Origin: Candidatus Aminicenantaceae bacterium
GTDB taxonomy: Bacteria; Acidobacteriota; Aminicenantia; Aminicenantales; Aminicenantaceae
Direction: 5' to 3'
DNA length: 64,000 nucleotides
Assembly: GCA_041862375.1 (NCBI GenBank)
Contig: JBGVTE010000141.1
Span: forward strand, 6,465 to 70,464
In this document: in pieces, positions 1-64,000 of the stretch
How positions within the stretch are numbered: the stretch's first letter is position 1
Layout: each line of letters opens with the position of its first letter
Position numbers and translations under genes: made by a program
The notes under the pieces: model-generated
What the model was told of the DNA's origin: nothing
Database searches by the model: none
Seen by the model: only the letters and a program-made list of their open reading frames with translations

Positions 1-1041
1 GGAATGATGCTTATCCGGGCCTCTCATGAAGAGAAGGGAAATCCTAGAAAGATCGTCCTCATACCAGACTCAGCTCATGGAACTAATCCATCAAGTGCTC
101 ATATTTGCGGTTATCAAGTAAGAGAAATAAAGTCAAACGAAAAGGGTACTATTAATGTTGATGATCTTTCCCAAAATATGACTGAAGACGTTGCAGCCTT
201 GATGATTACTAATCCCAACACTCTGGGAGTTTTTGAGGATGAGATTAAGAAAATAGCTTACATCGTCCATGCTAAGGGCGGTTTTATCTACATGGATGGT
301 GCTAACATGAACGCTCTTGCAGGGATCTGCCGTCCCGGAGATATGAATGTTGATGTTATTCATTTAAATCTCCATAAGACCTTCTCAACACCTCATGGCG
401 GAGGTGGTCCCGGTGCTGGTCCGGTAGGTGTTAAAAGAAAGCTAGAGCCTTTTCTTCCAATTCCTGTCATAGAGAGAGAGGGGAATCAGTACTTTCTTGA
501 TATCGACCGACCCCAGAGTATCGGTAGAGTCAGAAGCTTTTTTGGAAATTTCGCGGTTATAGTCAAATCTCTTGCCTACATTTTATCCCTTGGATTCGAA
601 GGGCTTAAAGAAATATCAGAGATTGCCGTTCTGAATTCTAATTATATTCGTAAAAGTCTGGAGAAAGATTACTACCTCAAATACGAATCTCCTACACTCC
701 ACGAATGTGTATTTTCAGATAAATTCCAAAGAGAGTACGGAATCCAGAACATCGATATCGCAAAAAGGCTTATTGATTTTGGCCTTCATCCGCCCACGAT
801 GTCTTTTCCATTGATTGTTCACGGAGCCTTGATGATTGAGCCAACCGAAACTGAGAGCAAGAGAGATTTGGATCTTTTTATCGGAGCAATGAAACAGATT
901 GCAAAGGAAGCGAAGGAAGATCCAAAGATACTCAAATCTGCGCCTCATATTTCTTATGTCAGACGATTAGACGAAACATCTGCAGCTCGTAATCCTATTC
1001 TGAAATGGGATTATCAGACTGATAAGGTGAAAAAGGAATAA
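1..1041 (+). CDS. gcvPB: glycine dehydrogenase (decarboxylating) subunit 2, C-terminal part; 5' end lies outside the window
   Basis: Reading frame is open from base 1. PLP-lysine region 'HLNLHKTFSTPHGGGGPGAGPVGV' is typical of GcvPB. Confidence 0.9.
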   Translation, partial: GMMLIRASHEEKGNPRKIVLIPDSAHGTNPSSAHICGYQVREIKSNEKGTINVDDLSQNMTEDVAALMITNPNTLGVFEDEIKKIAYIVHAKGGFIYMDGANMNALAGICRPGDMNVDVIHLNLHKTFSTPHGGGGPGAGPVGVKRKLEPFLPIPVIEREGNQYFLDIDRPQSIGRVRSFFGNFAVIVKSLAYILSLGFEGLKEISEIAVLNSNYIRKSLEKDYYLKYESPTLHECVFSDKFQREYGIQNIDIAKRLIDFGLHPPTMSFPLIVHGALMIEPTETESKRDLDLFIGAMKQIAKEAKEDPKILKSAPHISYVRRLDETSAARNPILKWDYQTDKVKKE

Positions 1042-1062
1042 TAGTACTTTCAAGGCAAAAGG

Positions 1063-1905
1063 ATGACCATTCAAAATCTGGTTATGGCTCTCCAGAGATT
1101 CTGGTCTGAACAGGGATGCTATCTAGCGCCTTCCTATGATATTGAAGTTGGTGCAGGGACTATGACTCCTGATACATTTTTCAGAGTTTTGGACAAGAGG
1201 CCGTGGAAAGTAGCCTATGTACAGCCCTCTCGAAGGCCTACTGATGGAAGATATGGAGAAAATCCTCATCGAGTGCAAAAACACTTCCAGTTCCAAGTTA
1301 TCATGAAGCCTTCTCCTATTAACATTCAACAAATATACATTGACAGTTTGACAGCTTTAGGTATTCGGCTACAAGAGCATGACATCCGTTTTGATGAAGA
1401 CGACTGGGAATCTCCTACGATCGGAGCCTGGGGTGTTGGCTGGCAGGTCTTGCTGGACGGATTGGAAATAACACAGTTTACGTACTTTCAGCAAGCAGGT
1501 GGAATTGATCTATTTCCAATTCCAGTTGAAATAACTTACGGTTTGGAAAGATTAGAGATGTTTCTTGAAGGAAAAGATAATATCTTTGATTTGAAGTGGT
1601 CTGGAGATGTAAAGTACCAAGATTTGCGGTATTTAGAGGAAAAAGAATTTTCTGAATATAATTTTAGTGGTGCAAACATAAGAATTCTTCAAAAGTCATT
1701 TAATCTCTGGGAAAAAGAAGCACAGAGTCTCCTGCGAAAAAATTTACCGCTTCCCGCCTACGATATTTGCCTAAAATTGTCTCACTTTTTCAATCTCTTG
1801 GATTCCAGAGGTGCGATAAGCGTGACTGAAAGAGTGAAATTTATTGCTCAGATAAGAAATATAGTTAACCAGATTGCACATAAATACGTCTCAAAGGAGA
1901 GCTAA
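1063..1905 (+). CDS. glyQ: glycine--tRNA ligase alpha subunit
   Basis: N-terminus 'LQRFWSEQGCYLAPSYDIEVGAGTMTP' and a length of 280 aa are typical GlyQ. It lies directly upstream of glyS. Confidence 0.95.
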   Translation: MTIQNLVMALQRFWSEQGCYLAPSYDIEVGAGTMTPDTFFRVLDKRPWKVAYVQPSRRPTDGRYGENPHRVQKHFQFQVIMKPSPINIQQIYIDSLTALGIRLQEHDIRFDEDDWESPTIGAWGVGWQVLLDGLEITQFTYFQQAGGIDLFPIPVEITYGLERLEMFLEGKDNIFDLKWSGDVKYQDLRYLEEKEFSEYNFSGANIRILQKSFNLWEKEAQSLLRKNLPLPAYDICLKLSHFFNLLDSRGAISVTERVKFIAQIRNIVNQIAHKYVSKES

Positions 1906-1907
1906 TC

Positions 1908-3986
1908 CTGAGAGAATTTCTTTTAGAAATAAAAACTGAAGAAATGCCTTCTTCCCATGTAAAGGCTGCTCTGTCCCAGCTTAAAAATAAATTCGAAGAA
2001 GATCTTTCATCTTTGAGCGTAACTTTCAAGAAGCTTAAAACTTACGGAACCTGTCGCCGTTTGATAGTTCTTTGTGATTTAGCCATAAAGCAGGAGGATA
2101 AAGAGGAAATAATAGTTGGCCCCCCTAAAGCCGTTGCCTTTGCTGAGGACGGAACGTTTACCCAGGCAGCAAAAGGTTTTGCTAAAGCTAAAGGCGTTAG
2201 TGTGAAACAGCTTCAGGTTCTTAAAACTAAAAAAGGAGAATATGTAGGGCTAAAGAAAGTAAAAAAGGGGAAGCTTACTAAGGATACTCTCAGCAGCCTG
2301 GTACCTCAGATTATCTCTTCCTTAACCTTCCCAAAAATGATGAGATGGGAAGAGAGTAACTATAAGTTTTCGCGCCCAATAAATAATGTGCTCTGTATTT
2401 TTGGAGGAGAGCTCATTTCCTTCACAGTAGCTGGCAAATCTTCATCTGATTCCACAACCGGTCACAGGGTATATTTTCCTCAGAAATTAAAGATAAATTC
2501 TTTTCAAAAATACAGAGAAGTATTAGACAGAAAAAAAGTAATTGTAGATCAAGAAAAACGAAGAAGAGTGATATTGAATCAGATAGAGAGAAAGCTTATA
2601 CCTCTTAACGCTCAACTGCTTCCTGATGAAGAGCTTTTGGAAGAGCTTGTGTATAACATTGAACATCCTTATGTTTTCCTGGGTTCTTTTCCAGAAAATT
2701 ATTTGAGTCTGCCCTTGGAAGTGTTAAGTACTGCCATGAAAGAGGGGCAGAAGCTGTTCTCGGTAGTCAGAGGGAGTAAGCAGTTGCCGTATTTTCTTGG
2801 AGTAGCTGATGCCTTCCGTGATTCGAAATCTTTGATAAGAAAAGGAAATGAGAGAGTACTCAAAGCTCGATTAGAAGATGCTCGATTCTTTTGGAAAGAA
2901 GATCAAAAAATACCCACAGGGAAGAGATTGGAATCTCTGGGAGAAGTTGTATTTCAAGAAAAATTGGGAAGTTACAAGGATAAATCACAAAATCTGAAGA
3001 AAATAGTCTCCTATCTTGCTGATAAAGTTGATGCTGGAAAAACAAAAAAAGAACTCATGCAGGCAGCTGAATTGTGCAAGACTGATCTTGTAACGGAGAT
3101 GGTTAGAGAGTTTCCTTCTCTTCAAGGAAAAGTAGGAGGCCTATATTTGAAAGCAGAAGGATATCCTGTTTCTGTTTGGAAAGCTGTCTATGAACACTAT
3201 CAGCCAACCGGGTCAGATGATGCCTCTCCTTCAACACTCAGCGGAGCTCTCCTCTCTATTGCCGATAAACTTGATTCTATAGTTGGATTAGCAGGAGTGG
3301 GTATTCGAGTAACAGGATCAAAAGACCCGTTTGCCCTCCGACGGCATGCACATGGTATTTGTAAAATTATTCTAGATAAAAAGCTATGTTTTTCTTTTAC
3401 TCGCCTCGTGGATAAAATGTTAAATGTCTACGGAGAAAAATTAGAATGTTCCAAGGAAGAAGTAAAGAGCTATTGTTCTGAATTTTTCTTGAGCCGCCTT
3501 CAGCATATCTATGAAAGCAGAGGTTATCGTTACGATTTAGTAAAAGCTGCACTTCAGGCTGGGATAGACAACATTTATTATTCCTTTCTCAGGCTAAAGG
3601 CTTTAGATGCTTTAAAAACAAGTTCTCATTTCGAACCATTAATACTCATCACAAAACGTGTAAATAACATTATTCAAAGCCAACCACCTTATAAGCTAAA
3701 ACCAGATTTACTCCAGGAAAAAGAGGAGAGAGAACTCTACACTACCTTTGCCATAATAAAAGATAATGTTTTACCGATAATCGCAAGGGGAGATTTTACC
3801 CGGGCACAAAAAATTATTCTTAGCATAAGGTCTTCAATAAATAAATTCTTCGATGATATCCTCGTTATGGCCGAGGAAGGTAAAATCAGGAGAAATCGTC
3901 TTGCTCTTCTCCAAGAAATAAGCAAGTTATTTGTGCACATAGCAGATTATTCTCAAATTGTTGTTGAAGAGCACAATAAAGATTAA
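1908..3986 (+). CDS. glyS: glycine--tRNA ligase beta subunit; proposed CTG start, the first ATG is at 1944
   Basis: The frame is open from 1884. The conserved GlyS N-terminal motif reads 'LREFLLEIKTEEMP' and begins at CTG 1908, upstream of the first ATG. AAGGAG at 1894-1899 lies 8 nt before that CTG. Confidence 0.85.
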   Translation: MREFLLEIKTEEMPSSHVKAALSQLKNKFEEDLSSLSVTFKKLKTYGTCRRLIVLCDLAIKQEDKEEIIVGPPKAVAFAEDGTFTQAAKGFAKAKGVSVKQLQVLKTKKGEYVGLKKVKKGKLTKDTLSSLVPQIISSLTFPKMMRWEESNYKFSRPINNVLCIFGGELISFTVAGKSSSDSTTGHRVYFPQKLKINSFQKYREVLDRKKVIVDQEKRRRVILNQIERKLIPLNAQLLPDEELLEELVYNIEHPYVFLGSFPENYLSLPLEVLSTAMKEGQKLFSVVRGSKQLPYFLGVADAFRDSKSLIRKGNERVLKARLEDARFFWKEDQKIPTGKRLESLGEVVFQEKLGSYKDKSQNLKKIVSYLADKVDAGKTKKELMQAAELCKTDLVTEMVREFPSLQGKVGGLYLKAEGYPVSVWKAVYEHYQPTGSDDASPSTLSGALLSIADKLDSIVGLAGVGIRVTGSKDPFALRRHAHGICKIILDKKLCFSFTRLVDKMLNVYGEKLECSKEEVKSYCSEFFLSRLQHIYESRGYRYDLVKAALQAGIDNIYYSFLRLKALDALKTSSHFEPLILITKRVNNIIQSQPPYKLKPDLLQEKEERELYTTFAIIKDNVLPIIARGDFTRAQKIILSIRSSINKFFDDILVMAEEGKIRRNRLALLQEISKLFVHIADYSQIVVEEHNKD

Positions 3987-4071
3987 TTTGATTAAAAGTT
4001 TTATTGTTTTGATATTTATTTACATAAGTAAAATTTAAATTTTGCTGTTAAATCTCTGAGAGGAGACAGAA

Positions 4072-5169
4072 ATGAGATACAAGAAGTTAGTAATTTTAAT
4101 AATTGGAATATTTGCTGTCTTTTCCCTACATTCTTTTACAGCAATAAAAATACACAGAGAGATCATTCCTGATGCTATTTGTGATCTAAAAGTTACACCT
4201 GCAAAGGCAAACCTGAATGATCCTATTTCTGTGGATATGAGTGGTTCCCAGTTTGCAAAATCTATGGAAGTAGAAATATTTGATATTGCTGGCAATTTGG
4301 TTACTTCAAGAGTTTTAATGCCTGAATCTCCACAATGGAAAACAAGCTTTGATAAGCCTGGAGAGTATACTTTTAAAGGTAAAGCTCTTAATCTTGAAGG
4401 TGAACTTTCTGAAAATCTTTGTGAGGCTAAGGTTTACATCAATTTCCCGCCTACGTGTAGACTTTGGACGTCTTGTCTTCCCTGCGATGATTACGTAGAT
4501 AAAGTTATTGTATTTGATGGGTCAGGCTCTACTGATCCTGATGGAGAAATTGTCAGAGCAAATTTTGAGATTGTTGATGAAGCGGGAGATGTAGTAGACA
4601 AGAAAGTGATAACTGAAAGGCCCTTTACATGGGAGAAAGTTTTTAGAGAGCCAGGAGTTTATACAGTAATCTTAATTGTAACTGACGATTTTGGAGCATT
4701 ATCTGAAATATGCAGGCTTACTATAGAAGTGACCAAAAAAAGATTTTTTATTTTAGGTAGTGGAGGGCTTTTTTTAGCCAAAGATGGTCAAGAAGATAAT
4801 TATGGTCCCTACCTCGCAGTGCGTGTAGGTTTGCTTTACAAACTAATTCCAAATACATTAAGTTTTATCCTTTCTGGAGGAGGAGGTATAGCTCTTAAGG
4901 GACATCCATGGAAGAATGTACTCACGTTGAATGCACTGCTCAATTTGCATGCAGGACCTATCTTTTTCGGAGGAGGAGCAGGTTTAACAACGGAGGTTAA
5001 GGAAGCGAGGAACACAGATGCAGAACTGGTTTTAAATAGTGGATTTGATTTATTCGATACTCAGACTTCTATTGTCTCTATATTTGGAGAAGTGAGGATT
5101 CCTGTTGGAGAAGACCGCGAATTCTCAAAACATCATAAGTTGATGTTCGGCCTAAGATTTCTTTTTTAG
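4072..5169 (+). CDS. secreted protein with two Ig/PKD-like repeats and a C-terminal small outer-membrane beta-barrel
   Basis: N-terminal signal or anchor 'LVILIIGIFAVFSLHSF'. PKD signature 'VFDGSGSTDPDGEIV'. Gly-rich alternating C-terminal region ending in an aromatic residue, 'MFGLRFLF'. Confidence 0.6.
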   Translation: MRYKKLVILIIGIFAVFSLHSFTAIKIHREIIPDAICDLKVTPAKANLNDPISVDMSGSQFAKSMEVEIFDIAGNLVTSRVLMPESPQWKTSFDKPGEYTFKGKALNLEGELSENLCEAKVYINFPPTCRLWTSCLPCDDYVDKVIVFDGSGSTDPDGEIVRANFEIVDEAGDVVDKKVITERPFTWEKVFREPGVYTVILIVTDDFGALSEICRLTIEVTKKRFFILGSGGLFLAKDGQEDNYGPYLAVRVGLLYKLIPNTLSFILSGGGGIALKGHPWKNVLTLNALLNLHAGPIFFGGGAGLTTEVKEARNTDAELVLNSGFDLFDTQTSIVSIFGEVRIPVGEDREFSKHHKLMFGLRFLF

Positions 5170-5474
5170 TTACAGAAAATTATTTTTCTGATTGTGTTGG
5201 CATTCTGAATTATCTATCATATTTTTAAAAGCTGATACATCTTGAATGTGTCTTCCACTGAAGTTTCAATGCCATTTTTTCTTCCTCTTTAAAGGTGAAA
5301 ATCAGAGAGAAAAAATCACCTTTAAATTCATCTCACAAGGCTATTGAAATAATTCCGACCTTCTGAGAAGATAAAACACTTTTTAATCAGTCTAATGAGC
5401 ACAATACTAGTAGTGCCAAAAAAGATAAGCCGAAGGTTATAGATAATCATTTCTGCAAAAGGCAAGAGACAAAA

Positions 5475-7226
5475 ATGAGATTTAGTAATTTTTCCACCCT
5501 GAACAAACTTGATAAGGGAGAAACTCTTATAGAAGATCCTGCTGAGTTACAGAAAGCAAAAGAAATTATTCAGGGTTTATCAAAAACATTTTCTTTGCTT
5601 AAAGTGTACCCTCCTGATAATCCTTCTGTAAAAGTTTCTATAGAAGTTTTTTGTGAAAGAATCACAGAATTTTTAGGTGAGTACGATGTGTTAAAAATCG
5701 GTATAGACGAATTTTCTTTTGCTTTTAGAGGAGAACCATGCTTTATGGATAACCAGAGAAGGAAAAGCCTTCCTTTTCTATTCTTCAAAGATGGAATGAG
5801 AGAAATTGCTTTCTATAAAGGATTGAGCAGAGAGGAGATTCAAGATTTTCTCAAGGTAGTAAAGGAGGCATCGAATATCCCGCCAGAAGATAGTGATATT
5901 GTTGCATTACTTTGGGAAAAAGAATTTCCGCATATCCAGTATGTTAGTTTAAATGAATTTCTCGATTCAGATATTGGATTTGGAAAGGAAGAGCTTGGTT
6001 TGGAAATTGACAAACTTAAATTGACTTCAGATTCGATAAAGTTAACGCAGGAAGACTTAGTAGAAATACAAAAAATAAAAACAGAACATCCAGCCAGCCA
6101 GGCTTCTCTCTCTGATATTCCATCCATAAAAGAGTCTGATATTCCTGAAATACAATCGATGATCTCCGCCTCAAGAGAACGCTCTCATTTGAAGGAACTC
6201 ATGGTGTTGCTTTTTGAAATGCTCTGTTTGGAGAAAAGAGATGAACAGTTCTCGAGTGTTTTAAATGTGCTTGAAAAATGCCACTATGAAATGGTTAATA
6301 ACAAAGATTTTTCTAATGCTTCTATTCTTTTAAAACGCCTTTTGGATCTTAAAGTCATACTTTCTGCTAAATCTGATGAAAAAGCTAAGCTCATTGAAAG
6401 AATTCTCATTAAAACTAAGGATGAAAGTTCAATTGCTAAGTTGAAAGATATATTCTGTGATGGAAAGATAAAAGATTACGAATCTTTTTTTCAATACTTA
6501 GAATTACTAATCCCAGAGACAATCCTTTTGATCGGCGACATTTGGGAAAAAGTTGAAGAACATGGACTTTGTAGGCGGACTCTAAGCTTTCTTGAGAAAA
6601 GCGGCCCCAACCAAGTTGGCACCTTGATTAAAATAGCCCGGGCAGAAAGAGTTTCTTTGACTAAGGAAATCATAAGCATAATAGGAAAAACCGGTGATAA
6701 AAAAGCCGTTCCTTATCTTTTGGATCTCGCCCGCTTTCAAGATAGAGCAATAAGTATTGAAATTATCAGTGCTTTGAAAAAAATTGATAGTGATACAGCC
6801 AAGAAGGCTATTCTAAAGTTTCTATTCGAGGACGATGAAAAGGTTAGGATTACTGCTGCAGAGAATCTTGAGTATTTTGAAGATAAAAGTTGCCTGGATA
6901 CGATCTTTGAGATAGTCAAAAAGAAAGATTTCAAGAAGAAAAGCAAGCTTGAGAAGGAAGCTTTCTTAAATTTCTTAGCGAAATCAAGGAACGATAATGT
7001 TCATATCTTCTTTGGTTCCTTACTAAAAAAATCAAACATTCTATTTAAGAAAAGGCAAAATGAAACACGCCTGTGCGTTGTTTCTGCTCTGGAGTCTGCG
7101 GCAACTCCAGAAGCTGTAGCTATTTTGAAGGAGGGGACACATCTTCGAAGTAAAAGCATACGCCAAGAATGTCATATTGCCCTGAGAAAATTAGAAAAGA
7201 GTGATGCTTTAAAAGTAAAAATTTAG
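5475..7226 (+). CDS. HEAT-repeat protein with an N-terminal module shared with the downstream HD-GYP protein
   Basis: C-terminal HEAT/PBS-lyase-like repeats ('AVPYLLDLARFQDRAISIEIISALKKI', 'DDEKVRITAAENL'). Only a 9-nt gap to the next gene. Confidence 0.55.
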   Translation: MRFSNFSTLNKLDKGETLIEDPAELQKAKEIIQGLSKTFSLLKVYPPDNPSVKVSIEVFCERITEFLGEYDVLKIGIDEFSFAFRGEPCFMDNQRRKSLPFLFFKDGMREIAFYKGLSREEIQDFLKVVKEASNIPPEDSDIVALLWEKEFPHIQYVSLNEFLDSDIGFGKEELGLEIDKLKLTSDSIKLTQEDLVEIQKIKTEHPASQASLSDIPSIKESDIPEIQSMISASRERSHLKELMVLLFEMLCLEKRDEQFSSVLNVLEKCHYEMVNNKDFSNASILLKRLLDLKVILSAKSDEKAKLIERILIKTKDESSIAKLKDIFCDGKIKDYESFFQYLELLIPETILLIGDIWEKVEEHGLCRRTLSFLEKSGPNQVGTLIKIARAERVSLTKEIISIIGKTGDKKAVPYLLDLARFQDRAISIEIISALKKIDSDTAKKAILKFLFEDDEKVRITAAENLEYFEDKSCLDTIFEIVKKKDFKKKSKLEKEAFLNFLAKSRNDNVHIFFGSLLKKSNILFKKRQNETRLCVVSALESAATPEAVAILKEGTHLRSKSIRQECHIALRKLEKSDALKVKI

Positions 7227-7235
7227 GAGATTGAA

Positions 7236-8729
7236 ATGCTTGATCACTCAGAAGCTACATATGATGAAAGTAAAGCTGTCAGCATAAAAGCAAGGTACAA
7301 GAATCTTGCTAAACTCGGTGAAGAAATACTTGTACGATTTTCATCAGTAATAAAAACTGCTCAGATTTTCGAGCAAAATAACAATACCTTCATTCGGCAG
7401 ATTGGCCTTTTTTTCAACCGTATTCAGAATGCATTAGCGAATGAGAAGGAAGCTCTCTTTCAATTTAAAAAAAATATACTCTTTTTTAACTATTATCGCG
7501 TGAAATTTGATTTTTCTACTTACGATAGCTTTAAGTTTTTAGCAGATGCATTCAGAGAAAGAGAGATAGGATTATTAAATTTCAGCCTTGGCCTGCAGGA
7601 GGAGGAACTGAAAGATTTTATCCTTCTTTTTAATGATACAGAAACAAAAAAAGAAAACCCTTTTGAAGATTTTAGGAGAAAGTTAGCTGCTTCAGGAATT
7701 TCGCATATCACTATTGAAAAAATGCATCCATCTGAAATACTCATTGAAGAATCAATAGAGGAACAGAAGAAATTTGCTAAGAAGGTCTTTTTTAAGAGCA
7801 TTACTCATTTACAGGAAATAATCCAAAGAGAGAGACAGAGAAAAAGAATCAAAGTTAAGACTACACAAAGATTGATGCAAACCATCATCGATCTCATAAT
7901 CCAGAATGAATCTATTATGGTTGGATTGACAAATCTGAAAAACCACAATGAATATACTCTCAATCATTCTGTCAATGTCTGTTTACTTTCCCTTTGTTTG
8001 GGGAGAAGATTAGGTCTTGATAAAAGGGAACTGCGGGATCTAGGCATTTCTGCCTTTTTTCATGATATAGGAAAACTAGAAGTCCCCGAAGAGATACTTA
8101 ATAAACCAGGTAAATTAAACGATAAAGAGAGAGAAGAGGTCGAAAAGCATCCATACCAAGGAGCAGTCAAGCTCACGAGCTTAGAAGATATGAATTTGAT
8201 CCCTGTAAAGGCTTTATGTGTTGCCATGGAGCATCATATTGATGCTGACCTGAGTGGTTATCCAAAATATTGGAAAAAAAATTACATGGATATCTTCAGC
8301 AAAATTGTTGAAATAAGTGATTTTTTTGATGCGATTACGACCGAGAGGCCCTATCGAAAAAAAGTTATGAGCAGAGAAGAAGCTCTAAAACTGATGTTGA
8401 AAGACTTTAGTTATAAATTCGATCCTCTCATTCTGAAAGTATTTGCCAACATGCTAGGCATTTATCCTATTGGCTCTTTAGTAGCCTTAAACAGTGGGGA
8501 GGTTGGCATTGTCACTGAATTGAATCCAAATAAGGAATTCATGGCAAGACCCAGAGTCAAACTGATCTCTGATGAGACTGGTAATAAAATAGACGGAGAA
8601 ATTGTTGACTTGGCGGAAAAGGATTCTGCTACCAACACATTTAAAAGAACGATATTAAAGTCCTTGGATCCTAAACAATATAATATCAAAATCTCAGATT
8701 ACTTCTTGGTTGAAGGAAGCTATCTATAA
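7236..8729 (+). CDS. HD-GYP domain protein (putative c-di-GMP phosphodiesterase)
   Basis: 'FFHDIGK' followed by 'HHIDADLSGYP' and 'DAITTERPYRK', the HD and GYP signatures. Confidence 0.85.
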   Translation: MLDHSEATYDESKAVSIKARYKNLAKLGEEILVRFSSVIKTAQIFEQNNNTFIRQIGLFFNRIQNALANEKEALFQFKKNILFFNYYRVKFDFSTYDSFKFLADAFREREIGLLNFSLGLQEEELKDFILLFNDTETKKENPFEDFRRKLAASGISHITIEKMHPSEILIEESIEEQKKFAKKVFFKSITHLQEIIQRERQRKRIKVKTTQRLMQTIIDLIIQNESIMVGLTNLKNHNEYTLNHSVNVCLLSLCLGRRLGLDKRELRDLGISAFFHDIGKLEVPEEILNKPGKLNDKEREEVEKHPYQGAVKLTSLEDMNLIPVKALCVAMEHHIDADLSGYPKYWKKNYMDIFSKIVEISDFFDAITTERPYRKKVMSREEALKLMLKDFSYKFDPLILKVFANMLGIYPIGSLVALNSGEVGIVTELNPNKEFMARPRVKLISDETGNKIDGEIVDLAEKDSATNTFKRTILKSLDPKQYNIKISDYFLVEGSYL

Positions 8730-8733
8730 GCTG

Positions 8734-10401
8734 CTATCTCAGGGTTCCTTCGTAGTGAGCTGTCAATTGCCGTTTTTTTACATCTTCTGGTGTGTAAGAA
8801 GGTAGAAGAACTGGTGCAATTCGGTCTGTTTTGATTTTTGCTTTTTTCAGTTCATCCTCGTAATTTTGGATATGCTCTAGTGTTAGTTTGCTGAGTTTTA
8901 CAGATTTTGCATATTCAGCAGCATGTTTCCCGGCTCGGCGTCCAAACACGTTATAGTCAAGGACAGAATTTCCCATTAGTCGATTTCGTCCGTGCACTCC
9001 GCCTGAAGCTTCTCCTGCTACAAAGAGACCTGGAATGTTAGTTTCACATTTTTCGTTTATCTCGATTCCGCCATTCTGATAATGAAGAGAGGGATAGACG
9101 AGCATGGGTTCTTTAGTGATGTCAATACCGTAGCGGATAAATTGGCGATGCATTGCCGGAAATTGTTTGTTTATATAACCTTCTCCCTGAAGCATTTCAA
9201 TAAGGGGTGAGTCGAGCCAAACACCGAGGCGCCTACTCGGAGTTTCAATGCCATTTTTTCTTTCTAAGCATTCCCTTATGAATGCAGAACTCTCTACATC
9301 TCTTGGTTCACGCGGAAAGACAAAAAGCTCTCCAAGTTTATTGAGAGGCTGTCCACCTGCTCCCCTTATTTTTTCGGTGATTAGAAAACCTGCTATCTGT
9401 TCCGGAAAAGCTGCACCTGTGGGATGGTATTGCACAGAATCCATGTAAAGAAGCTGTGCTCCTGCTCGATAGGCCATGACAAGGCCGTCTCCCGTGGCAC
9501 CGTAGTGGTTTGTTGTATCAAATCCTCTTATATGAAGCCTGCCGTAGCCTCCTGTCGCAATAATCGTAGCCTTGGCTTTGACAGTAAAGTATTCTTCTGT
9601 TTCGAGGTTGTAGAGAATACCTCCTGAACACTGGCCTTTACTGTCCATTATTAATTCGACTATGGGCATGAATTCTAGAATTGTAATTTTATCGGAGTGA
9701 TTTCTTACTTCATCCATCAGAGTCCGCATGATAACTGCACCTGTATAATCGCGGCAGGAGTGCATCCTTTTCCTTGAAGTTCCGCCTCCGTGGAGAACCT
9801 GTAAGGAACCGTCTTCCAACTTGTCCCAAACTACGCCTAGGTCTTCGAGCCATTTGACTACTTCAGGCCCGTCTTCAGTAAGGGCACGAACGAGCTCAGG
9901 CTTGTTATCAAAATGACCTCCTCCGATTGCATCTAAGTAGTGACGAGTAGGGGAGTCTTGAGCAGTAACAGCTGCTTGCATTCCTCCTTGAGACATCATG
10001 GAATTGGCATCACCCAATCGAAGTTTTGTGGAAATAATTGACTTAGCTCCGTTTTGCATGGCAATGATAGCAGCTGCACATCCTGCACCTCCTCCTCCAA
10101 TGATTAAAATATCTGTTTCATAGTCAGTGCGCGCTAAATCAAATAACTCAGGCTTGATTCTTGAATGAGACTCTAACATATCCGCTACTTCTGTGGTAAC
10201 TAATTCCCCTTTATCTGGACCTATTCTTATTTTGCGTCTTGAATCAGGTTTATAGTCAGGATGAAACTTATTAAGAACTTCCTCTCTTTCTTCGGCACTC
10301 ATCGGAGGGAAAACAGGTTTTCCTGACGTTGCGAGTTCAAACCTCTTATTACGGGTTTGGGCGACTTTTTTCAGTGATTCATTCATGTAATCTGGATACA
10401 T
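8734..10401 (-). CDS. soluble fumarate reductase / succinate dehydrogenase flavoprotein-like FAD protein (FrdA/NadB superfamily)
   Basis: Rossmann motif 'ILIIGGGGAGCAAA', then 'YHPTG', 'ITEKIRGAGG' and 'HGRNRLMGNS'. There is no His at the covalent-FAD position ('ANSMMSQGG'). About 95 aa of N-terminal extension precede the FAD fold. Confidence 0.75.
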   Translation of the reverse strand: MYPDYMNESLKKVAQTRNKRFELATSGKPVFPPMSAEEREEVLNKFHPDYKPDSRRKIRIGPDKGELVTTEVADMLESHSRIKPELFDLARTDYETDILIIGGGGAGCAAAIIAMQNGAKSIISTKLRLGDANSMMSQGGMQAAVTAQDSPTRHYLDAIGGGHFDNKPELVRALTEDGPEVVKWLEDLGVVWDKLEDGSLQVLHGGGTSRKRMHSCRDYTGAVIMRTLMDEVRNHSDKITILEFMPIVELIMDSKGQCSGGILYNLETEEYFTVKAKATIIATGGYGRLHIRGFDTTNHYGATGDGLVMAYRAGAQLLYMDSVQYHPTGAAFPEQIAGFLITEKIRGAGGQPLNKLGELFVFPREPRDVESSAFIRECLERKNGIETPSRRLGVWLDSPLIEMLQGEGYINKQFPAMHRQFIRYGIDITKEPMLVYPSLHYQNGGIEINEKCETNIPGLFVAGEASGGVHGRNRLMGNSVLDYNVFGRRAGKHAAEYAKSVKLSKLTLEHIQNYEDELKKAKIKTDRIAPVLLPSYTPEDVKKRQLTAHYEGTLR

Positions 10402-10469
10402 CTGACACTCCTTATTAAGTTGCGAGCGACCCCTTTTTCTGTCATGTTGCTTTGGGTCAAATCCATTTT

Positions 10470-11213
10470 TTATTCCACGTCTCTATCGTAGTATTTCTTT
10501 TTTAATTCTTCTTTTTTCATATTAATGAATTCTTTGTATTCTTTATTATATTCATGCTTTTTTATTTCTTTTATTCTCTTTTTTAGTTGCTTGCTTTCCT
10601 TAGATAAATATTTCCCGAAGAGTCTTCTTGCGAGTAGACCGACATTATACTGTACTATTTCCGCCGGACACCTAATGGCACACATTCCGCAGCTTAGGCA
10701 GTCAAAGGAAAGATCCATGACTTTTTCGATGTCTCCCCGCATAGCTGCTTGGATGTAGTCCATAACTTCCAAATCTTGAGGACAGGCCTTAGTACAGGTG
10801 TTGCAAGCAACACATCGGAAAACTTCAGGATAAAGTTCTTGGAATGTTGAGACATTTGGGTCAAGTTTGTTAATATCATAAATAGGTTTTTGTGCAGGGA
10901 TGGATGGTAACTGAGAAAGCCACATTCCTTCTTGAACGAGAGTTGTACAGGCAAGCCCAGTATAAATTTTATAATCATTAGGAAGTCGGTATACCGTAGC
11001 GCAAGCACCACAGAAACCTTCGCGGCACCCTGCACCTCTTTTTATTTGATAACCAGAGTACTCGATAGCTCCCATGATTGTTGATTCAGCTGGCACTTTA
11101 TGAGCTTTACCCATGATGAATACGGTTGCCATTTCTTTTTTTTGGTCTGCTTTTGTGGATTTAACTTTAGTTTTTTTTATGGACTTCCTTTGAACTGCTT
11201 TCTTTGTTGCCAT
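10470..11213 (-). CDS. FrdB/SdhB-like iron-sulfur subunit (2Fe-2S plus two Cys clusters) with Lys-rich tails
   Basis: 'CREGFCGACA' (2Fe-2S), 'CVACNTCTKACP' and 'CLSCGMCAIRCP'. AAAGGAG Shine-Dalgarno precedes ATG 11213. Confidence 0.7.
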   Translation of the reverse strand: MATKKAVQRKSIKKTKVKSTKADQKKEMATVFIMGKAHKVPAESTIMGAIEYSGYQIKRGAGCREGFCGACATVYRLPNDYKIYTGLACTTLVQEGMWLSQLPSIPAQKPIYDINKLDPNVSTFQELYPEVFRCVACNTCTKACPQDLEVMDYIQAAMRGDIEKVMDLSFDCLSCGMCAIRCPAEIVQYNVGLLARRLFGKYLSKESKQLKKRIKEIKKHEYNKEYKEFINMKKEELKKKYYDRDVE

Positions 11214-11228
11214 CGTTAATATCTCCTT

Positions 11229-12059
11229 TTAATATTCTTGCGGAAGTTCTTTAAGCTCGGCCCAGGAATAGACAGGACCATCTTTACAAACATAGTGTAA
11301 ACCTATGTTGCATCTTCCACATTTCCCAATGCCACATTTCATTTTATTCTCAACAGTTGTGTATATTTGTTCATCTTCGAAACCAAGAGCTTTTAGATTC
11401 TGGATGACGAATTTGATCATGATGGGAGGACCACAAGTGACAGTGATGGCATTTTTTGGAGAAGGTTTTTTATCCAGAACATTCAGGGGAACAAATCCCA
11501 CGAATTCTTCCCAGCCCGGCTCCTCAACATCCACGGAAAGATGGACCGTAATTTTTTTCCTGAGTTCTTCCAGTTCCTCTTTAAAGACGAGATCTTTAGA
11601 TGTCCGGGCTCCGTAAATGAGCATGAGGTCTCTGTAGTCTTCTTTTTTACCCAAAGCTGTGTTAAGCACTGACCAGATTGGAGCTAAACCTATACCCCCG
11701 CCGATAAAGATGAGGTTTTTTTCCTTCCAATCTTCAATGGGAAAACCATTACCGTAAGGACCTCTAATTCCTATGATATCTCCGTTTTGCATTTCATGAA
11801 GTGCAGAGGTAACTCTACCCATCTTCAAGATACTGAATTGAAGATAATCCTTTATAAGAGGGGAAGATGAGATGGAGATCATTGATTCTCCCTTGCCGAA
11901 AACAGAGAGCATAGCACACTGTCCACAGTGAAAGGAAAAATCGTTGTCTTTAAGGAACTTTATCCTGAAAGTCTTGATGGGCCTTAAGCCGCCCACTTCT
12001 TCCTTTGTTTCGATTATTTTTGCCAGTCTTGGAATATAAGTATTATGGTCCATTATCAC
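11229..12059 (-). CDS. FlxA-like FAD/NAD(P)-binding 2Fe-2S oxidoreductase (PyrK/HydG/AsrB family)
   Basis: 'IGGGIGLAPI' nucleotide-binding motif and C-terminal 'CGIGKCGRCN' cluster. Overlaps the upstream gene by 17 nt. Confidence 0.75.
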   Translation of the reverse strand: MIMDHNTYIPRLAKIIETKEEVGGLRPIKTFRIKFLKDNDFSFHCGQCAMLSVFGKGESMISISSSPLIKDYLQFSILKMGRVTSALHEMQNGDIIGIRGPYGNGFPIEDWKEKNLIFIGGGIGLAPIWSVLNTALGKKEDYRDLMLIYGARTSKDLVFKEELEELRKKITVHLSVDVEEPGWEEFVGFVPLNVLDKKPSPKNAITVTCGPPIMIKFVIQNLKALGFEDEQIYTTVENKMKCGIGKCGRCNIGLHYVCKDGPVYSWAELKELPQEY

Positions 12060-13083
12060 TCACCTTACTGAGGACTTCAATGATGTCTATTCCAACAGGA
12101 CATTTTGAAACGCATCTTCCACAGCCAGTACACTGATAACTTTTGTATCGTTCGACAAAATACTGAAATTTATGCAGGATTCTCTGGCGTAGGCGGGAGG
12201 ACCTATCTGGCCTGGGATTATGCCCAGAAGAGTGCATAGTAAAATCAGGAAACTGACAGTTGTCCCACGTTCTCACTCTCTTCCCTTTAAGTGGGGAGGA
12301 AGTGGTAACTTCGTCATTGATATCAAAGCAATGACATGTGGGACATAGATATGTGCATATACCACATCGAATACAGCTCAGAGATTCTTCATTCCAGAAA
12401 GGCACCTCAAACATCTCCTTGAGTTTAGGAGGTATCTTTTTTATTCCAGTGATTTGTCTTTTGATTTTTTTCTCTGAATCAGCTTTTATTTTATCTGCGT
12501 CTTTCTTATCTTTTTCTTTAGGCGTCTGGAATATTTCTTTGGCTGCATTTATGAGTTGATTGCCTTTTTGTGTCAGTGACTCTACGATGTATTTATCTCC
12601 TAAATCAGTCATCAAGATGTCTAGCCCATCTTTGGAATGAGGAGAACCATCGACTGAAAGACAGAAGCAGTTGGGAGATGGGGGAGAGCTACAGGTAAGT
12701 CCAACAAGAATTGTTGAGTTTCTTCTCTTAAAGTAATAAAGATCTTCAAAGTCACCTCCAAAAACTTTATCCATCAGAGTAAGAGCTTTTGCATCGCACG
12801 GTCTCACGCCAAAGATTACAGCAGGTCTTTCCTCAGGGAGAACTTCTGTGACCTGAATGCCTTCTTCGTTTGAAGAGTTAAACTCGAGAAGGATTTCTCT
12901 CTGGGGAAAAATAATTTTCTTAAGAGAGAGGACTGTAGTAAGATAATCCAGGTCTATGCTTTGAAGATTATCAGTGAGCTCATAGTTCCAGAGATCATCC
13001 TTATTCACAGGCGCATATATCGCATAAGTTGTAAGTTTTTTTACCCAGTGAGGGAAGGATATTTTTGGTAGTATTTTTTCCAT
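12043..13083 (-). CDS. FlxB-like 4Fe-4S protein (sulfhydrogenase beta / AsrA family); start trimmed to ATG 13083
   Basis: 'CIRCGICTYLCPTCHC' and 'CTGCGRCVSKCP'. The track ORF runs to 13197, but that extension overlaps the upstream gene by 110 nt. 'MEKILPK' starts 4 nt after the upstream stop. Confidence 0.7.
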   Translation of the reverse strand: MEKILPKISFPHWVKKLTTYAIYAPVNKDDLWNYELTDNLQSIDLDYLTTVLSLKKIIFPQREILLEFNSSNEEGIQVTEVLPEERPAVIFGVRPCDAKALTLMDKVFGGDFEDLYYFKRRNSTILVGLTCSSPPSPNCFCLSVDGSPHSKDGLDILMTDLGDKYIVESLTQKGNQLINAAKEIFQTPKEKDKKDADKIKADSEKKIKRQITGIKKIPPKLKEMFEVPFWNEESLSCIRCGICTYLCPTCHCFDINDEVTTSSPLKGKRVRTWDNCQFPDFTMHSSGHNPRPDRSSRLRQRILHKFQYFVERYKSYQCTGCGRCVSKCPVGIDIIEVLSKVSDNGP

Positions 13084-13087
13084 TGTT

Positions 13088-14119
13088 TTACCTGATAAAA
13101 TCTTCTGGATCTTCATCCTTAAAACATGAAACAAGAGAGGGCTGATCAGAGTCAAAGCCAGCCTCATAGTTAAAGAGCTCTTTGGCTTCCTTTTCAAGTT
13201 TTTTATTCAAGAGCCTGATTGGTATATCAAGGGGACATACCCTTTCACATTCCCCACAATCAATACAGCGACCTGCGAGATGAATAGCTCTGACAAAGTG
13301 ATACACAAAATTTTCTGAAAAAGCAGGGGATTTCTCCACCCATTTTATTTTTTGTGCTTTTTCATCCGCAGTAGTATCAGCTGTAACAGCAAAATTTATA
13401 GTGTCAATTACGCATTCATCACAATAGCACATAGGACAAACAGACCGGCAGGCATAACAGCGAATGCATTTATCAAGCTGTTTTTTCCAGAAAGCCCACT
13501 TTTCCTCTCTAGGTATTGCTTCGATTTTCTCAATGGATTTAAAAGGATCATCCAATTTTTTACTGACCTTTTCTCCAAGAAAGACATCATACACAACTGG
13601 ATAATTAGCCTTGCATTCAAGACATCTTTCAGCGAGCATCTCTTTAACGGGAATTTCAATTTTAGCTTCTTCAGTAGTAATGACAAAATTATCATTTTTA
13701 CTAAACTCTATGTTTTTGGCTTCTTTGCCTTTCAATTTTTTATTGAGTTTTTTCTCATCTAGAACTCCAGCGTGTTCGCAGGATACGCCGATGAGAAAAA
13801 CATCATCTCGGTTTATGAATTTCTCTTGCAGCAAGACATTAATTGCTCGGCTGTCACAACCTTTTACAATGAGTCCCACAGGTCTTTCATCAGGTTTCTT
13901 TTCTCGAGCTTTGCTTCTTTTTTCATCAACGAGATAACGGCTGAGATTGTGAATGCAGGAAGGATCCCAGATTAATTTCTCAACATCCTCAGCACTTCTT
14001 ATAAAAGCCGGAATTGGAAGGGAACTGTTTGTCCCTCGCTTATACCCGATGACGTATTTTACTTTTCCTTCCTCAAGAATTTTTTTTACTTCTTTTTTTA
14101 GGTCTTCGAGGCTTACCAT
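13088..14119 (-). CDS. FlxC-like 4Fe-4S cluster protein
   Basis: 'CIRCYACRSVCPMCYC' and 'CIDCGECERVCP'. Its start overlaps the mvhD-like stop by 1 nt (TAATG). Confidence 0.65.
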   Translation of the reverse strand: MVSLEDLKKEVKKILEEGKVKYVIGYKRGTNSSLPIPAFIRSAEDVEKLIWDPSCIHNLSRYLVDEKRSKAREKKPDERPVGLIVKGCDSRAINVLLQEKFINRDDVFLIGVSCEHAGVLDEKKLNKKLKGKEAKNIEFSKNDNFVITTEEAKIEIPVKEMLAERCLECKANYPVVYDVFLGEKVSKKLDDPFKSIEKIEAIPREEKWAFWKKQLDKCIRCYACRSVCPMCYCDECVIDTINFAVTADTTADEKAQKIKWVEKSPAFSENFVYHFVRAIHLAGRCIDCGECERVCPLDIPIRLLNKKLEKEAKELFNYEAGFDSDQPSLVSCFKDEDPEDFIR

Positions 14120-14541
14120 TATTGCTCTCTCCTCAGCTTTGTTTGAGGACCAAGTGACTTGAGTTCTTTTACAAAGTCTTTGATTATTTGAGTATATTTT
14201 GTACCTTCAGCTGCCGATATCCAAGACATCTGGAAACGCTGTGGTTCGAGACCGATATATTCTAGAAGTTTTTTGACAAATGCTATCCGTCGTCGGGCAT
14301 AATAATTACCTTTTATATAGTGGCAGTCACCTGGATGACAGCCTGATACTAAGACTCCGTCTGCTCCTTTGTTAAAGGCATCCAGTATGTATAAGGGGGA
14401 GACACTTCCTGAGCACATAACAGTAATGGGGACAACATTAGATGGATACTCCATGCGGGACACACCTGCAAGATCACTCCCAGCTGAAGAGCACCATTTG
14501 CAGAGAAACGCGACTAATTTTGGTTCAAACTCATCTCCCAT
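14119..14541 (-). CDS. MvhD/FlxD-like protein (methyl-viologen-reducing hydrogenase delta subunit family)
   Basis: 'VAFLCKWCSSAG' and 'VSGCHPGDCHY'. 140 aa, 2 nt downstream of hdrA. Confidence 0.85.
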   Translation of the reverse strand: MGDEFEPKLVAFLCKWCSSAGSDLAGVSRMEYPSNVVPITVMCSGSVSPLYILDAFNKGADGVLVSGCHPGDCHYIKGNYYARRRIAFVKKLLEYIGLEPQRFQMSWISAAEGTKYTQIIKDFVKELKSLGPQTKLRREQ

Positions 14542-14543
14542 TA

Positions 14544-16490
14544 TCAGCCTCCAAGTGATGCCCTTATCATTTCATGAATTTGTAACGGAGTCAGGTTTAT
14601 GACTTTTATAGCTGCTCTTAAGCACGTAGCTGAGCAGGTTCCACATCCTTCACACAGGACTTCATTCACTTCGACTTTTCCTTCTTTTAGTGAAAGAGCG
14701 TCATAAGGACAAACATGAACACACATTCCACAACCTGTACAGAGGTTCATTTCAACTTTAGCTACAGTGGGAGCATGATAAAGTCTATCTTGGGATAGTA
14801 TAGAAATAGCTTTAGCAGCTGCACCGCTTGCTTGCGCTACAGCTTCAGGAATATCTTTAGGAGCTTGAGCTGCTCCTGCTAGGAACAATCCAGATGTTAC
14901 ACTTTCAACAGGTCTAAGCTTAGGATGTGCTTCTGAAAGAAAGCCATCCTTATCCATGGCAATTTTAAGTTTCTTAGCCAGCTCTTCTGCTCCCCTGGAT
15001 GGACGCATAGCAGTAGCCAGTACAACCATATCAGCATTGATCTCGATATCTTTTCCGATGAGTGTGTCAACTCCCCAGACTTTGATCTTTCCCTTATCAT
15101 CGAAAATTTTTGAAACTTTACCACGAAGGTAAAGAACTCCGTCCTCTTCTACTGCTCTCTGAACAAATTCCTCGTAGCCCTTTCCACCTGATCTGATATC
15201 AATATAGAAGATATACGCTTGGCCATCAGGGACATGATGTTTATAGAGCATAGCATGTTTGGCTGTGTACATGCAGCATATTTTTGAGCAGTAGGCGCAG
15301 TGAAGTTCGGGATCGCGGGAACCGACGCACTGGATGAAGACAACCTCTTTTGGCTCCTTATGATCTGAAGGCCTGAGTATCTTTCCCATTGTCGGGCCAG
15401 AGGCAGAACAGAGTCTCTCAAACTGGAGACCATCGAGGACATCTGAATATTTTCCATATCCATACTCAGCCATCATCTTTTTATCATAGAGGTCATATCC
15501 AGTAGCAACTATTATTGCTCCTACATCTTCCTCGACGATTTCTGGTTTCATATCATAATCAATGGCTTCTGGTTCACAGACATCTGCGCATTTCCCGCAG
15601 GCAATAGGGAGTAAGCCAGGACACCCTTTTATATCAAGTGTATACGTTGCTGGAATAGCTTGGGGGAAAGGAATATAAATGGCCCGCCGTCCTGTTAAGC
15701 CAATATCAAATTCGTTAGGTACTACAACAGGGCAGACTTTGGTGCATTCATCACAGAGAGTACATTTGTCTGGGTAAACATACGTGGGGTGTTTTAGAAT
15801 TTTGACTTTAAAATTTCCTACATAACCAGAGACCTCTTGGACTTCACTGTAAGTTAAGAGTTTGATTTGAGGGTGTTTTGATACTTCCACCATTTTTGGC
15901 GTGAGAATACACTGGGAACAATCGAGTGTAGGGAAGGTTTCAGATAGCTGGATCATGTGGCCTCCTATAGAAGGAGACCTTTCTACCAAGATTACTTCAA
16001 AGCCACTGTTGGCTAAGTCTAATGCAGCTTGGATGCCTGCGATTCCGCCACCGATAACCAAGGCTCTCCGGGTTACTGGAATGCTTATTGGATCCAAAGA
16101 TTCATTCCTTCGAACTCTTTTAACAGCACTTTTTGTAATTTTTATTGCTTTCTCTGTTGCTTTTTCAATATCTTTATGGACCCAACTGCATTGTTCACGG
16201 ATATTAGCGATCTCGCATTGAAAAAGATTAATCCCAGCTGATTTGGAAGCGTTCCTGAAGGTTGTTTCATGGAGGGTAGGGGAGCAACAGGCAACAACCA
16301 CACTATCCAGCTTTTTTTCATTTATGGCATCTATGATAAGGTTCTGACCTGGATCAGAACATACATAAACGTAATCTTCAGAATGGATGACTCCTGGATA
16401 TCTAGATAGCTCTTCAGAGACACGCTTGACATCCACAGTTCCTGCAATGTTTATGCCGCAGTGGCATATAAAAACTCCTGTCCGTTTCAT
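14544..16490 (-). CDS. hdrA: heterodisulfide reductase subunit A-like flavoprotein
   Basis: N-terminal 'GVFICHCGINIAG', 'VIGGGIAGIQAALDLA', and C-terminal ferredoxin clusters 'CTGCGMCVHVCP' and 'CEGCGTCSATC'. Confidence 0.9.
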   Translation of the reverse strand: MKRTGVFICHCGINIAGTVDVKRVSEELSRYPGVIHSEDYVYVCSDPGQNLIIDAINEKKLDSVVVACCSPTLHETTFRNASKSAGINLFQCEIANIREQCSWVHKDIEKATEKAIKITKSAVKRVRRNESLDPISIPVTRRALVIGGGIAGIQAALDLANSGFEVILVERSPSIGGHMIQLSETFPTLDCSQCILTPKMVEVSKHPQIKLLTYSEVQEVSGYVGNFKVKILKHPTYVYPDKCTLCDECTKVCPVVVPNEFDIGLTGRRAIYIPFPQAIPATYTLDIKGCPGLLPIACGKCADVCEPEAIDYDMKPEIVEEDVGAIIVATGYDLYDKKMMAEYGYGKYSDVLDGLQFERLCSASGPTMGKILRPSDHKEPKEVVFIQCVGSRDPELHCAYCSKICCMYTAKHAMLYKHHVPDGQAYIFYIDIRSGGKGYEEFVQRAVEEDGVLYLRGKVSKIFDDKGKIKVWGVDTLIGKDIEINADMVVLATAMRPSRGAEELAKKLKIAMDKDGFLSEAHPKLRPVESVTSGLFLAGAAQAPKDIPEAVAQASGAAAKAISILSQDRLYHAPTVAKVEMNLCTGCGMCVHVCPYDALSLKEGKVEVNEVLCEGCGTCSATCLRAAIKVINLTPLQIHEMIRASLGG

Positions 16491-17059
16491 TTTTTCCCCT
16501 TTTTCTCTTCAGATGAAATTTTCTTGCCGTATTCATACCCTTTATCAAATGCTCGTATGTTAAGGTCGAGAAATCTTCCAGGAACTAATCCAGGGAGCGC
16601 TTTTTTTATAGCTTCTGGGGAAACGATTTTAGTAACAGCAGAGAAAAATCCTAGCATGACGAGGTTTGCTATGATTCGATTCCCTAGCTCTTCTGCAAAC
16701 CGTGTGGATGGAATAGCATACATTTTAATCTTCCCTCGAGGAGGCTTGGCCCTAACTAAATCTTTGTCGATGATGAGGATTCCATTGTCCTTCAATTCTG
16801 GCTCGTATTTATCATAGGCTTCTTGGGACATGGAAACGAGAATTTCTGGGATTGTGATATAGGGGTAGAGAACTCTGTCATCAGAAACAACGAGTTGGCT
16901 GCTACAGGCGCTTCCTCGTGCCTCAGGACCAAAACTCTGGGTCATCGTGGCTTGTTTATTATCAAAGAGGGCAAGGGCCTTTCCTGTGATAAGGCCACAC
17001 CGGATAATCCCTTGGCCGCCAAAGCCAGAAAATCTAATCTCAGCCATTGTTTTCTCCAT
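16487..17059 (-). CDS. korC: 2-oxoacid:ferredoxin oxidoreductase gamma subunit
   Basis: 'FSGFGGQGI'. 190 aa. 4-nt overlap with hdrA and 20-nt overlap with the beta subunit. Substrate is not determinable from sequence. Confidence 0.8.
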   Translation of the reverse strand: MEKTMAEIRFSGFGGQGIIRCGLITGKALALFDNKQATMTQSFGPEARGSACSSQLVVSDDRVLYPYITIPEILVSMSQEAYDKYEPELKDNGILIIDKDLVRAKPPRGKIKMYAIPSTRFAEELGNRIIANLVMLGFFSAVTKIVSPEAIKKALPGLVPGRFLDLNIRAFDKGYEYGKKISSEEKKGKK

Positions 17060-17912
17060 AAGGTTGGTATTTATCTCCCAGTACTTTGGCGAGATGAGTA
17101 TTCATGCAATCCAAGAAAGTAGGTTTATCTTTTTCTACAAACTTTCCAACGATGAGTTTTCCTTGGTAACTTATATCAAGGGTTCTGGTGTCTGCTCCGT
17201 GCTGGATTTCAGATTTTTCATAGTAATATTTTAAAAGGTTCAGTCCATCACCTAGCCGATTCCTTCGGGCATAGAGAGTTACACAGGGAGTTATGACTTC
17301 AATGAAAGAGAAGCCCTTCCTTGCAAGAGCTTCTTGAATTGATTTAGTTACTCTTCTGAGATGAAGTGCAGTCCAGCGAGCTACATACGTTGCACCACTG
17401 GCTTCTGCTAAATAAGGAAGGTTGAAGGGATATTCAAAATTTCCATAAGGAGCAGTGGAGGCATTTGCGTCAATCGGAGTTGTAGCTGCAACTTGTCCGC
17501 CTGTCATGGCATAGTTAAAGTTATTCACACAGATAATTATGAGATCCATATTACGCCTTGCTGCATGAATAAAATGGTTACCTCCAATTCCTGCAATATC
17601 TCCATCACCGCTGAAGACGACTACTTTTAATTCAGGATTTGCCAATTTTAATCCAGTAGCAACAGGAATAGCCCGGCCATGGGTAGTGTGAATGGAATCC
17701 AGTTTAACGTACCCGGCAACCCTTCCAGTGCACCCTATTCCAGATAATATGGCAACTTTATCCAGGTCTAATTCGCTTTTACGCAGTGCTTCTGCAAATG
17801 AAGTAACAACAGTTCCTATTCCACAGCCAGGACACCAGATATGAGGTATCCTGTCCATTCTCAGGAAGCTTTCAATAGGGTTTTTTTCTTCGAGAAGATC
17901 TTCTTTCTTCAT
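17040..17912 (-). CDS. korB: 2-oxoacid:ferredoxin oxidoreductase beta (TPP-binding) subunit
   Basis: 'WCPGCGIG' and 'FSGDGDIAGIGGNH' TPP motif. Confidence 0.88.
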   Translation of the reverse strand: MKKEDLLEEKNPIESFLRMDRIPHIWCPGCGIGTVVTSFAEALRKSELDLDKVAILSGIGCTGRVAGYVKLDSIHTTHGRAIPVATGLKLANPELKVVVFSGDGDIAGIGGNHFIHAARRNMDLIIICVNNFNYAMTGGQVAATTPIDANASTAPYGNFEYPFNLPYLAEASGATYVARWTALHLRRVTKSIQEALARKGFSFIEVITPCVTLYARRNRLGDGLNLLKYYYEKSEIQHGADTRTLDISYQGKLIVGKFVEKDKPTFLDCMNTHLAKVLGDKYQPYGENNG

Positions 17913-19075
17913 TTTGAGGCCTCCTTGATTGCATTGAATATATCATCTGGATTATGGACCCAGCCGCCACAGTGAGGTACGGGGATAGCAGGAGCTCGGC
18001 CTGCAGCGCTTCTTTCAACCTCTAAGACAACCTGGCCGTAATTTATCTCTGGGACGACAAAAGCCTTCACTTTTTTTGACAGTTCATGTATCCTTTTTTC
18101 AGGGAAAGGCCAGACAGTGATAAGTCTGATTGTTCCAACTTTCATGCCAGCTTTTCTTGCTTTCTGGACTGCTCTTACGGCTACTCGTGATGTTATTCCG
18201 TAGGAAATGACGATAATCTCAGCAGTATCTGTCTCTTCTTCTTCAAGTTCAATAATTTTATCTGCTTGCATCGTTATTTTATCAACCAGATGGCGGACAC
18301 AAACATCTTGGAATTCAGCATTAATAGCCGGGTAGCCTCGTTCATCATGGGTTAATCCTGTGACATGGAAGTGATATCCATCTCCAACCTTGACCATAAA
18401 GGGAACCATATCTTTATCAGGCTTGAAAGGAAGGTATTTATCCTTTGGACCTTTGTACCACTTTCTCTCAACCAGCTCAATCTCTTCTGCTTGAGGGATA
18501 ACAACTTTCTCGTGCATGTGCCCCACACACTCATCTGCCATGACAAAAGCTGGAATCCGGTAAATCTCAGATAGATTGAAGGCTTTTATAGTAAGATCAA
18601 AGCATTCCTGAGGAGAATCGGGTGAGAGGGCGATGATTTCATAGTCTCCATGTGATCCCCATTTTACCTGCATCATGTCCTGCTGTCCTGTTAATGTTGG
18701 AAGTCCTGTTGATGGGCCTCCTCTTTGGACATTGGCAATAACAAGAGGAGTTTCTAACATGCAAGCTAATCCTATGTTCTCCATCATTAAAGAAAAACCA
18801 GGCCCAGATGTTACAGTCATAGCTTTCTTCCCCCCCCAGGAGGCTCCTATTAAAGCTGCAATTGAAGCGAGTTCGTCTTCCATCTGGATGAAGACGCCTC
18901 CTACGGTGGGTATCCTCTCAGAAAATCTTTCAGCTGTCTCGGTAGAGGGAGTAATGGGATAGCCAGCAAAAAATCGGCAGCCAGCCGCAAGAGCCCCTTC
19001 AGCAATAGCATAGTCTCCGTCAAGATAGTGGGCTCCCGTTAAAACTCCTTTAGGGTCTGCTTTCACCTTTTTCAC
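17909..19075 (-). CDS. korA: 2-oxoacid:ferredoxin oxidoreductase alpha subunit
   Basis: '[24 protein letters not shown]'. 388 aa. Confidence 0.88.
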
Positions 19076-19331
19076 CTTCTTCCTCCTCTTTCTCTTTTTT
19101 TAGAGTGACAAATATGGCAAATTCAGGACAAATTGTCTCGCAGAGTTGGCAGTAGAGGCACTCCTCCTCATCCTTTACTCGAGGAGGATGATAACCTTTT
19201 ATGTTAAATTCTTCAGACAACTCAAGAACATCTTTTGGACAATATTCTACGCAAAATGCACAACCCTTGCATCTATCTTTGTTAATATGTATTTTGCCCC
19301 TTTTGGCTTTTAAATCGCCAAAATAAACCAT
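19050..19331 (-). CDS. korD: 2-oxoacid:ferredoxin oxidoreductase delta subunit (2x[4Fe-4S] ferredoxin)
   Basis: '[12 protein letters not shown]' and '[12 protein letters not shown]'. 93 aa, directly upstream of korA. Confidence 0.8.
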
Positions 19332-19338
19332 TTGTTCC

Positions 19339-20217
19339 TCAAATCAATCCTTTTTCTTTTAAAATCGGCCTTGGGTCAACATAATGAAGGTCAAATCTTA
19401 GGTTTTTTTCGGAACAATCCAAGGCAATAGCCATAACCTGAGTAAAATAAAGGATAGGAATGTTCTTAAAGTCTGGATATTTCTGTACAGTCTCTTTTTG
19501 GCGTTGGTCCAGGTTGAAGGCACAAAGAGGGCAACTGACAATCACAACCTCAGCGCCCTGGCTTTGGGCTGAGGAGAGGATGTGGTAAGTTCGATCAGCC
19601 ACAATTTCAGGTTTGTCAACCGTTTGATAAGCAGCACAGCACTCTGTCTTGTAAGGAAAATCAATCGGAATTGCACCCAGAGCAGCCATAAGATTTTCCA
19701 GGATTGTTGGATTTTCAACATCATCCAAGCCTATATCTTTGGGGCGTACGAGGAGACATCCGTAATAGCTAGCAATTTTTAGATTTTTTAATGGATTAAC
19801 TGCTTTTTCAGCGATGGTCTCAAACGTTATTTCATCTTTCAACAACTCCAAAAGGTGGAGCACTTTTACATCGCCTGCATAGTCGATTTTCTCTCTATAC
19901 ATAAACTTGTTTATCTTTTCCAAGCTTTCTGGATCTGCTTTAACCCGTTCGTTCACTCTTTTTAGAGTGTTGTAGCACATGGCGCAGAGAGTCATGACTC
20001 TGTCTGAGTTTGACTCTTTGACTCGAATGAGGTTACGGATGGGAGCCACGTGGTGAATCAAATCATCAGTGGCTAATGAAAAGACTGTCCCGCAACAGTT
20101 CCATCGTGGGAGCTCTTCGATCTCGACGCCGAGATGTTTTAAAGAACATAGAGTTGAGTCTTCAAAGTTTTTCGCATTGTTTTTCAGAGTGCAACCTGGA
20201 TAATAGCTTATTTTCAT
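19339..20217 (-). CDS. hdrB: heterodisulfide reductase subunit B-like protein (two CCG domains)
   Basis: 'YYPGC' with 'WNCCGT', and 'YYGC' with 'TECCAAY', in the duplicated CCG-domain arrangement. Confidence 0.85.
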
Positions 20218-20268
20218 TATGATTCCCTATATTATTAAGATTAAAAAAATAATGTATCATAATTAATT

Positions 20269-20676
20269 TTAAGAGGTAAATTTTCTCATACTGCTGATCA
20301 TGGCTATGGGAGGAACACTACCTTTTTCTTCGCTTGTAAGCTTTTTAACTTTAAGATGATCCTCTCTCTTTCTCAGTAAGACTTGTCTTAGAGCTTCAAT
20401 TACTTCAGCTATGTTGATTCCTTTTGGACAACGGGCATTGCAGGTAAAACAGGAAGCACATATCCAAATAGACTTAGCCTGTAAAAGTTCATCCTTTAAT
20501 CCAAGCTGGGCGTAGCGGATTATTTGGTTGGGGAGGATATCCATCTCAGAAACTGCGGGACACCCAGCAGAGCACTTGCCGCACTGATAACAGGCGAGGA
20601 GATTCTGCCCGCTGATTTCTTCAACTTTAGTCACAAAGTTGTCTTTGATCTTTTTTCTGGAGATATTTATTCTCAT
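20269..20676 (-). CDS. hdrC: heterodisulfide reductase subunit C-like 4Fe-4S protein
   Basis: 'CYQCGKCSAGCP' and 'CASCFTCNARCP'. 135 aa, upstream of hdrB. Confidence 0.8.
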   Translation of the reverse strand: MRINISRKKIKDNFVTKVEEISGQNLLACYQCGKCSAGCPAVSEMDILPNQIIRYAQLGLKDELLQAKSIWICASCFTCNARCPKGINIAEVIEALRQVLLRKREDHLKVKKLTSEEKGSVPPIAMISSMRKFTS

Positions 20677-20716
20677 GGGTGAGACTCTTTTTTAAGCGAA
20701 ATATGGGGTAATTATT

Positions 20717-20735
20717 TCCTATAATTATTATAGGA
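20717..20735. promoter_or_regulatory. perfect 9-1-9 palindrome TCCTATAAT-T-ATTATAGGA; candidate operator overlapping a -10 box upstream of hdrC
   Basis: Read directly from the sequence. It lies 41-59 nt upstream of the hdrC ATG, contains TATAAT on both strands, and an extra ATATAGGA half-site follows at 20740-20747. Confidence 0.45.
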
Positions 20736-20817
20736 TTAATATAGGAAAGAATTACCTTTAAGTAAAACATATTTAGGAAAAACTGTCAAGAAAATTGATG
20801 AAATTTAATGAAAATTT

Positions 20818-22992
20818 TTATAGTTTTCTCAAACCTCCTACTAGAAAGAGGAAGCAGAAAGAATTGAGAATAAAGAGATATTTTACTAGAAGAGGAAGTC
20901 CAAAGAGAGGAATAATGAGAGTAGAAGCTATGAGTGCGCCTGAAAAGGAACCCAATAAATCCAAGCCGTAGCCCAATCCATAGTTTTTACGTTCTTCCAG
21001 AAAGAGGTTGTTTGAAACAACAAATAAGTCTCCTCCAAGAAAGCCAAGGACCAGCAGAAATAAAAATGAGGAAAATTCTGGCGGGGATAATTTTAATGAG
21101 AAATTCAGAAGGAGAAGGAGAAGGAGAAAACCAAACTGGATGAAAAGAATTTGGGAGAAATGATATTTTTTTCTTATTGTGCCTCGGAATGCCCCCAGTA
21201 GCAAGCCTGTCATAAAAGAAGTTAATAGAAGGGCAATCCTTCTGTAGAGGTAGCCAAACTGGGTTTGAAAAAAGATGATGATAATTATTTCAGCAACAAT
21301 AGTTGTAAAGCCCATAACAGCCAAGGGAACCAGGAAAAAGTTTGTCTTTTTTCCCCTCAGCCAGAGTAATAAAAGAAAAAGGATAAAGACGAGCAGAGGT
21401 AAGTCGAGAAGCCAAAAAGAGTTAATCTCAGAAAAGAAAGAAAGAACTCTTTTTTCTATTCCCTTAAATTGAGTGCTCCATAAGATTGAGGTATAAAAGT
21501 AGCTTATAGGGATTAAATCCAGGTTTATAATTCTCTTTCCTTTTGTAATTTTTTCTTTGAGGAGGTCTACTCTTAAGCGATTAAGACGAGAAAATAAAAG
21601 ATGGGGGCTGACAAAGGAGTTTTGGAGGTCTAGCTTTTCTATTTTTCTGTTTAATTCTTCAAAATCTATAGAGAGGAGGCGGTCTGAAGCAAGAAAAATG
21701 TTTGTATCACCAGGGACAATTTCGATTTTTGCAAAGATTTCTTTTAGGGTGAAATAGAGAGAGGAAAGAAAATTCTGCAACTCAAGACTGACATAGTTCT
21801 CAGCTGAGGGCACCCTAAACGAAACTAATCCTTTCTCTGTGAGTTTTTCTTTGGCCTTAAGGAAAAATTCTTTTGTATAAAATCTGTTTATCTGAGCTGT
21901 TGAAGGCTCAGGAAGGTTGAGGATGATAATGTCGTATTTTTTTTCAACTCTGTATAGAAAAGCTCTGCCATCCTCGAAGTAAATCTGAACTCTCCCGCTT
22001 TTTAGATACATCTTTTCTTCTTCAGGCAGAAGTTGAAGGGATAAACTGATTATTTCAGGGTCTAATTCTACGTAATCTACCTCAACCTGAGAGTATTTTA
22101 AAAGCTGTTTCAGGCTTCCCCCAACTCCTCCACCTATGAGCAGGACATTTTTTGCTTGGGGATTTTGAAGGAGAGCAAAATGAATAGATTCTTCTGAAGA
22201 AGCTAAATCAGGGTGAGAATATACGAGAAGACTGTTGTTGTAGAGAGAAATCTGCTCTTCAGTCTTTATACACTGAAGCTTTCCGTAGCGGCTGTCCTTG
22301 CTCTTCATTAGGTGAAAAGGTGTCCAATAGATCTTCTGGGTTGGTATATCGAGAAGTACAAAAGCAGAGAGTGCGACAAGAGAAAGAACAAATAAAAATC
22401 CTTCTTTCCTTCTTCTTAAAGTCAGAAAAGTTAATAGAGAAGAAAATCCTCCAACAATTGCAACGCCTTGCCAGTTTGAAAAAAAAGGAATTAGAAAGAA
22501 GTAAGCTGCGAGTCCTCCGAGTGATGCTCCGAGAGATTCCAAAAGATAGACTTGCATAAGGTTTCCACTTCTGAAAAAGACATTAAAAACAAAGAGGATT
22601 CCGAGAGGAGAACTTATGAAAAAAGATAAAATCATAGAGAAGACTATCGCTGTGGTGAGACCTGTCATTTCTCCGGGTAAGATTTTCAGGAAGAAACGTG
22701 AAAACCTGAGGCAAAGAAGTGATAAGGGAAAAGCAAGGATGACAAGATAATAGACTCGAGAAAGCATGGAGGGTCTGAATGAAAATTTCGAGGCAGAAAT
22801 ACTTCCTACGCCACCCCAAAGAAGCCATGAGGCTAGAAGAAGGCCATATGTGATTTCATTTCCGTAAAAATGAGCTGAGAATTCTCTCAAGAGAAAGATT
22901 TGAAAGGAAAGGGCTAAGAATCCCAGAAGGAAGGAGGGGAGGAGGTTTATCAACTCCAAATTCCGGGTATGGGTGTTCTGCAGAACCTGCAT
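20818..22992 (-). CDS. polytopic membrane protein with a central spermidine-synthase-like (SpeE-fold) domain; non-canonical active site
   Basis: Multiple hydrophobic segments at both ends. Central motifs 'VLLIGGGVGGS', 'VELDPEI' and 'YDIIILNLPEPS' match the SpeE scaffold, but the canonical Asp residues are replaced. Confidence 0.7.
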   Translation of the reverse strand: MQVLQNTHTRNLELINLLPSFLLGFLALSFQIFLLREFSAHFYGNEITYGLLLASWLLWGGVGSISASKFSFRPSMLSRVYYLVILAFPLSLLCLRFSRFFLKILPGEMTGLTTAIVFSMILSFFISSPLGILFVFNVFFRSGNLMQVYLLESLGASLGGLAAYFFLIPFFSNWQGVAIVGGFSSLLTFLTLRRRKEGFLFVLSLVALSAFVLLDIPTQKIYWTPFHLMKSKDSRYGKLQCIKTEEQISLYNNSLLVYSHPDLASSEESIHFALLQNPQAKNVLLIGGGVGGSLKQLLKYSQVEVDYVELDPEIISLSLQLLPEEEKMYLKSGRVQIYFEDGRAFLYRVEKKYDIIILNLPEPSTAQINRFYTKEFFLKAKEKLTEKGLVSFRVPSAENYVSLELQNFLSSLYFTLKEIFAKIEIVPGDTNIFLASDRLLSIDFEELNRKIEKLDLQNSFVSPHLLFSRLNRLRVDLLKEKITKGKRIINLDLIPISYFYTSILWSTQFKGIEKRVLSFFSEINSFWLLDLPLLVFILFLLLLWLRGKKTNFFLVPLAVMGFTTIVAEIIIIIFFQTQFGYLYRRIALLLTSFMTGLLLGAFRGTIRKKYHFSQILFIQFGFLLLLLLLNFSLKLSPPEFSSFLFLLVLGFLGGDLFVVSNNLFLEERKNYGLGYGLDLLGSFSGALIASTLIIPLFGLPLLVKYLFILNSFCFLFLVGGLRKL

Positions 22993-24068
22993 TTTCCTCC
23001 ACTGAGCTCGATTTTCATTATTTGATAACCAACCCGCTTGACAACTATGTTTTTGCAGCTAGGACAATAAGTGCTTTCTGCCTTATGGCCGGGTATATTT
23101 CCTATGTAGACGTAGTGAAGCCCTTCTTCGAGCGCCACTTTATGAGCCTTTTCCAACGTTGATACAGGAGTGGGTGGAAGATTTTTAACAAGATACATAG
23201 GGTGAAATCGAGAAAAGTGAACTGGAACATCAGGTCCGATCTCTTTCCTGAGCCAGCGGCACATCTTCCTGATTTCTTCTGGCCTATCGTTTAAGGTTGG
23301 AATCACGAGATAAACTATCTCAAGCCATGTATCGCTTCTGTTGACAATTTTAATTGCCTCTAGCACTGGCTCTAATTTTCCCTTCACATAGCTGTGGTAA
23401 AAATCCCCAGAGAAGGATTTTAAGTCAATTTTTATAGCATCTACTACCTTTATTAGATCTTGAAGAGGCTCAGGATTTATATGCCCACCGGTGATAACAA
23501 CATTTCTGATTCTTTTTCTGCGTGCCTCTACCGAAGTGTCAAACATGTATTCAAAGAAAATGACCGGTTCTGTATAAGTGTAGGCAATAGAAGGACATTT
23601 ATATTTTTGAGCATAATTAACAACAGATGAAGGAGGGAAATCATAATGTCTCACCTGTTCCGGTCTTACCTGGGATATCTCCCAATTCTGGCAAAACTTA
23701 CAGTTAACATTACAGCCTGCAGTGGCGATGGATAGCGCATTCGTTTTTGGAAGAAAGTGAAAAAAAGGTTTCTTTTCTATTGGATCAACATGGATGGCAC
23801 AGGCTTTTCCGTAGACTAAGGTATAGTATTTTCCTCCTATGTTTTCTCTCACTCCACAGTACCCTCTTTCCTTATCGCCAAGTTTGCAAAATCGAGGACA
23901 GAGGGTGCATTCTATTTCCCTGTCAGGATGTTTCTTGTAGTAGCGGGCTTCAACCTTGGAGAGGTTTGCATACTCTCCAAAAGCGAATGAATCCATAAAA
24001 TAGGGAGTAAGACTGGAACTAGCAATGAAACTTGCTCCTGCTGATTTAAGAAATTGACGTCTTTTCAT
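22950..24068 (-). CDS. AmmeMemoRadiSam-type radical SAM enzyme with a twin-arginine signal; start placed at MKRRQF
   Basis: 'KRRQFLKSAGASFIASSS' Tat-like leader, 'CNVNCKFCQNWE' CxxxCxxC motif, 'CGVRENIGGKYYTLVYGK', and a C-terminal Cys pair. The track ORF starts 10 codons earlier, at 24098. Confidence 0.75.
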   Translation of the reverse strand: MKRRQFLKSAGASFIASSSLTPYFMDSFAFGEYANLSKVEARYYKKHPDREIECTLCPRFCKLGDKERGYCGVRENIGGKYYTLVYGKACAIHVDPIEKKPFFHFLPKTNALSIATAGCNVNCKFCQNWEISQVRPEQVRHYDFPPSSVVNYAQKYKCPSIAYTYTEPVIFFEYMFDTSVEARRKRIRNVVITGGHINPEPLQDLIKVVDAIKIDLKSFSGDFYHSYVKGKLEPVLEAIKIVNRSDTWLEIVYLVIPTLNDRPEEIRKMCRWLRKEIGPDVPVHFSRFHPMYLVKNLPPTPVSTLEKAHKVALEEGLHYVYIGNIPGHKAESTYCPSCKNIVVKRVGYQIMKIELSGGKCRFCRTPIPGIWS

Positions 24069-24163
24069 CTTCTTGATAAAGCCGGACTCGATAACCAAAA
24101 AAAAGGATTTTTTATGGTATTTTTATGTAAAAAAATTTAATTTTTCTCTTTTAATTCATTATA

Positions 24164-25060
24164 TCATACTTCTTCTTCAATGATTTGAATAAATTTGGAT
24201 TGTGCTCTTCCTAAGCCCATTTTTTCAGCAGTGATGAAATATTGTGGTTCTCTATTTTCTTCTTTTAATGAGGGAAGCCCTTTTTCAGCTCGCAATTTTT
24301 CGATAATTTGCCAGCCTACAAAATCCGCTGCCACAGGGTCGGAGCTGAATATTAAGGCTTCATATCTTTTCGCCCATGGGCTGTGAAAAGATGGCCCACG
24401 ATGATATTGAACAATAAGGCAATCCAGGATAGAAAGTTTATGCTTTCTCTTAATGAATTTGGAGTCGAAGAGTTCAGGAATAAAAGGATTGCAGTTATCA
24501 TCATGATATTTATTTGGATTATGAATTGTGCCAAAGTAGTTTTTCATTCCCGCTGTGACACCTGCGAGTCCATGGTCTTTCAATACAGCAAAACTGATAG
24601 AAGCTGTTATAAGTTCTGATTGAATGGAGGAAAAAATACTGCCAATATTAAGGTGAGAAATAAGGCCAGAATTATATCCTGCACCATCAGTGTCTGTTCC
24701 GAAGATTTTAACTCCAGCTCCACTGAGGTTGAGGCGGTAACCAGCCTCCCTCAATTCTCGGTTTGTCCTGTCCCAAATAATTATGTTTTTTCCTTGGATA
24801 CCGTTTTCTGAGAGTATATTGGATAAACAGATTGTTGCCTCAGGGCGGGAAGTTAATTTTCTTCCGGCAATTGTATTGATTTTTATTCCAATTCTCTCTC
24901 TTGGCCTGAAGAAAACACTAACGCTTTCCCTCAGGCTTGATTGTTCTGTTAATATTTGAAATCCTCGAGTGTACATTTGAATCAGTTTTTTTTGATCGAT
25001 CATACTGCCTGAAGAAAGAACTCCTCTTCCTCTTACTATGGCGACTTTGGATAACTTCAT
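24164..25060 (-). CDS. DUF362-like protein
   Basis: Length and overall pattern ('VAIVRG', 'IGIKINT', 'GTIHNPNKYH') resemble DUF362. No database check was done. Confidence 0.45.
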   Translation of the reverse strand: MKLSKVAIVRGRGVLSSGSMIDQKKLIQMYTRGFQILTEQSSLRESVSVFFRPRERIGIKINTIAGRKLTSRPEATICLSNILSENGIQGKNIIIWDRTNRELREAGYRLNLSGAGVKIFGTDTDGAGYNSGLISHLNIGSIFSSIQSELITASISFAVLKDHGLAGVTAGMKNYFGTIHNPNKYHDDNCNPFIPELFDSKFIKRKHKLSILDCLIVQYHRGPSFHSPWAKRYEALIFSSDPVAADFVGWQIIEKLRAEKGLPSLKEENREPQYFITAEKMGLGRAQSKFIQIIEEEV

Positions 25061-25284
25061 TACAATTAAAAATTACTCTGATTTAATGATTGTGTCAATA
25101 AAAGCAAAAAACGTTTGTTTCATTCATTTCTTTTTTAGACAGTTCTAGTAAATAAATACTTTGCGAAGTAGAATTAAGACATGAGTTGTTAAAAAAGTGG
25201 GAAGGAACTGCGATTATTGAAAATGAGAAAATGGCCTGGAAGAAAGGTTGCCATTCTTTCGTAATAGAAGATGGATGAATTTAC

Positions 25285-25313
25285 TTGTCAAAATTTTGAT
25301 TTAAGATTATAGT
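25285..25313 (+). promoter_or_regulatory. candidate sigma70-type promoter TTGTCA-17-TATAGT
   Basis: Hexamers and 17-nt spacer read directly from the sequence. Located upstream of the secreted-protein gene. Confidence 0.35.
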
Positions 25314-25424
25314 TGAACCCTGCTGGAATTTGCTAAAGCTGTGTCCACTTGACTAACTTCGAATTCACAAGAAGCAATTTTTTCCAGCTTGAATATATTA
25401 TTAAGAGTTAAAGGAGCTTTAGTT

Positions 25425-26327
25425 GTGAAAAAGATTGTTGTACTTTCATTTTCCATCATTTTTTTTCTTTTCGTTCTAAAAGTAGAAGGAACCTCTCTAG
25501 AAAAAGGTGACATTTCTTATCTTAAGGCTCTTTTGCCCGAGGTTCAGTCTTGGAAGCTTTCAGAAGAGCCGCAGGACTATTCTCCTGAAATCCTTTTTGA
25601 GTATATAGATGGAGCTGCTGAAATATATTTATCTTATAATTTTGAGAAGTTAATTGTTGCTCAGTACCAAAAGGTAGATTCTGCTGCTTCCTTGACTATA
25701 GAAATTTACGATATGGGAAACGAAAAAAATTCTTTTGGCATCTACAGTGTAGAAAGATTTCCGGAGAGCAACTATCTTACTTTAGGGAATGGAGGCTATA
25801 TGGAAGAGGGTGCCTTGAATTTCATTGTAGGCACATACTATGTAAAACTTCTTTGTTTTGAGTGTGAAGATTATTCTGAAGACTCATTAAAATTGTTTTC
25901 TCAAAATATTATAAAAAATGTAAAAGATAAAAAGGATCTCCCTCCTCTTTTAGAGTTCTTTCCCGAGGAAGGGCTGGTTGAGTACAGCTCTAAGTTTATC
26001 TTGCGTAATTTTTTGGGCCAAAACTTTTTCCACAATGGCTACATTGCTTCCTATAGACTTGAAGACCTTGAGTTTGATTGTTTCTTTATTGAAGGGAAGA
26101 ATGAGAAGGAAGCAGAGAAGATGCTAAGCAAGTATTTTGAGTATTATGCTCAGAATAACAAACATGTGCAAAAAATTCCCTTGGGCTATCATATAAAGAA
26201 TAGCTATTACAAAAATGTTTATGTGGCTCAGGTTAAGAACTATATTTGCGGTGTGTTCAAGATTAAAGATGGCAGCGAGAGCGTGGGTAAGAGATACCTT
26301 AAGTTTTTAATCGACCAGTTGCGGTGA
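25425..26327 (+). CDS. secreted hypothetical protein; GTG start after AAAGGAG
   Basis: Signal peptide 'VKKIVVLSFSIIFFLFVLKVEG'. AAAGGAG lies 8 nt upstream of GTG 25425. The track ORF starts at TTG 25389. Confidence 0.55.
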   Translation: MKKIVVLSFSIIFFLFVLKVEGTSLEKGDISYLKALLPEVQSWKLSEEPQDYSPEILFEYIDGAAEIYLSYNFEKLIVAQYQKVDSAASLTIEIYDMGNEKNSFGIYSVERFPESNYLTLGNGGYMEEGALNFIVGTYYVKLLCFECEDYSEDSLKLFSQNIIKNVKDKKDLPPLLEFFPEEGLVEYSSKFILRNFLGQNFFHNGYIASYRLEDLEFDCFFIEGKNEKEAEKMLSKYFEYYAQNNKHVQKIPLGYHIKNSYYKNVYVAQVKNYICGVFKIKDGSESVGKRYLKFLIDQLR

Positions 26328-27702
26328 TTCCCTCTAATTCTTTCACACTCTTTGGTATAGATTTTCCTAGGATTTTGTGCCCCCTATCTGTGACGAGCAC
26401 GTTGTCCTCAATCCGAATTCCCCCAAAATTCCTGTACTCTTCGACCTTATCATAATCGATGAATTGAGTGAATTTATGCTCGTCTTTCCACTTATCAATC
26501 AGGGCAGGGATAAAATAAATTCCAGGCTCAACTGTCACCACAAATCCAGGCTGAAGCTCTCTGGCAAGCCTTAAATAAGCAAAGCCAAACTGGTCACTCC
26601 TTTTTGTCGTCTCATCATAACCCACGAAATCTTCTCCTAAATCTTCCATATCATGAACATCAAGCCCAATCATGTGGCCTATTCCATGGGGAAAGAATAA
26701 GGCGTGAGCTCCTTCCCTTAATGCATCCTCAATATCGCTCTTCATCAATCCTAACTCTTTCAATCCAGTTGCTATATTTTTTGCAGTTTCAAGGTGGATC
26801 TCCCTATATTTAAGGCCAGGCTTAATCGATTGAATGGCTTTTTCTTGTGAATCGTGGACAATTTCGTATATTTCTTTTTGCTTTTGATTGAATTTTCCTC
26901 CTATAGGGAATGTGCGGGTAATATCGGCAGCATAGTGTAATTCAGACTCTGCACCGGAATCATTCACAAGCAGTCGACCTTCTTTAAGTACGTTCCCGTA
27001 ATAGTGATTGTGCAATATTTGTCCGTTGATTGTTAGTATAGTTGGAAAAGCAGGAAAACAGCCATGGGAGAGGATAATTCCTTCCATTATTCCTACAATT
27101 TCTTTCTCATAAACACCAGGTTTAGCCATCCTCATTGCTGTTGTGTGTATTTCGTAAGTAATGGCGTGAGCTTTTTCCATCTCTTCGATTTCTTCTTTTG
27201 TCTTGATTGATCTCTGATCAACTACTGCTTTTATGAGTTCCTCTGAAGCATTACCTTGAGTGACATCAGGACTGAAGCCCAGTAAGTGAGATATCTTGAG
27301 CTTTGTCTCTGGTCGGTACAGAGGGAGATAGTGAATCTTTTTTCCCTGTTGAATGGCCTGTTTTACTGTCATTTCCAGATGATCCAATGGTACTGTATTT
27401 TTAATTCCTGATTGTTCAGCTCTTTCTTTTAAAGAAGGCTGATAACCCATCCAGATGATATCCTCGATATCCACGTCATCCCCAAAAACGATATCCTTAT
27501 TGTCATCAATATCTATAACACCTGCAAGAGAGGGAAAATCAAGGCCAAAAAAATACAAAAAAGTGCTGTCCTGTCTGAAGTGGTAAGGATTTTGTGGATA
27601 ATTCATAGGAGATTCCTCATTCCCCCAAAAAAGAATCATACCTGATTTTATCTGTTCTTTTAAACGATCTCTCCTTTGAATATAGATACTAGAGTCAAAC
27701 AT
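26299..27702 (-). CDS. pepP: Xaa-Pro aminopeptidase (M24B family)
   Basis: 'HGIGHMIGLDVHD' and 'GGIRIEDNVLVT' metal-ligand motifs. Confidence 0.85.
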   Translation of the reverse strand: MFDSSIYIQRRDRLKEQIKSGMILFWGNEESPMNYPQNPYHFRQDSTFLYFFGLDFPSLAGVIDIDDNKDIVFGDDVDIEDIIWMGYQPSLKERAEQSGIKNTVPLDHLEMTVKQAIQQGKKIHYLPLYRPETKLKISHLLGFSPDVTQGNASEELIKAVVDQRSIKTKEEIEEMEKAHAITYEIHTTAMRMAKPGVYEKEIVGIMEGIILSHGCFPAFPTILTINGQILHNHYYGNVLKEGRLLVNDSGAESELHYAADITRTFPIGGKFNQKQKEIYEIVHDSQEKAIQSIKPGLKYREIHLETAKNIATGLKELGLMKSDIEDALREGAHALFFPHGIGHMIGLDVHDMEDLGEDFVGYDETTKRSDQFGFAYLRLARELQPGFVVTVEPGIYFIPALIDKWKDEHKFTQFIDYDKVEEYRNFGGIRIEDNVLVTDRGHKILGKSIPKSVKELEGITATGRLKT

Positions 27703-27932
27703 CTTTTTTCTCCTTATATGTAATTAACTTTTTAACTGGTATTTGATATATCAACTCTCATCTTTAAAATCAATAAATAAAAAAGCGGAGTACATTCAAT
27801 CAGAAAAGTGAAACAGAAGACAAGGCAAAATTTATAATAAGGAGAGAGCCTGCTGATTGTCCTGTTATTTCAGGGCGTTACACGTTGCTCAGGATCTTGC
27901 TGATAAGGCAGGATAAGTAGAGAGGTTTTTGC

Positions 27933-28313
27933 TCAAATATACTTCCCGATTTTTTTTGATAGAAAATCCTTTAATCTTTTAAATTCATTTTCCAAAATGT
28001 AGAGTGTTTCTTTTGCCTTTTTGATGTTTGTTTCTCTTCCAGCCATCTCCATGTGCAGTGAAGCTTCCTGAAGAGATAAAAGGCTTAAACTCGCAGACGA
28101 TCCCTTTAGACTATGACCAAGTTCTTGAATCTGGTTAAAGTCTTTTTCCTCTAGTGCTTTATACAGATTTGGTAACTTTTCTTGAAAATCTTCATAGTAA
28201 ATATCAAGGAGTTCTTTGAGAAAAGACTTATCTCCTCCTATTCTTTCAAGGGCAGAGGACAAATCAATTGGAGATTTGTCACTAATATCTGCAAGTTTTG
28301 ATTTTGTGTTCAT
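27933..28313 (-). CDS. Hpt (histidine phosphotransfer) domain protein
   Basis: 'HSLKGSSASLSL' Hpt motif. 126 aa, 16 nt downstream of the hybrid kinase. Confidence 0.8.
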   Translation of the reverse strand: MNTKSKLADISDKSPIDLSSALERIGGDKSFLKELLDIYYEDFQEKLPNLYKALEEKDFNQIQELGHSLKGSSASLSLLSLQEASLHMEMAGRETNIKKAKETLYILENEFKRLKDFLSKKIGKYI

Positions 28314-28329
28314 TTATTTTTTCTTGTTT

Positions 28330-31300
28330 TTAATTTCTTTTACGATTCCTTTGCGAATTTTTGACCACCCGTTTGATGACTTTAAAGAGATATTCCGGCT
28401 TGAGAGGTTTAGCAATATAGTCATCCATACCGGTTTCAAGGCAAAGCTCCTTATCTCCTTTCATGGCGTGAGCTGTCATAGCCACAATCGGGGTGTGCTT
28501 TTTTGTTTTTCTTTCTTTCTTACGAATCACATCTGTTGCCTCAAAGCCATCCATTTCTGGCATTTGAACATCCATTAGTATAAGGTCAAAAGGCTGTTTC
28601 TCTAAAGAATCAAGAACTTCTCTACCGTTGTTGGCTACTACAACCTTGTGTCCCTGTTTCTCTAATATCCGAACCGCTACTTTTTGATTGACGATGTTAT
28701 CCTCTGCTAAGAGAATATGGAGTCCCAGTGAAGATTCCCTCATGGAGTGCTTGGTGATAAGAGGGGAAGTTTTTTTTCTTTTGGCCCCTGGTCCTAATGC
28801 CAGCTTGATAGCATCAAGGAGCTCTGATTGTGTTATTGGCTTTGTTAAATAGGCCGCGATACCTAATTGTCGACACCTAGCAGCATCGCCACGATTCCCT
28901 GCTGAAGTTAGCATCATAATTACAGCTTGTGCATATGTTGAATCCTGGTTGATTTTTTCTACAAGTGTGAATCCATCCATTCCAGGCATATTAGCGTCTG
29001 TAAGAATAAGAGTGAATGGCTTGTCAATCTTCATGGCCTTCTTCATAGTGGTCAATGCTTCAACTCCATTTTTGGCTAATGTTGGCTTCATACGCCAGCT
29101 TGTGAGCATTTCCTTAAGGATTCGACGGTTAGTAGCATTATCATCCACTGCCAGCACAGAAATTTCCTCTAAGTTTTTGAGTTCTGTGGGAATAAGTCTT
29201 TCTCCTGTCCCTTTCTTAATATCAAACCGGGGAGTAAAGTGAAATGTGCTCCCTTTTCCGACTTTACTCTCAACCCAAATTCGTCCACCCATGAGTTCTA
29301 CTAATTGAGATGATATTGAAAGACCAAGCCCTGTTCCACCATATTGTCTGGTCATTGAACCGTCCACTTGAGAAAAAGCATTAAATATCATCTGTTGTTT
29401 TGTTTTTGGAATTCCTATTCCCGTATCAGCAACCTTGAAATGCAAACACACTTCATTTTCTTTCTTTGATTCTTCCTCTACGGAAACGACTACTTCACCT
29501 TTCTCTGTAAACTTGATTGCATTGTTTATCAGGTTTGTTAGTATCTGTCGGAGGCGGCCGGGGTCGCCTTCAACATTATATGACATATTAGGAGGAATAT
29601 AGCAAAGGAGTTCCAATCCTTTTTTATGAGCTTGTAAAGCCATGGAAGAGACCGTGTTACTAATGGCGTCACTCAGATTAAAATTTATTACATCAAGTTC
29701 TATCTTTTTAGCTTCAATTTTGGAAAAATCAAGAATATCGTTAATTATTGTCAACAGAGATTTGGCCGACAATTTTATTGCATCGAGGTATTCCTTTTGC
29801 TCCGGGAAAGGTTCGCTCTCGAGAGCTAGGTCAGTCATCCCGATAATTCCGTTCATTGGAGTACGGATTTCATGGCTCATCTTTGCTAAAAATTCACTTT
29901 TTGCCTGGTTTGCCTCTTCCGCTTCTTTTTTAGCCTCTGCTATTTCTCTTTCCACTTTTTTTCGCTCGGTAATATCGCGGTAAATTGCATAGTAAGCGAT
30001 ATGCTCATTGCTTACTTTAATTGGTGATCCAATAACTGATACGTCAATTAGTGATCCATCTTTACGACGTCGTACATCTTCGAATTTTATGCTTTTACCT
30101 TCGCTCAAGTTTTTTGTGTAGGATTGAGCTTGTTCTACAAGATCCTTGGGTGCAATCAGGTCATCTATGCACTCGCCGATTGCTTCATCAGGAGTATATC
30201 CAAATAATTTCGTGAATTCAGGATTTATGCGGATTACTCCGTGATTAATATCCGCCATTGCAATCGCTTCTTGAGCACTATTGAATAACTGATCAAGATA
30301 GGCTTTCTCAATTCTTAATTCCTCTTCGGCCTTTTTTCGTTCAGTAATGTTCCGGTAAATTCCATACACAGCTACAAGTTCACCGTTGACTATAATTGGC
30401 GATGCAAGAAGAGAGACATTTATTGGTGTTCCATCCTTTTTGCGGCGTAAGGTCTCAAAAGATACTTTCCTGCCCTTTCTTACCTTCTTAGTAATTGAGT
30501 AAGCATCGGCGTAGATGTTTTCAGAGGCAACTAACTTGTCTACTGGCTTTCCGATCACTTCATTCATCTTGTACCCAAATAATCTGAGGAATTCAGAATT
30601 TACACGAATCACATGTCCGTTAGTATCTGCCATTACAATCGCTTCAGGAGCACTCTCGAATAATTGATCAAGATAAGCTCTTTCTTTTTGCATTGTTTCT
30701 TCAGCATGCTTTACTTCGATGATTTCTCCTAATCGTTCAGAAATAGCATTTATCAGATTTCTCTCTTCATTAAGGAAAGGTCCTTCATCGTTTGCTGGTT
30801 TTTTTTCTAGGTAAAAAACTTCTAAAGTACCGATTTTTTTGCTGTCTGCAAGGATGTTACCCGTCTGCTTCCAAAGAGTTTGTTTGAAATTCTTTGTTTT
30901 GAATTCTTGATTTTCTACAGTGATTCTTGCACAGGTAATTTCTGGGTACTGCCAAGAGGGAGGGATGAGATTGACTACTCCTTGAAGAATCCCATTCAAG
31001 GAAATACCTGGCTTAGTGACGACCTTAGAAATACCGTATAAACAATTCAATTCCTTGACTCTTTTATTAAGATCATGCGACTGCTGCTGCAGCATCTCAT
31101 TGGCTGCTTCAAGCTCTTCGTTAGAAGCTCTCAGTTCTTCTGTTGTTGCCTCCAATTCTTCGTTCATTGCTCTCAGCTCTTCTTCTGAAGCTAATAATTT
31201 CTTGTTTAAAGCTTGAGTTTCTCTATGCTTTGTAAGGAGGTCTCTGCGGGCTGCTTCGAGATGCGATGCGAGCTTTCTTAAGGATTGAAGATCTTGGCCT

Positions 31301-31356
31301 AAGTTTTTAAACAATTCCTCAAAGGTTTCTGTTGATTTTGCTTTCTTTTGAACCAT
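28330..31356 (-). CDS. hybrid sensor histidine kinase: coiled coil, sensory module, two PAS domains, HisKA-HATPase, two receiver domains
   Basis: 'SHEIRTPMNGIIGM', 'GGTGLGLSIS', receivers 'LTDANMPGMDG' and 'LMDVQMPEMDG', and N-terminal 'NEELEA'-type repeats. Confidence 0.9.
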   Translation of the reverse strand: MVQKKAKSTETFEELFKNLGQDLQSLRKLASHLEAARRDLLTKHRETQALNKKLLASEEELRAMNEELEATTEELRASNEELEAANEMLQQQSHDLNKRVKELNCLYGISKVVTKPGISLNGILQGVVNLIPPSWQYPEITCARITVENQEFKTKNFKQTLWKQTGNILADSKKIGTLEVFYLEKKPANDEGPFLNEERNLINAISERLGEIIEVKHAEETMQKERAYLDQLFESAPEAIVMADTNGHVIRVNSEFLRLFGYKMNEVIGKPVDKLVASENIYADAYSITKKVRKGRKVSFETLRRKKDGTPINVSLLASPIIVNGELVAVYGIYRNITERKKAEEELRIEKAYLDQLFNSAQEAIAMADINHGVIRINPEFTKLFGYTPDEAIGECIDDLIAPKDLVEQAQSYTKNLSEGKSIKFEDVRRRKDGSLIDVSVIGSPIKVSNEHIAYYAIYRDITERKKVEREIAEAKKEAEEANQAKSEFLAKMSHEIRTPMNGIIGMTDLALESEPFPEQKEYLDAIKLSAKSLLTIINDILDFSKIEAKKIELDVINFNLSDAISNTVSSMALQAHKKGLELLCYIPPNMSYNVEGDPGRLRQILTNLINNAIKFTEKGEVVVSVEEESKKENEVCLHFKVADTGIGIPKTKQQMIFNAFSQVDGSMTRQYGGTGLGLSISSQLVELMGGRIWVESKVGKGSTFHFTPRFDIKKGTGERLIPTELKNLEEISVLAVDDNATNRRILKEMLTSWRMKPTLAKNGVEALTTMKKAMKIDKPFTLILTDANMPGMDGFTLVEKINQDSTYAQAVIMMLTSAGNRGDAARCRQLGIAAYLTKPITQSELLDAIKLALGPGAKRKKTSPLITKHSMRESSLGLHILLAEDNIVNQKVAVRILEKQGHKVVVANNGREVLDSLEKQPFDLILMDVQMPEMDGFEATDVIRKKERKTKKHTPIVAMTAHAMKGDKELCLETGMDDYIAKPLKPEYLFKVIKRVVKNSQRNRKRN

Positions 31357-31388
31357 TTTTACCTCTTATAATTGTATTTAGACTGAAA

Positions 31389-32207
31389 TTATATTATTTT
31401 CTGGTATATATGGTTTTTCGGGGAAATATAACTGAAAAAATTTTCAATTTTTGGGGCTTCTGCTGTTCCCAAGACTAAAATACCTTCATTTTTTAGAGAA
31501 GAGTAGATTTTCTTGAACATTTTTTCTTGAAACTGGGGCTCAAGGAAAATAAATAAATTTCGACATAGAATCAAATCAAATTTACCCAGAGATTTTCCTT
31601 TAATAAAGTCATGATGTTTGAACCTAACCAATTTCCTAATGTTATCGTTGATTCTGAATTCATCAGTCTTCATTTTTTTGAAATATTTATTCAGGTATTT
31701 GCGCGGAATATTTTTTACCTCTGATTTCTTATATTGAGCCCTTATGGCTTGATTAAGAACTTCCCTGTTAATGTCAGTTGCGTGGATCATAATCTTTACA
31801 TCTCTGTATTTATTTTTTATTATTTCTTTCAGAATAATAGCAATTGAGTAGGATTCCTGACCTTTGGAACAGCCAATCGACCAAATCCTCATTCTCTTTC
31901 TTTTTTGTTTTTTGATTTTTTTTAATATTCCTGGTAAGACGTTCTCTTTGAGTGATAAAAAAATTCTTTTGTCGCGGAAAAAATCACTTACATTGACAGT
32001 AAAAACTTTTAAAAATCTATGACTTTCTGATGAGTCTTGTTTTAATAATGACAGATATTCTCTATAGCTTTTTGTGTTTGTGGCATGAAGTCTGAGTTGA
32101 AGGCGTCTTTTTAAAGTTGATAATCGGTAGTGTTTAGCACTGAAACCTGTCACGTCATATATTTTTTGCACTATATTGTTTAAATCATTTGCATTTTCCA
32201 GATACAA
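31389..32207 (-). CDS. cheR: CheR-type protein-glutamate O-methyltransferase
   Basis: 'VNVSDFFRD', 'IWSIGCSKGQESYSIAI' and 'DLILCRNLFIFL'. Confidence 0.85.
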   Translation of the reverse strand: MYLENANDLNNIVQKIYDVTGFSAKHYRLSTLKRRLQLRLHATNTKSYREYLSLLKQDSSESHRFLKVFTVNVSDFFRDKRIFLSLKENVLPGILKKIKKQKRKRMRIWSIGCSKGQESYSIAIILKEIIKNKYRDVKIMIHATDINREVLNQAIRAQYKKSEVKNIPRKYLNKYFKKMKTDEFRINDNIRKLVRFKHHDFIKGKSLGKFDLILCRNLFIFLEPQFQEKMFKKIYSSLKNEGILVLGTAEAPKIENFFSYISPKNHIYQKII

Positions 32208-32218
32208 TTGTAATTCCT

Positions 32219-33184
32219 TTATTTATTTTTGGTTGGCTTCTTATTGAGAGACTCGAGAATATATGCACAATTGCGGCCCTGCTTTTTAGCTAAGTAAAGA
32301 GCTCTGTCACTGTTTTGAATGAGGTTATTCCAGGATGATTTGGGTAAGCTTCCTGATGATGCACCACCAATGCTTATTGTTACTTTAAGAGGTCCAGATT
32401 GAGTATTTATTTTTTCTTTACAGATGGACAGGCGAAGGCGCTCTGCGATGTTTACCACATTTTCAAAACTGCAGTCAGGGAGTATCACGAGCATTTCATC
32501 CCCACCATAGCGTCCAACTTTATCATAACGGCGAATTGACTTTTTTATACAAGAAGCAACTTCACAGAGCACTGTATCTCCGGTAAAATGACCATACGAA
32601 TCGTTGATGTTTTTAAAATTATCAACATCAACCATTATTGCGCCAACGGGAGTCTTTTCTCTTGAACTTCGTTCTAACTCTTCTTCGAAAAACTCGAATA
32701 TCTTGCTTCGATTCCACAGATTTGTAAGACTGTCATAGAGCGATAGCTGGAGCCGGCTTTCCTCTAGTTCAATAATTCGTCTTCCATTCTGAAGTCGAAT
32801 TTTAAGTTCAACATAATTAGGGGGCTTGATCAAATAGTCATCAGCTCCTGCTGTAAGTCCTTCAATGATGTCCTCTTGCTGATCTTTTCCTGTCAGTAAA
32901 ATAATATAAGTATATTTTGAATATTTTTCCCTGCTCTTTTGACGAATTCGTCGGCAAAGTTCGAGCCCGTCAATTCCTGGCATTATCCAGTCCAATATAG
33001 CAAGGCGAATGTCATCTTTTTTTATGGCATCCCACGCTTCCTCTCCATTTTTGGTAGGAATAACTCTGTACCCCCATTCTTTGATGGTCTTCTCGAGCAT
33101 TCTACGAGATACATGATCATCTTCGGCAATGAGAACATTTATAGACATTGTACTCTTTAAGGTGTTACCTTTCTTGATATTCAT
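32219..33184 (-). CDS. response regulator-diguanylate cyclase (REC-GGDEF)
   Basis: Receiver motifs 'LIAEDDH' and 'ILDWIMPGIDG'. GGDEF-type motif 'RYGGDEMLV' with an upstream 'RRYD' I-site-like RxxD. Confidence 0.88.
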   Translation of the reverse strand: MNIKKGNTLKSTMSINVLIAEDDHVSRRMLEKTIKEWGYRVIPTKNGEEAWDAIKKDDIRLAILDWIMPGIDGLELCRRIRQKSREKYSKYTYIILLTGKDQQEDIIEGLTAGADDYLIKPPNYVELKIRLQNGRRIIELEESRLQLSLYDSLTNLWNRSKIFEFFEEELERSSREKTPVGAIMVDVDNFKNINDSYGHFTGDTVLCEVASCIKKSIRRYDKVGRYGGDEMLVILPDCSFENVVNIAERLRLSICKEKINTQSGPLKVTISIGGASSGSLPKSSWNNLIQNSDRALYLAKKQGRNCAYILESLNKKPTKNK

Positions 33185-33431
33185 ATAAGAGAGCCATAGA
33201 GCACTTAATTATTTTAAATCTCACGTCTTACTCCTAGGTTTATACAGTAATATTATACAGGCAAAGTGGTAGGTCAATAATCTAGCAAGATGAAAAAGGG
33301 GGTGATATTTACTCCATTTTTATCCCCTCTAAAGAGGGTAGGCTGGAATAAAGTGGTTAACCACACTTGTAAGAGATATTTGTGAATAGCTTTATTTCAT
33401 CACGGTTTTATCAATGCTTTCCATTTAAATT

Positions 33432-33459
33432 TTGATTTAGCTTTCAAATAGACTATAAT
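33432..33459 (+). promoter_or_regulatory. near-consensus promoter TTGATT-16-TATAAT overlapping the first ATG of the transporter ORF
   Basis: Hexamers read directly from the sequence. The -10 box covers ATG 33458. Confidence 0.4.
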
Positions 33460-34501
33460 GAAGATGCCACGATATATGATGGAAGGAAGCAAGGTAACAA
33501 CAGCCTCTCTTGTAATTATTGTAGTTTTCATTGGAGGGTTAGTTGTAAAACTTGCAAAACCTGTGCTTTTTCCATTCTTTCTAGCCATATTTCTCTCATT
33601 TATCCTGTATCCCATCTTAGATTTTCTAACTCGTTTGAGGATTCCTAAAGTAATTTCTATTATTTTTGTTCTCTTAATTACCTTTTTTGTCATTTATCTT
33701 TTAGGAGTTTTATTCTATTCCAGCGGCAAGACTTTTGCCTCTGAGTTTCCAAAATATGGCCAAAAGATTAGTTCAATATTAGAGTCGTTCCAGGCAAAAT
33801 TTAAGCTTGCTCCATCCAAATGGGATCCCCTTGAATGGGTGGGACAACTAAATATAAATAAAATAGGTTCCATTCTTTTAGCTTCTATTGGGCCCTTTTT
33901 CTCTTTTATTTCTAATCTTTTTTTGATACTTGTATTTCTCGTCTTTATTCTGGCCGGAAGAGGAAAAACCAAGACAAAAATTCAAAAATCTTTTAGTGGA
34001 CGAAGAGCTTTGAAGATAAATGAAGTAATTAAGAAAATAGATGCTCAAATCCAGAGATACTTGGCCATAAAAACAGTAGTCAGTCTTATCACTGGAATGT
34101 TGGCAACTCTTGTACTGGTAATATTTGGAGTGGATTTTGCAATAGTCTTCGGTTTTTTTACATTTCTTTTGAATTATATTCCCACTATCGGGTCTATTAT
34201 TGCTACAGCTTTGCCTGTGATTATTGCAGTTTTTCAGTTTGAAACCATATGGCCAGCATTTTGGATTCTTATTATTCTGGGGACAATTCAGATGACTATA
34301 GGGAATTTTATAGAACCAAGGTTGATGGGTCACGGTTTAGGACTGAGCCCCCTGGTAGTTCTTTTCTCACTCTTTTTTTGGGGATGGCTATGGGGGATAC
34401 CAGGTATGATCTTGGCTGTCCCGATTGCAGCAATAATTAAAATTGTCTGCAGTAACATTCCTTCTCTTGAGTTTGTAGGCGAGCTTATGAGTAAAGGATG
34501 A
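33458..34501 (+). CDS. AI-2E family transporter (PerM/UPF0118)
   Basis: Polytopic. C-terminal signature 'LGLSPLVVLFSLFFWGWLWGIPGMILAVPI'. The true start may be ATG 33464, 33476 or 33479. Confidence 0.8.
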   Translation: MKMPRYMMEGSKVTTASLVIIVVFIGGLVVKLAKPVLFPFFLAIFLSFILYPILDFLTRLRIPKVISIIFVLLITFFVIYLLGVLFYSSGKTFASEFPKYGQKISSILESFQAKFKLAPSKWDPLEWVGQLNINKIGSILLASIGPFFSFISNLFLILVFLVFILAGRGKTKTKIQKSFSGRRALKINEVIKKIDAQIQRYLAIKTVVSLITGMLATLVLVIFGVDFAIVFGFFTFLLNYIPTIGSIIATALPVIIAVFQFETIWPAFWILIILGTIQMTIGNFIEPRLMGHGLGLSPLVVLFSLFFWGWLWGIPGMILAVPIAAIIKIVCSNIPSLEFVGELMSKG

Positions 34502-34517
34502 TGGAGAGGACATAAAC

Positions 34518-35165
34518 TCAAGTTGTAGTGATGAGTTTATTTTGGATGGATAATTCCTTTATTTTTTCGAAGCGACTGATAAGATGCTGGATATAGTTTC
34601 TCGCTCTAAAGTTACCTCGTGCCAAAAATTTCACAGAAAGAATAATTCGTTCTAAGCATTTAATCTTTTCTTCTTTACTGTAAAAATGCTGTTCTCCAGG
34701 GATGATTATCTTTTTTTCATACCGGCATTTTTCTATATTATGGTAAACAGCATCACCTGCCTTATTTTGCGGCGTGTTTTCTTTGCCTGGAATAAAAATG
34801 AGACGCTCTTCTCTGTTAATTTTTTCTTTAGCATATTCTAAGGCCAAGATGGCATCTCCATCGGTGAAAGATTCTTTTATTTCACTGTATTCCTTCAAGG
34901 GTGCTTCTATGTGAAGGGCGAGCCAGGCCAATCTTTCGTCTTGGAATATGTCCTTTTCTTCGATGAAATTTCTTGGTGATTTTACTTTTTTCTCCAGGAT
35001 TTTCTTTTCTTGGTAAGGCATGTGTTTCGCCAGGTATGAGCAGTTTGCAGGGCAGTGAATCTCTTTTTGCCTGAGCGTTCCACAGCAGAGACTACATAAA
35101 TAGCTTCCAAGGGCAGGGCAATAGCGCTTGGCTTTTCTTTTATTACATTTTGAGCACTTTGCCAT
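34518..35165 (-). CDS. hypothetical protein with a Cys-rich N-terminal zinc-ribbon-like region
   Basis: 'CSKCNKRKAKRYCPALGSYLCSLCCGTLRQKEIHCPANCSY'. No family recognised. Confidence 0.5.
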   Translation of the reverse strand: MAKCSKCNKRKAKRYCPALGSYLCSLCCGTLRQKEIHCPANCSYLAKHMPYQEKKILEKKVKSPRNFIEEKDIFQDERLAWLALHIEAPLKEYSEIKESFTDGDAILALEYAKEKINREERLIFIPGKENTPQNKAGDAVYHNIEKCRYEKKIIIPGEQHFYSKEEKIKCLERIILSVKFLARGNFRARNYIQHLISRFEKIKELSIQNKLITTT

Positions 35166-35177
35166 TATTAAATTCTT

Positions 35178-35516
35178 TTAACAGGTTAAGTGGAAAGCTC
35201 CGATTATTTTTTTTGTAGAAGTGAGCTCATTGAATTTTTGAACAGCTGTTTTTGTTTTTTCGATGATGAGGATTATCCCTTTCTCACGAGCGTACTTTTT
35301 TACTTCTTCTTCTACTGTCATCAGGCCTACGGCTCCTGTTCCAATTACGATAATTTCAGGCTCTTCTTTGATCACTTCCTTTAAGTCTTTTAGAGAAAGT
35401 CTGTGACCTGATATTCTCCACCAAGAGCTATGGATTCTGTCGGGGAAAATGATAAGGTCAGAAGTATATTTTTGTCGCCCTATTACCATTTGTCCAAAGC
35501 TGTAAGATTCAATCAT
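35178..35516 (-). CDS. Mth938-like (DUF498) domain protein
   Basis: 'YSFGQMVIGRQKYTSDLIIFPDRI' and 'PEIIVIGTGAVG'. 112 aa. Confidence 0.6.
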   Translation of the reverse strand: MIESYSFGQMVIGRQKYTSDLIIFPDRIHSSWWRISGHRLSLKDLKEVIKEEPEIIVIGTGAVGLMTVEEEVKKYAREKGIILIIEKTKTAVQKFNELTSTKKIIGAFHLTC

Positions 35517-36262
35517 TATCGTTTTTTCTTGAAGAGAAATGTTTCTGAGGATAAGATTTTAATTTTTTTCCCTAGAAGGTTTTTTAGTGCTTTTTGGGCA
35601 GCTATTTGCTCAGCATTTTTCTTTGAACGTCCATTTGCCTTGGCTAGAGGTTTGTTATCAGCCAGCACTTCTACTATGAATCTCTTTTCGTGGTCTGGGC
35701 CTTTCTCAACAATAGTCTTATACACAGGGGCTGGCAGACTTTCTTTCTGAAAATATTCTTGGAGAGCTGACTTGTAGTTATTGACAAGGAACTTATCAAC
35801 CTTGATTCTCTTAAACAGAGACTCTAAAAAGCGCAACAAAAATTTCTTCGCTTCTTCCATGCCACCGTCTAAATAAACAGATGCGACTACAGCTTCGAAA
35901 GCTCCGGCTAAAATAGTTCTTTTTTTCCTTCCACCACTTTTTTCTTCGCCTTTTCCAAGCAGGATATTTTTATCAAGCCTTATTTTTTTTGCAAATTGAG
36001 AAAGGACTGAAGAGCTTGCTGCAGTGGATTTTAGCTTGGAAAGTTCGCCTTCGGAGAGATCAGGATATGTGGAACATAGATAATCAGCAATTACCAAGCC
36101 GAGTACAGAATCTCCCAGAAATTCTAAAACTTCGTTATCGGTTGCATCTTTCTGTTGGCTTTCATGTGCGTATGAGCTGTGAGTAATGGCTTTTAACAAG
36201 AGATCTTTCTTTTTGAAATTATATCCGATTTTTTTTTCAATTTGTGAGATATTTTTCTGCAT
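35516..36262 (-). CDS. rnc: ribonuclease III
   Basis: 'LEFLGDSVLG' catalytic signature and a C-terminal dsRBD ('EKGPDHEKRFIVEV'). Confidence 0.92.
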   Translation of the reverse strand: MQKNISQIEKKIGYNFKKKDLLLKAITHSSYAHESQQKDATDNEVLEFLGDSVLGLVIADYLCSTYPDLSEGELSKLKSTAASSSVLSQFAKKIRLDKNILLGKGEEKSGGRKKRTILAGAFEAVVASVYLDGGMEEAKKFLLRFLESLFKRIKVDKFLVNNYKSALQEYFQKESLPAPVYKTIVEKGPDHEKRFIVEVLADNKPLAKANGRSKKNAEQIAAQKALKNLLGKKIKILSSETFLFKKKR

Positions 36263-36266
36263 TAAG

Positions 36267-37544
36267 CTAGAAAGGATAGACGATTTTGCCTCCTACTATG
36301 GTCATTGCAGGGGCTCCCTTTAACTTCCACTTGTGAAAGGGATTATTCCTGCTTTTGGATTTAAATCTGGAAACATCTGCTGTGATCTCTTGGTAAAGAT
36401 TCAATATTGTTAAATCAGCATCAGCACCAACACTTATTTTTCCTTTATTTTCAAGTCCGAGAATTCGAGCAGGGTTAGTGGATATCATCTCGATGAATTT
36501 ATTAAGGGAGATTATGTTTTTATTTACTAATTTATCCAGAATAAGAGAAACTGCTGTTTCCAGTCCATTGATTCCGAAAGGTGCCTGATCAAATTCAACA
36601 TCTTTATCGTCTTGAGTATGCGGAGCATGATCAGTGGCAAAAACGTCTATGATTCCTTCTTTAACAGCTTGTATGAGAGCTTGAGTGTCTTGCTTGCTCC
36701 TTATAGGTGGATTCACTTTCAGGTTTGTATCGTAGGTTTCGAGGTATGAATCATTCAGTAAGAGATGGTGGGGAGTAACTTCTGCTGTGACATTAACCTT
36801 TTTTTTCTTGGCTTCTTTAACGAGATTAACTGCTCCTCTCACACTTAAGTGAGCAATGTGGAGGCGGGCATTATTTTTTTCAGCTAGAATGAGGTCACGA
36901 GCCACAATAATCTCTTCAGACGAAGAAGGGATGCCCTTGAGACCTAGAAGATAAGAGTAGTGTCCTTCGTGCATTATTCCTCCATCGCTCAGATTCTTAT
37001 CTTCACAGTGGTCGATGATGAGAGTGTTTACAAGCCTTGAGTACTCGAGAGCTCTCCGCATAAGTTGGCTATTCTGGACAGGTTGACCATCATCAGAGAA
37101 AGCAACCGCTCCCGCATCAACGAGATCAGCTATGTCGGTTAATTCTTCTCCTTTTTGTCCTTTAGTTATAGCAGCTACCGGGAAAACATTAACTGCAGCT
37201 CCTCTTTTTGCCTCTGAAATAATGTATTCTGTAACTCCTCGATTGTCATTTACAGGTTCAGTATTAGGCATACAGAGTATTGAGGTAAATCCTCCTTTGG
37301 CTGCAGCTAAAGATCCTGTTTTTATTGTCTCTTTTTCTTCTTGGCCAGGCTCCCTCAGGTGAGTATGCATATCAATAAATCCAGGTGCAACTACAAGTCT
37401 TGATGCATCTATGGTTTTTACTTTATCTAGACTAATTTTTGCTTTTATATCTATGAGTTTCCCTTTTTCAATGAGGATATCGAGAGTATCGTCTTTCTTT
37501 GAGGCAGGGTCGATTACTCTTCCATTCTTAATCAGTAGCCTCAC
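36267..37544 (-). CDS. pyrC: dihydroorotase
   Basis: '[10 protein letters not shown]' and 'ATDHAPH'. 425 aa, downstream of pyrB. Confidence 0.92.
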
Positions 37545-38466
37545 TTTCTTTTCCTCCTAGTAAAAGGTAGAGAACTGCCATCCTTACCGCAATCCCGTTT
37601 TCAACTTGCTTAAGGATAACTGATTCTGCAGAATCAGCCAATTCTGTTGAAAGCTCGACACCTCTGTTAACGGGACCCGGATGCATAATTATGGCATTCT
37701 TTTTGGCTCGTCTGAACCTTTTTTTTGTTAAGCTGTAAAGATTCCTGTATTCCCGAATGGATGGAAAATAATTTTTTTGCTGTCTTTCTAGTTGAATTCT
37801 GAGCATCATGATTACGTCTGCACTTTCTACAGCTCGATCAAAGTTGTAGTCAATCTGAACTCCGAAATTTTTGAATTCCTCAGGAAGAAGCGGAGGAGGG
37901 CCAACAAGAACTACACGTGCCCCGAGCTTTTTAAGAAGAAAAATGTTGGATCGAGCAACTCGGCTGTGTAGAATGTCACCCACAATTACAACTTTCAATC
38001 CTTCGATACTTTTTTTTTCCTGAAGAATAGTAAAAGAGTCGAGAAGAGCCTGTGTAGGATGCTCATGAGCACCGTCTCCAGCATTAATTATGTTGCTACG
38101 GCAAAATGTAGATATGAAGTAGGGAGTACCGGCGCAGGAGTGGCGGATGATTAAAGCATCGGGATTCATAGCCTCCAAATTTAATACAGTATCTTTAAGG
38201 CTTTCTCCCTTAACCGCACTACTTGTCTGCCGGTTGAAATTAACAATATCTGCACTCAGTCTTTTTGCTGCCAATTCAAAGGAACTTCGAGTCCGAGTGC
38301 TTGGTTCAAAGAAGAGGTTTATAATCGTTTTTCCTCTTAATATTGGAACTTTTTTTACTTCTCTAGTTGAAATTTCAAGAAAAGATTCGGCTGTTTTCAA
38401 TACTGTCATTATTTCTGATGCGGCTAAATGCTGGATTCCCAGAAGGTGTTTATGCTTGAATGCCAC
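37528..38466 (-). CDS. pyrB: aspartate carbamoyltransferase catalytic subunit
   Basis: '[13 protein letters not shown]' and 'HPTQALLD'. Confidence 0.95.
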
Positions 38467-38475
38467 CTATTTCTC

Positions 38476-39030
38476 CTATTTCAATCCTGAGGGCTCTGTA
38501 ATGAGCACTTCATCGCAGTTATCGTATTCTTTTAGTTTTACTTGAACAACTTCTCGCTTTGAAGTGGGAAGAAATTTTCCAACATAATCCGCTCTTATGG
38601 GTAATTCCCGGTGTCCTCGATCAATCAGGACCAGAAGTTGAATTGTTTTCGGACGACCTAGGTCAATCAGACTATCCATAGCTGCTCTTATTGTTCTTCC
38701 TGTAAAAAGCACGTCGTCAACGAGAAGAATATCTTTTTTTGAAACAGAAAAATTTATTTCTGTTTTTCTCACCATATGCTGAGCTTCAAGCTCAGAAAAA
38801 TCGTCTCTGTAGAGGGTAATATCTAGAACTCCTACTGGGATATCTACTTTTTCTAAGTCCTTTATTAATTTTGAAATTCTCTTCCCTAAGTAAATGCCTC
38901 GTGTTCTTATGCCGACAATGACTACATTTTTCAGTTTACGGTTGCGTTCTATAATTTCTGTGGTCATCCGATGGATCGCTCTTTTAATTTTGCGGGAATC
39001 CATGATTCTTGCCTTTATTTTTTCTTCCAT
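38476..39030 (-). CDS. pyrR: bifunctional pyr operon regulator / uracil phosphoribosyltransferase
   Basis: PRPP motif 'LLVDDVLFTGRTIRAA'. 184 aa, located upstream of pyrB. Confidence 0.9.
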   Translation of the reverse strand: MEEKIKARIMDSRKIKRAIHRMTTEIIERNRKLKNVVIVGIRTRGIYLGKRISKLIKDLEKVDIPVGVLDITLYRDDFSELEAQHMVRKTEINFSVSKKDILLVDDVLFTGRTIRAAMDSLIDLGRPKTIQLLVLIDRGHRELPIRADYVGKFLPTSKREVVQVKLKEYDNCDEVLITEPSGLK

Positions 39031-39271
39031 GAATTGCTCCTACTAGAGAAATCCCTTCTTTAAGGAAGGAGAACTTATTTTTTCTATAAGAAAATGCTAT
39101 ATATTTGGAAAAAAGTCAAGAAAATAAAAAGCGTAGTAAACATTCCCAAAGACATTTTTACCGCGGAAAATGAAATGCCTCCAAAAGCGTATAGAAAAAT
39201 AAGGTCTTTCTGAGATAAAATATTGAATCTATCGAGGTGCTTAGTCAAAGAGTAGCAGAATATTTGAGTTA

Positions 39272-40216
39272 CTAAGCTGTTGAATGTGAAGAATTTTTTT
39301 TTAATTTGAAGTAGTTAAGTGCTTCCTTTAAATCCTTTTTTATCTGTAAAGACAGCTCTTCAGTTGTTTTAAATCTTATCTCGTTCCTGATTTTCTTAAT
39401 AAACCTCAGTATAATTCTTTTTCCGTACAGGTTTTTATTAAAATTTATGATATAGGATTCAATCTGAATCTCTTCCTGGCCAAAAGTTGGACGATACCCG
39501 GCATTAGTAACGGATGAGTATTTTTGTGAGTTTAATGACACTTCAGATATAAAAACTCCCAAGGGAATGATTTCATTCTGGGTTTCGATATTTGCTGTAG
39601 GAAAACCGAGAGCTTTGCCTCGGGCTTCTCCTTTTATTACTTTTCCTTCTACCTCGTAGCATCTTCCCAGTAAAGAATTTGCTGCTTCTATTTTACCTTC
39701 GTAAAGAAGACTTCTGATGAGACTGCTGCTTACAGTTCTCCCGTTTCTTGTGACAGATGGAATCTCATGGACTAGAAGGCCCATTTTTGAACCCAAAGTC
39801 TGAAGTGTGGTGATGTCGCCTTCTCTATTTTTACCAAAATGAAAGTTCTCTCCAATAACTACACCTCTTGCTTGGAGAGTGTCAATGAGGATTTTTTGGA
39901 TAAAGTCACGACTTGACAGGTTGGAAAAGTTCTCATCAAAGGGAGTGACAAGGACACCACTAACACCAAAATTTTCGATTGTTTCTAGCCTTTGGTCTAC
40001 AGTTTGAATCATCTGTATTTTACTTTTTCCAAGTATTTTTTCTGGGTGAGGTGAAAAGGTAAGAACTAGAGAGAAAAGATCATTTTTTTTAGCTTCATCA
40101 ACAAGGAATTTGAGGATTTTTTGGTGTCCCAAGTGGACACCATCGAAATTTCCTATAGTGATAATTGTATTTTGGGAAAGAGAAGGAAAATTCTCGAGCC
40201 CTTTTATGGCTTCCAT
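39272..40216 (-). CDS. ribF: bifunctional riboflavin kinase / FMN adenylyltransferase
   Basis: 'GNFDGVHLGHQ' and 'GFPTANI'. Confidence 0.92.
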   Translation of the reverse strand: MEAIKGLENFPSLSQNTIITIGNFDGVHLGHQKILKFLVDEAKKNDLFSLVLTFSPHPEKILGKSKIQMIQTVDQRLETIENFGVSGVLVTPFDENFSNLSSRDFIQKILIDTLQARGVVIGENFHFGKNREGDITTLQTLGSKMGLLVHEIPSVTRNGRTVSSSLIRSLLYEGKIEAANSLLGRCYEVEGKVIKGEARGKALGFPTANIETQNEIIPLGVFISEVSLNSQKYSSVTNAGYRPTFGQEEIQIESYIINFNKNLYGKRIILRFIKKIRNEIRFKTTEELSLQIKKDLKEALNYFKLKKNSSHSTA

Positions 40217-40220
40217 GAAT

Positions 40221-40544
40221 TCATAACTTGATTATCTTTGCTTTTTCCATGTAGATCATTTTTAACTGGTGGAGGCTTGCGCTCAAAAATTTTTCTTCAT
40301 CTAGTTTTAGATTTCCCTTTGTCCTATCCTTTAAAAGGTCAAGAAGATCTATCAATCGCTTGGCAAATTCCAGGTTTACTTCATTCTTCTTGGTTATCGG
40401 ATCTTCAGCTTGGCCGAGTTTTATTAAGGCTTGAGTAAAAAAGGGGAAAGCAAGAGAGCTAAAATCTAATGGAGGAAGGAATTCTTTTTTTTCTTCAATT
40501 TTTCCTTTCTTTGCCTTCTGATTTTTTCCTTTTTTTTCTGTCAT
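40221..40544 (-). CDS. DUF1844-like small protein
   Basis: Lys-rich N-terminus, then 'LDFSSLAFPFFTQALIKLGQ', 'IDLLDLLKDRTKGNL' and 'LHQLKMIY', resembling DUF1844. Confidence 0.5.
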   Translation of the reverse strand: MTEKKGKNQKAKKGKIEEKKEFLPPLDFSSLAFPFFTQALIKLGQAEDPITKKNEVNLEFAKRLIDLLDLLKDRTKGNLKLDEEKFLSASLHQLKMIYMEKAKIIKL

Positions 40545-40848
40545 TAATTACCCCTTAATGGAATTTTCCTCAGAGAGTCCAGATTGAAATTTATCTTTGC
40601 TTACGTTATTGTTATTAAATTGATAAAAAATCTTACAATTTTCTCTCATAAAATTCAAGGGAGCATGGTTATTTCGTTTTCCATTACGAAAGGAATCAGG
40701 ATGGATCAGGCTGAGTGTTTTAAATCCTATGCTCGAGTTTCTCTCCAGGCGGTTTTCTCAATCACCTCGCTTGATTCATTTTTATTTGTTGCAGACAATA
40801 TGCTTTCCTTTCATGGAGTTGAGAATGCTTTCCGGAGGAGATGAGAAG

Positions 40849-41637
40849 ATGAAAAATGCAGAGAGGGCAGGAGAACAATTTGGGCAATTAGTCCATCTCA
40901 TTGAGACTTTACGTAGCGATAGGGGATGCCCCTGGGACAGGGAGCAGGATGAGAGATCGATAGTCAATTATTTTTTATCTGAAGTCTATGAAGCAGTAGA
41001 GGCGGTTACTGTTGACGACCCCGTTTCCCTGGCCGAGGAACTCGGGGACATACTAATGGAAATAGTTTTTTTAGCTCAAATCTATAGAGAGAGGAGTAAG
41101 TTTTCTGTTGTTGATGTTTTAAAAGGAATTAATAAGAAAATGATTCGCCGGCATCCCCATGTTTTTAGTGATACAAAAAAAGCAACTGCAAGAGAGGTTT
41201 ATGATGGATGGCTAAAGAGCAAAAAGGAAGAGAAGAAGCGAGAATCTGTATTTAATGGTTTCCCTAAATCAGCTCCTTCTCTTCAGGCTGCTTTTCAGAT
41301 GGGGATGCTTGTTTCACACTATGGTTTCGATTGGGGTAAACCTTTAGATGCACTTCAGAAAGTGAAGGAAGAAATTTTTGAATTGGAAAGGGTAGTTGAA
41401 TCACTCGATAGAAAGCAAATATCCCAAGAAATGGGAGATGTCTTCTTTTCTCTGGCTAATGTGGCTCGTTTACTCGGTATAAATCCTGAAATTTGTTTGA
41501 GACTTTCCAATAAAAAATTCATTAAAAGGTTTAAATACATAGAGAAGAAATTGAAAGAAGAAAAAAAAGAGCTAGGTGAAGCAAGTTTAGAAGAGATGGA
41601 CAAAATTTGGGAAGAATCTAAGGATAACATAAAGTAA
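40849..41637 (+). CDS. mazG: MazG nucleoside triphosphate pyrophosphohydrolase; start trimmed
   Basis: 'LRSDRGCPWDREQ'. GGAGGAG at 40834-40840 lies 8 nt before ATG 40849. The 40 upstream codons of the track ORF have no MazG counterpart. Confidence 0.85.
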   Translation: MKNAERAGEQFGQLVHLIETLRSDRGCPWDREQDERSIVNYFLSEVYEAVEAVTVDDPVSLAEELGDILMEIVFLAQIYRERSKFSVVDVLKGINKKMIRRHPHVFSDTKKATAREVYDGWLKSKKEEKKRESVFNGFPKSAPSLQAAFQMGMLVSHYGFDWGKPLDALQKVKEEIFELERVVESLDRKQISQEMGDVFFSLANVARLLGINPEICLRLSNKKFIKRFKYIEKKLKEEKKELGEASLEEMDKIWEESKDNIK

Positions 41638-41742
41638 ATCCTCGCTTTTAATCATAATGTCTCCATTTGAATTAGCGTGCTTGTTCTGAACGCTTTTCAA
41701 GTCCATCTCTTGTCTTTCGTAAATTATTTTATTATTCACTGC

Positions 41743-42838
41743 TCACGCGCAGCTTTTTCTCCTGAGAAGGCTAGCTTTAATAAATTCATCAATATCCCCA
41801 TCAAGTACTCTATCTACATCCCCGATTTCGACTCTCGTACGAAGGTCTTTTACCATTCGGTACGGATGAAGGACATATGAACGAATCTGATTTCCCCAAG
41901 CGATATCAGATTTTGAATCACTAATTTTTTCAAACTTTTCTTGCTGTTTTTTCTTTTCCGATTCATAGAGCCGAGCTTTAAGAACCTTCATGGCTGAAGC
42001 TTTATTTTTGTGCTGGGATCTTTCATTCTGACATTGCACAACTATCCCTGTGGGAATGTGAGTAATTCTTACTGCTGAGTCTGTGACGTTGACATGCTGC
42101 CCACCTCGGCCAGAAGAGCGGAAAGTATCAATCCGCAAATCTTCAGGATTTATCTCAATTTCAATATCTTCTTCAATCTCAGGGTAAACAAAAATGGCAG
42201 CAAAAGAGGTATGTCTTCTTCTGTTGGCATCAAAGGGAGATATCCTCACAAGGCGGTGAATCCCTGATTCTTGACTCAATTGCCCATAGGCATAATCTCC
42301 ATCTACTCGAACGGTAACGCTCTTCAGACCGGCTTCTTCACCCGGAAGAGTATCAAGAATTTCAATTTTATACCCCTTCCTCTCAGCCCATCTCAAATAC
42401 ATCCTCAAAAGCATCTGGGCCCAATCTTGGGATTCAGTTCCTCCTGCACCTGGATGAATGGTAAGAATAGCGTTTAGGGAATCGTCCTCTTCAAAGAAAA
42501 GTGTTTGAAGTTCTGCTTCAGCAAGCCTCTTTCCAAAATCTACAAGAACCTTGTTTATTTCTTCTTCAATACTCTCTCCTTCATTTTCCAGCTCAATGAG
42601 AACTTCGAGTTCTTCTTTTTTTTCTTTAAGCTTTGTATAGAGTTCGACATCTCGTTCTAGCCTTTTTTTTGTTTTGAGGAGGGCTTGGAGTTCTTTCTGA
42701 TTTTGCCAAATTTCTGAGGATAAAAGTTTTTTTTCTATACCCTCAATTTCTTTTTTCTTGTGAGAAAAGTCAAAGAAAGCCTCTTAATTCTTCGAATTTG
42801 AAGAAGTATTCTTGGATTGTGGCTTCTGTTTCTTTCAT
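41743..42838 (-). CDS. prfB: peptide chain release factor 2, expressed through a programmed +1 frameshift
   Basis: ORF0 'MKETEATIQEYFFKFEELRGFL' ends at CTT TGA C. The +1 frame continues 'DFSHKKKEIEG...HPGAGGTESQDW...SPF...SGRGGQHVN' into track ORF 41743-42414. Confidence 0.93.
42769..42784 (-). promoter_or_regulatory. RF2 autoregulatory +1 frameshift site (AGAGG-N-CTT TGA C)
   Basis: The minus strand reads AGA GGC TTT CTT TGA C. An SD-like AGAGG lies upstream of the slippery CTT and the in-frame TGA. Confidence 0.9.
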
Positions 42839-44355
42839 TTTTTTCTTTTTATTACAGCAAGAATAAAGAATATTATTGTTAAAGTCAAGCTTACGAGAGG
42901 AAGTACATCACCGAGTTGTGTATATATTGATTTTTTTGTTGAAGGAGTGATGTCCCCGAGTATAAAAGTCTGGGTCATAAGTTCAGATTGAGAAAGGATT
43001 CGACCATAGGGATCGATAATACCGCTGATTCCTGTTGTGGCTGCTCTTAAAAGATAGCGTCTGTTTTCAATGGCTCTGAGCACTGCCATGGAAAAATGTT
43101 GATAGGGAGCAGAGCTTTTTCCGTACCAGCCATCATTGGTGATAGTAACAATAAAGTTTGCTCCAATTTTAGAGAATTTTCGTACAAGATTGGGAAAGAT
43201 TATTTCATAACATATAGGAGAACCGAATGTTAATGTTTTGAACTGGTGGAGAATGTGTTCATTGCCAGGCGTTATATCTCCGATAGCGTGAGTCATTTTT
43301 TCTATAAAGAAGAATATTTTTTTATAGGGAGTGTATTCTCCGAAGGGGACAAGGTGCATTTTATAGTAGTGGTTAGCTGACTGGCCTGGACCTAGACAAA
43401 TAGCAGTGTTGTAGTAGGAAGTTTTTTCTTCGGTGATATTTGTTTCATTAGTACCGAGGACAAGTGTACAGCTTGTATCTTTGACAAATTTAAACAGTTT
43501 TTCCTTAAAGTTGACGTAGATTCCTTCAGGACAGCTAAAACAGAGTGGGACAGAAAATTCTGGCCAGATGATTAATTCGGCTCCTCTCTCAAGAGAATTT
43601 CGGCTAAGTTCAAGATGTTTGTTAAATAGCTCTGATATTTCTTGTGTCGATATCTGATCCCAGTAGATATCAGAAGAAACATTTCCCTGGATAACAGAAG
43701 CTTTGAAGGTAGTTTTGTCAGGAGATATCTCTTTAAGGCTTAAAAGCCCTCCCAGATGAATACAAAGGATTAGGCCCAGGGCTACAAAGAAAGGATATCT
43801 TTTCCTGAATTTAATTGAGAAAATGAACATACTTTGGAGGAGGACAAGGAAGAACGAAAGGCCGTAGACTCCAGTAATGGAAGCAAGTTGGATGAAATAA
43901 ATGTTTCTATACTGGCTGTAGCCTAAAAGGCACCACGGGAAGCCAGTGAAAGCATAGGTTAAGATATATTCCATCGAGACCCAAAGGAAAGGAATGAGAA
44001 GGAAGACGATTTTGGGAAAAGACCTATAGAGTTTTGTTAAAAGAAGAGAAAAGAAAGCCCAAAGAAGGCCTAAAAAAAGCACTAAGAAAATGTATATGAC
44101 AAAACTAAACCCAAGAGAAAGATTCCCGTAATGTGCAGGAACGTAAGGTATCCAATAAAGTAGTAGTGCATAGTAAGTGAAACCCGCGAGCCACCCTAGA
44201 AGAAAAGACTGTTTTGGCTTTTTTTCTAGGAGGATAAACAGAAGAGGGATTAAAGAAATCCAGCCGAAAAAGGAAAGATTAAATTTTGGAAAAGCAAGAG
44301 AAGTGAAGGCTCCACTCAAAAGAGCCAAGAAAATTTCATATTTTTTTATCTTCAA
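42835..44355 (-). CDS. lnt: apolipoprotein N-acyltransferase
   Basis: Polytopic N-terminal half plus a CN-hydrolase domain ('AELIIWPEFS', 'GSPICYEIIF'). Its stop overlaps the prfB start (ATGA). Confidence 0.88.
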   Translation of the reverse strand: MKIKKYEIFLALLSGAFTSLAFPKFNLSFFGWISLIPLLFILLEKKPKQSFLLGWLAGFTYYALLLYWIPYVPAHYGNLSLGFSFVIYIFLVLFLGLLWAFFSLLLTKLYRSFPKIVFLLIPFLWVSMEYILTYAFTGFPWCLLGYSQYRNIYFIQLASITGVYGLSFFLVLLQSMFIFSIKFRKRYPFFVALGLILCIHLGGLLSLKEISPDKTTFKASVIQGNVSSDIYWDQISTQEISELFNKHLELSRNSLERGAELIIWPEFSVPLCFSCPEGIYVNFKEKLFKFVKDTSCTLVLGTNETNITEEKTSYYNTAICLGPGQSANHYYKMHLVPFGEYTPYKKIFFFIEKMTHAIGDITPGNEHILHQFKTLTFGSPICYEIIFPNLVRKFSKIGANFIVTITNDGWYGKSSAPYQHFSMAVLRAIENRRYLLRAATTGISGIIDPYGRILSQSELMTQTFILGDITPSTKKSIYTQLGDVLPLVSLTLTIIFFILAVIKRKK

Positions 44356-44408
44356 ATTCTAATACAGTTTTTTTCTGCTTTTTTTTGACTGTGACTTAAG
44401 CTTCGACC

Positions 44409-44936
44409 CTAGCCCTTAATTATGAAATAGTCTTTTCTCTTCCTAGAGGATGATTGCAGTTTTGTTTTTATTCTAGCTGCTTCTTCTTTAGTAGCATATC
44501 CTCCAATCCTTACTCTATAAGTTGGCTTTTTGTCTGTAGTGAAGGGCTCCGAGACAAGGCATGGATATCCTTCTTTCTTGAATTGATCAGCTAGGGATAA
44601 TGCGGCTTCTTTGTTACTAAAGGCGCCCACTTGGATATAGTATAGATTCTCTGGCTGAACTTTTTGCTTTTTTGCTTCTTCCTTAAATTTTTGGTGAGAT
44701 TCTAATTCTTTGCTAATTAAATCCTTTTGTTCTTGAGCAGGAACGGGCTTTTTTTCCTCTACTTGAGTTACCTCTTTAGGAGAAGATACACCTGATGTAG
44801 CCGTTATTTGAGCTTGCTTTTTCCCAACTGATACTCCGAGAAGAAATATGATTATACATACAACGAGCATTCCTAAAAAAATAAAGACAAGTAGAGAGCT
44901 TGAAATCTGAAGTTCTCTATAGTTTTTTTGTCTCAC
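44409..44936 (-). CDS. SPOR domain protein with one N-terminal transmembrane segment
   Basis: '[26 protein letters not shown]' and '[21 protein letters not shown]'. Confidence 0.8.
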
Positions 44937-45703
44937 TTTTTGCTTGCTTCAGACTTTTGCTTTACATAAGTGAAAGCTTTCAGTAAATCAAGAGGCAAAG
45001 GGAAAATAATAGTGGAATTCTTTTCCGTGGCTATTTCTGTTAGAGTGCCCAGAAACCTGAGTTGTAGAGCTTGAGGATTGGTAGAAATTATATCAGCAGC
45101 TTTGGTGAGTTTATCAGAAGCTTGATATTCGCCCTCTGCGTGGATGATTTTGGCTCTTTTCTCTCTCTCCGCTTCAGCTTGTTTAGCAATCGCTCTCACC
45201 ATGCTATCAGGCAAATCAACATGTTTCATCTCGACGAGCTGAACTTTGATTCCCCATGGATCTGTGTGCTTGTCGATAATTTCTTGGAGCTGTGTATTGA
45301 GTTTTTCTCTCTCTGAAAGAAGCTCGTCAAGTTCAACTTCTCCGAGGACACTTCGAAGGGTTGTTTGAGCAAGCTGAGAGGTGGCGAAAAGGTAGTCCTG
45401 AACTTCAATGATTGCTTTCTGCGGGTCCATGACTCGAAAATATACTACAGCATTAACTTTTACAGAAACATTGTCCTTAGTGATAACATCTTGAGGCGGA
45501 ATATCCATAACAACAATTCGCAGACTTACCCTAACCATTCGATCAATAGGAGGGAAGACAAAGATCAAGCCGGGCCCTTTTGGTTTAAAAAGGACGCGAC
45601 CCAAACGGAATATAACTCCTCTTTCGTATTCCCTCAAAATTTTTATCGCGTTTAATAAATAGAGAACCACGAGAACGGCAATAATAACTGGAAATGTTAT
45701 CAT
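44933..45703 (-). CDS. SPFH/band-7 (stomatin-like) protein
   Basis: '[25 protein letters not shown]' and '[17 protein letters not shown]'. Confidence 0.88.
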
Positions 45704-45911
45704 TTTTACCTCCTTCTCTCAGGCTTTGTGTCTGTATGTAGCTTGAGAGCTTGAGAAGAATTTATATTCAAAAAATTTAAATCGAATTTTAATTGTTGTC
45801 TTACTTTTATAAAGGGTAGATTTTTCATAAATTTTAAAATTCTTTCTTAACTAAGTACAATCTTTATATGTACGCAGGTTATACTTTTCCCTGAAGATTC
45901 CTGCTGTCCTT

Positions 45912-47189
45912 TTATGTTTTAGTTACGCGGATTTTTAAGTTCTTCATCACTTCTGTTATCTTTACTTTTGCACCCTTTGGAATATTTTCACTTGCTTCTG
46001 CTTCCCATATTTCACCGTGAACAAAAACTTTCCCTTCAGGATTGAGATCCGTCTGGGCAATCCCTATTTCTCCGAGGAGTCCTTCTTTTCCTGTAAATGC
46101 TTTTTTCATATGAGCCCGGATGGCCAAAACAATTAAAAATATAAAAATAAGTGAAATGCCGACAGCGACGGGAATGATAAATTTCAAGCTTGGCTTCAAC
46201 TCAGGTATGGGCGCGTCTACAAGCATGATAGATCCAATGACCATGGCAGTAATTCCTCCTATAGACAGAATTCCGTAGCTCTGCACTTTCAACTCAAGAA
46301 TGAATAAGCCTATAGCTAATAAGATTAATATTAACCCAACATAGTTAATTGGTAGAATCTGGAAAGAAAAAATTGCTAGGAGAAGACAAATCACTCCAAT
46401 AACTCCAGGCAAAATGGAGCCTGGATTAGAAAATTCGAAATATAAACCTAGCAGTCCCAGCATTAATAGGATGTACGCAAGATTTGGGTTTGAAATTGTG
46501 AGCAAAAATTTCTGTCTTGCTGACATCGGGATCTCGACGATTTCCTCTCTCTTTAGGTCGAGAGTGGTTTCTTCTCCGTTAAACCTTTTGATTGTCTTCC
46601 CGTGGAAGTAGTCAATAATTTCCTGTTCATTTTTAGCAATTAAATCTATGAGATTTTCTCTAAAGGCTTCTTTTTCAGTGTAGGACATACTTTTTCTGAC
46701 AGCATCTTCGGCTAATTTGATATTCCTTCCCCTTTTTTCTGCCAGAGTTTTTATATATGAAGCTGCATCATGAGTGACCTTTTCTTCCATGGTTTCATCC
46801 ATTTGTTGGCCGGTTATTGAAATTCCCACAGGGTGAGCAGCTCCTGTGTTTGTTCCTGGAGCCATCACAAATATATCGCAGGCAATAGCAATGAAAAAAC
46901 CTGCTGAGGCAGATCGAGCTCCACTCGGACTCACAAAGGCTACTATAGGAGTTTTTGAGCTTAGAATTTTTTCTATGATTTCTCTCATGGAGGTATCAAG
47001 TCCCCCTGGAGTGTTAAGAGACATGATGACTAGGCTGGCATTTTCTCTCTCTGCTTTGTCAATAGTATTACGAATGTATTCTGATGTTATGGGATGGATG
47101 GGAGCATTAACATTTATTTTAAAGATAGAGGCATGTACTGTCAGAGGAATGATTAGCACAAGTAAAAGGATTAATATATTTTTGCTCAT
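45912..47189 (-). CDS. NfeD-family membrane-bound ClpP-class serine protease
   Basis: 'VIMSLNTPGGLDTS', 'SAGFFIAIACD', transmembrane segments and a C-terminal OB-like tail. Lies upstream of the SPFH gene. Confidence 0.85.
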   Translation of the reverse strand: MSKNILILLLVLIIPLTVHASIFKINVNAPIHPITSEYIRNTIDKAERENASLVIMSLNTPGGLDTSMREIIEKILSSKTPIVAFVSPSGARSASAGFFIAIACDIFVMAPGTNTGAAHPVGISITGQQMDETMEEKVTHDAASYIKTLAEKRGRNIKLAEDAVRKSMSYTEKEAFRENLIDLIAKNEQEIIDYFHGKTIKRFNGEETTLDLKREEIVEIPMSARQKFLLTISNPNLAYILLMLGLLGLYFEFSNPGSILPGVIGVICLLLAIFSFQILPINYVGLILILLAIGLFILELKVQSYGILSIGGITAMVIGSIMLVDAPIPELKPSLKFIIPVAVGISLIFIFLIVLAIRAHMKKAFTGKEGLLGEIGIAQTDLNPEGKVFVHGEIWEAEASENIPKGAKVKITEVMKNLKIRVTKT

Positions 47190-47297
47190 CTGACCTCATT
47201 ATAAGAAGTATCTATTGGCAAGTCAATAATTTATCTTGACTTTTTATTTTCAATAAATTAGTTATAATGTATACTTAACGAATTAAAGGAGATAGGG

Positions 47298-47567
47298 ATG
47301 ATTAAGAATGATATTGCCCTTACCATTGAAAAGAAGTCTGAATTCAATAGGGCAAAATCATTATTGATCGTTGAAAAAATTCTTGATGCGTTTAAAAAGG
47401 CTCTAACAAGAGAAGAAAAAATTGAAATCAGAGGATTTGCCAGTTTTAAAGTTGTACCTAAAAAGACAGGTTTTGGAAGGGATATCCGCCGAAATAAACA
47501 GATAAAGATTAAAAAGGGAAAAAGACTTAAATTTCGACCAGGTCAAGAATTGAAAAAAATACGTTAA
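47298..47567 (+). CDS. HU/IHF-family DNA-binding protein
   Basis: 'IEIRGFASFKV' and the beta-arm region. 89 aa. Confidence 0.8.
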   Translation: MIKNDIALTIEKKSEFNRAKSLLIVEKILDAFKKALTREEKIEIRGFASFKVVPKKTGFGRDIRRNKQIKIKKGKRLKFRPGQELKKIR

Positions 47568-47681
47568 GGATTGACTTTATTCCTTGCCTTTTTATTCTCA
47601 ATTTCTTTTTTCCATTAAAAACAGGAGACAGTAAATACTTTTTTTAAAAAGAACCTGTTAGGATATGTAATTAATTAGTTG

Positions 47682-48629
47682 ATGAATAAATATAAGAATA
47701 AACCTTTATCTCCCAAGAATTTGAGAACTTACTCTCTTAGCTTAAGAAAGAGCAAGGTGGATATCAAAGACTTTGCTAATCCACTAGGCCGTGAAAAATC
47801 TATTGTTCATTTCATAGAGAGCCTTCCTGACATTTTAGCAGCTAAGGATTTTAAGCAATTCCTTTTGTTAATGAAGAGAGCGAGAGATAGGAAGAAGTCT
47901 ATTATTTTTGGGCTAGGAGCACACGTTATCAAAGTAGGGTTGAATCCTGTGTTAATCGATCTGATGAAAGAAGGCTGGATAACAGCCCTGGCTCTCAACG
48001 GCGCTTTTATAATTCACGATTTTGAGGTTGCCTTTAACGGTAAAACTTCTGAAGATGTAGACAGTCAGCTGAGAGAGGGGGAATTTGGCATGGCTCAAGA
48101 AACAGGAGAGATGCTTAACAAGGCTATAAATGCAGGAGCAGAGGAAGGGCTTGGCTTGGGAGAGGCTGTGGGAAGAATGTTAGCTGCTTCTGATTTTCCC
48201 TATAAAAATGTAAGTCTTTTAGCCACCTCCTATGAACTCTCAATACCTGTCACAGTACATGTTGCTCTTGGTACAGATACTATCCACTTCCATCCTACAA
48301 CTAAGGGAGAAGCATTGGGGAAAACCTCCCTTAAGGATTTTTTTCTTTTTTGTTCTCTGCTAGAAAACTTTTCAGATGGAGGAATTTTCGTTAATATTGG
48401 TTCTGCTGTTATTTTGCCTGAGGTTTTTCTTAAAGCTTTAACTTTTGTCAGGAATAAAGGCATACATGTTAAAGATTTTACAACTGCTGTTTTTGATTTT
48501 ATCCGCCACTATCGTCCTTACCAGAATGTTGTTAAAAGACCTGTGGCTGAGGGGGGGAAGGGCTTCTATTTTATTGGGCACCACGAGATAATGATTCCTC
48601 TTCTTGCTGCTGCCTTGTTTCCAGAATAA
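47682..48629 (+). CDS. deoxyhypusine-synthase-like family protein (tentative)
   Basis: 'FGLGAHVIKVGLNPVLIDLMKEGWITALALNGAFIIHDFEVAFNG' resembles the archaeal DHS core as I remember it. Not verified. Confidence 0.4.
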   Translation: MNKYKNKPLSPKNLRTYSLSLRKSKVDIKDFANPLGREKSIVHFIESLPDILAAKDFKQFLLLMKRARDRKKSIIFGLGAHVIKVGLNPVLIDLMKEGWITALALNGAFIIHDFEVAFNGKTSEDVDSQLREGEFGMAQETGEMLNKAINAGAEEGLGLGEAVGRMLAASDFPYKNVSLLATSYELSIPVTVHVALGTDTIHFHPTTKGEALGKTSLKDFFLFCSLLENFSDGGIFVNIGSAVILPEVFLKALTFVRNKGIHVKDFTTAVFDFIRHYRPYQNVVKRPVAEGGKGFYFIGHHEIMIPLLAAALFPE

Positions 48630-48656
48630 AAAGATTCTTTTGCCCTTGATTTATTT

Positions 48657-49307
48657 TTATGCTTTTCTTTTAGTTTCTTTCATGCATGTAATCCCACATT
48701 TTAATTCATAGTCCGACATCAGAATTCTGAACACACGTCCTGTTTGTTCAATCGTGCTTTGAATAGAGCCTGAGGTATCAATAGTATAGTCTGCGTAATT
48801 TAATTTTTCTCTTGATGACATCTGTGCGCTCATTTTTTTTAAAGCTTCACTTCGACTGATATTATCCCTTTCTCTTAACCTCTTTATCTGGATTTCTTCA
48901 TTGCAAAAGACTACGACAATTTTATCAAAAAATGTAGTAAAGCCAGATTCTATGGTTAAAGCAGCTTCAGAAATAAAGATTTTATAACGGCCCTCTTTTT
49001 TAAGTTTTTCAATGGTTTTCTTTTTCTCTTGAAGTACAAGGGGATGAATGATCTTGTTAAGAAACTTTCTATCTTTTTCTCTTTTAAAAACAATGGTGCC
49101 TAGTTTCGCTCGGTTTATTGTTTTGTCAGGATTAAGGATTTCTCTACTGAAGTGATTGACAATTTTTTTCCAAGCTGGGTTTTCAGGCTCCATTAGCTGA
49201 TGAGCAATTTTATCCGCATGATGAATATAGCAGCCTAAATTTTCTAGAGTCTTTGCCACTACAGATTTTCCTGTTGCAATTCCTCCTGTTAAAGCTACTG
49301 TTAACAT
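48657..49307 (-). CDS. coaE: dephospho-CoA kinase
   Basis: P-loop 'ALTGGIATGKS', then 'IHPLV'. Confidence 0.88.
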   Translation of the reverse strand: MLTVALTGGIATGKSVVAKTLENLGCYIHHADKIAHQLMEPENPAWKKIVNHFSREILNPDKTINRAKLGTIVFKREKDRKFLNKIIHPLVLQEKKKTIEKLKKEGRYKIFISEAALTIESGFTTFFDKIVVVFCNEEIQIKRLRERDNISRSEALKKMSAQMSSREKLNYADYTIDTSGSIQSTIEQTGRVFRILMSDYELKCGITCMKETKRKA

Positions 49308-49399
49308 TAGGTTATTATTAGAATGATATAAGACATTTTAACGGAAATAAAGAGAATAGTGGGGAAAGAGGGTGAAATATTGACAGTTAAAATTTCAAA

Positions 49400-49843
49400 C
49401 TAACTTTTCAATTTTAATTTATCTTCTTGAATAATTTTAAATTTTTTTGAAAAACGGATTGCCACACCCTGTTTTTTCCCTCTTTCAGGTGTTCCTATTT
49501 TTCCAGTAGAAACATCTTCGAGCCTGACAGTTATCCCCCCGAGACAGAGTTTAAATTTTTTCCCCTCAGTAAGTTCTACAGGAAGATCTATCACTAAATT
49601 TACTTTTGAGCCAACAAGTAGTCCTGAGTCGAGACAAAAATATGCTCCCTTAGAACTGATATTCTTCAAAGTTGTGGATTCTTTAAATTTTTTCCCCTGG
49701 GGAAGTGTTCCTTCTACTATAGCAGAAAGAGGAAGGTCTAACCGCCACTCTTTACGGCGATTTACTTTTGCTTCAAAAGTGGCAAGACCTTTTACTAGAT
49801 CATTTTTAAGAGAAGTTTTTTTAGGTTTGGGTGTTTTTGACAT
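49400..49843 (-). CDS. PilZ domain protein; start trimmed to MSKTPKP
   Basis: 'NRRKEWR' (RxxxR) and 'NISSKGA' (D/NxSxxG). GAGGT Shine-Dalgarno precedes ATG 49843. Confidence 0.65.
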   Translation of the reverse strand: MSKTPKPKKTSLKNDLVKGLATFEAKVNRRKEWRLDLPLSAIVEGTLPQGKKFKESTTLKNISSKGAYFCLDSGLLVGSKVNLVIDLPVELTEGKKFKLCLGGITVRLEDVSTGKIGTPERGKKQGVAIRFSKKFKIIQEDKLKLKS

Positions 49844-49871
49844 GGTTACCTCTAATTTATTATTAATGGAG

Positions 49872-50561
49872 TTAGAATAAGGCAGAGTTAATGGCATACA
49901 GTGCAAGTTGGAGACGGCTATGAGTATCGAGCTTGGCATAAATACTTTTTATATGAGACCTTACAGTATTTTTGCTTATAAAGAGAGATTGAGCTATCTC
50001 ATCATTACTTCTGCCTTGGCCTATCAGCCTTAGTACTTGAAATTCAGTTGGAGTAAGTTGATCCAGAGTTTTCTCTTTTAAGTCCCTTCCGACTACTGAT
50101 ATGATGCGGTCCATGATGCTGCTCATTTTATCCCGTGGAAGCCATATCTCTCCCTTTTCTATACTCCGGATTGCCTCAAGCAGCTGATCAGCAGGGTCAT
50201 TCAAATCAAAGTAGCCTCTTGCTCCTGCATTCATGAGGCTGACAATTTCCTCATGGGAAGGAATATTTCCTAATAGCAGTAGCTGAAGTTTTGTTTGGAC
50301 CTTCGCAATTTCTCTTATTGCTTTACAGATTTCTCTAATATTAGGCAAAGGTTCGGTGTATGCAAAAAGGACAATATTAGGCTTTAGTTTTTTTATGGAT
50401 TCCATGAATGAATCAATAGTTCCTTTTTCGATGCCAACAATTTTTATATCAGAAGCAATATCTAAAGCCTTAGTTATGCCGGAGAGGATCAAGTCTGAAG
50501 GACAGAAAATTAAAGTATCAATAATTTTTTTCATTTCGGGCTGGGATTTTTCTTTTCTCAT
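49872..50561 (-). CDS. LuxR/NarL-family regulator with a degenerate (pseudo-)receiver domain
   Basis: HTH 'LTPTEFQVLRLIGQGRSNDEIAQSLFISKNTVRSHIKSIYAKL'. The receiver-like N-terminus lacks the acidic pocket and the phospho-Asp ('LIFCPSD', 'NIVLFAYTEP'). Confidence 0.8.
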   Translation of the reverse strand: MRKEKSQPEMKKIIDTLIFCPSDLILSGITKALDIASDIKIVGIEKGTIDSFMESIKKLKPNIVLFAYTEPLPNIREICKAIREIAKVQTKLQLLLLGNIPSHEEIVSLMNAGARGYFDLNDPADQLLEAIRSIEKGEIWLPRDKMSSIMDRIISVVGRDLKEKTLDQLTPTEFQVLRLIGQGRSNDEIAQSLFISKNTVRSHIKSIYAKLDTHSRLQLALYAINSALF

Positions 50562-50933
50562 AATATTAACTCACTTAATATTCCTCAAATGTATTAAAAT
50601 TAATCTTACTTACCCTTTTTGTTTTCGCGGATAATGTTATAAAAACAAATGTTTATTGTCAAGGGAATAAGGATATTAAATTCTGGAGATTCTTTTAATT
50701 ATGAAGTTTGATTAGCCTGGATTATTCAAGAGTCGAAATTGGGGACTGTTCTATTTTTCTGGTAATTTTTTATTCAATTCAGCAACCATTACTTCAATTA
50801 ATTATATCTTTTTTTCTGGGAGTGTAAATATAAAAATAGGACCCTCTCCAATTTTAGTCACAAATTTTGTCTAGAGAAGCAGATATCATTGAAAATAAAC
50901 AGAGATCTCGTCAGTTTTTATGAATAATTCAGA

Positions 50934-51320
50934 TTAATTAGTTTTGGGAGATGAAGGATGGATTTTGTATTTTTTATCTAATCGAACAGATATCTGCTGC
51001 TTTTTATTGTTGTTTGCTGCTACTTTGACAAAAATTACTGCACCTGTGAGGGCAAGTTTAAGTCTATTTTCTAGAATAAGAGTTTTAGGGATATCAAGGC
51101 ATAGGTCTATTTTCGAGCCTATCGTCACTCCAGAATTAAGCTCGAAAGTAGCTTGAAATGAGCTTATGGAGGATAGTATGGTTTGTTCCTGAAAAGAATT
51201 TCCCTTGGCATCGACTCCTGAGACGACGATAGGTACAGGCAGTTCGAAACTTCGCTCTTGCTTTCCTCTTTTAATAGTCACCTTATTCAGAGGAAGTTGG
51301 ATAAATTTTTGTGTACTCAT
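50934..51320 (-). CDS. PilZ-like paralog with degenerate motifs
   Basis: Colinear with the 49400-49843 protein: 'KRGKQERSFELPVPIVVSG' against 'NRRKEWRLDLPLSAIVEG', and 'KIDLCLDIP' against 'KVNLVIDLP'. The second motif reads 'SISSFQA'. Confidence 0.5.
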   Translation of the reverse strand: MSTQKFIQLPLNKVTIKRGKQERSFELPVPIVVSGVDAKGNSFQEQTILSSISSFQATFELNSGVTIGSKIDLCLDIPKTLILENRLKLALTGAVIFVKVAANNNKKQQISVRLDKKYKIHPSSPKTN

Positions 51321-51344
51321 TGGAGTAAATGATTTTTACAAAGG

Positions 51345-51390
51345 TATTCTAACTGGTCAATCGCCTTTATGGATGAATCATAGGGTGAAT
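51345..51390. repeat. copy 1 of a duplicated ~46-nt intergenic element
   Basis: TATTCTAACTGGTCAATCGCCTTTATGGATGAATCATAGGGTGAAT; compare copy 2. Confidence 0.8.
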
Positions 51391-51530
51391 ATTTATTAAA
51401 TGTGTTCATCGGTAAAGGTGATATTTTTAGCTGAGGGTCTGCTTTCATTCTTTTGTCTTTGATTTTGGATTAAACACGGTGATTTTTTTCAATTATTTTT
51501 CATGTTAAATAGGGAGCTATAATGACCTAA

Positions 51531-51577
51531 TATTCTATACTGGTCAATCGCCTTTTCGGATGAATATAGGGGTGAAT
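51531..51577. repeat. copy 2 of the duplicated intergenic element
   Basis: TATTCTATACTGGTCAATCGCCTTTTCGGATGAATATAGGGGTGAAT. About 42 of 48 aligned columns are identical to copy 1, which lies 186 nt away. Confidence 0.8.
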
Positions 51578-51700
51578 TTTTCTTTAATTCGCATCACCTC
51601 TGATTTTATTCGTGCTGATCTAGATGGGGAATTTGAGATAAGGAATGTAGCTTTATATTTTGAATTTAACTCATTAAAAATTAAGTAGTTAGCAACATTC

Positions 51701-51729
51701 TTGACAAAAAATGAGCTGGCAGATAGAAT
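51701..51729 (+). promoter_or_regulatory. candidate proS promoter TTGACA-17-TAGAAT
   Basis: Hexamers read directly from the sequence. They lie about 30 nt upstream of GTG 51760, which is preceded by GGAGA. Confidence 0.5.
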
Positions 51730-51759
51730 TACTTCAGAATAGAGAAATCGGAGACTGAA

Positions 51760-53214
51760 GTGAATAAGAATGATAGGTTTGTTAAGCAACTGACTCCAAA
51801 GAGTGTAGATTTTTCAAGGTGGTATGTTGAAGTAATCCGCAAAGCGGAGCTGGCTGATTATGCCCCTGTAAAAGGTATGATGGTTATCCGCCCTTATGGC
51901 TATGCTGTGTGGGAGAACATTCAGCGCCTCATGGATGAAAGGATCAAAGCGTCTGGTCACGCAAATGCTTACTTTCCGCTTTTGATTCCTGAGACTTTTT
52001 TACAGAAGGAAGCTGAGCATGTAGAAGGATTTGCACCTGAAGTTGCCTGGGTAACCCAGGGAGGCAAGGAAGATTTAGAAGAAAGGCTAGCTGTCCGACC
52101 TACTTCAGAAGCCATTATTTGCAGTATGTACTCAAAATGGATCAAATCGTGGAGAGATTTGCCCTTATTAATTAACCAGTGGGCAAATATCGTGCGTTGG
52201 GAAAAAGTGACAAGGCCTTTTCTGAGAACAACAGAATTCCTTTGGCAAGAAGGACACACCGCTCATGCTGCTTTTGAGGAAGCTCAGAAAGAAACATTGA
52301 TGATTCTCTCCATGTACAGAGAGTTTGTCGAGAAGGAGTTAGCTATTGCTGCAGTTTCGGGAAAGAAGACTGAAAGAGAGAGGTTTGCAGGAGCATTAGA
52401 AACTTATGCTGTTGAATCTTTAATGTCCGATGGAAAAGCTCTTCAGATGGGTACTTCCCATAATTTGGGGCAGCATTTTTCTAAGGTTTTTAACATAAGA
52501 TTCGAGGACAAGAATCAGAATCTTCGATATGTCTGGCAGACATCTTGGGGATTATCAACCAGGCTTGTTGGTGCTGTAATCATGGCGCATGGTGATGATT
52601 CTGGCCTTATATTTCCCCCAAAGATTGCACCTATTCAAGTTATTATTGTTCCCATCGCTATTGGCAACTGGAAAGAGAATGTCCTTCCTTATGCTAAGAC
52701 TATTGAAGAAAAATTATGTAGTGAAAATGTGAGAACTAAGTTGGATGGCAGAGAAGAATTTACTCCAGGATGGAAGTTTTCTGAGTGGGAGATGAGAGGT
52801 GTTCCTTTACGGATTGAGATTGGCCCGAGAGACATCGAAGCAAAACAAGTACTTGCAGTATGGCGGAATACTGGGAAAAAGGAGACGATTAATTTTAATT
52901 CGGTAAATAAGAGAGTACAAGAAATTCTCAATGAAATTCAGAGTTTTATGTTTAACCAGAATATAGAATTCCAGCAGGAAAATACTCATCAAACTGATAA
53001 CTATGATGATTTCAAAGATATAATTGAATCTAAAAAAGGATTTATCAAGGCCCTATGGTGCGGTAATCAGGACTGCGAGGATAAGATAAAAGAAGAAACA
53101 ATGGCAACTATCCGCGTAATTCCTTTAAGTAAGGAGAAAGAGAAAACTCAGGGAAAATGTATTCGTTGCAAGGAAAAGGCGGATTCGCTTGTGTATTTTG
53201 CTAGAGCTTACTAG
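51760..53214 (+). CDS. proS: proline--tRNA ligase, archaeal/eukaryote-like type (no INS editing domain); GTG start
   Basis: 'FSRWYVEVIRKAELADY', class II motifs, 484 aa. C-terminal Cys-rich domain ending '...FARAY'. Confidence 0.92.
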   Translation: MNKNDRFVKQLTPKSVDFSRWYVEVIRKAELADYAPVKGMMVIRPYGYAVWENIQRLMDERIKASGHANAYFPLLIPETFLQKEAEHVEGFAPEVAWVTQGGKEDLEERLAVRPTSEAIICSMYSKWIKSWRDLPLLINQWANIVRWEKVTRPFLRTTEFLWQEGHTAHAAFEEAQKETLMILSMYREFVEKELAIAAVSGKKTERERFAGALETYAVESLMSDGKALQMGTSHNLGQHFSKVFNIRFEDKNQNLRYVWQTSWGLSTRLVGAVIMAHGDDSGLIFPPKIAPIQVIIVPIAIGNWKENVLPYAKTIEEKLCSENVRTKLDGREEFTPGWKFSEWEMRGVPLRIEIGPRDIEAKQVLAVWRNTGKKETINFNSVNKRVQEILNEIQSFMFNQNIEFQQENTHQTDNYDDFKDIIESKKGFIKALWCGNQDCEDKIKEETMATIRVIPLSKEKEKTQGKCIRCKEKADSLVYFARAY

Positions 53215-53306
53215 TTCATTTATTTCTCCTTGGGTTGTTTTTATGGTAAAAAGGAAATAAGGGTTGGTTTATTTACAGAGGGGAATGGTCGTTACCTTCT
53301 TTTAAT

Positions 53307-53939
53307 ATGAGAATAGATTTTAAGGCAGAAAGAGAAAGAATGGTCTCTGAACAGATCGAAGCTAGGAGTATTAAAAATAAATCTGTTCTTGAGGTTGTGC
53401 GTCATGTTCCGCGGCATCTATTTGTTCCCAAAGATATGCAAGCCTATGCTTATCAGGATGAGCCTCTCCCAATCGGCGAGGGGCAAACAATTTCCCAGCC
53501 TTACATCGTAGCCTACATGACTGAAGTTCTTCAATTAAAAGGGAATGAGAGGATTCTTGAAGTAGGGACAGGTTCCGGGTATCAAGCTGCCATTCTAGCT
53601 AAGCTAGTTAGAGAAGTTTATACCATTGAAATCTTGAGGTCTCTCTCCCTTAAAGCCCAGAAGACATTAAAAAAGTTAGGATACAAGAATATATATTTTG
53701 AAATCGGAAATGGCTCTCTTGGCTGGGAGGAAAATAGCCCTTACGACGCGATTATTGTCACGGCAGCGCCAGCCAAAGTTCCAAAAGAACTGCAAGAACA
53801 GCTTAAGGTTTCAGGAAGGATGATAATCCCTGTTGGGTCAATGTTTCAGGAATTAGTTTTGATTACGAGAACGGCGAAGAAATTCAAGAAAAAAAGGCTG
53901 CTACCGGTTCGTTTTGTTCCTTTAGTTTCAGTCCATTAA
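53307..53939 (+). CDS. pcm: protein-L-isoaspartate O-methyltransferase
   Basis: 'QTISQPYIVAYM' and 'ILEVGTGSGYQAAILA'. Confidence 0.92.
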   Translation: MRIDFKAERERMVSEQIEARSIKNKSVLEVVRHVPRHLFVPKDMQAYAYQDEPLPIGEGQTISQPYIVAYMTEVLQLKGNERILEVGTGSGYQAAILAKLVREVYTIEILRSLSLKAQKTLKKLGYKNIYFEIGNGSLGWEENSPYDAIIVTAAPAKVPKELQEQLKVSGRMIIPVGSMFQELVLITRTAKKFKKKRLLPVRFVPLVSVH

Positions 53940-54011
53940 AATCTGAACAGGAGCGAAGACATTCCAAGAGTCATTCATACAAGGTGAAAAAAGCTTTTTT
54001 TTGGAAACGAA

Positions 54012-54506
54012 ATGATTCCAAGGATGACGAATATGTTTAAAAAGACTTTGCTTTTTGTGATTTCCTTACTCTTACTTTTACTCACTTCTTCTGTTTCTTC
54101 CCCCGGAAAATTTATTAAAATTTTTCTTCCTAATGGAGTAGATCTAACTGCTGAACTCGCCATAACAGATGTGGAACGAGGGCTTGGATTAATGTTTCGG
54201 GACAGAATAAATTGGGATCAGGCAATGCTTTTTGTGTTTGAAGAAGAGTGGTTTCATTCTTTCTGGATGAAAAACGTGAAATTCCCAATAGATATACTTT
54301 GGCTTGATAAAGATAAAAAGATTGTGCACATAGAGACCGATGTTCCTCCCTGTGAAGGGGGGGATTGTCCGTCTTATTCACCTAAGTATCCAGCGTTATT
54401 TGTGTTGGAGTTTAAAAGCGGAAGTGTCCGTAAACACCAGTTGAAACTTTATGACAAGATTGATTTTATTCTCTCGGAGTTGCCCAAAAAGGAAGATAAT
54501 CAATAA
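54012..54506 (+). CDS. DUF192 domain protein with a signal peptide
   Basis: 'ERGLGLMFRD', 'FWMKNVKFPIDILWLD' and 'VLEF'. The start may be ATG 54033. Confidence 0.65.
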   Translation: MIPRMTNMFKKTLLFVISLLLLLLTSSVSSPGKFIKIFLPNGVDLTAELAITDVERGLGLMFRDRINWDQAMLFVFEEEWFHSFWMKNVKFPIDILWLDKDKKIVHIETDVPPCEGGDCPSYSPKYPALFVLEFKSGSVRKHQLKLYDKIDFILSELPKKEDNQ

Positions 54507-54572
54507 TGTATTTTAAATTTGAATGCTATCTTCTTTGAAGAGAGGCTATTTAAGAGATTTGGCTGAGTATTT

Positions 54573-55079
54573 TTATCTTATCTCAAAATCAACAATTTTA
54601 ATTGCTGTTTTGCCCCTTAATTTATCTTTTAAGGTCGCTTTGAATTTGTATTTTCCTGGGGAGAGGCCAGTTAATGTAAGTGTATTTGTAGCATAAAGGT
54701 CCATAATAGGTATTTTTGTAGTGTAGTGAAAGCTTAAAGCATCTTTCTTTTCGAAGAGAAGTTTTCCTTCTTCTGAAAGTAGTGACATATCTTGAGTATA
54801 CCAAATTTCATAGAGCCCGTTTTTTTTGCTTGTAAAAACATTGGCAGGTTCATAATAAATTAAGAGCGTTCCATCTTTCTCGACTACTGGCTCAGGAAGG
54901 GGGACATAAGAGGCGAAAGAGATGATGTTCGAACAGAGTGTGAAATTATTGAAACCAAGTTTATTTTTGTTTTGTATTTCAATAATTTTTACTTTGAGCT
55001 TAAGAATTTCATCCTCTTGGGCGAAGATTCCTGATAAGGTTAAGATAATAACAAACAGAATCGAGAGAATTCTCTTCAT
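54573..55079 (-). CDS. secreted hypothetical protein
   Basis: Signal peptide 'MKRILSILFVIILTLSGIFA'. GGAGGA lies 4 nt upstream of ATG 55079. The track ORF begins 4 codons earlier at a GTG that overlaps this SD. Confidence 0.5.
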   Translation of the reverse strand: MKRILSILFVIILTLSGIFAQEDEILKLKVKIIEIQNKNKLGFNNFTLCSNIISFASYVPLPEPVVEKDGTLLIYYEPANVFTSKKNGLYEIWYTQDMSLLSEEGKLLFEKKDALSFHYTTKIPIMDLYATNTLTLTGLSPGKYKFKATLKDKLRGKTAIKIVDFEIR

Positions 55080-55114
55080 TTTTTCCTCCACAGAAAGAAT
55101 TGACTTTCTAAATT

Positions 55115-57016
55115 ATGAGCTATTATAATTCTAAAAAAAATTATTTCAAGAATTTTCTTTGGAGGATTACTATTCACAATAACTTTTTAAAGTTGGTTCG
55201 CGAAAAAGTCCTCCTTTGCGATGGGGCTATGGGCACTATGCTCTATAACAAAGGAGTCTACATTAATGCTTGTTTTGATGAGCTTAACCTCATAAATTCT
55301 GTGCTCGTGAAAGAAGTCCATCGCAATTACGTTCAGAGTGGAGTTGATATTATAGAGACTAACACATTTGGTGCAAATCGATATAAGTTAAAGAAGTTTG
55401 GGCTTGAAAATAAAGTTGCTGAGATAAACCGCCAGGGTGCTCTTCTCGCCAGAGAAGAAGCAGGATGTGAAATTTTTGTGGCTGGCTCAATCGGGCCTCT
55501 TGGAGTAAAGATTGAGCCTTGGGGACATGTTACTATCCAAGAGGCTGAGGAGGCTTTTGAGGAACAAGCTGAAGCTCTTCTTGATGGAGGAGTGAATCTT
55601 TTTATACTTGAAACCTTTTCTGATGTAAACGAAATTCATCAAGCTATAAAAGCTATTCAAAAAATAAATCGGGAATTAGTTATTGTTGCCCAGATGACTA
55701 TTAATGAAGACGGTGACAGCTTATACGGGACGACTCCAGAAATCTTTACTAAAAAGCTTGAAGAATGGGGAGCTCATATTATTGGCTTAAACTGCAGCGT
55801 AGGACCTGCTGCCATGCTTCAATGCATTGAGAGGATGGCTCGGTTAACATCAATTCCTCTATCAGCTATGCCCAATGCAGGAGTGCCGAGAGAAATTGAG
55901 GGAAGAAATATTTATCTATGTTCTCCCGAATACATGGCTGAATATGCAAAAAGATTTATACTTAACGGAGTAAAAATAATAGGAGGGTGCTGCGGAACTA
56001 CTCCTTCCCACATCAAAGCCATGAGAGCGGCTATTAAAGCTCTACAGCCGCCTAAAAGAACAGTAGTGCGCGTGACACTTCCGAAAGAGGAACCCGAAGT
56101 TAGAGAAAAAGTCAAGAAGAGAGACAAATCTAAAATGGCCCGGAAATTGGAGGATAATGAGTTTGTAGTAAGCGTAGAAGTAGTTCCTCCTAGAGGATTT
56201 GATCCTTCCGCAGCTTTAGAAAAGGTAAGAATACTCGAACATTCTGGTATTGACTGTGTAAATATTCCCGATGGGCCAAGAGCTAGTGCTCGTATGAGCG
56301 CTATGGCACTGGCTCTTATTCTGAGTAGAGAAGCTACAGTGGAAGTAATTCTCCATTATGCTTGTCGGGACAGGAATTTATTAAGTATGCAGTCAGACCT
56401 TTTTGGCTTGTATGCCCATGGGATTAATAATATTCTTGTAATAACTGGAGATCCTCCCAAGCTTGGCGACTATCCTGATGCTACAGCTGTCTTTGATGTT
56501 GATTCCATTGGCTTTACAAATGTAATAGACTCTCTCAATAGAGGCATTGATATAGGGGGAAGGAGGTTAGCTAACGCGACCGGTTTTCATGTAGGGGTGG
56601 CTGCAAATCCAGGAGCCATCAATCTTGACTATGAGATATCTCGCTTTGAATTAAAAGTAGAGTCAGGAGCTGAGTTTGCCATTACCCAGCCTGTTTTTGA
56701 CATTAAACTGCTTGAGAATTTTTTAAAGAGAATTGACCACTGCCGAATACCAGTACTCGCAGGTATTTGGCCTTTGAGTAGCTTGCGGAATGCTGAGTTC
56801 ATGCACAATGAAGTTCCTGGTGCAACTATCCCTCCAGAAGTGATGGAGAGAATACGAAGAGCTCAAGAAAAAGGTCCTAAAAGGGCAAGAGAGGAGGGTG
56901 TTACTATTGCCCAAGAAACGCTGGCTGCTATAAAAAAAGACATCCAGGGAGTCCAGATAAGTCCTCCCTTTGGCAAATACGAGCTGGCTTTAGAAGTCCT
57001 TAGCGTGTTGAGATAA
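55115..57016 (+). CDS. bifunctional homocysteine S-methyltransferase / 5,10-methylenetetrahydrofolate reductase (YitJ-like fusion)
   Basis: Hcy-binding domain 'LLCDGAMGTMLY' and 'GGCCGTTPSHI', followed by an MTHFR domain ('FVVSVEVVPPRG', 'AITQPVFD'). The exact start is uncertain. Confidence 0.85.
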   Translation: MSYYNSKKNYFKNFLWRITIHNNFLKLVREKVLLCDGAMGTMLYNKGVYINACFDELNLINSVLVKEVHRNYVQSGVDIIETNTFGANRYKLKKFGLENKVAEINRQGALLAREEAGCEIFVAGSIGPLGVKIEPWGHVTIQEAEEAFEEQAEALLDGGVNLFILETFSDVNEIHQAIKAIQKINRELVIVAQMTINEDGDSLYGTTPEIFTKKLEEWGAHIIGLNCSVGPAAMLQCIERMARLTSIPLSAMPNAGVPREIEGRNIYLCSPEYMAEYAKRFILNGVKIIGGCCGTTPSHIKAMRAAIKALQPPKRTVVRVTLPKEEPEVREKVKKRDKSKMARKLEDNEFVVSVEVVPPRGFDPSAALEKVRILEHSGIDCVNIPDGPRASARMSAMALALILSREATVEVILHYACRDRNLLSMQSDLFGLYAHGINNILVITGDPPKLGDYPDATAVFDVDSIGFTNVIDSLNRGIDIGGRRLANATGFHVGVAANPGAINLDYEISRFELKVESGAEFAITQPVFDIKLLENFLKRIDHCRIPVLAGIWPLSSLRNAEFMHNEVPGATIPPEVMERIRRAQEKGPKRAREEGVTIAQETLAAIKKDIQGVQISPPFGKYELALEVLSVLR

Positions 57017-57029
57017 AACGAGTTTTACG

Positions 57030-58160
57030 TTACTTTCTGGTGAGCTTTTCCAATTCAATGGCAGCATTTTGAGAGGCTTTTTTTTCCCCTAAGATTTTTT
57101 TTATTCTTAAGAAATTTGATATCATTTCTAATCTTTTTTCTTCAGAGGATAAAATTTCCTTTGCTTCTTGGAGAATGTTTTCTGGAGTAAAGTCCCTCTG
57201 AATTAATTCAGGTATGATTTTTTCCCCTGCGAGGATATTCACAATACTGTAATTTTTAATCCTGATGAATTTTACACCTGCATAGTAAGTGAGGGGAGAA
57301 AGGCGGTAGAAGGAAATTAATGGAGTTTCTAAAAGGGCAGATTCGAGATTAGCAGTTCCACAAGCTGAGAGGACGAGGTCACTCCAGGCAAGTGCGTTGT
57401 AGTTGTCCTCAATCAGAATTTTTAATTCATCAGGGCCTTGAGGAATAAAGCTTTGCACTACTCCTGCCTCAAGATTTTCAGCTAAAACGAGGACAAACTG
57501 AGTCTGGAATTCCCTTTTTATTTTATTAGCCGCCTTAATAAGCACTGGCATGTGGTACTTTAATTCACTTTTCCTGCTTCCTGGAAGTAAAGTGATGAGC
57601 TTTTTTTGAGAATCCAGCCCATATTTTCTAAAGAATTCTTGTCTGGTGAGATCAGTCTTGACCCATTCTTTTAGGGGATGTCCTACATAGGAGGCAGGAA
57701 TTCCCCAGGATTTATAGATTTTTTCTTCAAAGGGGAAAATAATTAACATCTTTTCTATGGTTTTTTTTATAGTTTTTAGTCTTCCCTTTCTCCATGCCCA
57801 AATAGTTGGACTTATGTAGTAAAGGACAGGAATAGACAGCTTTTTTAGTCTTTTCGCAAGTCGGAGATTAAAATCAGGGGAGTCTATGAGTACTGAAGCA
57901 GCAGGCTTTCGTTCTGCTATTTCTTTCTCCATCCGAGAAAAAATTGCTTTTATCCGGGGAAGATGGGAGATAATTTCAACTCCTCCAATGACAGCCAGTT
58001 CCTCCATTGGAAAGATTATATCTACTCCTTGAGATGCCATGTGTTTTCCCCCTATACCGAAGAAAGTAAAAGAGGAGTTTATTTTTTTAAACTGATGGAC
58101 AAGGCTTGCGCCGTATTTTTCCCCTGAATTTTCACCTGCAATTATAAGAATAGAATTCAT
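57030..58160 (-). CDS. lpxB: lipid-A-disaccharide synthase
   Basis: 'ILIIAGENSGEKYG' and the overall GT19 pattern. 376 aa. Confidence 0.88.
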   Translation of the reverse strand: MNSILIIAGENSGEKYGASLVHQFKKINSSFTFFGIGGKHMASQGVDIIFPMEELAVIGGVEIISHLPRIKAIFSRMEKEIAERKPAASVLIDSPDFNLRLAKRLKKLSIPVLYYISPTIWAWRKGRLKTIKKTIEKMLIIFPFEEKIYKSWGIPASYVGHPLKEWVKTDLTRQEFFRKYGLDSQKKLITLLPGSRKSELKYHMPVLIKAANKIKREFQTQFVLVLAENLEAGVVQSFIPQGPDELKILIEDNYNALAWSDLVLSACGTANLESALLETPLISFYRLSPLTYYAGVKFIRIKNYSIVNILAGEKIIPELIQRDFTPENILQEAKEILSSEEKRLEMISNFLRIKKILGEKKASQNAAIELEKLTRK

Positions 58161-58684
58161 CAGTCCTTTTCGGTTTTGCCATAGTAGACTATCTCAGGCA
58201 TCTTTTGAGGATCTTTGCCATAGAAAAAAAGCCATTTATCATAGGTTTCCTGGTCTTGATAAATTTTTATAGATTTTTTAGTGGATGAGCTCACAATGCC
58301 AATAATATTTGGACTGGCAATAGAAGAGAGAGCCTTAGGCGGAGCTACGAGAACTTTTTGAGCAGATTGTTCTTTTTTGATAGATAGTCCTTGAGAAAGT
58401 AGAATAAGATTCCATTCTCCATGCTCCATAATTGGATCTTTAAATAGTTTCCGAAGACATTTTTCTTCAACCAATTCATCAAGATTTTTAGGAAATTTTC
58501 CAGGGTGTCTTATTTGATAACGGCGGATAGCTTCGACATATTGCTTTCCCCTAAAAATCAGCTCTTCTTCTTTTTCCCGCTGGATTTGTGTTTGCCAAAT
58601 TGGAACTGCTACTAAAAGCCCGATACTCAGCACTGAGATTGCAATGAGTAAGATAATTATGGTGTATCCTTCTCGATAGAGCAT
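58160..58684 (-). CDS. pseudopilin-like protein with a degenerate prepilin leader
   Basis: 'EGYTIIILLIAISVLSIGLL' hydrophobic N-terminus without the +5 Glu. Last gene of a three-gene pseudopilin set. Confidence 0.5.
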   Translation of the reverse strand: MLYREGYTIIILLIAISVLSIGLLVAVPIWQTQIQREKEEELIFRGKQYVEAIRRYQIRHPGKFPKNLDELVEEKCLRKLFKDPIMEHGEWNLILLSQGLSIKKEQSAQKVLVAPPKALSSIASPNIIGIVSSSTKKSIKIYQDQETYDKWLFFYGKDPQKMPEIVYYGKTEKD

Positions 58685-58720
58685 TAGTTCTCAATAGGCA
58701 ATGTAAATAATTGGCTTGGA

Positions 58721-59125
58721 CTACCACGTATTATAGGATGTCCCATCTAAAGCCTTTTGATCAGAGCCAGAATGAACATCTGTGATCCCGGGCTGGAAGT
58801 CGGTCAAGAGCTCATCTTCAGTTGGAATTTCTTGACTTGCCACCCATGTTTCTGAAGATTTTGTCATAGGATCAACAGGGATAGCTCTGAGATAATTTTC
58901 GTCAACTAGAGTTTGAAGAGATTGGGGGTATTTTCCTTTATCAGCATAATACTGATTTATTAATTTTCTCATCTGGAAAAGGTCTTCTTTTAACACAGTC
59001 TCTCGAGCTTTTTTTGTAGCGTATTTGTACTGAGGAAGTCCCAGTCCAACGAGAATCCCGATTAGGGTAAAAACAATTAGTATTTCGATGAGGGTAAAAC
59101 CGTTTTTATTTTGCATCGGCCTCAT
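58721..59125 (-). CDS. type II secretion / type IV pilin-like pseudopilin (GspG-like)
   Basis: Prepilin motif 'NGFTLIEILIV'. C-terminus 'ALDGTSYNTW'. Confidence 0.75.
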   Translation of the reverse strand: MRPMQNKNGFTLIEILIVFTLIGILVGLGLPQYKYATKKARETVLKEDLFQMRKLINQYYADKGKYPQSLQTLVDENYLRAIPVDPMTKSSETWVASQEIPTEDELLTDFQPGITDVHSGSDQKALDGTSYNTW

Positions 59126-59139
59126 CTTGATATGATATT

Positions 59140-59619
59140 TTACCAGTCCTTATACTTGGTTCCATCAAGTGCAGTGCCTGAACTCTTGGTAAATACATCA
59201 TAGACATTTTCTCCACCCCAAATGTCTGAATCAGGATCATCCTGATATGACCTTAACCCCCAATCATAGGAATTTGTCATAGGATCTTTAGGAATACGTC
59301 TCAGAAACTTAACAGCTTTTTTTGAAGACTTTCCTGTTTGATCTGGGACCTGGACCCCATTGACTAAAGTCTCTAAATCCGGAGGAAAGCCTTCGGTATC
59401 TTCTTCTACTTGTATCTTTTTTTCGTCAGCCATTTTTTTATAAACATCGATAGCTTCCCTCATTAACCTCAAGTTTCTCCTCAATTCAATTTCTTTTTCT
59501 CTTTTGATTGCAATCTTAGTCAAAGGAAGGATGGCAGCAGCTAGGACAGCTAAAATGGTTATAGTGACCAGCATCTCTATGAGGGTGAAACCCTTTTTAT
59601 GGGAAGAGATGTGAACCAT
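59140..59619 (-). CDS. type II secretion / type IV pilin-like pseudopilin (GspG-like)
   Basis: Prepilin motif 'KGFTLIEMLVT'. C-terminus 'ALDGTKYKDW'. Confidence 0.75.
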   Translation of the reverse strand: MVHISSHKKGFTLIEMLVTITILAVLAAAILPLTKIAIKREKEIELRRNLRLMREAIDVYKKMADEKKIQVEEDTEGFPPDLETLVNGVQVPDQTGKSSKKAVKFLRRIPKDPMTNSYDWGLRSYQDDPDSDIWGGENVYDVFTKSSGTALDGTKYKDW

Positions 59620-59644
59620 CTTTAATTAACTATATGTAAACGGA

Positions 59645-61804
59645 TTATAGCTTTTTTCTGCTGTTTTGATTTGAATCAAAGTAAGATTTTTTCTGGCGCG
59701 GCCTATCGAAATCAGGGCGGCGATGATAATTTTTTTCCAACGCTTTTTTACTCAACTTAATTTTATTGTCCTCTCCAATATCAAGGACTTTTACTTGGAT
59801 TGTCTGCCCTAATTTAAGAATATCTCTGATGTTTTTTATTCGGTAATACGCAATTTCAGAAATGTGGAGGAGGCCAACGATATTAGGAAGAATTTCCACA
59901 AAGGCACCGTAATCCTCGAGTCTGACAATTTTACCCGTATACGTTTTTCCAACTTCAGCTTCTATTGTAATTTCTCTTATCATTTGTCTTGCTTTCTCTG
60001 CAGCTTCCATATCAGAGGCAGCAATGATTATTTTCCCGCTTTCTTCAATGTCTATCTTAGCATTTGTTTGGCTGAGAATCTTTTTTATGACTTTACCTCC
60101 AGGGCCGATGACTTCACTTACTTTTTCAGGATTTATGACCAAAATGATGATGCGCGGCGCATAGGGTGAGATTTCTTTTCGAGGCGATGGGAGGACTTCT
60201 TTCATTTTAGCCAGTACTTTAAGCCGAGCTTCTTTAGCTTTAATGAGCGCTTCTTGTAATATCTGAGTTGAGATAGAAGGAATCTTTAAGTCTAACTGGA
60301 TAGAAGTGATTCCCTTTTCTGTCCCTGTAACTTTTAAATCCATGTCCCCGAAGTGATCCTCAAGACCGGCAATATCGGTGAGGATTGCGTAGTGGTTATT
60401 TTCTATGACTAATCCGATTGCTATGCCGGCAATAATCATGGAGAGTGGAACTCCGGCATCCATGAGAGAGAGGACTCCACCACAGACAGTAGCCATAGAA
60501 GAAGAACCATTGGATTCCAGAATGTCAGAAACAATACGAATAGTATAAGGAAAACTTTCTTCATCAGGTATGGAAGGAAGGATAGCTTTTTCCGCTAAGG
60601 CTCCATGCCCAATCTCTCGTCTTCCTGGTCCTCTTAAAAAAGCGACTTCTCCGACACTGAAAGGAGGGAAATTATAATGAAGCATAAATCTTTTTTCGTC
60701 TTCTGCTCCCAATCCATCTAATCTTTGGACATCCTCAAAAGTCCCCAGAGTAACAGTAGCCAGACACTGAGTTTCTCCTCGAGTAAAAAGAGCAGACCCA
60801 TGAGTTCTGGATAGGAGGCCAGCTTCAACAGATACAGGTCTTATTTCGTCAAACTTCCTGCTATCTAATCTCTTTCCCTTCTTTAAAATGTGCTCTCTGA
60901 ACAGTTTTTTCTGGATATTATAGAAAATTTGCTTAGTCTCCCGTATTTCATCTTCGTTTTCTTCTGGAATAGGTTCGATCAATTCATCTAATATTCTTTT
61001 TGTTTCCCCTTCACTCGTTTTCTTAGTTTTGGCCTGAATGCCCTTTAAAAGGGCAGTGCTAACTTGTTTTTCAATTTTTTCTTGTTTTGCTTGATCTACT
61101 TCTCTTGCTTTAAATTCCCTTTTTTCAATATTTAGTTTTGAATAAAGGTCTTTCTGAAGTTGAATTATTTTACGGATGGACTCCTGAGCTACATTGATTG
61201 CTTCTATTATCTTTTCTTCTTCAATTTCAACTCCTCCGGCCTCTATCATCACAGTTCCCTCTTCTGTACCCGCAATTACCATGTTTAGTGGGCTAGTTTC
61301 GAGTTTACTAACTGTTGGATTAATCACAAATTCATTGTTGATCAGGCCAATTTTTACTGCTCCTATAGGTGTCGAAAAAGGGATGTCTGATAAGTAGAGC
61401 GCGGTAGAAGCTCCGATGATGCCTAAAGTATCTGGTTCGTTTTCTAGGTCAGCAGAAAGCAGAAGTGCTACTATCTGGGTGTCATAAAAATAGCCTTCGG
61501 GAAATAGAGATCTTATCGGCCTGTCTATAAGGCGGCTTACAAGAATTTCTCTTTCTGATGGCCTGCCTTCTCGTTTAAAAAAGCCTCCAGGGATTTTTCC
61601 TGCAGCATAAGTGTTCTCACGATAATCAACAATTAGAGGGAGAAAAGCCTTTTCTTCCTTTATCTCTTTCTTCGAAGTAGCGGAGACAAACATGATGGTA
61701 TCTCCATACCGGATTAGTGCTGCTCCATCAGCTTGTTTTCCAACTTTGCCGATTTCTAAAGACAGAGTACGATTATTTATTTCAAGACTTGCTCTGTGGA
61801 ACAT
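59645..61804 (-). CDS. pnp: polyribonucleotide nucleotidyltransferase
   Basis: Two PH domains ('EDHFGDMDLKVTGT'), KH and S1 domains ('GKIVRLEDYGAFVEI'). 719 aa, downstream of rpsO. Confidence 0.95.
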   Translation of the reverse strand: MFHRASLEINNRTLSLEIGKVGKQADGAALIRYGDTIMFVSATSKKEIKEEKAFLPLIVDYRENTYAAGKIPGGFFKREGRPSEREILVSRLIDRPIRSLFPEGYFYDTQIVALLLSADLENEPDTLGIIGASTALYLSDIPFSTPIGAVKIGLINNEFVINPTVSKLETSPLNMVIAGTEEGTVMIEAGGVEIEEEKIIEAINVAQESIRKIIQLQKDLYSKLNIEKREFKAREVDQAKQEKIEKQVSTALLKGIQAKTKKTSEGETKRILDELIEPIPEENEDEIRETKQIFYNIQKKLFREHILKKGKRLDSRKFDEIRPVSVEAGLLSRTHGSALFTRGETQCLATVTLGTFEDVQRLDGLGAEDEKRFMLHYNFPPFSVGEVAFLRGPGRREIGHGALAEKAILPSIPDEESFPYTIRIVSDILESNGSSSMATVCGGVLSLMDAGVPLSMIIAGIAIGLVIENNHYAILTDIAGLEDHFGDMDLKVTGTEKGITSIQLDLKIPSISTQILQEALIKAKEARLKVLAKMKEVLPSPRKEISPYAPRIIILVINPEKVSEVIGPGGKVIKKILSQTNAKIDIEESGKIIIAASDMEAAEKARQMIREITIEAEVGKTYTGKIVRLEDYGAFVEILPNIVGLLHISEIAYYRIKNIRDILKLGQTIQVKVLDIGEDNKIKLSKKALEKNYHRRPDFDRPRQKKSYFDSNQNSRKKL

Positions 61805-61825
61805 ATTGATCCTTGAAGTGAATTA

Positions 61826-62092
61826 TTATTTTCTAAGCTTGAGCTTTTTAATCAGGTTTTCATATCTTTTGACATCTTCTCTTTTTAAGTATTCCAGCAA
61901 TCTCTTTCTACGACCAACGAGTTTCATAAGACCGGTTCGAGAATGGAAGTCCTTTTTGTGCGTTTCGAAGTGCTTGGCGAGGTAGTTTATTTTATGAGTC
62001 ATGAGAGCTATCTGAACTTCTGGTGAACCGGTATCAGAAGCATTAAATTTGTACTCTTTAATAATTTCTAATTTTTCTTCTTTATCTAGCAC
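61826..62092 (-). CDS. rpsO: 30S ribosomal protein S15; GTG start
   Basis: '[13 protein letters not shown]' and '[23 protein letters not shown]'. AAAGGAGAA precedes GTG 62092. Confidence 0.93.
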
Positions 62093-62211
62093 AAGAAACT
62101 TCTCCTTTGAATTTGCTTTATAATACTATCAAAAAAATAGGATTATGTAAATCTGAAAATTGGATGTAAGCATCTTTTTTTCATGAGAGAGCTGAAGTGG
62201 TCAATAGCGAG

Positions 62212-62296
62212 GAGGTACGCGGCTTTAAGGCACGCTCGCATTGTCCCCAAATATATTAGGCGAGTGCATGTGGGTAAAAACTCCGCCGGGTACCTC
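62212..62296. other. GC-rich imperfect long hairpin in an AT-rich intergenic region (possible structured RNA)
   Basis: GAGGTAC-g-CGGC (62212-62223) pairs with GCCG-g-GTACCTC (62285-62296). An inner helix pairs GCA..CTCGC with GCGAG-TGC. Confidence 0.4.
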
Positions 62297-62482
62297 AAAG
62301 AGAGATTCTAGAAGGCTAAATCTTCAATGGCCGATTTATCCATCCCCAAATGCTCCTTATATTATATGAATAGCTTTATTTCATCAAGGATTTGGAAATG
62401 CCTCCATTGGAATTTAAGATCCTTTCGTAGCAGGATACATTTGACATGATTGGGGAAGAGTAGTTAATCTAATACTTCAAGA

Positions 62483-62980
62483 TTGAAAAGTAAGACATCT
62501 CTAATTCTACTCATTGCCAATTTAGTTCTGCTTTCTCTTGGTTGGATCATGGCCTTCTATGCATATCCACGTCTTCCTAAAGATATGCCTCTGTGGATTA
62601 ATTTTTTCAATCAGCAGACTGTATTTATGAAAAAGTCAATCTTGTTTTTTATTTACCCTTTGCTACAAACCTTTTTTTGTATCAGTTTTTGGTTGGTTTC
62701 AAGAATAATCTTCTCGATAGAGTGGCATTCAGTTCGTTCCAAATACCCTGTTTTTGAGAATAAGAATCTTTTTAAAAACTTGAGAAATGAATACATTTAT
62801 CTTACCATAATTTTTTTTAATTTAATTTTTATCCATCTCCAGAGAAGTATCATTCTTTTAGCCCACAATATCGAGAAGGGAGTAGATAGAGTCTATTTCT
62901 TTTCTCTATTCGGAATACTCCTGATTCTTATCCCTTATTTTCGTTTAAGAGTAAAATTACTTTCTAGAAAAATGATTTAA
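62483..62980 (+). CDS. four-TM membrane protein, DUF1648/SdpI-like N-terminus (tentative); TTG start
   Basis: Four hydrophobic segments. 'YPRLPKDMPLWINFFNQ' follows TM1. Confidence 0.5.
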   Translation: MKSKTSLILLIANLVLLSLGWIMAFYAYPRLPKDMPLWINFFNQQTVFMKKSILFFIYPLLQTFFCISFWLVSRIIFSIEWHSVRSKYPVFENKNLFKNLRNEYIYLTIIFFNLIFIHLQRSIILLAHNIEKGVDRVYFFSLFGILLILIPYFRLRVKLLSRKMI

Positions 62981-63012
62981 ACGTAGCTTAAAGATTGAGT
63001 CTTTTGTGCTTT

Positions 63013-63444
63013 TTATTTCTTAAGTGCTTCCAGAATCTCTTTTCTTTTTAACAAATGCTGGGCATACTTTGAATCAAAACCGCCCATTTTTTCTCTAACT
63101 TCCTTGAGTTTTTCTTCAATCTCAGCTAAATCCATCTTGTTTATCTTCTTTTTTTTAAGGGGAGAAGGGGGTGGGGGACTGGGAGGTTTTTCTTCTTTCG
63201 GAGGAGCTTCCGCTTCTTCAACGCGCTTCTCTTCCTCAGGTTTCTTTTCCTTCTCTTCTTCTTCCTTTGCCTTAGCCTCTTCCTTCGCTTTTTTTGAGTC
63301 TTTTTCTTCTTCTGGGATCGCTTCCTCTTTCTCCTTGATTTCTTTCTTATCTTCTTTTTTTTCCTTCGTCTTTTTTACTTGCTTCTCTTTCTTCTCTTTT
63401 TTGTCCTCTTTTACTCCGTTTTTTTCTTCTTTTTCTTCAGCCAT
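63013..63444 (-). CDS. Lys/Glu-rich low-complexity protein with a poly-Pro tract and a structured C-terminal region
   Basis: 'KKEKKEKQVKKTKEKKEDKKE', 'PPSPPPPSP', then 'MDLAEIEEKLKEVREKMGGFDSKYAQHLLKRKEILEALKK'. Confidence 0.5.
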   Translation of the reverse strand: MAEEKEEKNGVKEDKKEKKEKQVKKTKEKKEDKKEIKEKEEAIPEEEKDSKKAKEEAKAKEEEEKEKKPEEEKRVEEAEAPPKEEKPPSPPPPSPLKKKKINKMDLAEIEEKLKEVREKMGGFDSKYAQHLLKRKEILEALKK

Positions 63445-63690
63445 TTCTTTGTCCTTTCAATTTCTAAGTCTGACTAGTAGTATTTTTAGTTAAATAAATA
63501 TGGTTTAATTAGATTATCAAAGTTTATCTCATTAAAGCAATTGTTTTTCTTTATATTTACTGTTTTATAAAATTAGAAAATGATTATAGAAAGAGAAATA
63601 CTGACTAATATCCTGTGATACTATAGTAAAAATTTGATTAGCCAAGAGCTTGCATTACAACAGTGAATTTAGTTAGTATATCGAAAGTAA

Positions 63691-64000
63691 ATGTACTGCT
63701 TTTATTCCTTTCTCCTTTCTTGTGCACTGGTTTTTCTTATACCGTTTTATTTTTTCAAAAGAACTTTATTGAGGGGAGAAGGATTGTACCTCAAGAAAAG
63801 ATTGGGTTATGACTTGCCAGAGGAAAGGAATCAAAAACAGTCAATATGGATTCATGCTGTCTCTGTGGGGGAAGTCCTGTCACTTCAGAACTTAATTCAA
63901 GAACTTAAAGTGAGGCATCCTTCTTGGACAATAAATTTTTCCTCTCTCACTAACACTGGCTTTCGAATGGCCCAAAAAAAACTTCGAGAAGTAGATAATA
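63691..64000 (+). CDS. waaA: 3-deoxy-D-manno-octulosonic acid transferase, N-terminal part; runs off the window end and is absent from the ORF track
   Basis: Hand translation from ATG 63691 gives 'MYCFYSFLLSCALVFLIPFYFFKRTLLRGEGLYLKKRLGYDLPEERNQKQSIWIHAVSVGEVLSLQNLI', with the KdtA 'WIHAVSVGE' signature. Confidence 0.85.
   Translation, partial: MYCFYSFLLSCALVFLIPFYFFKRTLLRGEGLYLKKRLGYDLPEERNQKQSIWIHAVSVGEVLSLQNLIQELKVRHPSWTINFSSLTNTGFRMAQKKLREVDN

Follow-up and report, generated by a model that had tools for sequence, protein, structure and literature searches.

In methanogens, electron bifurcation supplies ferredoxin, and a fumarate-reductase-type enzyme (TfrAB) and a 2-oxoacid:ferredoxin oxidoreductase (Kor) make 2-oxoglutarate in a reductive branch of the TCA cycle. 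A related bacterial arrangement, "rTCA cycle cluster 1", was described in sulfur-oxidising gammaproteobacteria by Rubin-Blum, Dubilier & Kleiner (2019, mSphere, PMC6315080), its carriers being tubeworm symbionts (of Escarpia, Riftia and Ridgeia), Thioflavicoccus mobilis and the MAG RIFOXYD12_FULL_61_37. The order is frdB frdA hdrC hdrB korD korA korB korC hdrA flxD flxC flxB flxA, all cluster genes are expressed in the gammaproteobacterial symbionts, and the products were proposed to form a complex that bifurcates NADH electrons to OGOR and fumarate reductase (PMC6315080). Pseudoclostridium thermosuccinogenes has a co-expressed Flx-Hdr-Frd "succinate operon" (Koendjbiharie et al. 2020, PMC7282089). 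According to these two papers, the Flx-Hdr proteins of Desulfovibrio vulgaris were proposed to bifurcate NADH electrons between ferredoxin and an acceptor of high potential (Ramos et al. 2015, via PMC6315080 and PMC7282089). A sequence-only reading of the locus considered here had left open whether its arrangement was already described; a nearly identical gene order was published in 2019 by Rubin-Blum et al. (PMC6315080). It has been described rather than characterised, as our literature search found no biochemical characterisation for any member of this cluster class.

The locus lies in a 64-kb stretch of Aminicenantes DNA (hereafter the window), where 13 co-directional genes occupy positions 8734-20676 of the minus strand in the order hdrCB-korDABC-hdrA-mvhD-flxCBA-frdBA. 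Re-checking against the window ORFs placed all 13 at the coordinates first reported, and the 12 junctions recomputed from sequence are identical to the earlier list (51, 7, -26, -4, -20, -4, 2, -1, 4, -17, 15 and 68 nt, negative values being overlaps). The 4-nt gap depends on starting flxB at ATG 13083, which yields a protein of 346 aa, as called in relatives; the longest ORF instead starts at TTG 13197. Alternative starts of korA (GTG 19075 or 19066), korC (ATG 17059 or 17047) and flxA (GTG 12059 or ATG 12053) shift the overlaps by a few nt. Purine-rich, Shine-Dalgarno-like runs precede most starts, and two 4-nt overlaps and a TAATG 1-nt overlap are classical coupling junctions. Internal promoters or terminators had been named as features that could split the cluster; within the block, promoter-like matches (30, against 35.8 +/- 5.9 in shuffled sequence) and terminator-like matches (12, against 15.8 +/- 3.9) show no excess. 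The 141-nt intergenic region upstream of hdrC holds a promoter-like site, TTTACT-17-TATATT (20738-20766, minus strand; 9/12 in a consensus scan), which is weak evidence given that such matches are not enriched over shuffles. We infer that one transcript spans the 13 genes.

HMM searches returned the domain content named earlier for all 13 genes, and none of the 13 products has a transmembrane segment, in keeping with the soluble module first proposed. A search for the same gene order found it in four other Aminicenantes contigs (FrdA identity 86-90%), one of which has a wholly different downstream flank. Thus, the order is that of a conserved unit and not a chance run of genes, and the block is a real conserved operon in Aminicenantes.

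We consider it reasonably probable that these genes encode a cytoplasmic flavin-based electron-bifurcating system together with an enzyme that uses its low-potential output. All modules are intact: HdrA, the HdrB cysteines, the Fe-S motifs of HdrC, KorD, FrdB, FlxB and FlxC, and the FlxA domains. HdrA (14544-16490, 648 aa; this and all following features on the minus strand) is a FAD/Fe-S flavoprotein of the electron-bifurcating type. It scores 839 bits against the HdrA2 model NF040770, aligns end-to-end with the bifurcating HdrA of Methanothermococcus, whose structure is known (5ODC_A; residues 3-643 against 5-647, 722 bits), matches 7bkb_A at 644 bits and is 63% identical to HdrA of an Asgard archaeon (locus L084). 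HdrC (20269-20676, 135 aa) is a small 2x[4Fe-4S] subunit with Fer4_8/Fer4_17 domains and two CxxCxxCxxxC motifs; its best NCBIfam match, HdrC TIGR03290, is under cutoff, and it shares 58% identity with the L084 homologue. HdrB (19339-20217, 292 aa) carries two CCG domains (PF02754 x2; non-cubane [4Fe-4S] sites) and scores under cutoff against both HdrB TIGR03288 (176 bits) and SdhE-like NF042965 (154 bits). The [2Fe-2S] adaptor MvhD/FlxD (14119-14541, 140 aa) matches PF02662 FlpD (E = 8e-53).

Three Flx-like subunits make up the predicted NAD(P)H side. The FlxC-like Fe-S protein (13088-14119, 343 aa) matches Fer4 families only, with two CxxCxxCxxxC and two CxxC motifs; it is 31-38% identical to its Clostridia and Treponema counterparts, and orthologues in relatives match FrhB_FdhB_C weakly. 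The FlxB-like Fe-S protein, of the sulfhydrogenase-beta/AsrA type (12043-13083, 346 aa; PF17179 Fer4_22), falls under the cutoffs of the HydB, ShyB and AsrA models and scores 191 bits against Pyrococcus furiosus sulfhydrogenase I beta (9nez_B). The FlxA-like NAD(P)H/FAD and [2Fe-2S] subunit (11229-12059, 276 aa) combines NAD_binding_1 and DHODB_Fe-S_bind; the HydG, ShyC, AsrB and PyrK models are under cutoff.

The last two genes encode a soluble pair of the fumarate-reductase type. FrdB (10470-11213, 247 aa) is a [2Fe-2S] plus 2x[4Fe-4S] subunit with a Cx4Cx2C...C motif, two CxxCxxCxxxCP motifs, no CCG domain and weak matches to TfrB and SdhB. FrdA (8734-10401, 555 aa; FAD_binding_2, 260 bits) has TfrA as its best NCBIfam match, at 355 bits against a cutoff of 718 and spanning only 5-428 of 546. 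Its catalytic residues H326, R346, R367, H440 and R474 are invariant and E343 nearly so, and the AF2 model (pLDDT 86) finds its best fold match in E. coli FrdA (1KF6_A, TM 0.67). On the strength of these residues and the modelled fold, FrdA is classed as a fumarate/succinate-type flavoprotein. The pair belongs to a distinct soluble subfamily: Asn133 stands in place of the His that links FAD covalently, the N-terminus is extended and the Succ_DH_flav_C domain is missing. Enzymes of this family with non-covalent FAD are better suited to reducing fumarate than to oxidising succinate. Gene neighbourhoods in other lineages fix the substrate: Nitrospira carries this pair within reverse-TCA (rTCA) clusters (aclBA-aconitase/IDH-frdBA-sucCD), a Bathyarchaeon has it after malic enzyme and fumarase, and Ruminococcus flavefaciens and Treponema have the fumC and permease neighbours described below. 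In gammaproteobacteria, a paralogous family of FrdA proteins shares 42-47% identity with the window FrdA and stands beside a NuoF-like protein and a two-subunit Kor.

It is highly improbable that the FAD protein instead resembles L-aspartate oxidase in function or is some other dicarboxylate oxidoreductase, or that the system runs backwards as a confurcating succinate dehydrogenase. The score of the NadB models (271 bits) comes close to those of Frd models (294-355 bits), and several public annotations call the homologues aspartate oxidase. However, frdB adjoins frdA in every one of 80+ loci, and both this obligate Fe-S partner and a natural FrdB::FrdA fusion (P0122) are absent in NadB; the neighbours across lineages are fumarase, the succinate-exporter-like permease, SucCD and ACL. 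Reversal is disfavoured by the non-covalent FAD, and also by standard potentials, since the reaction of succinate and reduced ferredoxin to give 2 NADH is endergonic.

How electrons would reach FrdB bears on a further alternative. FrdB, HdrC and HdrB match TfrB residues 5-92, 118-242 and 262-480, respectively, a pattern that fits HdrBC and FrdB acting jointly as a split TfrB. The earlier comparison with thiol:fumarate reductase describes a resemblance and not membership, as FrdB has no CCG domains and these lie on the separate HdrB. In a methanogen-like, thiol-mediated scheme, a possibility raised by Rubin-Blum et al. (PMC6315080), the substrate of Flx-HdrABC would be a soluble (hetero)disulfide, or else the disulfide of a DsrC-like protein, and a Tfr-like fumarate reductase would re-oxidise the thiols, so that a diffusible carrier and not an Fe-S wire connects Hdr to Frd. 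HdrB keeps the heterodisulfide-reducing site, its ten CCG cysteines being invariant in the Aminicenantes, Asgard, Bathyarchaeia, Ruminococcus and Treponema homologues, and a complete disulfide-reductase site may indicate a role for a thiol/disulfide carrier; TfrA is also the best family match of FrdA. We nevertheless think such a scheme improbable. The CCG domains by which TfrB oxidises thiols are missing from FrdB, which leaves no recognisable site for thiol oxidation in the Frd pair, the split-TfrB pattern also speaks against it, and the operon contains no carrier protein or thiol-biosynthesis gene.

Kor has four subunits. KorD (19050-19331, 93 aa) is a 2x[4Fe-4S] delta subunit with two CxxCxxCxxxC motifs whose best NCBIfam models, OGOR_delta NF042987 and OorD, are both under cutoff. 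KorA (17909-19075, 388 aa; POR_N and PFOR_II) exceeds the 411 cutoff of NF006412 with 563 bits and matches 1yd7_A (383 bits), 8ys5_A (2-oxoglutarate synthase alpha, 287 bits) and 6n2n_A (226 bits). The TPP-binding beta subunit KorB (17040-17912, 290 aa; TPP_enzyme_C) has the 2-oxoglutarate ferredoxin oxidoreductase beta model NF007207 as its best match (233 bits, under cutoff), and the gamma subunit KorC (16487-17059, 190 aa; PF01558 POR) reaches 203 bits against NF006323, under its cutoff of 235. The enzyme is probably a 2-oxoglutarate:ferredoxin oxidoreductase, although the generic 2-oxoacid alpha-subunit model is the only one to exceed its cutoff and the 2-oxoglutarate-specific models fall short.

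In the bifurcating system that we favour, FlxA, FlxB and FlxC would oxidise NAD(P)H and deliver electrons to the HdrA FAD by way of MvhD (FlxD). From there, the high-potential electron would travel through HdrC and HdrB to FrdB and the non-covalent FAD of FrdA, where fumarate is reduced to succinate. The low-potential electron would exit via the ferredoxin domains of HdrA, with either ferredoxin or KorD itself as the recipient. Ferredoxin would be reduced alongside fumarate, and Kor would use it (or supply it); with the low-potential reductant, Kor would carboxylate succinyl-CoA to 2-oxoglutarate. The sum would be 2 NADH + fumarate + succinyl-CoA + CO2 -> succinate + 2-oxoglutarate + CoA, a stoichiometry in which a single bifurcation event would cover the two demanding reactions of the reductive TCA branch at the 1:1 ratio that the pathway requires. 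With standard potentials of -320 mV for NADH, +33 mV for fumarate and about -450 mV for ferredoxin, the bifurcating direction is exergonic.

The nine-gene block hdrBC-hdrA-mvhD-flxCBA-frdBA occurs in gut and rumen Clostridia, Treponema and Bacteroidaceae, in at least 45 species. Of 80 loci at species level, 45 hold the block in full, and contig ends truncate most of the others. Ruminococcus flavefaciens and Treponema have fumC directly upstream of it and, downstream, an Asp-Al_Ex permease. This permease is succinate-exporter-like. Most carriers of the core have no Kor in the cluster; Kor is a lineage-specific addition in Aminicenantes, some archaea and some Gammaproteobacteria. The initial view of a 13-gene unit holds as to conservation, but nine of the 13 genes are a far more widespread core without Kor.

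Such a pattern leaves room, as a rather unlikely reading, for enzymes that act separately in a branched fermentative TCA pathway and are co-regulated as a "succinate operon", with no physical or obligatory electronic Kor-Hdr link. Kor would then oxidise 2-oxoglutarate to succinyl-CoA, CO2 and reduced ferredoxin while Flx-Hdr-Frd reduces fumarate; succinate would end both branches, and both would supply the ferredoxin pool. Aminicenantes are predicted fermentative heterotrophs (PMC5459899), and the 64-kb window contains no rTCA marker genes and no ACL, SucCD, fumarase or MDH genes, so Kor might run oxidatively; the P. thermosuccinogenes scheme likewise places an oxidative OOR branch beside Flx-Hdr/Frd (PMC7282089). 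However, the hdr genes enclose the kor genes, which follow hdrB and precede hdrA; korC and hdrA overlap by 4 nt, and korDABC-hdrA-mvhD is kept in the Asgard archaeon and, by the published list, in rTCA-using Gammaproteobacteria (PMC6315080). This linkage is tighter than co-regulation alone usually gives. Synteny across phyla and domains supports the idea, put forward in the sequence-only reading, of one functional unit joining NAD(P)H, ferredoxin/Kor and fumarate.

Compared with known systems, the bifurcating unit proposed here shares 13 gene families, the 11-gene order hdrCB-korDABC-hdrA-flxDCBA and the bifurcating-complex proposal with rTCA cluster 1, a homology that rests on the annotation in PMC6315080. 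They differ in the position of frdBA, before hdrC there and after flxA here, and in that cluster 1, from autotrophic sulfur oxidisers, runs on into aclBA, idh and rubrerythrin, none of which is in the window, whose host phylum is predicted to be fermentative. The succinate operon and the Clostridia/Treponema/Bacteroidaceae block (hdrB-hdrC-hdrA-mvhD-flxC-flxB-flxA-frdB-frdA) are 29-57% identical per protein to the window, and the same NADH-dependent, ferredoxin-reducing fumarate reductase is proposed; unlike the window, this type has no kor, places hdrB ahead of hdrC and is flanked by fumC and the Asp-Al_Ex permease.

The nearest sequence relatives of the window Hdr, Kor and Frd (48-63% identity) are archaeal, in the Asgardarchaeia MAG GCA_052584985.1 and in Bathyarchaeia. 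The Asgard order is korDABC-hdrA-mvhD-mvhG-mvhA-hycI-hdrC-hdrB-frdB-frdA (L084), and in two Bathyarchaeia loci, L085 and L089, korCBAD-hdrA::mvhD and hdrB-frdBA are divergently oriented, hdrC being detected only in L085. The korDABC-hdrA-mvhD order is common to these clusters and the window, but in the archaeal clusters hdrCB and frdBA are contiguous and the donor is a [NiFe] Mvh hydrogenase (MvhG, MvhA, HycI), or an HdrA::MvhD fusion has no donor gene nearby, where the window has FlxABC.

FlxABCD-HdrABC of D. vulgaris comprises the same seven protein families; as summarised in PMC6315080, its acceptor is the DsrC disulfide and it is linked to alcohol dehydrogenase. Its order is flxABCD-hdrABC, and it has neither Frd nor Kor. 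HdrA, HdrB, HdrC and MvhD are homologous to those of methanogen MvhADG-HdrABC (PDB 5ODC). The methanogen logic is shared, but there CoM-S-S-CoB is a diffusible intermediate and TfrB has its own CCG domains, whereas FrdB of the window lacks them and a thiol carrier is not apparent. In formylmethanofuran dehydrogenase-Hdr supercomplexes (PDB 7BKB, 9SW6), a CO2-fixing enzyme is wired directly to a homologous HdrA and receives low-potential electrons without the use of free ferredoxin; the partner enzyme and polyferredoxin linker differ, and for Kor this is an analogy only. We regard the window operon as a new member of a predicted system, in a phylum new for that system.

The operon comprises 13 consecutive ORFs on the minus strand of the window (8734–20676), in the order hdrCB-korDABC-hdrA-mvhD-flxCBA-frdBA. 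Recomputed from the sequence, the junctions from hdrC to frdA are 51, 7, −26, −4, −20, −4, 2, −1, 4, −17, 15 and 68 nt (negative values are overlaps), identical to those given in the sequence-only reading for its 13 co-directional genes. The 4-nt gap before flxB holds only if translation starts with the ATG at 13083 and not with the TTG of the longest ORF at 13197; from this ATG the product has 346 aa, the length called in relatives. Alternative starts of korA, korC and flxA are a few codons off, and most of the 13 starts are preceded by purine-rich runs resembling Shine–Dalgarno sequences. That reading had also asked whether internal promoters or terminators divide the cluster. Promoter- and terminator-like consensus matches within the block are at or below the expectation from shuffled sequences, showing no excess, and argue neither for nor against splitting. 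A promoter-like match is present in the 141-nt gap 5′ of hdrC. A scan of the whole window at Rfam gathering thresholds, with a tRNA scan, recovered no RNA family and no tRNA, and no transmembrane-like segment was found in any of the 13 products.

The operon is flanked by speE-like, radical-SAM, HD-GYP, HEAT, glyQS and gcvP genes. The 20 further ORFs flanking the block (4–5169 and 24164–44355) are housekeeping and signalling genes, and aclBA, sucCD, fumarase and mdh are absent from them. Two genes upstream share the strand of the operon, 141 nt from hdrC: the first (20818–22992, −) encodes a 724-aa spermidine-synthase-domain protein that matches NF037959 (fused MFS/spermidine synthase) barely above the cutoff, and the second (22950–24098, −) an AmmeMemoRadiSam radical-SAM enzyme. 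Elsewhere in the window, prfB (RF2; 41743–42834, −) contains the canonical, ordinary +1 programmed frameshift (…LRGFL-stop followed by the main frame).

HMM searches agree with the domain content that had been proposed for the ORFs. HdrC has 2x[4Fe-4S] motifs and HdrB two CCG domains (PF02754 twice), whose ten cysteines are invariant across all lineages examined. HdrA is full length, with its FAD and Fe-S domains (NF040770, 839 bits), and aligns end to end with the structurally characterised methanogen HdrA 5ODC_A (722 bits). MvhD/FlxD matches FlpD (E = 8e-53). FlxA is of the PyrK/HydG type, with FAD/NAD(P) and [2Fe-2S] domains (NAD_binding_1 and DHODB_Fe-S_bind), and FlxB is of the sulfhydrogenase-beta/AsrA type (Fer4_22; 191 bits to 9nez_B). 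The weakest assignment is FlxC, a 343-aa Fe-S protein with generic Fer4 matches only, whose orthologues match FrhB_FdhB_C weakly. The korDABC genes encode alpha (POR_N/PFOR_II), beta (TPP_enzyme_C), gamma (POR) and delta (Fer4, 2x[4Fe-4S]) subunits. KorA passes the cutoff of the NCBIfam model NF006412; for KorB and KorD the highest-scoring NCBIfam models are specific for 2-oxoglutarate, all below cutoff; and Kor matches the 2-oxoglutarate synthase 8ys5_A with 287 bits. The Frd context supports 2-oxoglutarate/succinyl-CoA as the putative substrate of Kor.

The FrdBA pair is a distinct soluble subfamily. FrdB (247 aa) carries a Cx4Cx2C...C motif and two CxxCxxCxxxCP motifs. FrdA is a 555-aa FAD_binding_2 protein with an N-terminal extension of ~90 residues and without the Succ_DH_flav_C domain (PF02910 unmatched); its best NCBIfam match, TfrA, scores 355 bits, with the cutoff at 718, and covers only model positions 5–428 of 546. 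An exhaustive search of representatives recovered this architecture in several clusters at 50% identity. Neither of the two FrdA alignments (A1 and A3) shows any variation at H326, R346, R367, H440 or R474; E343 is likewise constant in A1 and almost constant in A3. The position of the FAD-linking His of complex II is occupied by N133, an Asn invariant across the subfamily; in this enzyme class, non-covalent FAD accompanies fumarate reduction, not succinate oxidation. The AlphaFold2 model of FrdA (555 aa) is confident, with the N-terminal extension (residues 1–93) included (pLDDT 86, pTM 0.88). In the PDB it is closest to E. coli FrdA, on which ~453 alignment columns superpose with TM 0.67. The annotation of the oxygenic phototroph Prochlorococcus sp. 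MIT 1201 includes a member of the subfamily (P0126/P0285), 42% identical and with the N-terminal extension.

The pair shares with complex II the catalytic His/Arg/Glu set for fumarate/succinate, but lacks the covalent-FAD His, the membrane anchor and Succ_DH_flav_C. We rejected a complex II-type membrane enzyme because membrane anchors are absent, and a NadB-type aspartate oxidase because the Fe-S partner FrdB and a natural FrdB::FrdA fusion (the homologue P0122) are foreign to NadB. The label of thiol:fumarate reductase had to be dropped as well: TfrB combines [2Fe-2S], 2x[4Fe-4S] and two CCG domains in one subunit, whereas FrdB has the Fe-S part but not the CCG domains that define TfrB. TfrB is instead matched piecewise, at 5–92 by FrdB, 118–242 by HdrC and 262–480 by HdrB, and this coverage suggests that HdrBC and FrdB may jointly act like a split TfrB.

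The gene order is conserved. The 13 genes stand in identical order on another four contigs of Aminicenantes (L001, L002, L086 and L087), so the feature is real. The downstream flank of L086 is unrelated to that of the window, while L001 has glyQS and gcvP in common with it. The gcvP-glyQ-glyS genes 3′ of frdA (window 1–5169) are syntenic with L001 and L087, and the genes between them and frdA vary, being HD-GYP, HEAT and PKD genes in the window and PilZ and others in the two contigs; the region beside frdA is a variable spot adjoining a fixed operon. Metagenomic homologues of FrdA with 86–92% identity number in the hundreds, and any name given to them is Candidatus Aminicenantes, the group to which the organism belongs.

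The closest FrdA relatives outside Aminicenantes (58%) are archaeal and come from Bathyarchaeia, Asgardarchaeia and a 'Halobacteria archaeon' MAG. In the Asgard MAG GCA_052584985.1 (L084), the genes korD-korA-korB-korC-hdrA-mvhD-mvhG-mvhA-hycI-hdrC-hdrB-frdB-frdA lie on one strand, and the products share 58% (HdrC), 48% (HdrB), 63% (HdrA), 58% (MvhD), 58% (KorA), 54% (KorB), 49% (KorC), 58% (FrdB) and 59% (FrdA) identity with those of the window. The hdrA of this locus (2617–4566) is missing from the public gene calls and contains one in-frame TGA at codon 509; the window HdrA has a Leu at the aligned site, so this is not a Cys/Sec position. Candidate explanations are a sequencing error, a pseudogene and stop-codon recoding. 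Two Bathyarchaeia-type loci (L085 and L089) have korCBAD and an hdrA::mvhD fusion divergent from hdrB-frdB-frdA, with hdrC detected in L085, and a third, from a Bathyarchaeon (L083), has malic enzyme, fumarase alpha/beta and frdBA adjoining a 2-oxoacid oxidoreductase and a CCG protein. The 'Halobacteria archaeon' MAG GCA_038850285.1 (L090) encodes hdrC-hdrB-hdrA, a 977-aa HdrA/Pyr_redox-like flavoprotein, mvhD, FrhB_FdhB_C, frdB and frdA; kor is absent within 10 kb, and the donor may be F420H2-linked.

To map the wider distribution, we searched a genome set with one member for each species, using a subfamily profile, obtained 80 loci, and compared the 13 window proteins with these loci by BLAST. 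The complete nine-gene core, hdrB-hdrC-hdrA-mvhD-flxC-flxB-flxA-frdB-frdA, is present in 45 of the 80, and most of the remaining Clostridial loci are interrupted by contig ends; kor was detected in none of the 80. Carriers of the core include Lachnospiraceae, Ruminococcus (including R. flavefaciens), Oscillospiraceae, Christensenellaceae, Treponema and Bacteroidaceae MAGs. Clostridial counterparts share 33–36% (HdrC), 37–39% (HdrB), about 50% (HdrA) and 53–55% (FrdA) identity with the window proteins. A class II fumarase gene lies immediately upstream of the core in R. flavefaciens and Treponema, and a gene for an Asp-Al_Ex family permease immediately downstream in R. flavefaciens. Sixteen Nitrospirota loci (L054, L056 and 14 others within L007–L078), among them those of N. 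defluvii and N. lenta MAGs, have frdBA only, with no Hdr/Flx genes. In the two examined, L054 and L056, the pair sits in a reverse-TCA cluster, aclB-aclA-aconitase/IDH-frdB-frdA-sucC-sucD. The fumarase, permease and rTCA contexts fix the predicted substrate of FrdBA as fumarate/succinate. The electron donor of the Nitrospirota FrdBA (soluble, with non-covalent FAD) is not evident from the context of L054 and L056.

Together, the archaeal and Clostridial comparisons indicate a constant Hdr/MvhD/FrdBA core to which Kor is joined in several lineages, and whose predicted donor module varies between Flx, Mvh hydrogenase and an FrhB-like protein. A locus from a Ridgeia/Riftia-type endosymbiont (L088, JGI 3300002593) has gltA-mdh-mdh-frdB-frdA, with a paralogous Frd pair, followed by a nuoF-like gene (Complex1_51K) and korAB, its Kor being two-subunit; the NuoF-like protein may be a fourth donor module for the Frd family, direct from NADH.

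The products are soluble, their catalytic residues and cofactor motifs are intact and their synteny is conserved; from this we infer NADH-dependent electron bifurcation by the window proteins. Electrons from NAD(P)H would pass through FlxABC and MvhD to the FAD of HdrA, where the pair would be split. The high-potential branch would run through HdrC, HdrB and FrdB to the FAD of FrdA and reduce fumarate, and the low-potential branch would lead to ferredoxin or KorD. Because FrdB is without a thiol-oxidising CCG domain, electrons are more likely to pass from HdrB to FrdB directly, along a chain of Fe-S clusters, than by way of a diffusible thiol. With standard potentials of −320 mV for NADH, +33 mV for fumarate/succinate and about −450 mV for ferredoxin, the reaction of 2 NADH with fumarate and oxidised ferredoxin is exergonic. 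The reverse, succinate-driven reaction is not, and we rejected a confurcating succinate dehydrogenase on this ground and because of the non-covalent FAD.

If Kor works reductively, each bifurcation event would support exactly one reduction of fumarate and one carboxylation of succinyl-CoA, matching the need of a reductive branch. The main rival is that Kor is oxidative within a branched fermentative pathway and merely co-regulated with Hdr-Flx-Frd, as the prediction that Aminicenantes are fermenters (PMC5459899) and the absence of ACL, SucCD and fumarase genes from the scanned parts of the window would favour. A bolder version of the bifurcation proposal, which we consider unlikely, builds Kor physically into a supercomplex of 13 subunits, with KorD fed directly by the ferredoxin domains of HdrA. 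If so, NADH (H2 in the Asgard version) would drive the carboxylation of succinyl-CoA in the reductive direction with no free ferredoxin involved, and the reduction of fumarate would cover the cost at a fixed 1:1 stoichiometry. Such an assembly would be the TCA-branch counterpart of the methanogen Fmd-Hdr supercomplex, with exchangeable donors (Flx, Mvh, FrhB-like and NuoF-like), and a unit passed between archaea and bacteria.

The bifurcation proposal addresses two questions of anaerobic metabolism: the source of ferredoxin reducing enough for 2-oxoglutarate synthase in organisms with a reductive TCA branch, and the electron donor to soluble fumarate reductases. One bifurcating machine would answer both if the cluster works as proposed. 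By gene content, the module is far commoner than the two papers that noticed it imply (PMC6315080, PMC7282089): its carriers include succinate producers of the gut and rumen, Aminicenantes, Asgard archaea and Bathyarchaeia, and Nitrospira has frdBA alone. If it works as proposed, it is relevant to gut succinate formation, sediment carbon cycling and rTCA autotrophy. Ruminococcus flavefaciens, P. thermosuccinogenes and Thioflavicoccus mobilis are cultivable carriers.

Narrow literature queries on electron bifurcation by fumarate reductase, on HdrA together with thiol:fumarate reductase and on Hdr and Frd in Aminicenantes yielded no relevant paper, and in the literature searched, whose scope did not extend to subscription journals, we found neither a biochemical characterisation nor a description in Aminicenantes. 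Related arrangements are on record. Adam et al. (PMC9635834) mention, in archaea, a Tfr in synteny with an Hdr-like complex. For P. thermosuccinogenes, Koendjbiharie et al. (2020, PMC7282089) describe a co-expressed 'succinate operon' that joins fumarase and a putative transporter to Flx-Hdr and fumarate reductase, and they refer to a preprint of 2019 in which a bifurcating fumarate reductase is proposed. Rubin-Blum, Dubilier & Kleiner (2019, PMC6315080) found korABCD and tfrAB interspersed with flxABCD-hdrABC in symbionts of tubeworms, in Thioflavicoccus mobilis and in a MAG from an aquifer. The expression table for 'rTCA cycle cluster 1' in that study lists frdB, frdA, hdrC, hdrB, korD, korA, korB, korC, hdrA, flxD, flxC, flxB, flxA, aclB, aclA, idh and rubrerythrin. 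The gammaproteobacterial FrdA family represented by P0475 (Ridgeia endosymbiont) is a paralogue, found in the arrangement gltA-mdh-mdh-frdB-frdA-nuoF-like-korAB, which is 'cluster 2' of the same study. The unit linking Kor, NAD(P)H and fumarate that was proposed from the sequence is a reasonable reading and has strong comparative support, but its arrangement and the bifurcation hypothesis are already published.

Compared with the FlxABCD-HdrABC system, the window has the same component features (full-length HdrA, two-CCG HdrB, 2x[4Fe-4S] HdrC and the FlxA–D types). The known system has the gene order flxABCD-hdrABC and a DsrC disulfide acceptor, whereas the window has the order hdrCB...hdrA-flxDCBA and, with no dsrC-like gene in the operon, FrdBA in its place. 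Compared by published gene list, cluster 1 is likewise a co-directional mixture of kor, hdr, flx and frd genes with the same internal 11-gene order as the window. It differs in having frdBA at the front, transposed to the end in the window, and in the adjacent aclBA, idh and rubrerythrin, which the window flanks are without. What is new in the window is the phylum, the transposed frdBA and the absence of an rTCA context from the flanks, while the principle is that of the published cluster.

Follow-up and report, generated by a model that had tools for sequence, protein, structure and literature searches.

The window, by which we mean the whole analysed stretch of 64,000 nucleotides from a Candidatus Aminicenantaceae bacterium, carries a 13-gene operon on the minus strand (20676..8734) in the order hdrC-hdrB-korD-korA-korB-korC-hdrA-mvhD(flxD)-flxC-flxB-flxA-frdB-frdA. 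All 13 genes are read from the same strand, with overlaps or with gaps of no more than 68 nt. A gap of 141 nt lies between hdrC and an upstream SpeE-like gene, and at the other end a convergent HD-domain gene ends at 8729, beside the end of frdA. The genes are as follows:

20269..20676, minus strand: hdrC, first gene of the operon, 135 aa, 2x[4Fe-4S] ferredoxin-like (Pfam Fer4_8)
19339..20217, minus strand: hdrB, 292 aa (Pfam CCG, two copies)
19050..19331, minus strand: korD, delta subunit, 93 aa, two CxxCxxCxxxCP motifs
17909..19075, minus strand: korA, alpha subunit, 388 aa (Pfam POR_N and PFOR_II)
17040..17912, minus strand: korB, TPP-binding beta subunit, 290 aa (Pfam TPP_enzyme_C)
16487..17059, minus strand: korC, gamma subunit, 190 aa (Pfam POR)
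14544..16490, minus strand: hdrA, FAD/Fe-S subunit, bifurcating by homology, 648 aa (full-length match to 5odc_A)
14119..14541, minus strand: mvhD/flxD, 140 aa (Pfam FlpD, E 7.9e-53), 2 nt from hdrA
13088..14119, minus strand: flxC-like Fe-S protein, 343 aa (Fer4 families), in the position of flxC in the published order
12043..13083, minus strand: flxB-like, HydB/AsrA-like protein (Pfam Fer4_22)
11229..12059, minus strand: flxA-like NAD(P)H-binding flavoprotein, 276 aa (NAD_binding_1 and DHODB_Fe-S_bind; HydG/AsrB-like)
10470..11213, minus strand: frdB-like Fe-S subunit, 247 aa (Pfam Fer4 families)
8734..10401, minus strand: frdA/tfrA-like flavoprotein, last gene of the operon, 555 aa (FAD_binding_2, E 7e-77)

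The start of flxB is probably ATG 13083; the longest open reading frame runs from TTG 13197, and the NCBIfam matches begin at residue 44 of this long frame. For korA, which overlaps the 3' end of korD, the start may be GTG 19075 or GTG 19066.

As observed in the ORF list and the sequence of the window, korDABC is located between hdrB and hdrA, and the reading frames of all these genes are intact. The hdrB stop codon (TGA, 19341-19339), which is overlapped by a Shine-Dalgarno-like GAGGA motif, is followed by 7 nt (GGAACAA) and then by the korD ATG at 19331. At the other junction the korC stop (16489-16487) and the hdrA ATG (16490-16488) overlap as ATGA, and within the kor genes korA and korB share 4 nt. 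Both junctions had been given in this form in an earlier note on this DNA and agree with the sequence, and from their arrangement the hdrB-korD and korC-hdrA junctions are predicted to be translationally coupled. The same note pictured the locus as Kor plus Hdr, and in this respect the embedding holds but the picture is incomplete, as it left out the Flx genes (NADH input) and FrdAB of the same operon. The FlxABCD set next to hdrABC is complete by Pfam (NAD_binding_1 with DHODB_Fe-S_bind, Fer4_22, Fer4 and FlpD), and the presence of the Flx and FrdAB genes in the operon makes it a three-enzyme module instead.

The Hdr proteins carry the features expected of their families. HdrA is collinear with Methanothermococcus thermolithotrophicus HdrA (5odc_A) over its full length (residues 3-643, E 5e-216), and the alignment covers the N-terminal, FAD, inserted ferredoxin and C-terminal ferredoxin domains; the Cys motifs of the inserted ferredoxin domain (C243-C253 and C290-C305) are invariant in 26 orthologues. 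HdrC has TIGR03290 (HdrC) as its top NCBIfam match, under the cut-off. HdrB aligns in full with 7bkb_B (E 1.8e-41), all 10 Cys of its two CCG motifs being aligned, although the second motif reads CCA instead of CCG, and its disulfide-reducing site is predicted to be intact. A DsrC with a CX10C pair, that is, with both redox cysteines, is encoded on another contig of the genome. FrdB, as read from its translation, contains an SdhB-type 2Fe-2S motif and two 4-Cys motifs, and gave no match to the SdhB equivalog in NCBIfam. No CCG domain was found in it by translation, Pfam or NCBIfam; the CCG domains of the operon come from the separate HdrB. TfrB has a fused CCG domain and FrdB has none, so that FrdAB alone would be without an obvious thiol-oxidising site. 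FrdA has an N-terminal extension of about 92 aa, and its top NCBIfam match is the TfrA model at 355 bits, below the cut-off of 718.

All four Kor subunit types (alpha, beta, gamma and delta) are present by Pfam as separate open reading frames, and korDABC most likely encodes a four-subunit 2-oxoacid:ferredoxin oxidoreductase of the 2-oxoglutarate type, the substrate being inferred from family matches. KorA scored 563.5 bits against NF006412, a generic 2-oxoacid:acceptor alpha model (cut-off 411), and 387.8 against the OGOR-type alpha model, below its cut-off of 579. The best NCBIfam match of KorB is the 2-oxoglutarate ferredoxin oxidoreductase beta model (233.4, below the cut-off of 364), those of KorD are OGOR_delta and OorD, both below cut-off (delta 66.5 against 125), and KorC reached 203 bits with NF006323, below the cut-off of 235. 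The PorA and VorA models scored far lower on the embedded proteins than the OGOR-type models. The closest solved chains to KorA are 1yd7, 8ys5 (2-oxoglutarate synthase alpha) and 6n2n (OGOR), while the pyruvate enzyme 9bt4 was matched at E 9e-14 only.

We found the order hdrC-hdrB-korDABC-hdrA-mvhD in 32 of 41 genomes of the same order, and also in MAGs of Gallionella and Rhodocyclaceae; four loci in a species-wide scan showed the same junctions. Thus the hdrB-kor-hdrA adjacency, whose conservation the earlier note had set as a test, extends well beyond this genome, and the recurrence of the same junctions places the interrupted order beyond chance. The proteobacterial copies keep the order at 58-70% identity in HdrB, KorA and HdrA. 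Around this core the neighbouring modules move: frdBA lies downstream or upstream and flxCBA comes and goes, while the core order stays, and nine relatives carry the variant hdrCB-korDABC-hdrA-mvhD-frdBA without flxCBA. MvhD is kept in every variant. When five of the Flx-less genomes were searched for FlxC elsewhere, a full homologue was found in two and weak partial matches only in the other three. The embedded Kor sequences group together in the KorA tree as a single clade (local support 100), the proteobacterial copies lying inside it. Judged by this tree the embedded order has a single origin, and its conservation is therefore partly inheritance. Different arrangements that link Kor, HdrA/MvhD and Frd genes occur in Planctomycetota, Cloacimonadota, Bipolaricaulota, Heimdallarchaeota and other MAGs, kor lying beside the hdr unit or kilobases away in the other phyla and not inside it; in Thermoplasmata and Bathyarchaeia we noticed only Kor-HdrA/MvhD adjacency.

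Furthermore, the contact between KorD and HdrA was modelled. The HdrA-KorD complex model scored 0.65, whereas the best of three controls scored 0.00; 58 of the 80 solved complexes and 2 of 110 mismatched pairs attained that mark. The runs agreed in at least 90% of contacts, with a partner pLDDT of at least 77, and the modelled contacts lie, in HdrA, on the Cys-motif loops of its inserted ferredoxin domain and, in KorD, on both cluster loops. The model thus supports docking of KorD on this domain. Resemblance to the solved Hdr-polyferredoxin complexes may account for the pass; any 2x[4Fe-4S] ferredoxin might bind HdrA likewise, the model not being specific against free ferredoxin, and the KorD N-terminus used in it may be hidden within the Kor holoenzyme. 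The suggestion of a direct electron hand-over through KorD gains computational support from the model, which does not tell KorD from free ferredoxin.

From the gene families, their order and its conservation we propose an electron route, a direction, a substrate and a physical complex. We consider it fairly probable that the 13-gene operon encodes a soluble flavin-based electron-bifurcating module of which Kor is one part. FlxABC with MvhD/FlxD would oxidise NAD(P)H and pass the electrons on to the HdrA FAD; the high-potential electron would travel over HdrC and HdrB and serve FrdAB in reducing fumarate, the last step proceeding by a thiol/disulfide carrier (for example, the DsrC encoded elsewhere) or by direct contact, and the low-potential electron would leave by the HdrA inserted ferredoxin domain for the reductive carboxylation of succinyl-CoA by Kor, probably by direct docking of KorD and otherwise by free ferredoxin. 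Summed up, the module would catalyse 2 NADH + fumarate + succinyl-CoA + CO2 -> 2 NAD+ + succinate + 2-oxoglutarate + CoA. In a reductive TCA route as much flux runs through fumarate reduction as through the synthesis of 2-oxoglutarate, just as a bifurcating enzyme requires. It is a standing question of the reductive TCA cycle how anaerobes pay for the very low-potential electrons of 2-oxoglutarate synthase, and a module which drives this synthesis by the energy of fumarate reduction, at equal flux, would make carbon fixation or glutamate synthesis cheaper. As to the cycle itself, searches of this genome (93% complete), PF00285 and PF16114 included, gave no citrate synthase and no gene for citrate cleavage, which leaves a full reductive cycle putative here, and no acl, idh, pnt or rnf genes adjoin the operon within the window. 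Among the relatives, 38 of 41 carry a full-length citrate synthase. A genome of the same genus has an operon with a citryl-CoA synthetase/lyase-like trio at another locus, and this, together with about 27 short citryl-CoA-lyase-like matches among the 41 genomes, points to putative citrate cleavage.

In a further-reaching form, which we hold tentatively, Kor, HdrABC-MvhD and FrdAB would make one physical super-complex, in which the HdrA flavin feeds fumarate reduction and, via docked KorD and without free ferredoxin, 2-oxoglutarate synthesis; it would be widespread across many bacterial phyla and archaea (Heimdallarchaeota, perhaps Thermoplasmata and Bathyarchaeia), with exchangeable electron-input modules. 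If true, this would be the TCA-route counterpart of the methanogen Hdr-Fwd super-assembly. Somewhat unlikely, in our view, is that the same enzymes serve the same pathway with no Kor-Hdr complex, the operon merely co-regulating them, free ferredoxin running from HdrA to Kor and a diffusible thiol/disulfide carrier, either DsrC or a small thiol, taking electrons from HdrB on to FrdAB, and the interleaving being an inherited accident of one ancestral rearrangement. The single origin on the KorA tree would suit such an accident, as would the kor genes lying beside hdr or kilobases off in other phyla; KorD, in whose 93 aa no extra domain such as one for docking was found, has a conserved acidic tail that overlaps the korA ribosome-binding site and start, and the DsrC and the predicted HdrB site would suit a diffusible carrier. 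Against it, the core order has been kept at the divergence seen in the proteobacterial copies while neighbouring modules move, the junctions appear translationally coupled, the docking model beats its controls, and FrdB has no fused CCG domain by which FrdAB could itself oxidise a thiol.

We also regard as unlikely a reversed module serving an oxidative TCA route, in which low-potential electrons from 2-oxoglutarate (Kor) and high-potential ones from succinate (FrdAB) would be confurcated at the HdrA flavin to reduce NAD+; if true, this would make succinate oxidation possible without a quinone chain. Flavin-based bifurcating enzymes are generally reversible, as is stated for hydrogenases, and the prevalence of citrate synthase among the relatives and the fermentative heterotrophic lifestyle described for published Aminicenantes genomes fit this reading, whereas the putative citrate cleavage in the group and the published homologous cluster, which adjoins aclAB and is co-expressed with reductive TCA genes, speak against it. 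Much less probable is a 2-oxoglutarate:fumarate oxidoreductase, in which Kor is the donor, FrdAB receives the electrons of 2-oxoglutarate by way of KorD, HdrA and HdrCB, and NADH could be dispensed with. Such an enzyme would fit especially the nine relatives whose operon lacks Flx input genes, and the three genomes with weak partial FlxC matches only, but MvhD, the usual entry point of a third partner, is in every variant, a full FlxC homologue occurs elsewhere in two of the five genomes tested, the Flx set in this window is complete, and a simple downhill transfer would not need a bifurcating HdrA flavin. That the embedded enzyme acts on pyruvate or another 2-oxoacid, which would make the TCA-route link wrong, is highly improbable: the generic alpha model alone was above its cut-off, but for each of alpha, beta and delta the highest-scoring specific model is a 2-oxoglutarate one, the closest solved chains include 2-oxoglutarate enzymes, pyruvate could be handled by three further OFOR loci in the same genome, and a fumarate reductase is encoded in the same operon.

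Several known systems resemble the bifurcating module proposed here. Desulfovibrio vulgaris FlxABCD-HdrABC (Ramos et al. 2015, cited in PMC6315080) has seven protein families in common with it, and a further likeness is the DsrC with both redox cysteines in the genome; there the genes lie side by side, next to alcohol dehydrogenase, whereas here hdr comes first (the reversed order), kor is inserted and frdBA appended. The 'succinate operon' of Pseudoclostridium thermosuccinogenes combines Flx-Hdr with fumarate reductase and was proposed to oxidise NADH for fumarate and ferredoxin reduction (Koendjbiharie et al. 2020, PMC7282089); it has no kor inside, its OGOR being encoded elsewhere and regarded as anabolic only. 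With Methanothermobacter TfrAB (NF004900, NF004898) the likeness lies in the TfrA model as top match of FrdA and in the C-terminal two thirds of the TfrB model, which are matched by HdrC and HdrB, all scores staying below the equivalog cut-offs. FrdB and HdrB together thus resemble a split TfrB; TfrB itself fuses the SdhB-like Fe-S part with the CCG domains, which here are encoded apart, towards either end of the operon.

In the methanogen Hdr-Fmd/Fwd complexes (M. hungatei, 7BKB; M. maripaludis Hdr-Vhu-Fwd, PMC13518236) 2x[4Fe-4S] ferredoxin-fold modules connect the low-potential branch of HdrA directly with a CO2-fixing enzyme, and free ferredoxin takes no part. The HdrA of this operon is homologous to theirs over its full length, and KorD is modelled on its inserted ferredoxin domain. 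The partner there is formylmethanofuran dehydrogenase, the connector a polyferredoxin and the high-potential acceptor CoM-S-S-CoB; here they would be the TPP enzyme Kor, the single-module KorD and probably fumarate. This would be a second Hdr bifurcating core wired directly to a CO2-fixing enzyme, outside methanogenesis.

The closest system is that of the tubeworm symbionts (Ca. Endoriftia and the Escarpia symbiont) and Thioflavicoccus mobilis, frdBA-hdrCB-korDABC-hdrA-flxDCBA-aclBA, for which Rubin-Blum et al. 2019 (PMC6315080) proposed direct electron bifurcation to OGOR and fumarate reductase; follow-ups came in 2024 and 2026, and the symbiont cluster, intergenic regions included, is co-expressed with reductive TCA genes (Mitchell et al. 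2024, PMC11636981). The run hdrC-hdrB-korD-korA-korB-korC-hdrA-flxD-flxC-flxB-flxA on one strand is identical to that in Table S1 of PMC6315080, the three enzyme systems are common to both, the bifurcation hypothesis is applicable here and the proteobacterial copies fall in the same KorA clade. The earlier note's premise, that the hdr genes of described clusters are always side by side, is wrong, as this interrupted order has been in print since 2019; its implied novelty falls away too, the direct-shuttle hypothesis having been published with that order. The differences are that frdBA precedes hdrC there and follows flxA here, that the symbiont cluster has aclBA attached while here acl, idh, pnt and rnf do not adjoin, that the host here comes from a different lineage and is an uncultured bacterium of sediments, in whose assembly citrate-cleavage genes were not found, and that sister genera here have a form without flxCBA. 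The operon thus extends the model of Rubin-Blum et al. 2019 to a new host lineage and is not a new system. New are the cluster in this different sediment lineage, the flxCBA-less variant, the other Kor-HdrA/MvhD-Frd gene orders across many phyla including archaea, and the KorD-on-HdrA model. The window contributes a second host lineage, deeply diverged and a candidate relative of whichever lineage donated the proteobacterial cluster, together with forms that naturally have or lack the NADH module, and a concrete, modelled KorD-HdrA interface.

The stretch 16487-19331 of the minus strand carries four intact kor genes, which probably encode a 2-oxoglutarate-type ferredoxin oxidoreductase and lie between hdrB and hdrA in a row of 13 genes:

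hdrC, 20676-20269, minus strand, 5' of the kor genes
hdrB, 20217-19339, minus strand, 5' of the kor genes
korD, 19331-19050, minus strand, 93 aa with two CxxCxxCxxxCP motifs
korA, 19075-17909, minus strand
korB, 17912-17040, minus strand
korC, 17059-16487, minus strand
hdrA, 16490-14544, minus strand, 3' of the kor genes
mvhD/flxD, 14541-14119, minus strand
flxC, 14119-13088, minus strand
flxB, probably 13083-12043, minus strand
flxA, 12059-11229, minus strand
frdB, 11213-10470, minus strand
frdA, 10401-8734, minus strand

The stop of hdrB lies 7 nt from the start of korD, with a GAGGA motif overlapping the stop, and the end of korC overlaps the start of hdrA in ATGA, so that both junctions named in the earlier note are exact. 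All remaining junctions are overlaps or gaps of at most 68 nt. The flanks of the operon are unrelated to it, with a conserved SpeE-like/radical-SAM cluster upstream and, 5 nt beyond the stop of frdA, the end of a convergent HD-domain gene. Promoter and terminator scans of 8000-21500 gave counts not above those of shuffled sequence (24 versus 28.3 and 10 versus 11.8, respectively) and are thus uninformative on the transcript ends. The stretch was listed for a single dataset, a sediment metagenome that is its probable source, and for no RNA dataset.

To survey the conservation of this arrangement, 40 related genomes were searched with KorA and about 15 kb was retrieved around each match. Within the taxonomic order, 32 of the 41 genomes carry the gene row hdrC-hdrB-korDABC-hdrA-mvhD: all but one of the family's 24 other genomes (23), and members of five further families. 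The hdrB-kor-hdrA adjacency, which the earlier note had proposed to look for in relatives, is kept in them. In nine of these 32 genomes flxCBA is absent and frdBA directly follows mvhD, as an ORF-by-ORF check of one such locus (L058) confirmed. This 10-gene form, hdrCB-korDABC-hdrA-mvhD-frdBA, occurs at loci L032, L033, L035, L039, L042, L044, L045, L048 and L058 (e.g. L058:8374-17503), and its HdrA (73-78% identity) and MvhD (53-58%) are more diverged. Its electron donor is not encoded within the operon; a full FlxC homologue was present elsewhere in the genome in two of five Flx-less genomes tested. At two loci, L054 (genome G025, a single contig) and L055 (genome G038, 20 contigs), the cluster genes appeared as fragmented matches, which suggests frameshift errors of assembly rather than gene decay.

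Beyond the order, we scanned 185,579 genomes, one for each species, with a KorA alignment and kept the best 80 loci; as these were picked by similarity to Hdr-linked Kor, the proportions among them are no census. Among these 80, two more MAGs of the window's type have the exact embedded order, and so do Gallionella and Rhodocyclaceae MAGs. In the Gallionella and Rhodocyclaceae copies identity is 68-70% for KorA and HdrA and 58-61% for HdrB, frdA lies upstream, and the fetched flanks showed no acl- or ccs-like genes. In other orders, kor directly adjoins hdrA or mvhD in about 19 more of the best 80 loci and lies within 2-4.5 kb of one of them in about 10. At least five other arrangements (L088, L094, L096, L114 and L120) also bring together genes for Kor, HdrABC/MvhD and Frd, the hosts including a Heimdallarchaeota MAG, an Asgard archaeon (L096), a member of Planctomycetota (L114) and one of Cloacimonadota (L120); a Bipolaricaulota locus (L134) holds hdrCB, frdBA and korA, with no hdrA or mvhD detected. 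In a FastTree phylogeny of KorA the embedded type formed a single clade (local support 100, one change) with two proteobacterial rows falling inside it, and several changes were needed for the other linkage types.

KorA scored above the cut-off of the NCBIfam 2-oxoacid:acceptor oxidoreductase alpha model (563.5 bits versus 411), and the top specific NCBIfam models for the alpha, beta and delta subunits were 2-oxoglutarate types, every score being under cut-off. The nearest solved chains included 2-oxoglutarate synthase 8ys5 and Magnetococcus OGOR 6n2n, pyruvate enzymes being far weaker; three additional loci of this 2-oxoacid:ferredoxin oxidoreductase class are present in the window's own genome (G000). 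HdrA is matched along its full length by the structurally defined bifurcating HdrA from M. thermolithotrophicus (5odc_A, E 5e-216), and HdrB retains all ten cysteines of its two CCG motifs; a protein atlas search with HdrB as query returned generic HdrB clusters only. Three further hdrA loci lie on G000 contigs C27, C102 and C126, one with flxBA-like genes, two with mvhD and none with kor. The top match of FrdA was the thiol:fumarate reductase TfrA model, under cut-off. About 92 extra residues precede its FAD-binding GGGGAG motif (10126-10401, minus strand), and no family matched this segment in the searches made. In FrdB an SdhB-type 2Fe-2S motif is accompanied by two motifs of four cysteines each, and the CCG domain is lacking; since the remainder of the TfrB model is matched by HdrC and HdrB, FrdB and HdrB resemble a split TfrB.

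Judged by the gene families present, the operon most likely encodes a complete electron circuit. Electrons of NAD(P)H would enter via FlxABC and MvhD and reach the HdrA flavin, from which the first would pass downhill via HdrC and HdrB to FrdAB and reduce fumarate, and the second would leave through the low-potential exit, via the inserted ferredoxin domain of HdrA, and drive the carboxylation of succinyl-CoA by Kor. Where the TCA route runs reductively, both acceptor reactions carry equal flux, which we infer would suit them to a bifurcating enzyme. The links could be direct contacts, or else electrons could travel on free ferredoxin and on a thiol carrier. A possible thiol/disulfide carrier for HdrB is a DsrC-family protein of 110 aa encoded elsewhere in G000 (contig C40:9391-9690), which has both redox-active cysteines, as a CX10C pair, at its C-terminus.

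We modelled the complex of HdrA and KorD from two alignments, one per protein, with 26 orthologues in each. The resulting model scored 0.65 against 0.00 for the best of three controls, a score which may reflect likeness to solved Hdr-polyferredoxin complexes, since such structures exist; in the benchmark, 58 of 80 solved complexes attained this mark, as did 2 of 110 mismatched pairs. Contact agreement between runs was at least 90%, and the partner pLDDT was at least 77. HdrA residues 254-269, 291-300 and 366-377 contact KorD residues 1-10, 30-33 and 59-63 in the model, so that the HdrA side consists of the loops of both Cys motifs of the inserted ferredoxin domain (C243-C253 and C290-C305, invariant in the orthologues), and residues 30-33 and 59-63 of KorD are its two cluster loops. 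The methanogen HdrA structures of Wagner et al. 2017 reportedly place the low-potential exit at this same inserted domain. The model thus supports docking of KorD on the inserted ferredoxin domain of HdrA. On the other hand, any 2x[4Fe-4S] ferredoxin might dock on HdrA in the same manner, and the KorD N-terminus used in the model may be buried inside the Kor holoenzyme. A docking domain or special tail was sought in embedded KorD and none was found; its conserved acidic tail is encoded where the ribosome-binding site and start of korA lie. KorD encoded by hdrA/mvhD-linked genes is extended at the N-terminus by a segment of the YFGDLK or WRKPLD type (19272-19331 in the window; loci L021-L136), which is part of the modelled interface; in stand-alone Kor operons of Terriglobales and Bryobacterales, KorD has about 12 residues ahead of its first Cys motif. 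The extension agreed with hdr linkage in 84 loci and disagreed in 8, a post hoc comparison with 4-6 independent contrasts and p of 0.25 or more, and we take the association as a lead only.

The direction of electron flow is not fixed by sequence. G000 (93% complete) yielded neither a citrate synthase nor a citrate-cleavage domain. We rejected the idea that G000 has no TCA cycle for want of citrate synthase, as 38 of 41 relatives encode the full enzyme, the same genus among them; a short citryl-CoA-lyase-like gene occurs in about 27. An operon of a same-genus genome, G001 (L137:5649-8923), encodes a citryl-CoA synthetase-like pair (ATP-grasp_2 and Citrate_bind, then CoA_binding and Ligase_CoA), followed by a 259-aa citryl-CoA-lyase-like protein and by aconitase-family and Iso_dh-family (isocitrate/isopropylmalate dehydrogenase) genes. 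The genes flanking this operon are split over two contigs in G000 (C21 and C131) and the operon itself was not found there, so that it may have been lost or may fall in an assembly gap. With these genes in its relatives, a reductive TCA route is plausible for the lineage as a whole and more tentative for G000. A module running in reverse, in confurcating mode, is a less probable but serious rival.

The premise of the earlier note, contiguous hdr genes in the described clusters, is outdated, as an interrupted order was published in 2019 (PMC6315080): in the Escarpia symbiont the genes follow as frdB, frdA, hdrC, hdrB, korD, korA, korB, korC, hdrA, flxD, flxC, flxB, flxA, aclB, aclA (Rubin-Blum et al. 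2019, PMC6315080). Those authors put forward direct bifurcation to OGOR and fumarate reductase as a hypothesis, a model repeated in a 2026 survey, and Mitchell et al. 2024 (PMC11636981) showed that the cluster is co-expressed. The note's interpretation of the arrangement, stoichiometric co-production and possibly direct electron hand-over through KorD, is partly supported here, but observation and interpretation alike restate published work. For Kor-Hdr linkage in this lineage or the other listed phyla we found no paper, subscription journals being incompletely covered. A Flx-Hdr-fumarate reductase operon without kor has been described in P. thermosuccinogenes (PMC7282089), and Rubin-Blum et al. 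2019 (PMC6315080) inferred that Gammaproteobacteria acquired the gene set horizontally, a distant clade being the donor. The upstream frdA of the Gallionella and Rhodocyclaceae clusters is as in the published tubeworm-symbiont cluster. To these known systems the present analysis adds a wider distribution, a Flx-less variant and a candidate KorD-HdrA interface for testing.

What the first reader, a model, noticed from the sequence alone, without database searches (positions are those of the whole stretch)
20818..25060. DUF362 / Tat-signal radical SAM / membrane SpeE-like cluster: possible envelope modification system
Three co-directional genes lie immediately upstream of the redox operon. The first is a DUF362-like protein. 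The second, 95 nt downstream, is an AmmeMemoRadiSam-type radical SAM enzyme. Its 3' end overlaps by 43 nt the start of a 724-aa polytopic protein with a SpeE-fold domain. The usual partners of this radical SAM family, AMMECR1 and Memo, are absent from the neighbourhood. A cofactor-loaded exported radical SAM enzyme next to a membrane-embedded SAM- or dcSAM-binding domain suggests an uncharacterised modification of a periplasmic or membrane substrate.
Basis: partly seen in the sequence, partly recalled or inferred. Interest (0 to 1): 0.65.

Follow-up and report, generated by a model that had tools for sequence, protein, structure and literature searches.

The report
Exported radical-SAM system with membrane partner
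These three genes are the local part of a widely conserved but unstudied four-protein system whose iron-sulfur radical-SAM enzyme and its partners all appear to work outside the cytoplasm, where this chemistry and its cofactor SAM are not known to occur.

Summary
On the minus strand lie a DUF362 protein (25060..24164), a TIGR04337 radical SAM enzyme with a canonical twin-arginine leader (24068..22950), and a 724-aa membrane protein with a SpeE-like domain (22992..20818).

The genes are functionally linked. Leader-bearing relatives of the enzyme occur in many phyla and sit beside a homologue of the membrane protein. The usual operon there is a signal-peptide Memo-AMMECR1 fusion, the membrane protein and the Tat enzyme.

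In this Aminicenantes genome that fusion is encoded elsewhere (contig C126), so Memo and AMMECR1 are unlinked, not absent. Among 61 genomes of the class, 47 carry the exported-type enzyme. The membrane protein is in 44 of those; at E<=1e-60 it is in none of the other 14, which were not re-searched more loosely.

DUF362 has a LarA-like fold and is a clade-specific fourth partner. It usually has its own Tat leader, and leader loss is reciprocal between it and the enzyme, which fits joint export.

The membrane protein has two homologous six-helix repeats. By the positive-inside rule its SpeE-like domain faces outwards. That domain keeps adenosyl-binding residues but lacks the catalytic and dcSAM-selecting aspartates.

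Substrate and chemistry remain unknown. No description was found in the literature that could be searched.

The parts
24164..25060 (-). DUF362-family protein, 298 aa, with no signal peptide. It has a LarA-like fold and a conserved KDH...KNYFGxIHNPNKYH motif. It is a clade-specific partner of the radical SAM enzyme.
   Evidence: PF04015 scores 58.8 bits. The AF2 model has pLDDT 92.6. Nine of the ten significant PDB fold matches are annotated LarA-like nickel-pincer enzymes (the tenth, 4nar, is an unannotated T. maritima protein), with TM about 0.5. It lies next to the enzyme in about 39 of 47 class genomes. Orthologues outside Aminicenantes carry Tat leaders.
22950..24068 (-). AmmeMemoRadiSam-type radical SAM enzyme, 372 aa from the ATG (an alternative TTG start lies at 24098). 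It belongs to the exported (Tat) paralogue group.
   Evidence: TIGR04337 scores 383.7 bits against a cut-off of 220. All Cys motifs are shared with the two leaderless paralogues on C67 and C109. The tree separates exported types from those paralogues with 99/98 support.
23982..24068 (-). Twin-arginine leader, residues 1-29: MKRRQFLKSAGASFIASSSLTPYFMDSFA, with a predicted cleavage after SFA.
   Evidence: The RRxF[LF]K motif, a variable h-region and an xYA|F site are conserved in Aminicenantes orthologues. They are also conserved in relatives of 36-55% identity. 63 of 82 loci carry an RR/KR leader. The genome has TatC and two TatA genes.
23691..23714 (-). Radical SAM cluster motif CNVNCKFC (C119, C123, C126 in the 372-aa numbering).
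   Evidence: Read directly from the sequence. These columns are invariant in the alignment of Tat-type relatives.
22348..22992 (-). Membrane protein, residues 1-215. This is the first six-helix repeat plus TM7, which carries the chain to the outer face. A GGAGG RBS lies at 22996-23000, and the start overlaps the enzyme's 3' end by 43 nt.
   Evidence: The AF2 model has pTM 0.84 and seven helices here. The internal repeat scores 98.6% probability in hhalign. The RBS is seen.
21418..22347 (-). SpeE-like Rossmann domain, residues 216-525, predicted to face the periplasm. It reads GGGVGG (no dcSAM-selecting Asp), keeps E309 and D341, and has NLPEP in place of DxxDP.
   Evidence: PF01564 matches at E=1.9e-25. 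PDB fold matches to aminopropyltransferases have TMt 0.7-0.78.
20818..21417 (-). Membrane protein, residues 526-724. TM8 returns the chain inward and is followed by the second six-helix repeat.
   Evidence: Seven helices in the AF2 model. This half is homologous to the N-terminal bundle at E=1e-15. The C-terminus is predicted inside.

Best explanation
The three genes are the linked part of a four-component, extracytoplasmic version of the AmmeMemoRadiSam system.

**Enzyme.** The radical SAM enzyme folds and receives its Fe-S clusters in the cytoplasm. The Tat pathway then exports it.

**DUF362.** The DUF362 protein has a LarA-like fold and no leader here. It most likely binds the enzyme and is exported with it as a passenger. 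This is inferred from the pattern of leaders in relatives.

**Memo-AMMECR1.** The Memo-AMMECR1 fusion is encoded on contig C126 and reaches the same compartment through its Sec signal peptide.

**Membrane protein.** The 724-aa protein has a transporter-like 6+6-helix core. Two extra helices (TM7 and TM8) hold a SpeE-derived domain over the outer face. That domain binds an adenosyl ligand. It is not an aminopropyltransferase, because the catalytic base and the dcSAM-selecting Asp are replaced.

**Proposed working.** The most likely role of the membrane protein is to serve the exported enzyme. It may pass SAM, or a substrate, across the membrane and present it, or it may remove adenosyl by-products. 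The enzyme, Memo-AMMECR1 and DUF362 would then modify a periplasmic or membrane-bound molecule that is still unknown.

**Shown:**
- domain identities
- conservation of the leaders
- gene linkage across phyla
- genome-wide co-occurrence
- the internal repeat
- the residue substitutions

**Inferred:**
- actual export
- outward topology
- joint export of DUF362
- SAM supply
- the substrate
For: 1. **Leader conservation.** Orthologues in Aminicenantes and relatives of 36-55% identity all carry RRxF[LF] leaders with variable h-regions. 63 of 82 loci from more than 15 phyla carry such a leader. The two leaderless paralogues in this genome differ only by the 37-aa leader.
2. **Tat machinery.** TatC and two TatA genes are present in the genome. 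TatC lies beside the cassette in two distant loci.
3. **Linkage to the membrane protein.** Among non-Aminicenantes loci with an RR leader and at least 3 kb on both sides, 20 of 30 have the membrane protein within 5 kb. Where it is not adjacent, 10-11 of 12 genomes encode a full-length homologue elsewhere, often beside Memo-AMMECR1.
4. **Class sample of 61 genomes.** The exported-type enzyme is in 47. The membrane protein is in 44 of those. At E<=1e-60 it is in none of the other 14.
5. **Memo-AMMECR1 fusion.** The recurrent operon is fusion, membrane protein, enzyme. Fusion and enzyme signals co-vary: about 20 loci have both, 5 have neither and 1 is discordant. This genome's fusion on C126 has the leader MKRKIMLLSLIFLFSVASSA. 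G061 has all four genes in a row.
6. **DUF362.** It has its own Tat leader outside Aminicenantales. It has none here, where the enzyme has one. In G061 it has one and the enzyme has none.
7. **Topology.** Across 38 homologues, mean K+R sums to 17.8 in the even-numbered loops and 2.8 in the short odd-numbered loops. The SpeE-like domain occupies an odd-numbered loop. The two helix bundles are homologous.
8. **SpeE-like residues.** The dcSAM-selecting Asp is absent from every homologue. E309 is kept in 33 of 38 and D341 in 37 of 38. The catalytic Asp is Asn in 26 of 38.
9. **Reductant-related neighbours.** Other lineages have DsbD_2 (6 loci) and NosR-like FMN_bind/Fer4_5 proteins (3 loci) beside the cassette.
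Against: - No experiment shows export, topology or activity for any member.
- SAM and a low-potential reductant are not known to exist in the periplasm.
- The positive-inside rule is only a statistical predictor.
- SignalP and TatP could not be run.
- The helix bundles match no Pfam MFS model, so 'transporter' rests on architecture and on the NCBIfam name NF037959 (45.7 bits against a cut-off of 40).
- Some lineages (Omnitrophota, Elusimicrobia) have hydrophobic leaders without RR. These are hard to reconcile with export of a folded Fe-S enzyme.
- Three genomes with the exported-type enzyme lack a detectable membrane protein (G038, G070, G086).
- A clade in Bacteroidota has lost the signals on both the enzyme and the fusion.
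- The 14 genomes without the enzyme were searched for the membrane protein only at E<=1e-60.
- The genomes in the co-occurrence count are not phylogenetically independent.
Confidence: 0.7

Rival explanations
1. The compartment is the same, but no SAM is exported. The enzyme is the closest relative of pyruvate formate-lyase activase. It would leave the cytoplasm already loaded with SAM on its cluster. It would then act once as an activase that installs a radical or a modification on a partner (DUF362 or Memo-AMMECR1), or it would use SAM catalytically. The membrane protein would do something else, such as present a lipid or amine substrate, or bind the 5'-deoxyadenosine or MTA product.
For: Tat exports folded, cofactor-loaded proteins (established knowledge). 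The nearest characterised relatives are glycyl-radical activases. DUF362 is tightly coupled to the enzyme and probably travels with it. The SpeE-like domain lacks catalytic residues.
Against: It does not explain why an adenosyl-binding fold is kept on the outer face of a transporter-like protein. That protein co-occurs with the enzyme in 44 of 47 genomes. No glycyl-radical motif was sought or found in the partners. A reductant is still needed outside.
Confidence: 0.2
2. The system is cytoplasmic or faces the cytoplasm. The RR leader would be a vestigial or chaperone-binding motif, or an uncleaved anchor that does not lead to translocation. The SpeE-like domain would face inwards, where SAM and reduced ferredoxin are available.
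For: All characterised radical SAM enzymes are cytoplasmic. Vestigial Tat motifs exist (NarG; from my own knowledge). A nested Bacteroidota clade works without any signals. Some leaders lack RR.
Against: The leader keeps the full consensus together with an h-region and a cleavage-type site across phyla. Partner proteins carry independent Sec, lipoprotein or Tat signals that co-vary with it. The loop-charge bias of 17.8 against 2.8 puts the domain outside. TatC, DsbD_2 and NosR-like genes lie beside the cassette in other lineages.
Confidence: 0.08
3. The 724-aa protein is a genuine membrane-bound polyamine aminopropyltransferase, and its adjacency to the radical SAM enzyme has no functional meaning.
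For: PF01564 and several SpeE NCBIfam models match. The fold matches solved aminopropyltransferases.
Against: All SpeE equivalog cut-offs are missed by a wide margin (117.6 against 472; 87.1 against 249.6). The catalytic Asp is Asn and the dcSAM-selecting Asp is Val. Linkage and co-occurrence with the enzyme hold across phyla.
Confidence: 0.03

Closest known systems
AmmeMemoRadiSam system (NCBIfam TIGR04335 AMMECR1-like, TIGR04336 Memo-like, TIGR04337 radical SAM). Its function is unknown. RNA-base modification was proposed in PMC2034487. Base or isoprenoid modification was proposed by Burroughs et al. 2019 (J Biol Chem); I cite that paper from memory of its abstract, because the text was not held.
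   Same: The enzyme scores well above the TIGR04337 cut-off. Memo and AMMECR1 domains are the conserved partners, fused here as in many prokaryotes.
   Different: All components carry export signals. A 14-helix protein with an outward SpeE-like domain is an added obligate-looking partner. In this clade a DUF362 protein is a further partner. In this genome the Memo-AMMECR1 gene is unlinked. An exported location argues against RNA as the substrate of this branch.
Tat-exported cofactor enzymes with passenger subunits (for example hydrogenase HybO/HybC and DmsA/DmsB)
   Same: A canonical RR leader sits on an Fe-S protein. A tightly linked partner lacks a leader in some lineages and has one in others.
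   Different: No radical SAM enzyme is known as a Tat substrate. Joint export is inferred here only from the pattern of leaders.
Spermidine synthase (SpeE) and 'fused MFS/spermidine synthase' proteins (NF037959; PRK03612-type membrane SpeE homologues)
   Same: It shares the Rossmann fold with the N-terminal beta-hairpin domain. It keeps the ribose- and adenine-binding acidic residues. Transmembrane helices are fused to it.
   Different: The domain is inserted between two homologous six-helix repeats and predicted to be periplasmic. The catalytic Asp is Asn, and the GGG(D/E)G acidic residue is hydrophobic. All SpeE equivalog scores fall far below their cut-offs.
LarA / DUF2088 nickel-pincer-nucleotide racemases (Pfam clan CL0471)
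   Same: DUF362 shares the clan (PMC11770544). Nine of its ten significant PDB fold matches are annotated LarA-like enzymes; the tenth, 4nar, is an unannotated T. maritima protein.
   Different: There is no sequence-level match to any solved structure. It is shorter (298 aa against about 420). Use of the cofactor was not tested. The genome has a true LarA and LarC elsewhere.

Membership tests
TIGR04337 AmmeMemoRadiSam radical SAM enzyme | HMM score above the curated cut-off | tested here: met
   383.7 bits against a cut-off of 220, covering model positions 1-333 of 349.
TIGR04337 AmmeMemoRadiSam radical SAM enzyme | CX3CX2C radical SAM motif and the family's extra N- and C-terminal Cys motifs | tested here: met
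   C119/C123/C126, C54/C57/C61/C71 and the C-terminal CxxC...CxxC are present. They are shared with the two paralogues and invariant in relatives.
TIGR04337 AmmeMemoRadiSam radical SAM enzyme | Occurs with AMMECR1 and Memo homologues | tested here: met
   They are not adjacent here. The genome encodes a Memo-AMMECR1 fusion with a signal peptide on C126. The fusion is adjacent to the enzyme in 29 of 82 related loci and in family f8 of the same class.
Tat (twin-arginine) substrates | N-terminal S/T-R-R-x-F-L-K motif, a moderately hydrophobic h-region and a c-region with small residues at -3 and -1 | tested here: met
   The leader is MKRRQFLK-SAGASFIASSSL-TPYFMDSFA|F. The motif is conserved across orthologues and phyla. 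Only 45 of 2923 ORFs of at least 120 aa in the genome fit a similar pattern.
Tat (twin-arginine) substrates | The organism encodes TatA and TatC | tested here: met
   TatC lies at C57:9761-10534. TatA-like genes lie at C57:9541-9786 and C84:25617-25814.
Tat (twin-arginine) substrates | Tat-dependent translocation shown experimentally | not testable with these tools
   This needs reporter or fractionation assays.
Spermidine synthase / aminopropyltransferase (SpeE, PF01564, TIGR00417) | SpeE fold | tested here: met
   PF01564 scores 89.9 bits. Foldseek matches 1uir and 6bq2 with TMt 0.71-0.78.
Spermidine synthase / aminopropyltransferase (SpeE, PF01564, TIGR00417) | Acidic residue in GGG(D/E)G that selects dcSAM over SAM | tested here: not met
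   The motif reads GGGVGG. Across 38 homologues the position is A, I, V, L or S and never D or E.
Spermidine synthase / aminopropyltransferase (SpeE, PF01564, TIGR00417) | Catalytic Asp in the D-x-x-D-P loop | tested here: not met
   NLPEP aligns with IDLTDP of 1uir. The position is Asn in 26 of 38 homologues and Asp in 4 of 38.
Spermidine synthase / aminopropyltransferase (SpeE, PF01564, TIGR00417) | Equivalog HMM cut-offs | tested here: not met
   TIGR00417 scores 87.1 against 249.6. PRK03612 scores 117.6 against 472. PRK00811 scores 103.2 against 260.
Fused MFS/spermidine synthase (NF037959) | HMM score above the cut-off | tested here: met
   45.7 bits against a cut-off of 40, over residues 120-425.
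Major facilitator superfamily | Two homologous six-helix halves and a match to MFS models | tested here: inconclusive
   The 6+6 internal repeat is shown (hhalign 98.6%, E=1e-15). Neither half matches any Pfam MFS model even at E<=10. No fold search of the helix bundles alone was possible.
DUF362 (PF04015) | HMM score above the gathering cut-off | tested here: met
   58.8 bits against a cut-off of 24, covering the full model 1-199 of 200.
LarA superfamily (nickel-pincer nucleotide enzymes) | Lar_N/DUF2088 sequence membership and cofactor-binding Lys and His residues | tested here: inconclusive
   Only fold-level similarity was found, with no sequence match. Conserved K173, H163, H180 and H186 exist but could not be mapped onto LarA.

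The most novel reading that the evidence does not exclude
This is a self-contained radical SAM machine that turns over in the periplasm. The Tat pathway exports a DUF362-enzyme complex on one leader. The dedicated 6+6-helix membrane protein exports SAM and hands it over through its outward SpeE-derived domain, or recycles the adenosyl product. Together with the exported Memo-AMMECR1 protein, the machine modifies an envelope lipid or another extracytoplasmic molecule. If true, these would be the first radical SAM enzymes shown to act outside the cytoplasm, and the membrane protein the first dedicated bacterial SAM exporter.
Probability: 0.3. Interest if true: 0.9.

Novelty: new variant of a known kind. 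Interest (0 to 1): 0.72.

Why it matters
Radical SAM chemistry is assumed to be confined to the cytoplasm. It needs SAM, oxygen-sensitive Fe-S clusters and a very low-potential reductant.

A widely distributed clade of these enzymes carries conserved export signals. Its partners switch their signals in concert with it. A dedicated membrane protein displays an adenosyl-binding fold on the outer face. Together these features challenge the assumption about location.

The finding also gives a new handle on the function of the Memo and AMMECR1 domains, which has long been unknown. Both are conserved up to humans and are linked to disease. An exported version cannot act on RNA, which narrows the possible substrates for this branch.

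The Aminicenantes arrangement adds DUF362 as a further partner. DUF362 is a large family of unknown function with a LarA-like fold.

A cultured species, Mangrovibacterium marinum DSM 28823 (L074), carries the classical cassette and could be used for genetics.

Tried and rejected
- **Expression.** A search for public runs found only two DNA sediment metagenomes and no RNA. Co-transcription could not be tested.
- **Signals around the genes.** The promoter and terminator scan gave nothing above shuffled expectation.
- **DUF362 against PDB.** Sequence searches with the single protein and with the profile found nothing. Residues could not be mapped onto LarA.
- **Nickel-pincer cofactor idea.** LarC is present, but so is a true LarA homologue. 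The presence of LarC therefore says nothing about DUF362.
- **DUF362 as a universal component.** Rejected. In 16 genomes with the classical cassette only weak generic DUF362 hits occur (88 bits or less), and 4 genomes have none.
- **MFS membership.** Pfam on the two helix bundles alone gave no MFS match.
- **Literature.**
  - 'AmmeMemoRadiSam' appears only in passing in 6 papers.
  - No paper holds phrases such as 'periplasmic radical SAM' or 'exported radical SAM'.
  - Burroughs et al. 2019 is not held.
- **Link to the downstream redox operon.** Not pursued as functional. HdrC and HdrB follow the cassette only in Aminicenantes and in one Desulfobacterales locus. A 141-nt gap with promoter-like sequence separates them.
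- **C126 neighbourhood.** The genes around the Memo-AMMECR1 fusion are housekeeping and LPS-core genes by N-terminal inspection only, and no further system genes were seen.
- **Failed call.** One alignment call used wrong references and gave nothing.

Full report
**1. The observation**

Three co-directional ORFs lie on the minus strand exactly as described.
- DUF362 runs from 25060 to 24164 (298 aa). PF04015 scores 58.8 bits against a cut-off of 24.
- The radical SAM enzyme runs from 24068 to 22950 (372 aa from the ATG that the public gene call uses; an upstream TTG lies at 24098). TIGR04337 scores 383.7 bits against a cut-off of 220.
- The polytopic protein runs from 22992 to 20818 (724 aa). 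PF01564 matches residues 268-433.

The 95-nt gap and the 43-nt overlap are correct. A GGAGG lies 5 nt before the start of the third gene. The host is an Aminicenantes bacterium (names). The window is part of contig C141 of a 3.3-Mb genome that is 93% complete.

**2. The Tat leader is real and old**

The enzyme begins MKRRQFLKSAGASFIASSSLTPYFMDSFA|FG.
- Orthologues at 70-87% identity keep RRxF[LF]K, a variable h-region and an xYA|F site. This is the pattern expected of a signal peptide under functional constraint only.
- A full-library search returned many relatives at 36-55% identity and about 375-395 aa. They have the same kind of leader: SRRDFIK, RRRFLK, TRREFLQ, NRRQFLG and others.
- The genome has two more TIGR04337 paralogues, on C67 and C109. 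They share every Cys motif but lack the 37-residue leader.
- The genome encodes TatC and two TatA-like proteins.
- Only 45 of 2923 ORFs of at least 120 aa fit a comparable RR pattern.

**3. The enzyme and the membrane protein are a conserved pair**

A scan of one genome per species returned 80 loci from Verrucomicrobiota, Planctomycetota, Bacteroidota, Ignavibacteriota, Thermodesulfobacteriota, Omnitrophota, Elusimicrobiota, Zixibacteria, Calditrichota, Poribacteria, Chloroflexota, Bacillota-labelled bins and an Aenigmatarchaeota bin.

I called ORFs in these 80 loci plus two from the look-up of encoding contigs (L011, L013) and clustered the neighbours.
- 63 of the 82 enzymes have an RR or KR leader.
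- A homologue of the 724-aa protein is the commonest neighbour, in 45-46 loci.
- Among non-Aminicenantes loci with an RR leader and at least 3 kb on both sides, 20 of 30 have it within 5 kb.
- In 12 genomes where it is not adjacent, 10-11 encode a full-length homologue elsewhere.
- Three of those unlinked copies lie next to a Memo-AMMECR1 gene, and one belongs to a second complete cassette.

**4. Memo and AMMECR1 are unlinked here, not absent**

The second commonest neighbour (29 loci) is a fusion of about 505 aa containing Memo and AMMECR1. The typical operon is fusion, membrane protein, enzyme.

Where the enzyme has a leader, the fusion has a Sec or lipoprotein signal. Where the enzyme has none (a nested Bacteroidota clade), the fusion has none either. 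After hand correction of two crude calls the counts are about 20 loci with both signals, 5 with neither and 1 discordant.

This genome encodes such a fusion on C126:140393-141829. It carries the leader MKRKIMLLSLIFLFSVASSA. It also encodes a separate stand-alone AMMECR1 (C84) and Memo (C40), neither checked for a leader here, which presumably serve the two cytoplasmic paralogues.

**5. Co-occurrence within the class**

I searched an even sample of 61 genomes of the class.
- The exported-type enzyme (at least 380 bits; the paralogues score 354 or less) is in 47 genomes.
- A full-length homologue of the membrane protein is in 44 of these. At E<=1e-60 it is in none of the other 14. The 14 were not re-searched at the looser threshold, and the genomes are not independent.
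- The DUF362 subfamily lies directly upstream of the enzyme in about 39 genomes.
- Nearly all genomes with the enzyme also have an AMMECR1 domain in a 475-600-aa frame, which is the fusion.
- In family f8 the fusion sits directly upstream of DUF362 and the enzyme.
- In G061 all four genes are contiguous: membrane protein, fusion, DUF362, enzyme.

**6. DUF362**

The tree places the window's enzyme in an Aminicenantes clade (100/99 support). Its sister is a DUF362-linked clade of Calditrichota and Eisenbacteria (98/92). All exported types separate from this genome's cytoplasmic paralogues (99/98).

Genomes with the classical cassette have only weak generic DUF362 hits or none. DUF362 is therefore a clade-specific partner.

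Outside Aminicenantales the linked DUF362 carries its own Tat leader. Here, and in family f11, only the enzyme has one. In G061 only DUF362 has one, and the enzyme starts directly at MEAKYYKK. This reciprocal pattern is what joint export of a complex on one leader would produce. That step is an inference.

The AF2 model (pLDDT 92.6) has ten significant PDB matches, nine of them annotated LarA-like nickel-pincer enzymes (the tenth, 4nar, is an unannotated T. maritima protein), with TM about 0.5. This agrees with the shared Pfam clan (PMC11770544). No sequence-level PDB match exists. The genome has both LarC and a true LarA, so use of the cofactor by DUF362 remains open.

**7. The 724-aa protein**

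AF2 (pTM 0.84) gives seven helices, a SpeE-like domain, then seven more helices. The N- and C-terminal bundles are homologous: TM1-6 aligns with TM9-14 at 98.6% probability and E=1e-15. The architecture is therefore 6+6 helices, with TM7, the domain and TM8 inserted in the central loop.

Across 38 diverse homologues, mean K+R per loop sums to 17.8 on one side and 2.8 on the other. The SpeE-like domain lies on the K+R-poor side. The prediction is N-terminus in, C-terminus in and the domain out.

The domain matches solved aminopropyltransferases. However:
- GGG(D/E)G reads GGGVGG, and the position is never acidic in the family.
- The catalytic Asp is Asn in 26 of 38 homologues.
- The ribose-binding Glu (33 of 38) and the adenine-binding Asp (37 of 38) are kept.
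- All SpeE equivalog cut-offs are missed. Only NF037959, 'fused MFS/spermidine synthase', passes.
- Pfam finds no MFS match in the helix bundles.

**8. Supporting context elsewhere**

TatC lies beside the cassette in two loci. DsbD_2 thiol-electron transporters lie beside it in six loci. NosR-like FMN_bind/Fer4_5 membrane proteins lie beside it in three loci. These fit a need for export and for reducing power outside the cytoplasm.

**9. Interpretation**

The best reading is an extracytoplasmic, four-component form of the AmmeMemoRadiSam system, of which this window holds three genes. What it modifies is unknown. The role of the membrane protein (SAM or substrate delivery, or product removal) is a hypothesis.

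The main rivals are a pre-loaded, single-shot activase without SAM export, and a cytoplasm-facing system with a non-functional leader. The second is disfavoured by the concerted signals and by the loop-charge bias.

**10. Prior knowledge**

The canonical cytoplasmic trio is known but uncharacterised (PMC2034487; cited as the 'Memo-Ammecr1 system' in PMC7159879). Searches of about 8.4 million papers found no mention of exported or periplasmic radical SAM enzymes.

Earlier AI notes from this scan reach the same 'exported module with membrane partner' reading in other genomes. I read them only after my own analysis and they are not independent evidence. None of the summaries shown mentions DUF362 or the split arrangement seen here.

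Noticed in passing
window 25389-26327 (+): A DUF6599 protein (PF20244, E=1.6e-45) with an N-terminal hydrophobic segment is transcribed divergently from the DUF362 gene. The same neighbour recurs in 7 Aminicenantes-type loci (L011, L013, L030, L042-L044, L066).
   Followed up: partly
own genome: C109:77751-78623, C11:41976-42878, C130:19500-20501, C126:104609-105535, C8:6218-7105: Several further proteins of about 290-330 aa have canonical Tat leaders. Their N-termini resemble Tat-type DUF362 proteins. The family may therefore be commonly exported in this organism.
   Followed up: no
L020, L040, L062, L071, L078 (Bacteroidota): A clade of leaderless enzymes is paired with leaderless, convergently oriented Memo-AMMECR1 fusions. 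It is nested inside the exported clade (100/94 support). This suggests a secondary return of the whole system to the cytoplasm.
   Followed up: partly
L018, L023, L029, L041, L072 (Omnitrophota); L032 (Elusimicrobia); L021, L064: In these phyla the enzyme has a hydrophobic or lipobox-type leader without a clear RR. It is followed by Memo-AMMECR1 and a DsbD_2 membrane protein, or preceded by a NosR-like FMN_bind/Fer4_5 protein. How an Fe-S enzyme would be exported without Tat is unexplained.
   Followed up: partly
G032:C32:14024-16156 and G044:C27:364-2499 (family f9 of the class); G038: In family f9 the homologue of the membrane protein carries an in-frame TAA in two genomes and is undetectable in a third. 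DUF362 and the enzyme remain intact. This may be decay of the membrane partner in that lineage.
   Followed up: no
L025 (bin labelled Aenigmatarchaeota) and L054: TatC is encoded directly beside the enzyme and membrane-protein pair. One carrier is labelled as a DPANN archaeon with a genome of about 0.6 Mb.
   Followed up: no
(P0245, P0247, P0249, P0263 and others; G080, G086, G058): Many relatives of the enzyme are 590-1150 aa long. Some class genomes show open frames that run from Memo-AMMECR1 into the enzyme. This suggests triple fusions, whose export signals were not examined.
   Followed up: no
own genome C126:138296-141829 (-): The exported Memo-AMMECR1 fusion lies upstream of genes that look like an FmdB zinc ribbon, an LPS heptosyltransferase, GmhB and SpoT/RelA. 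These names rest on N-terminal sequence only. A link to the envelope is possible but untested.
   Followed up: no
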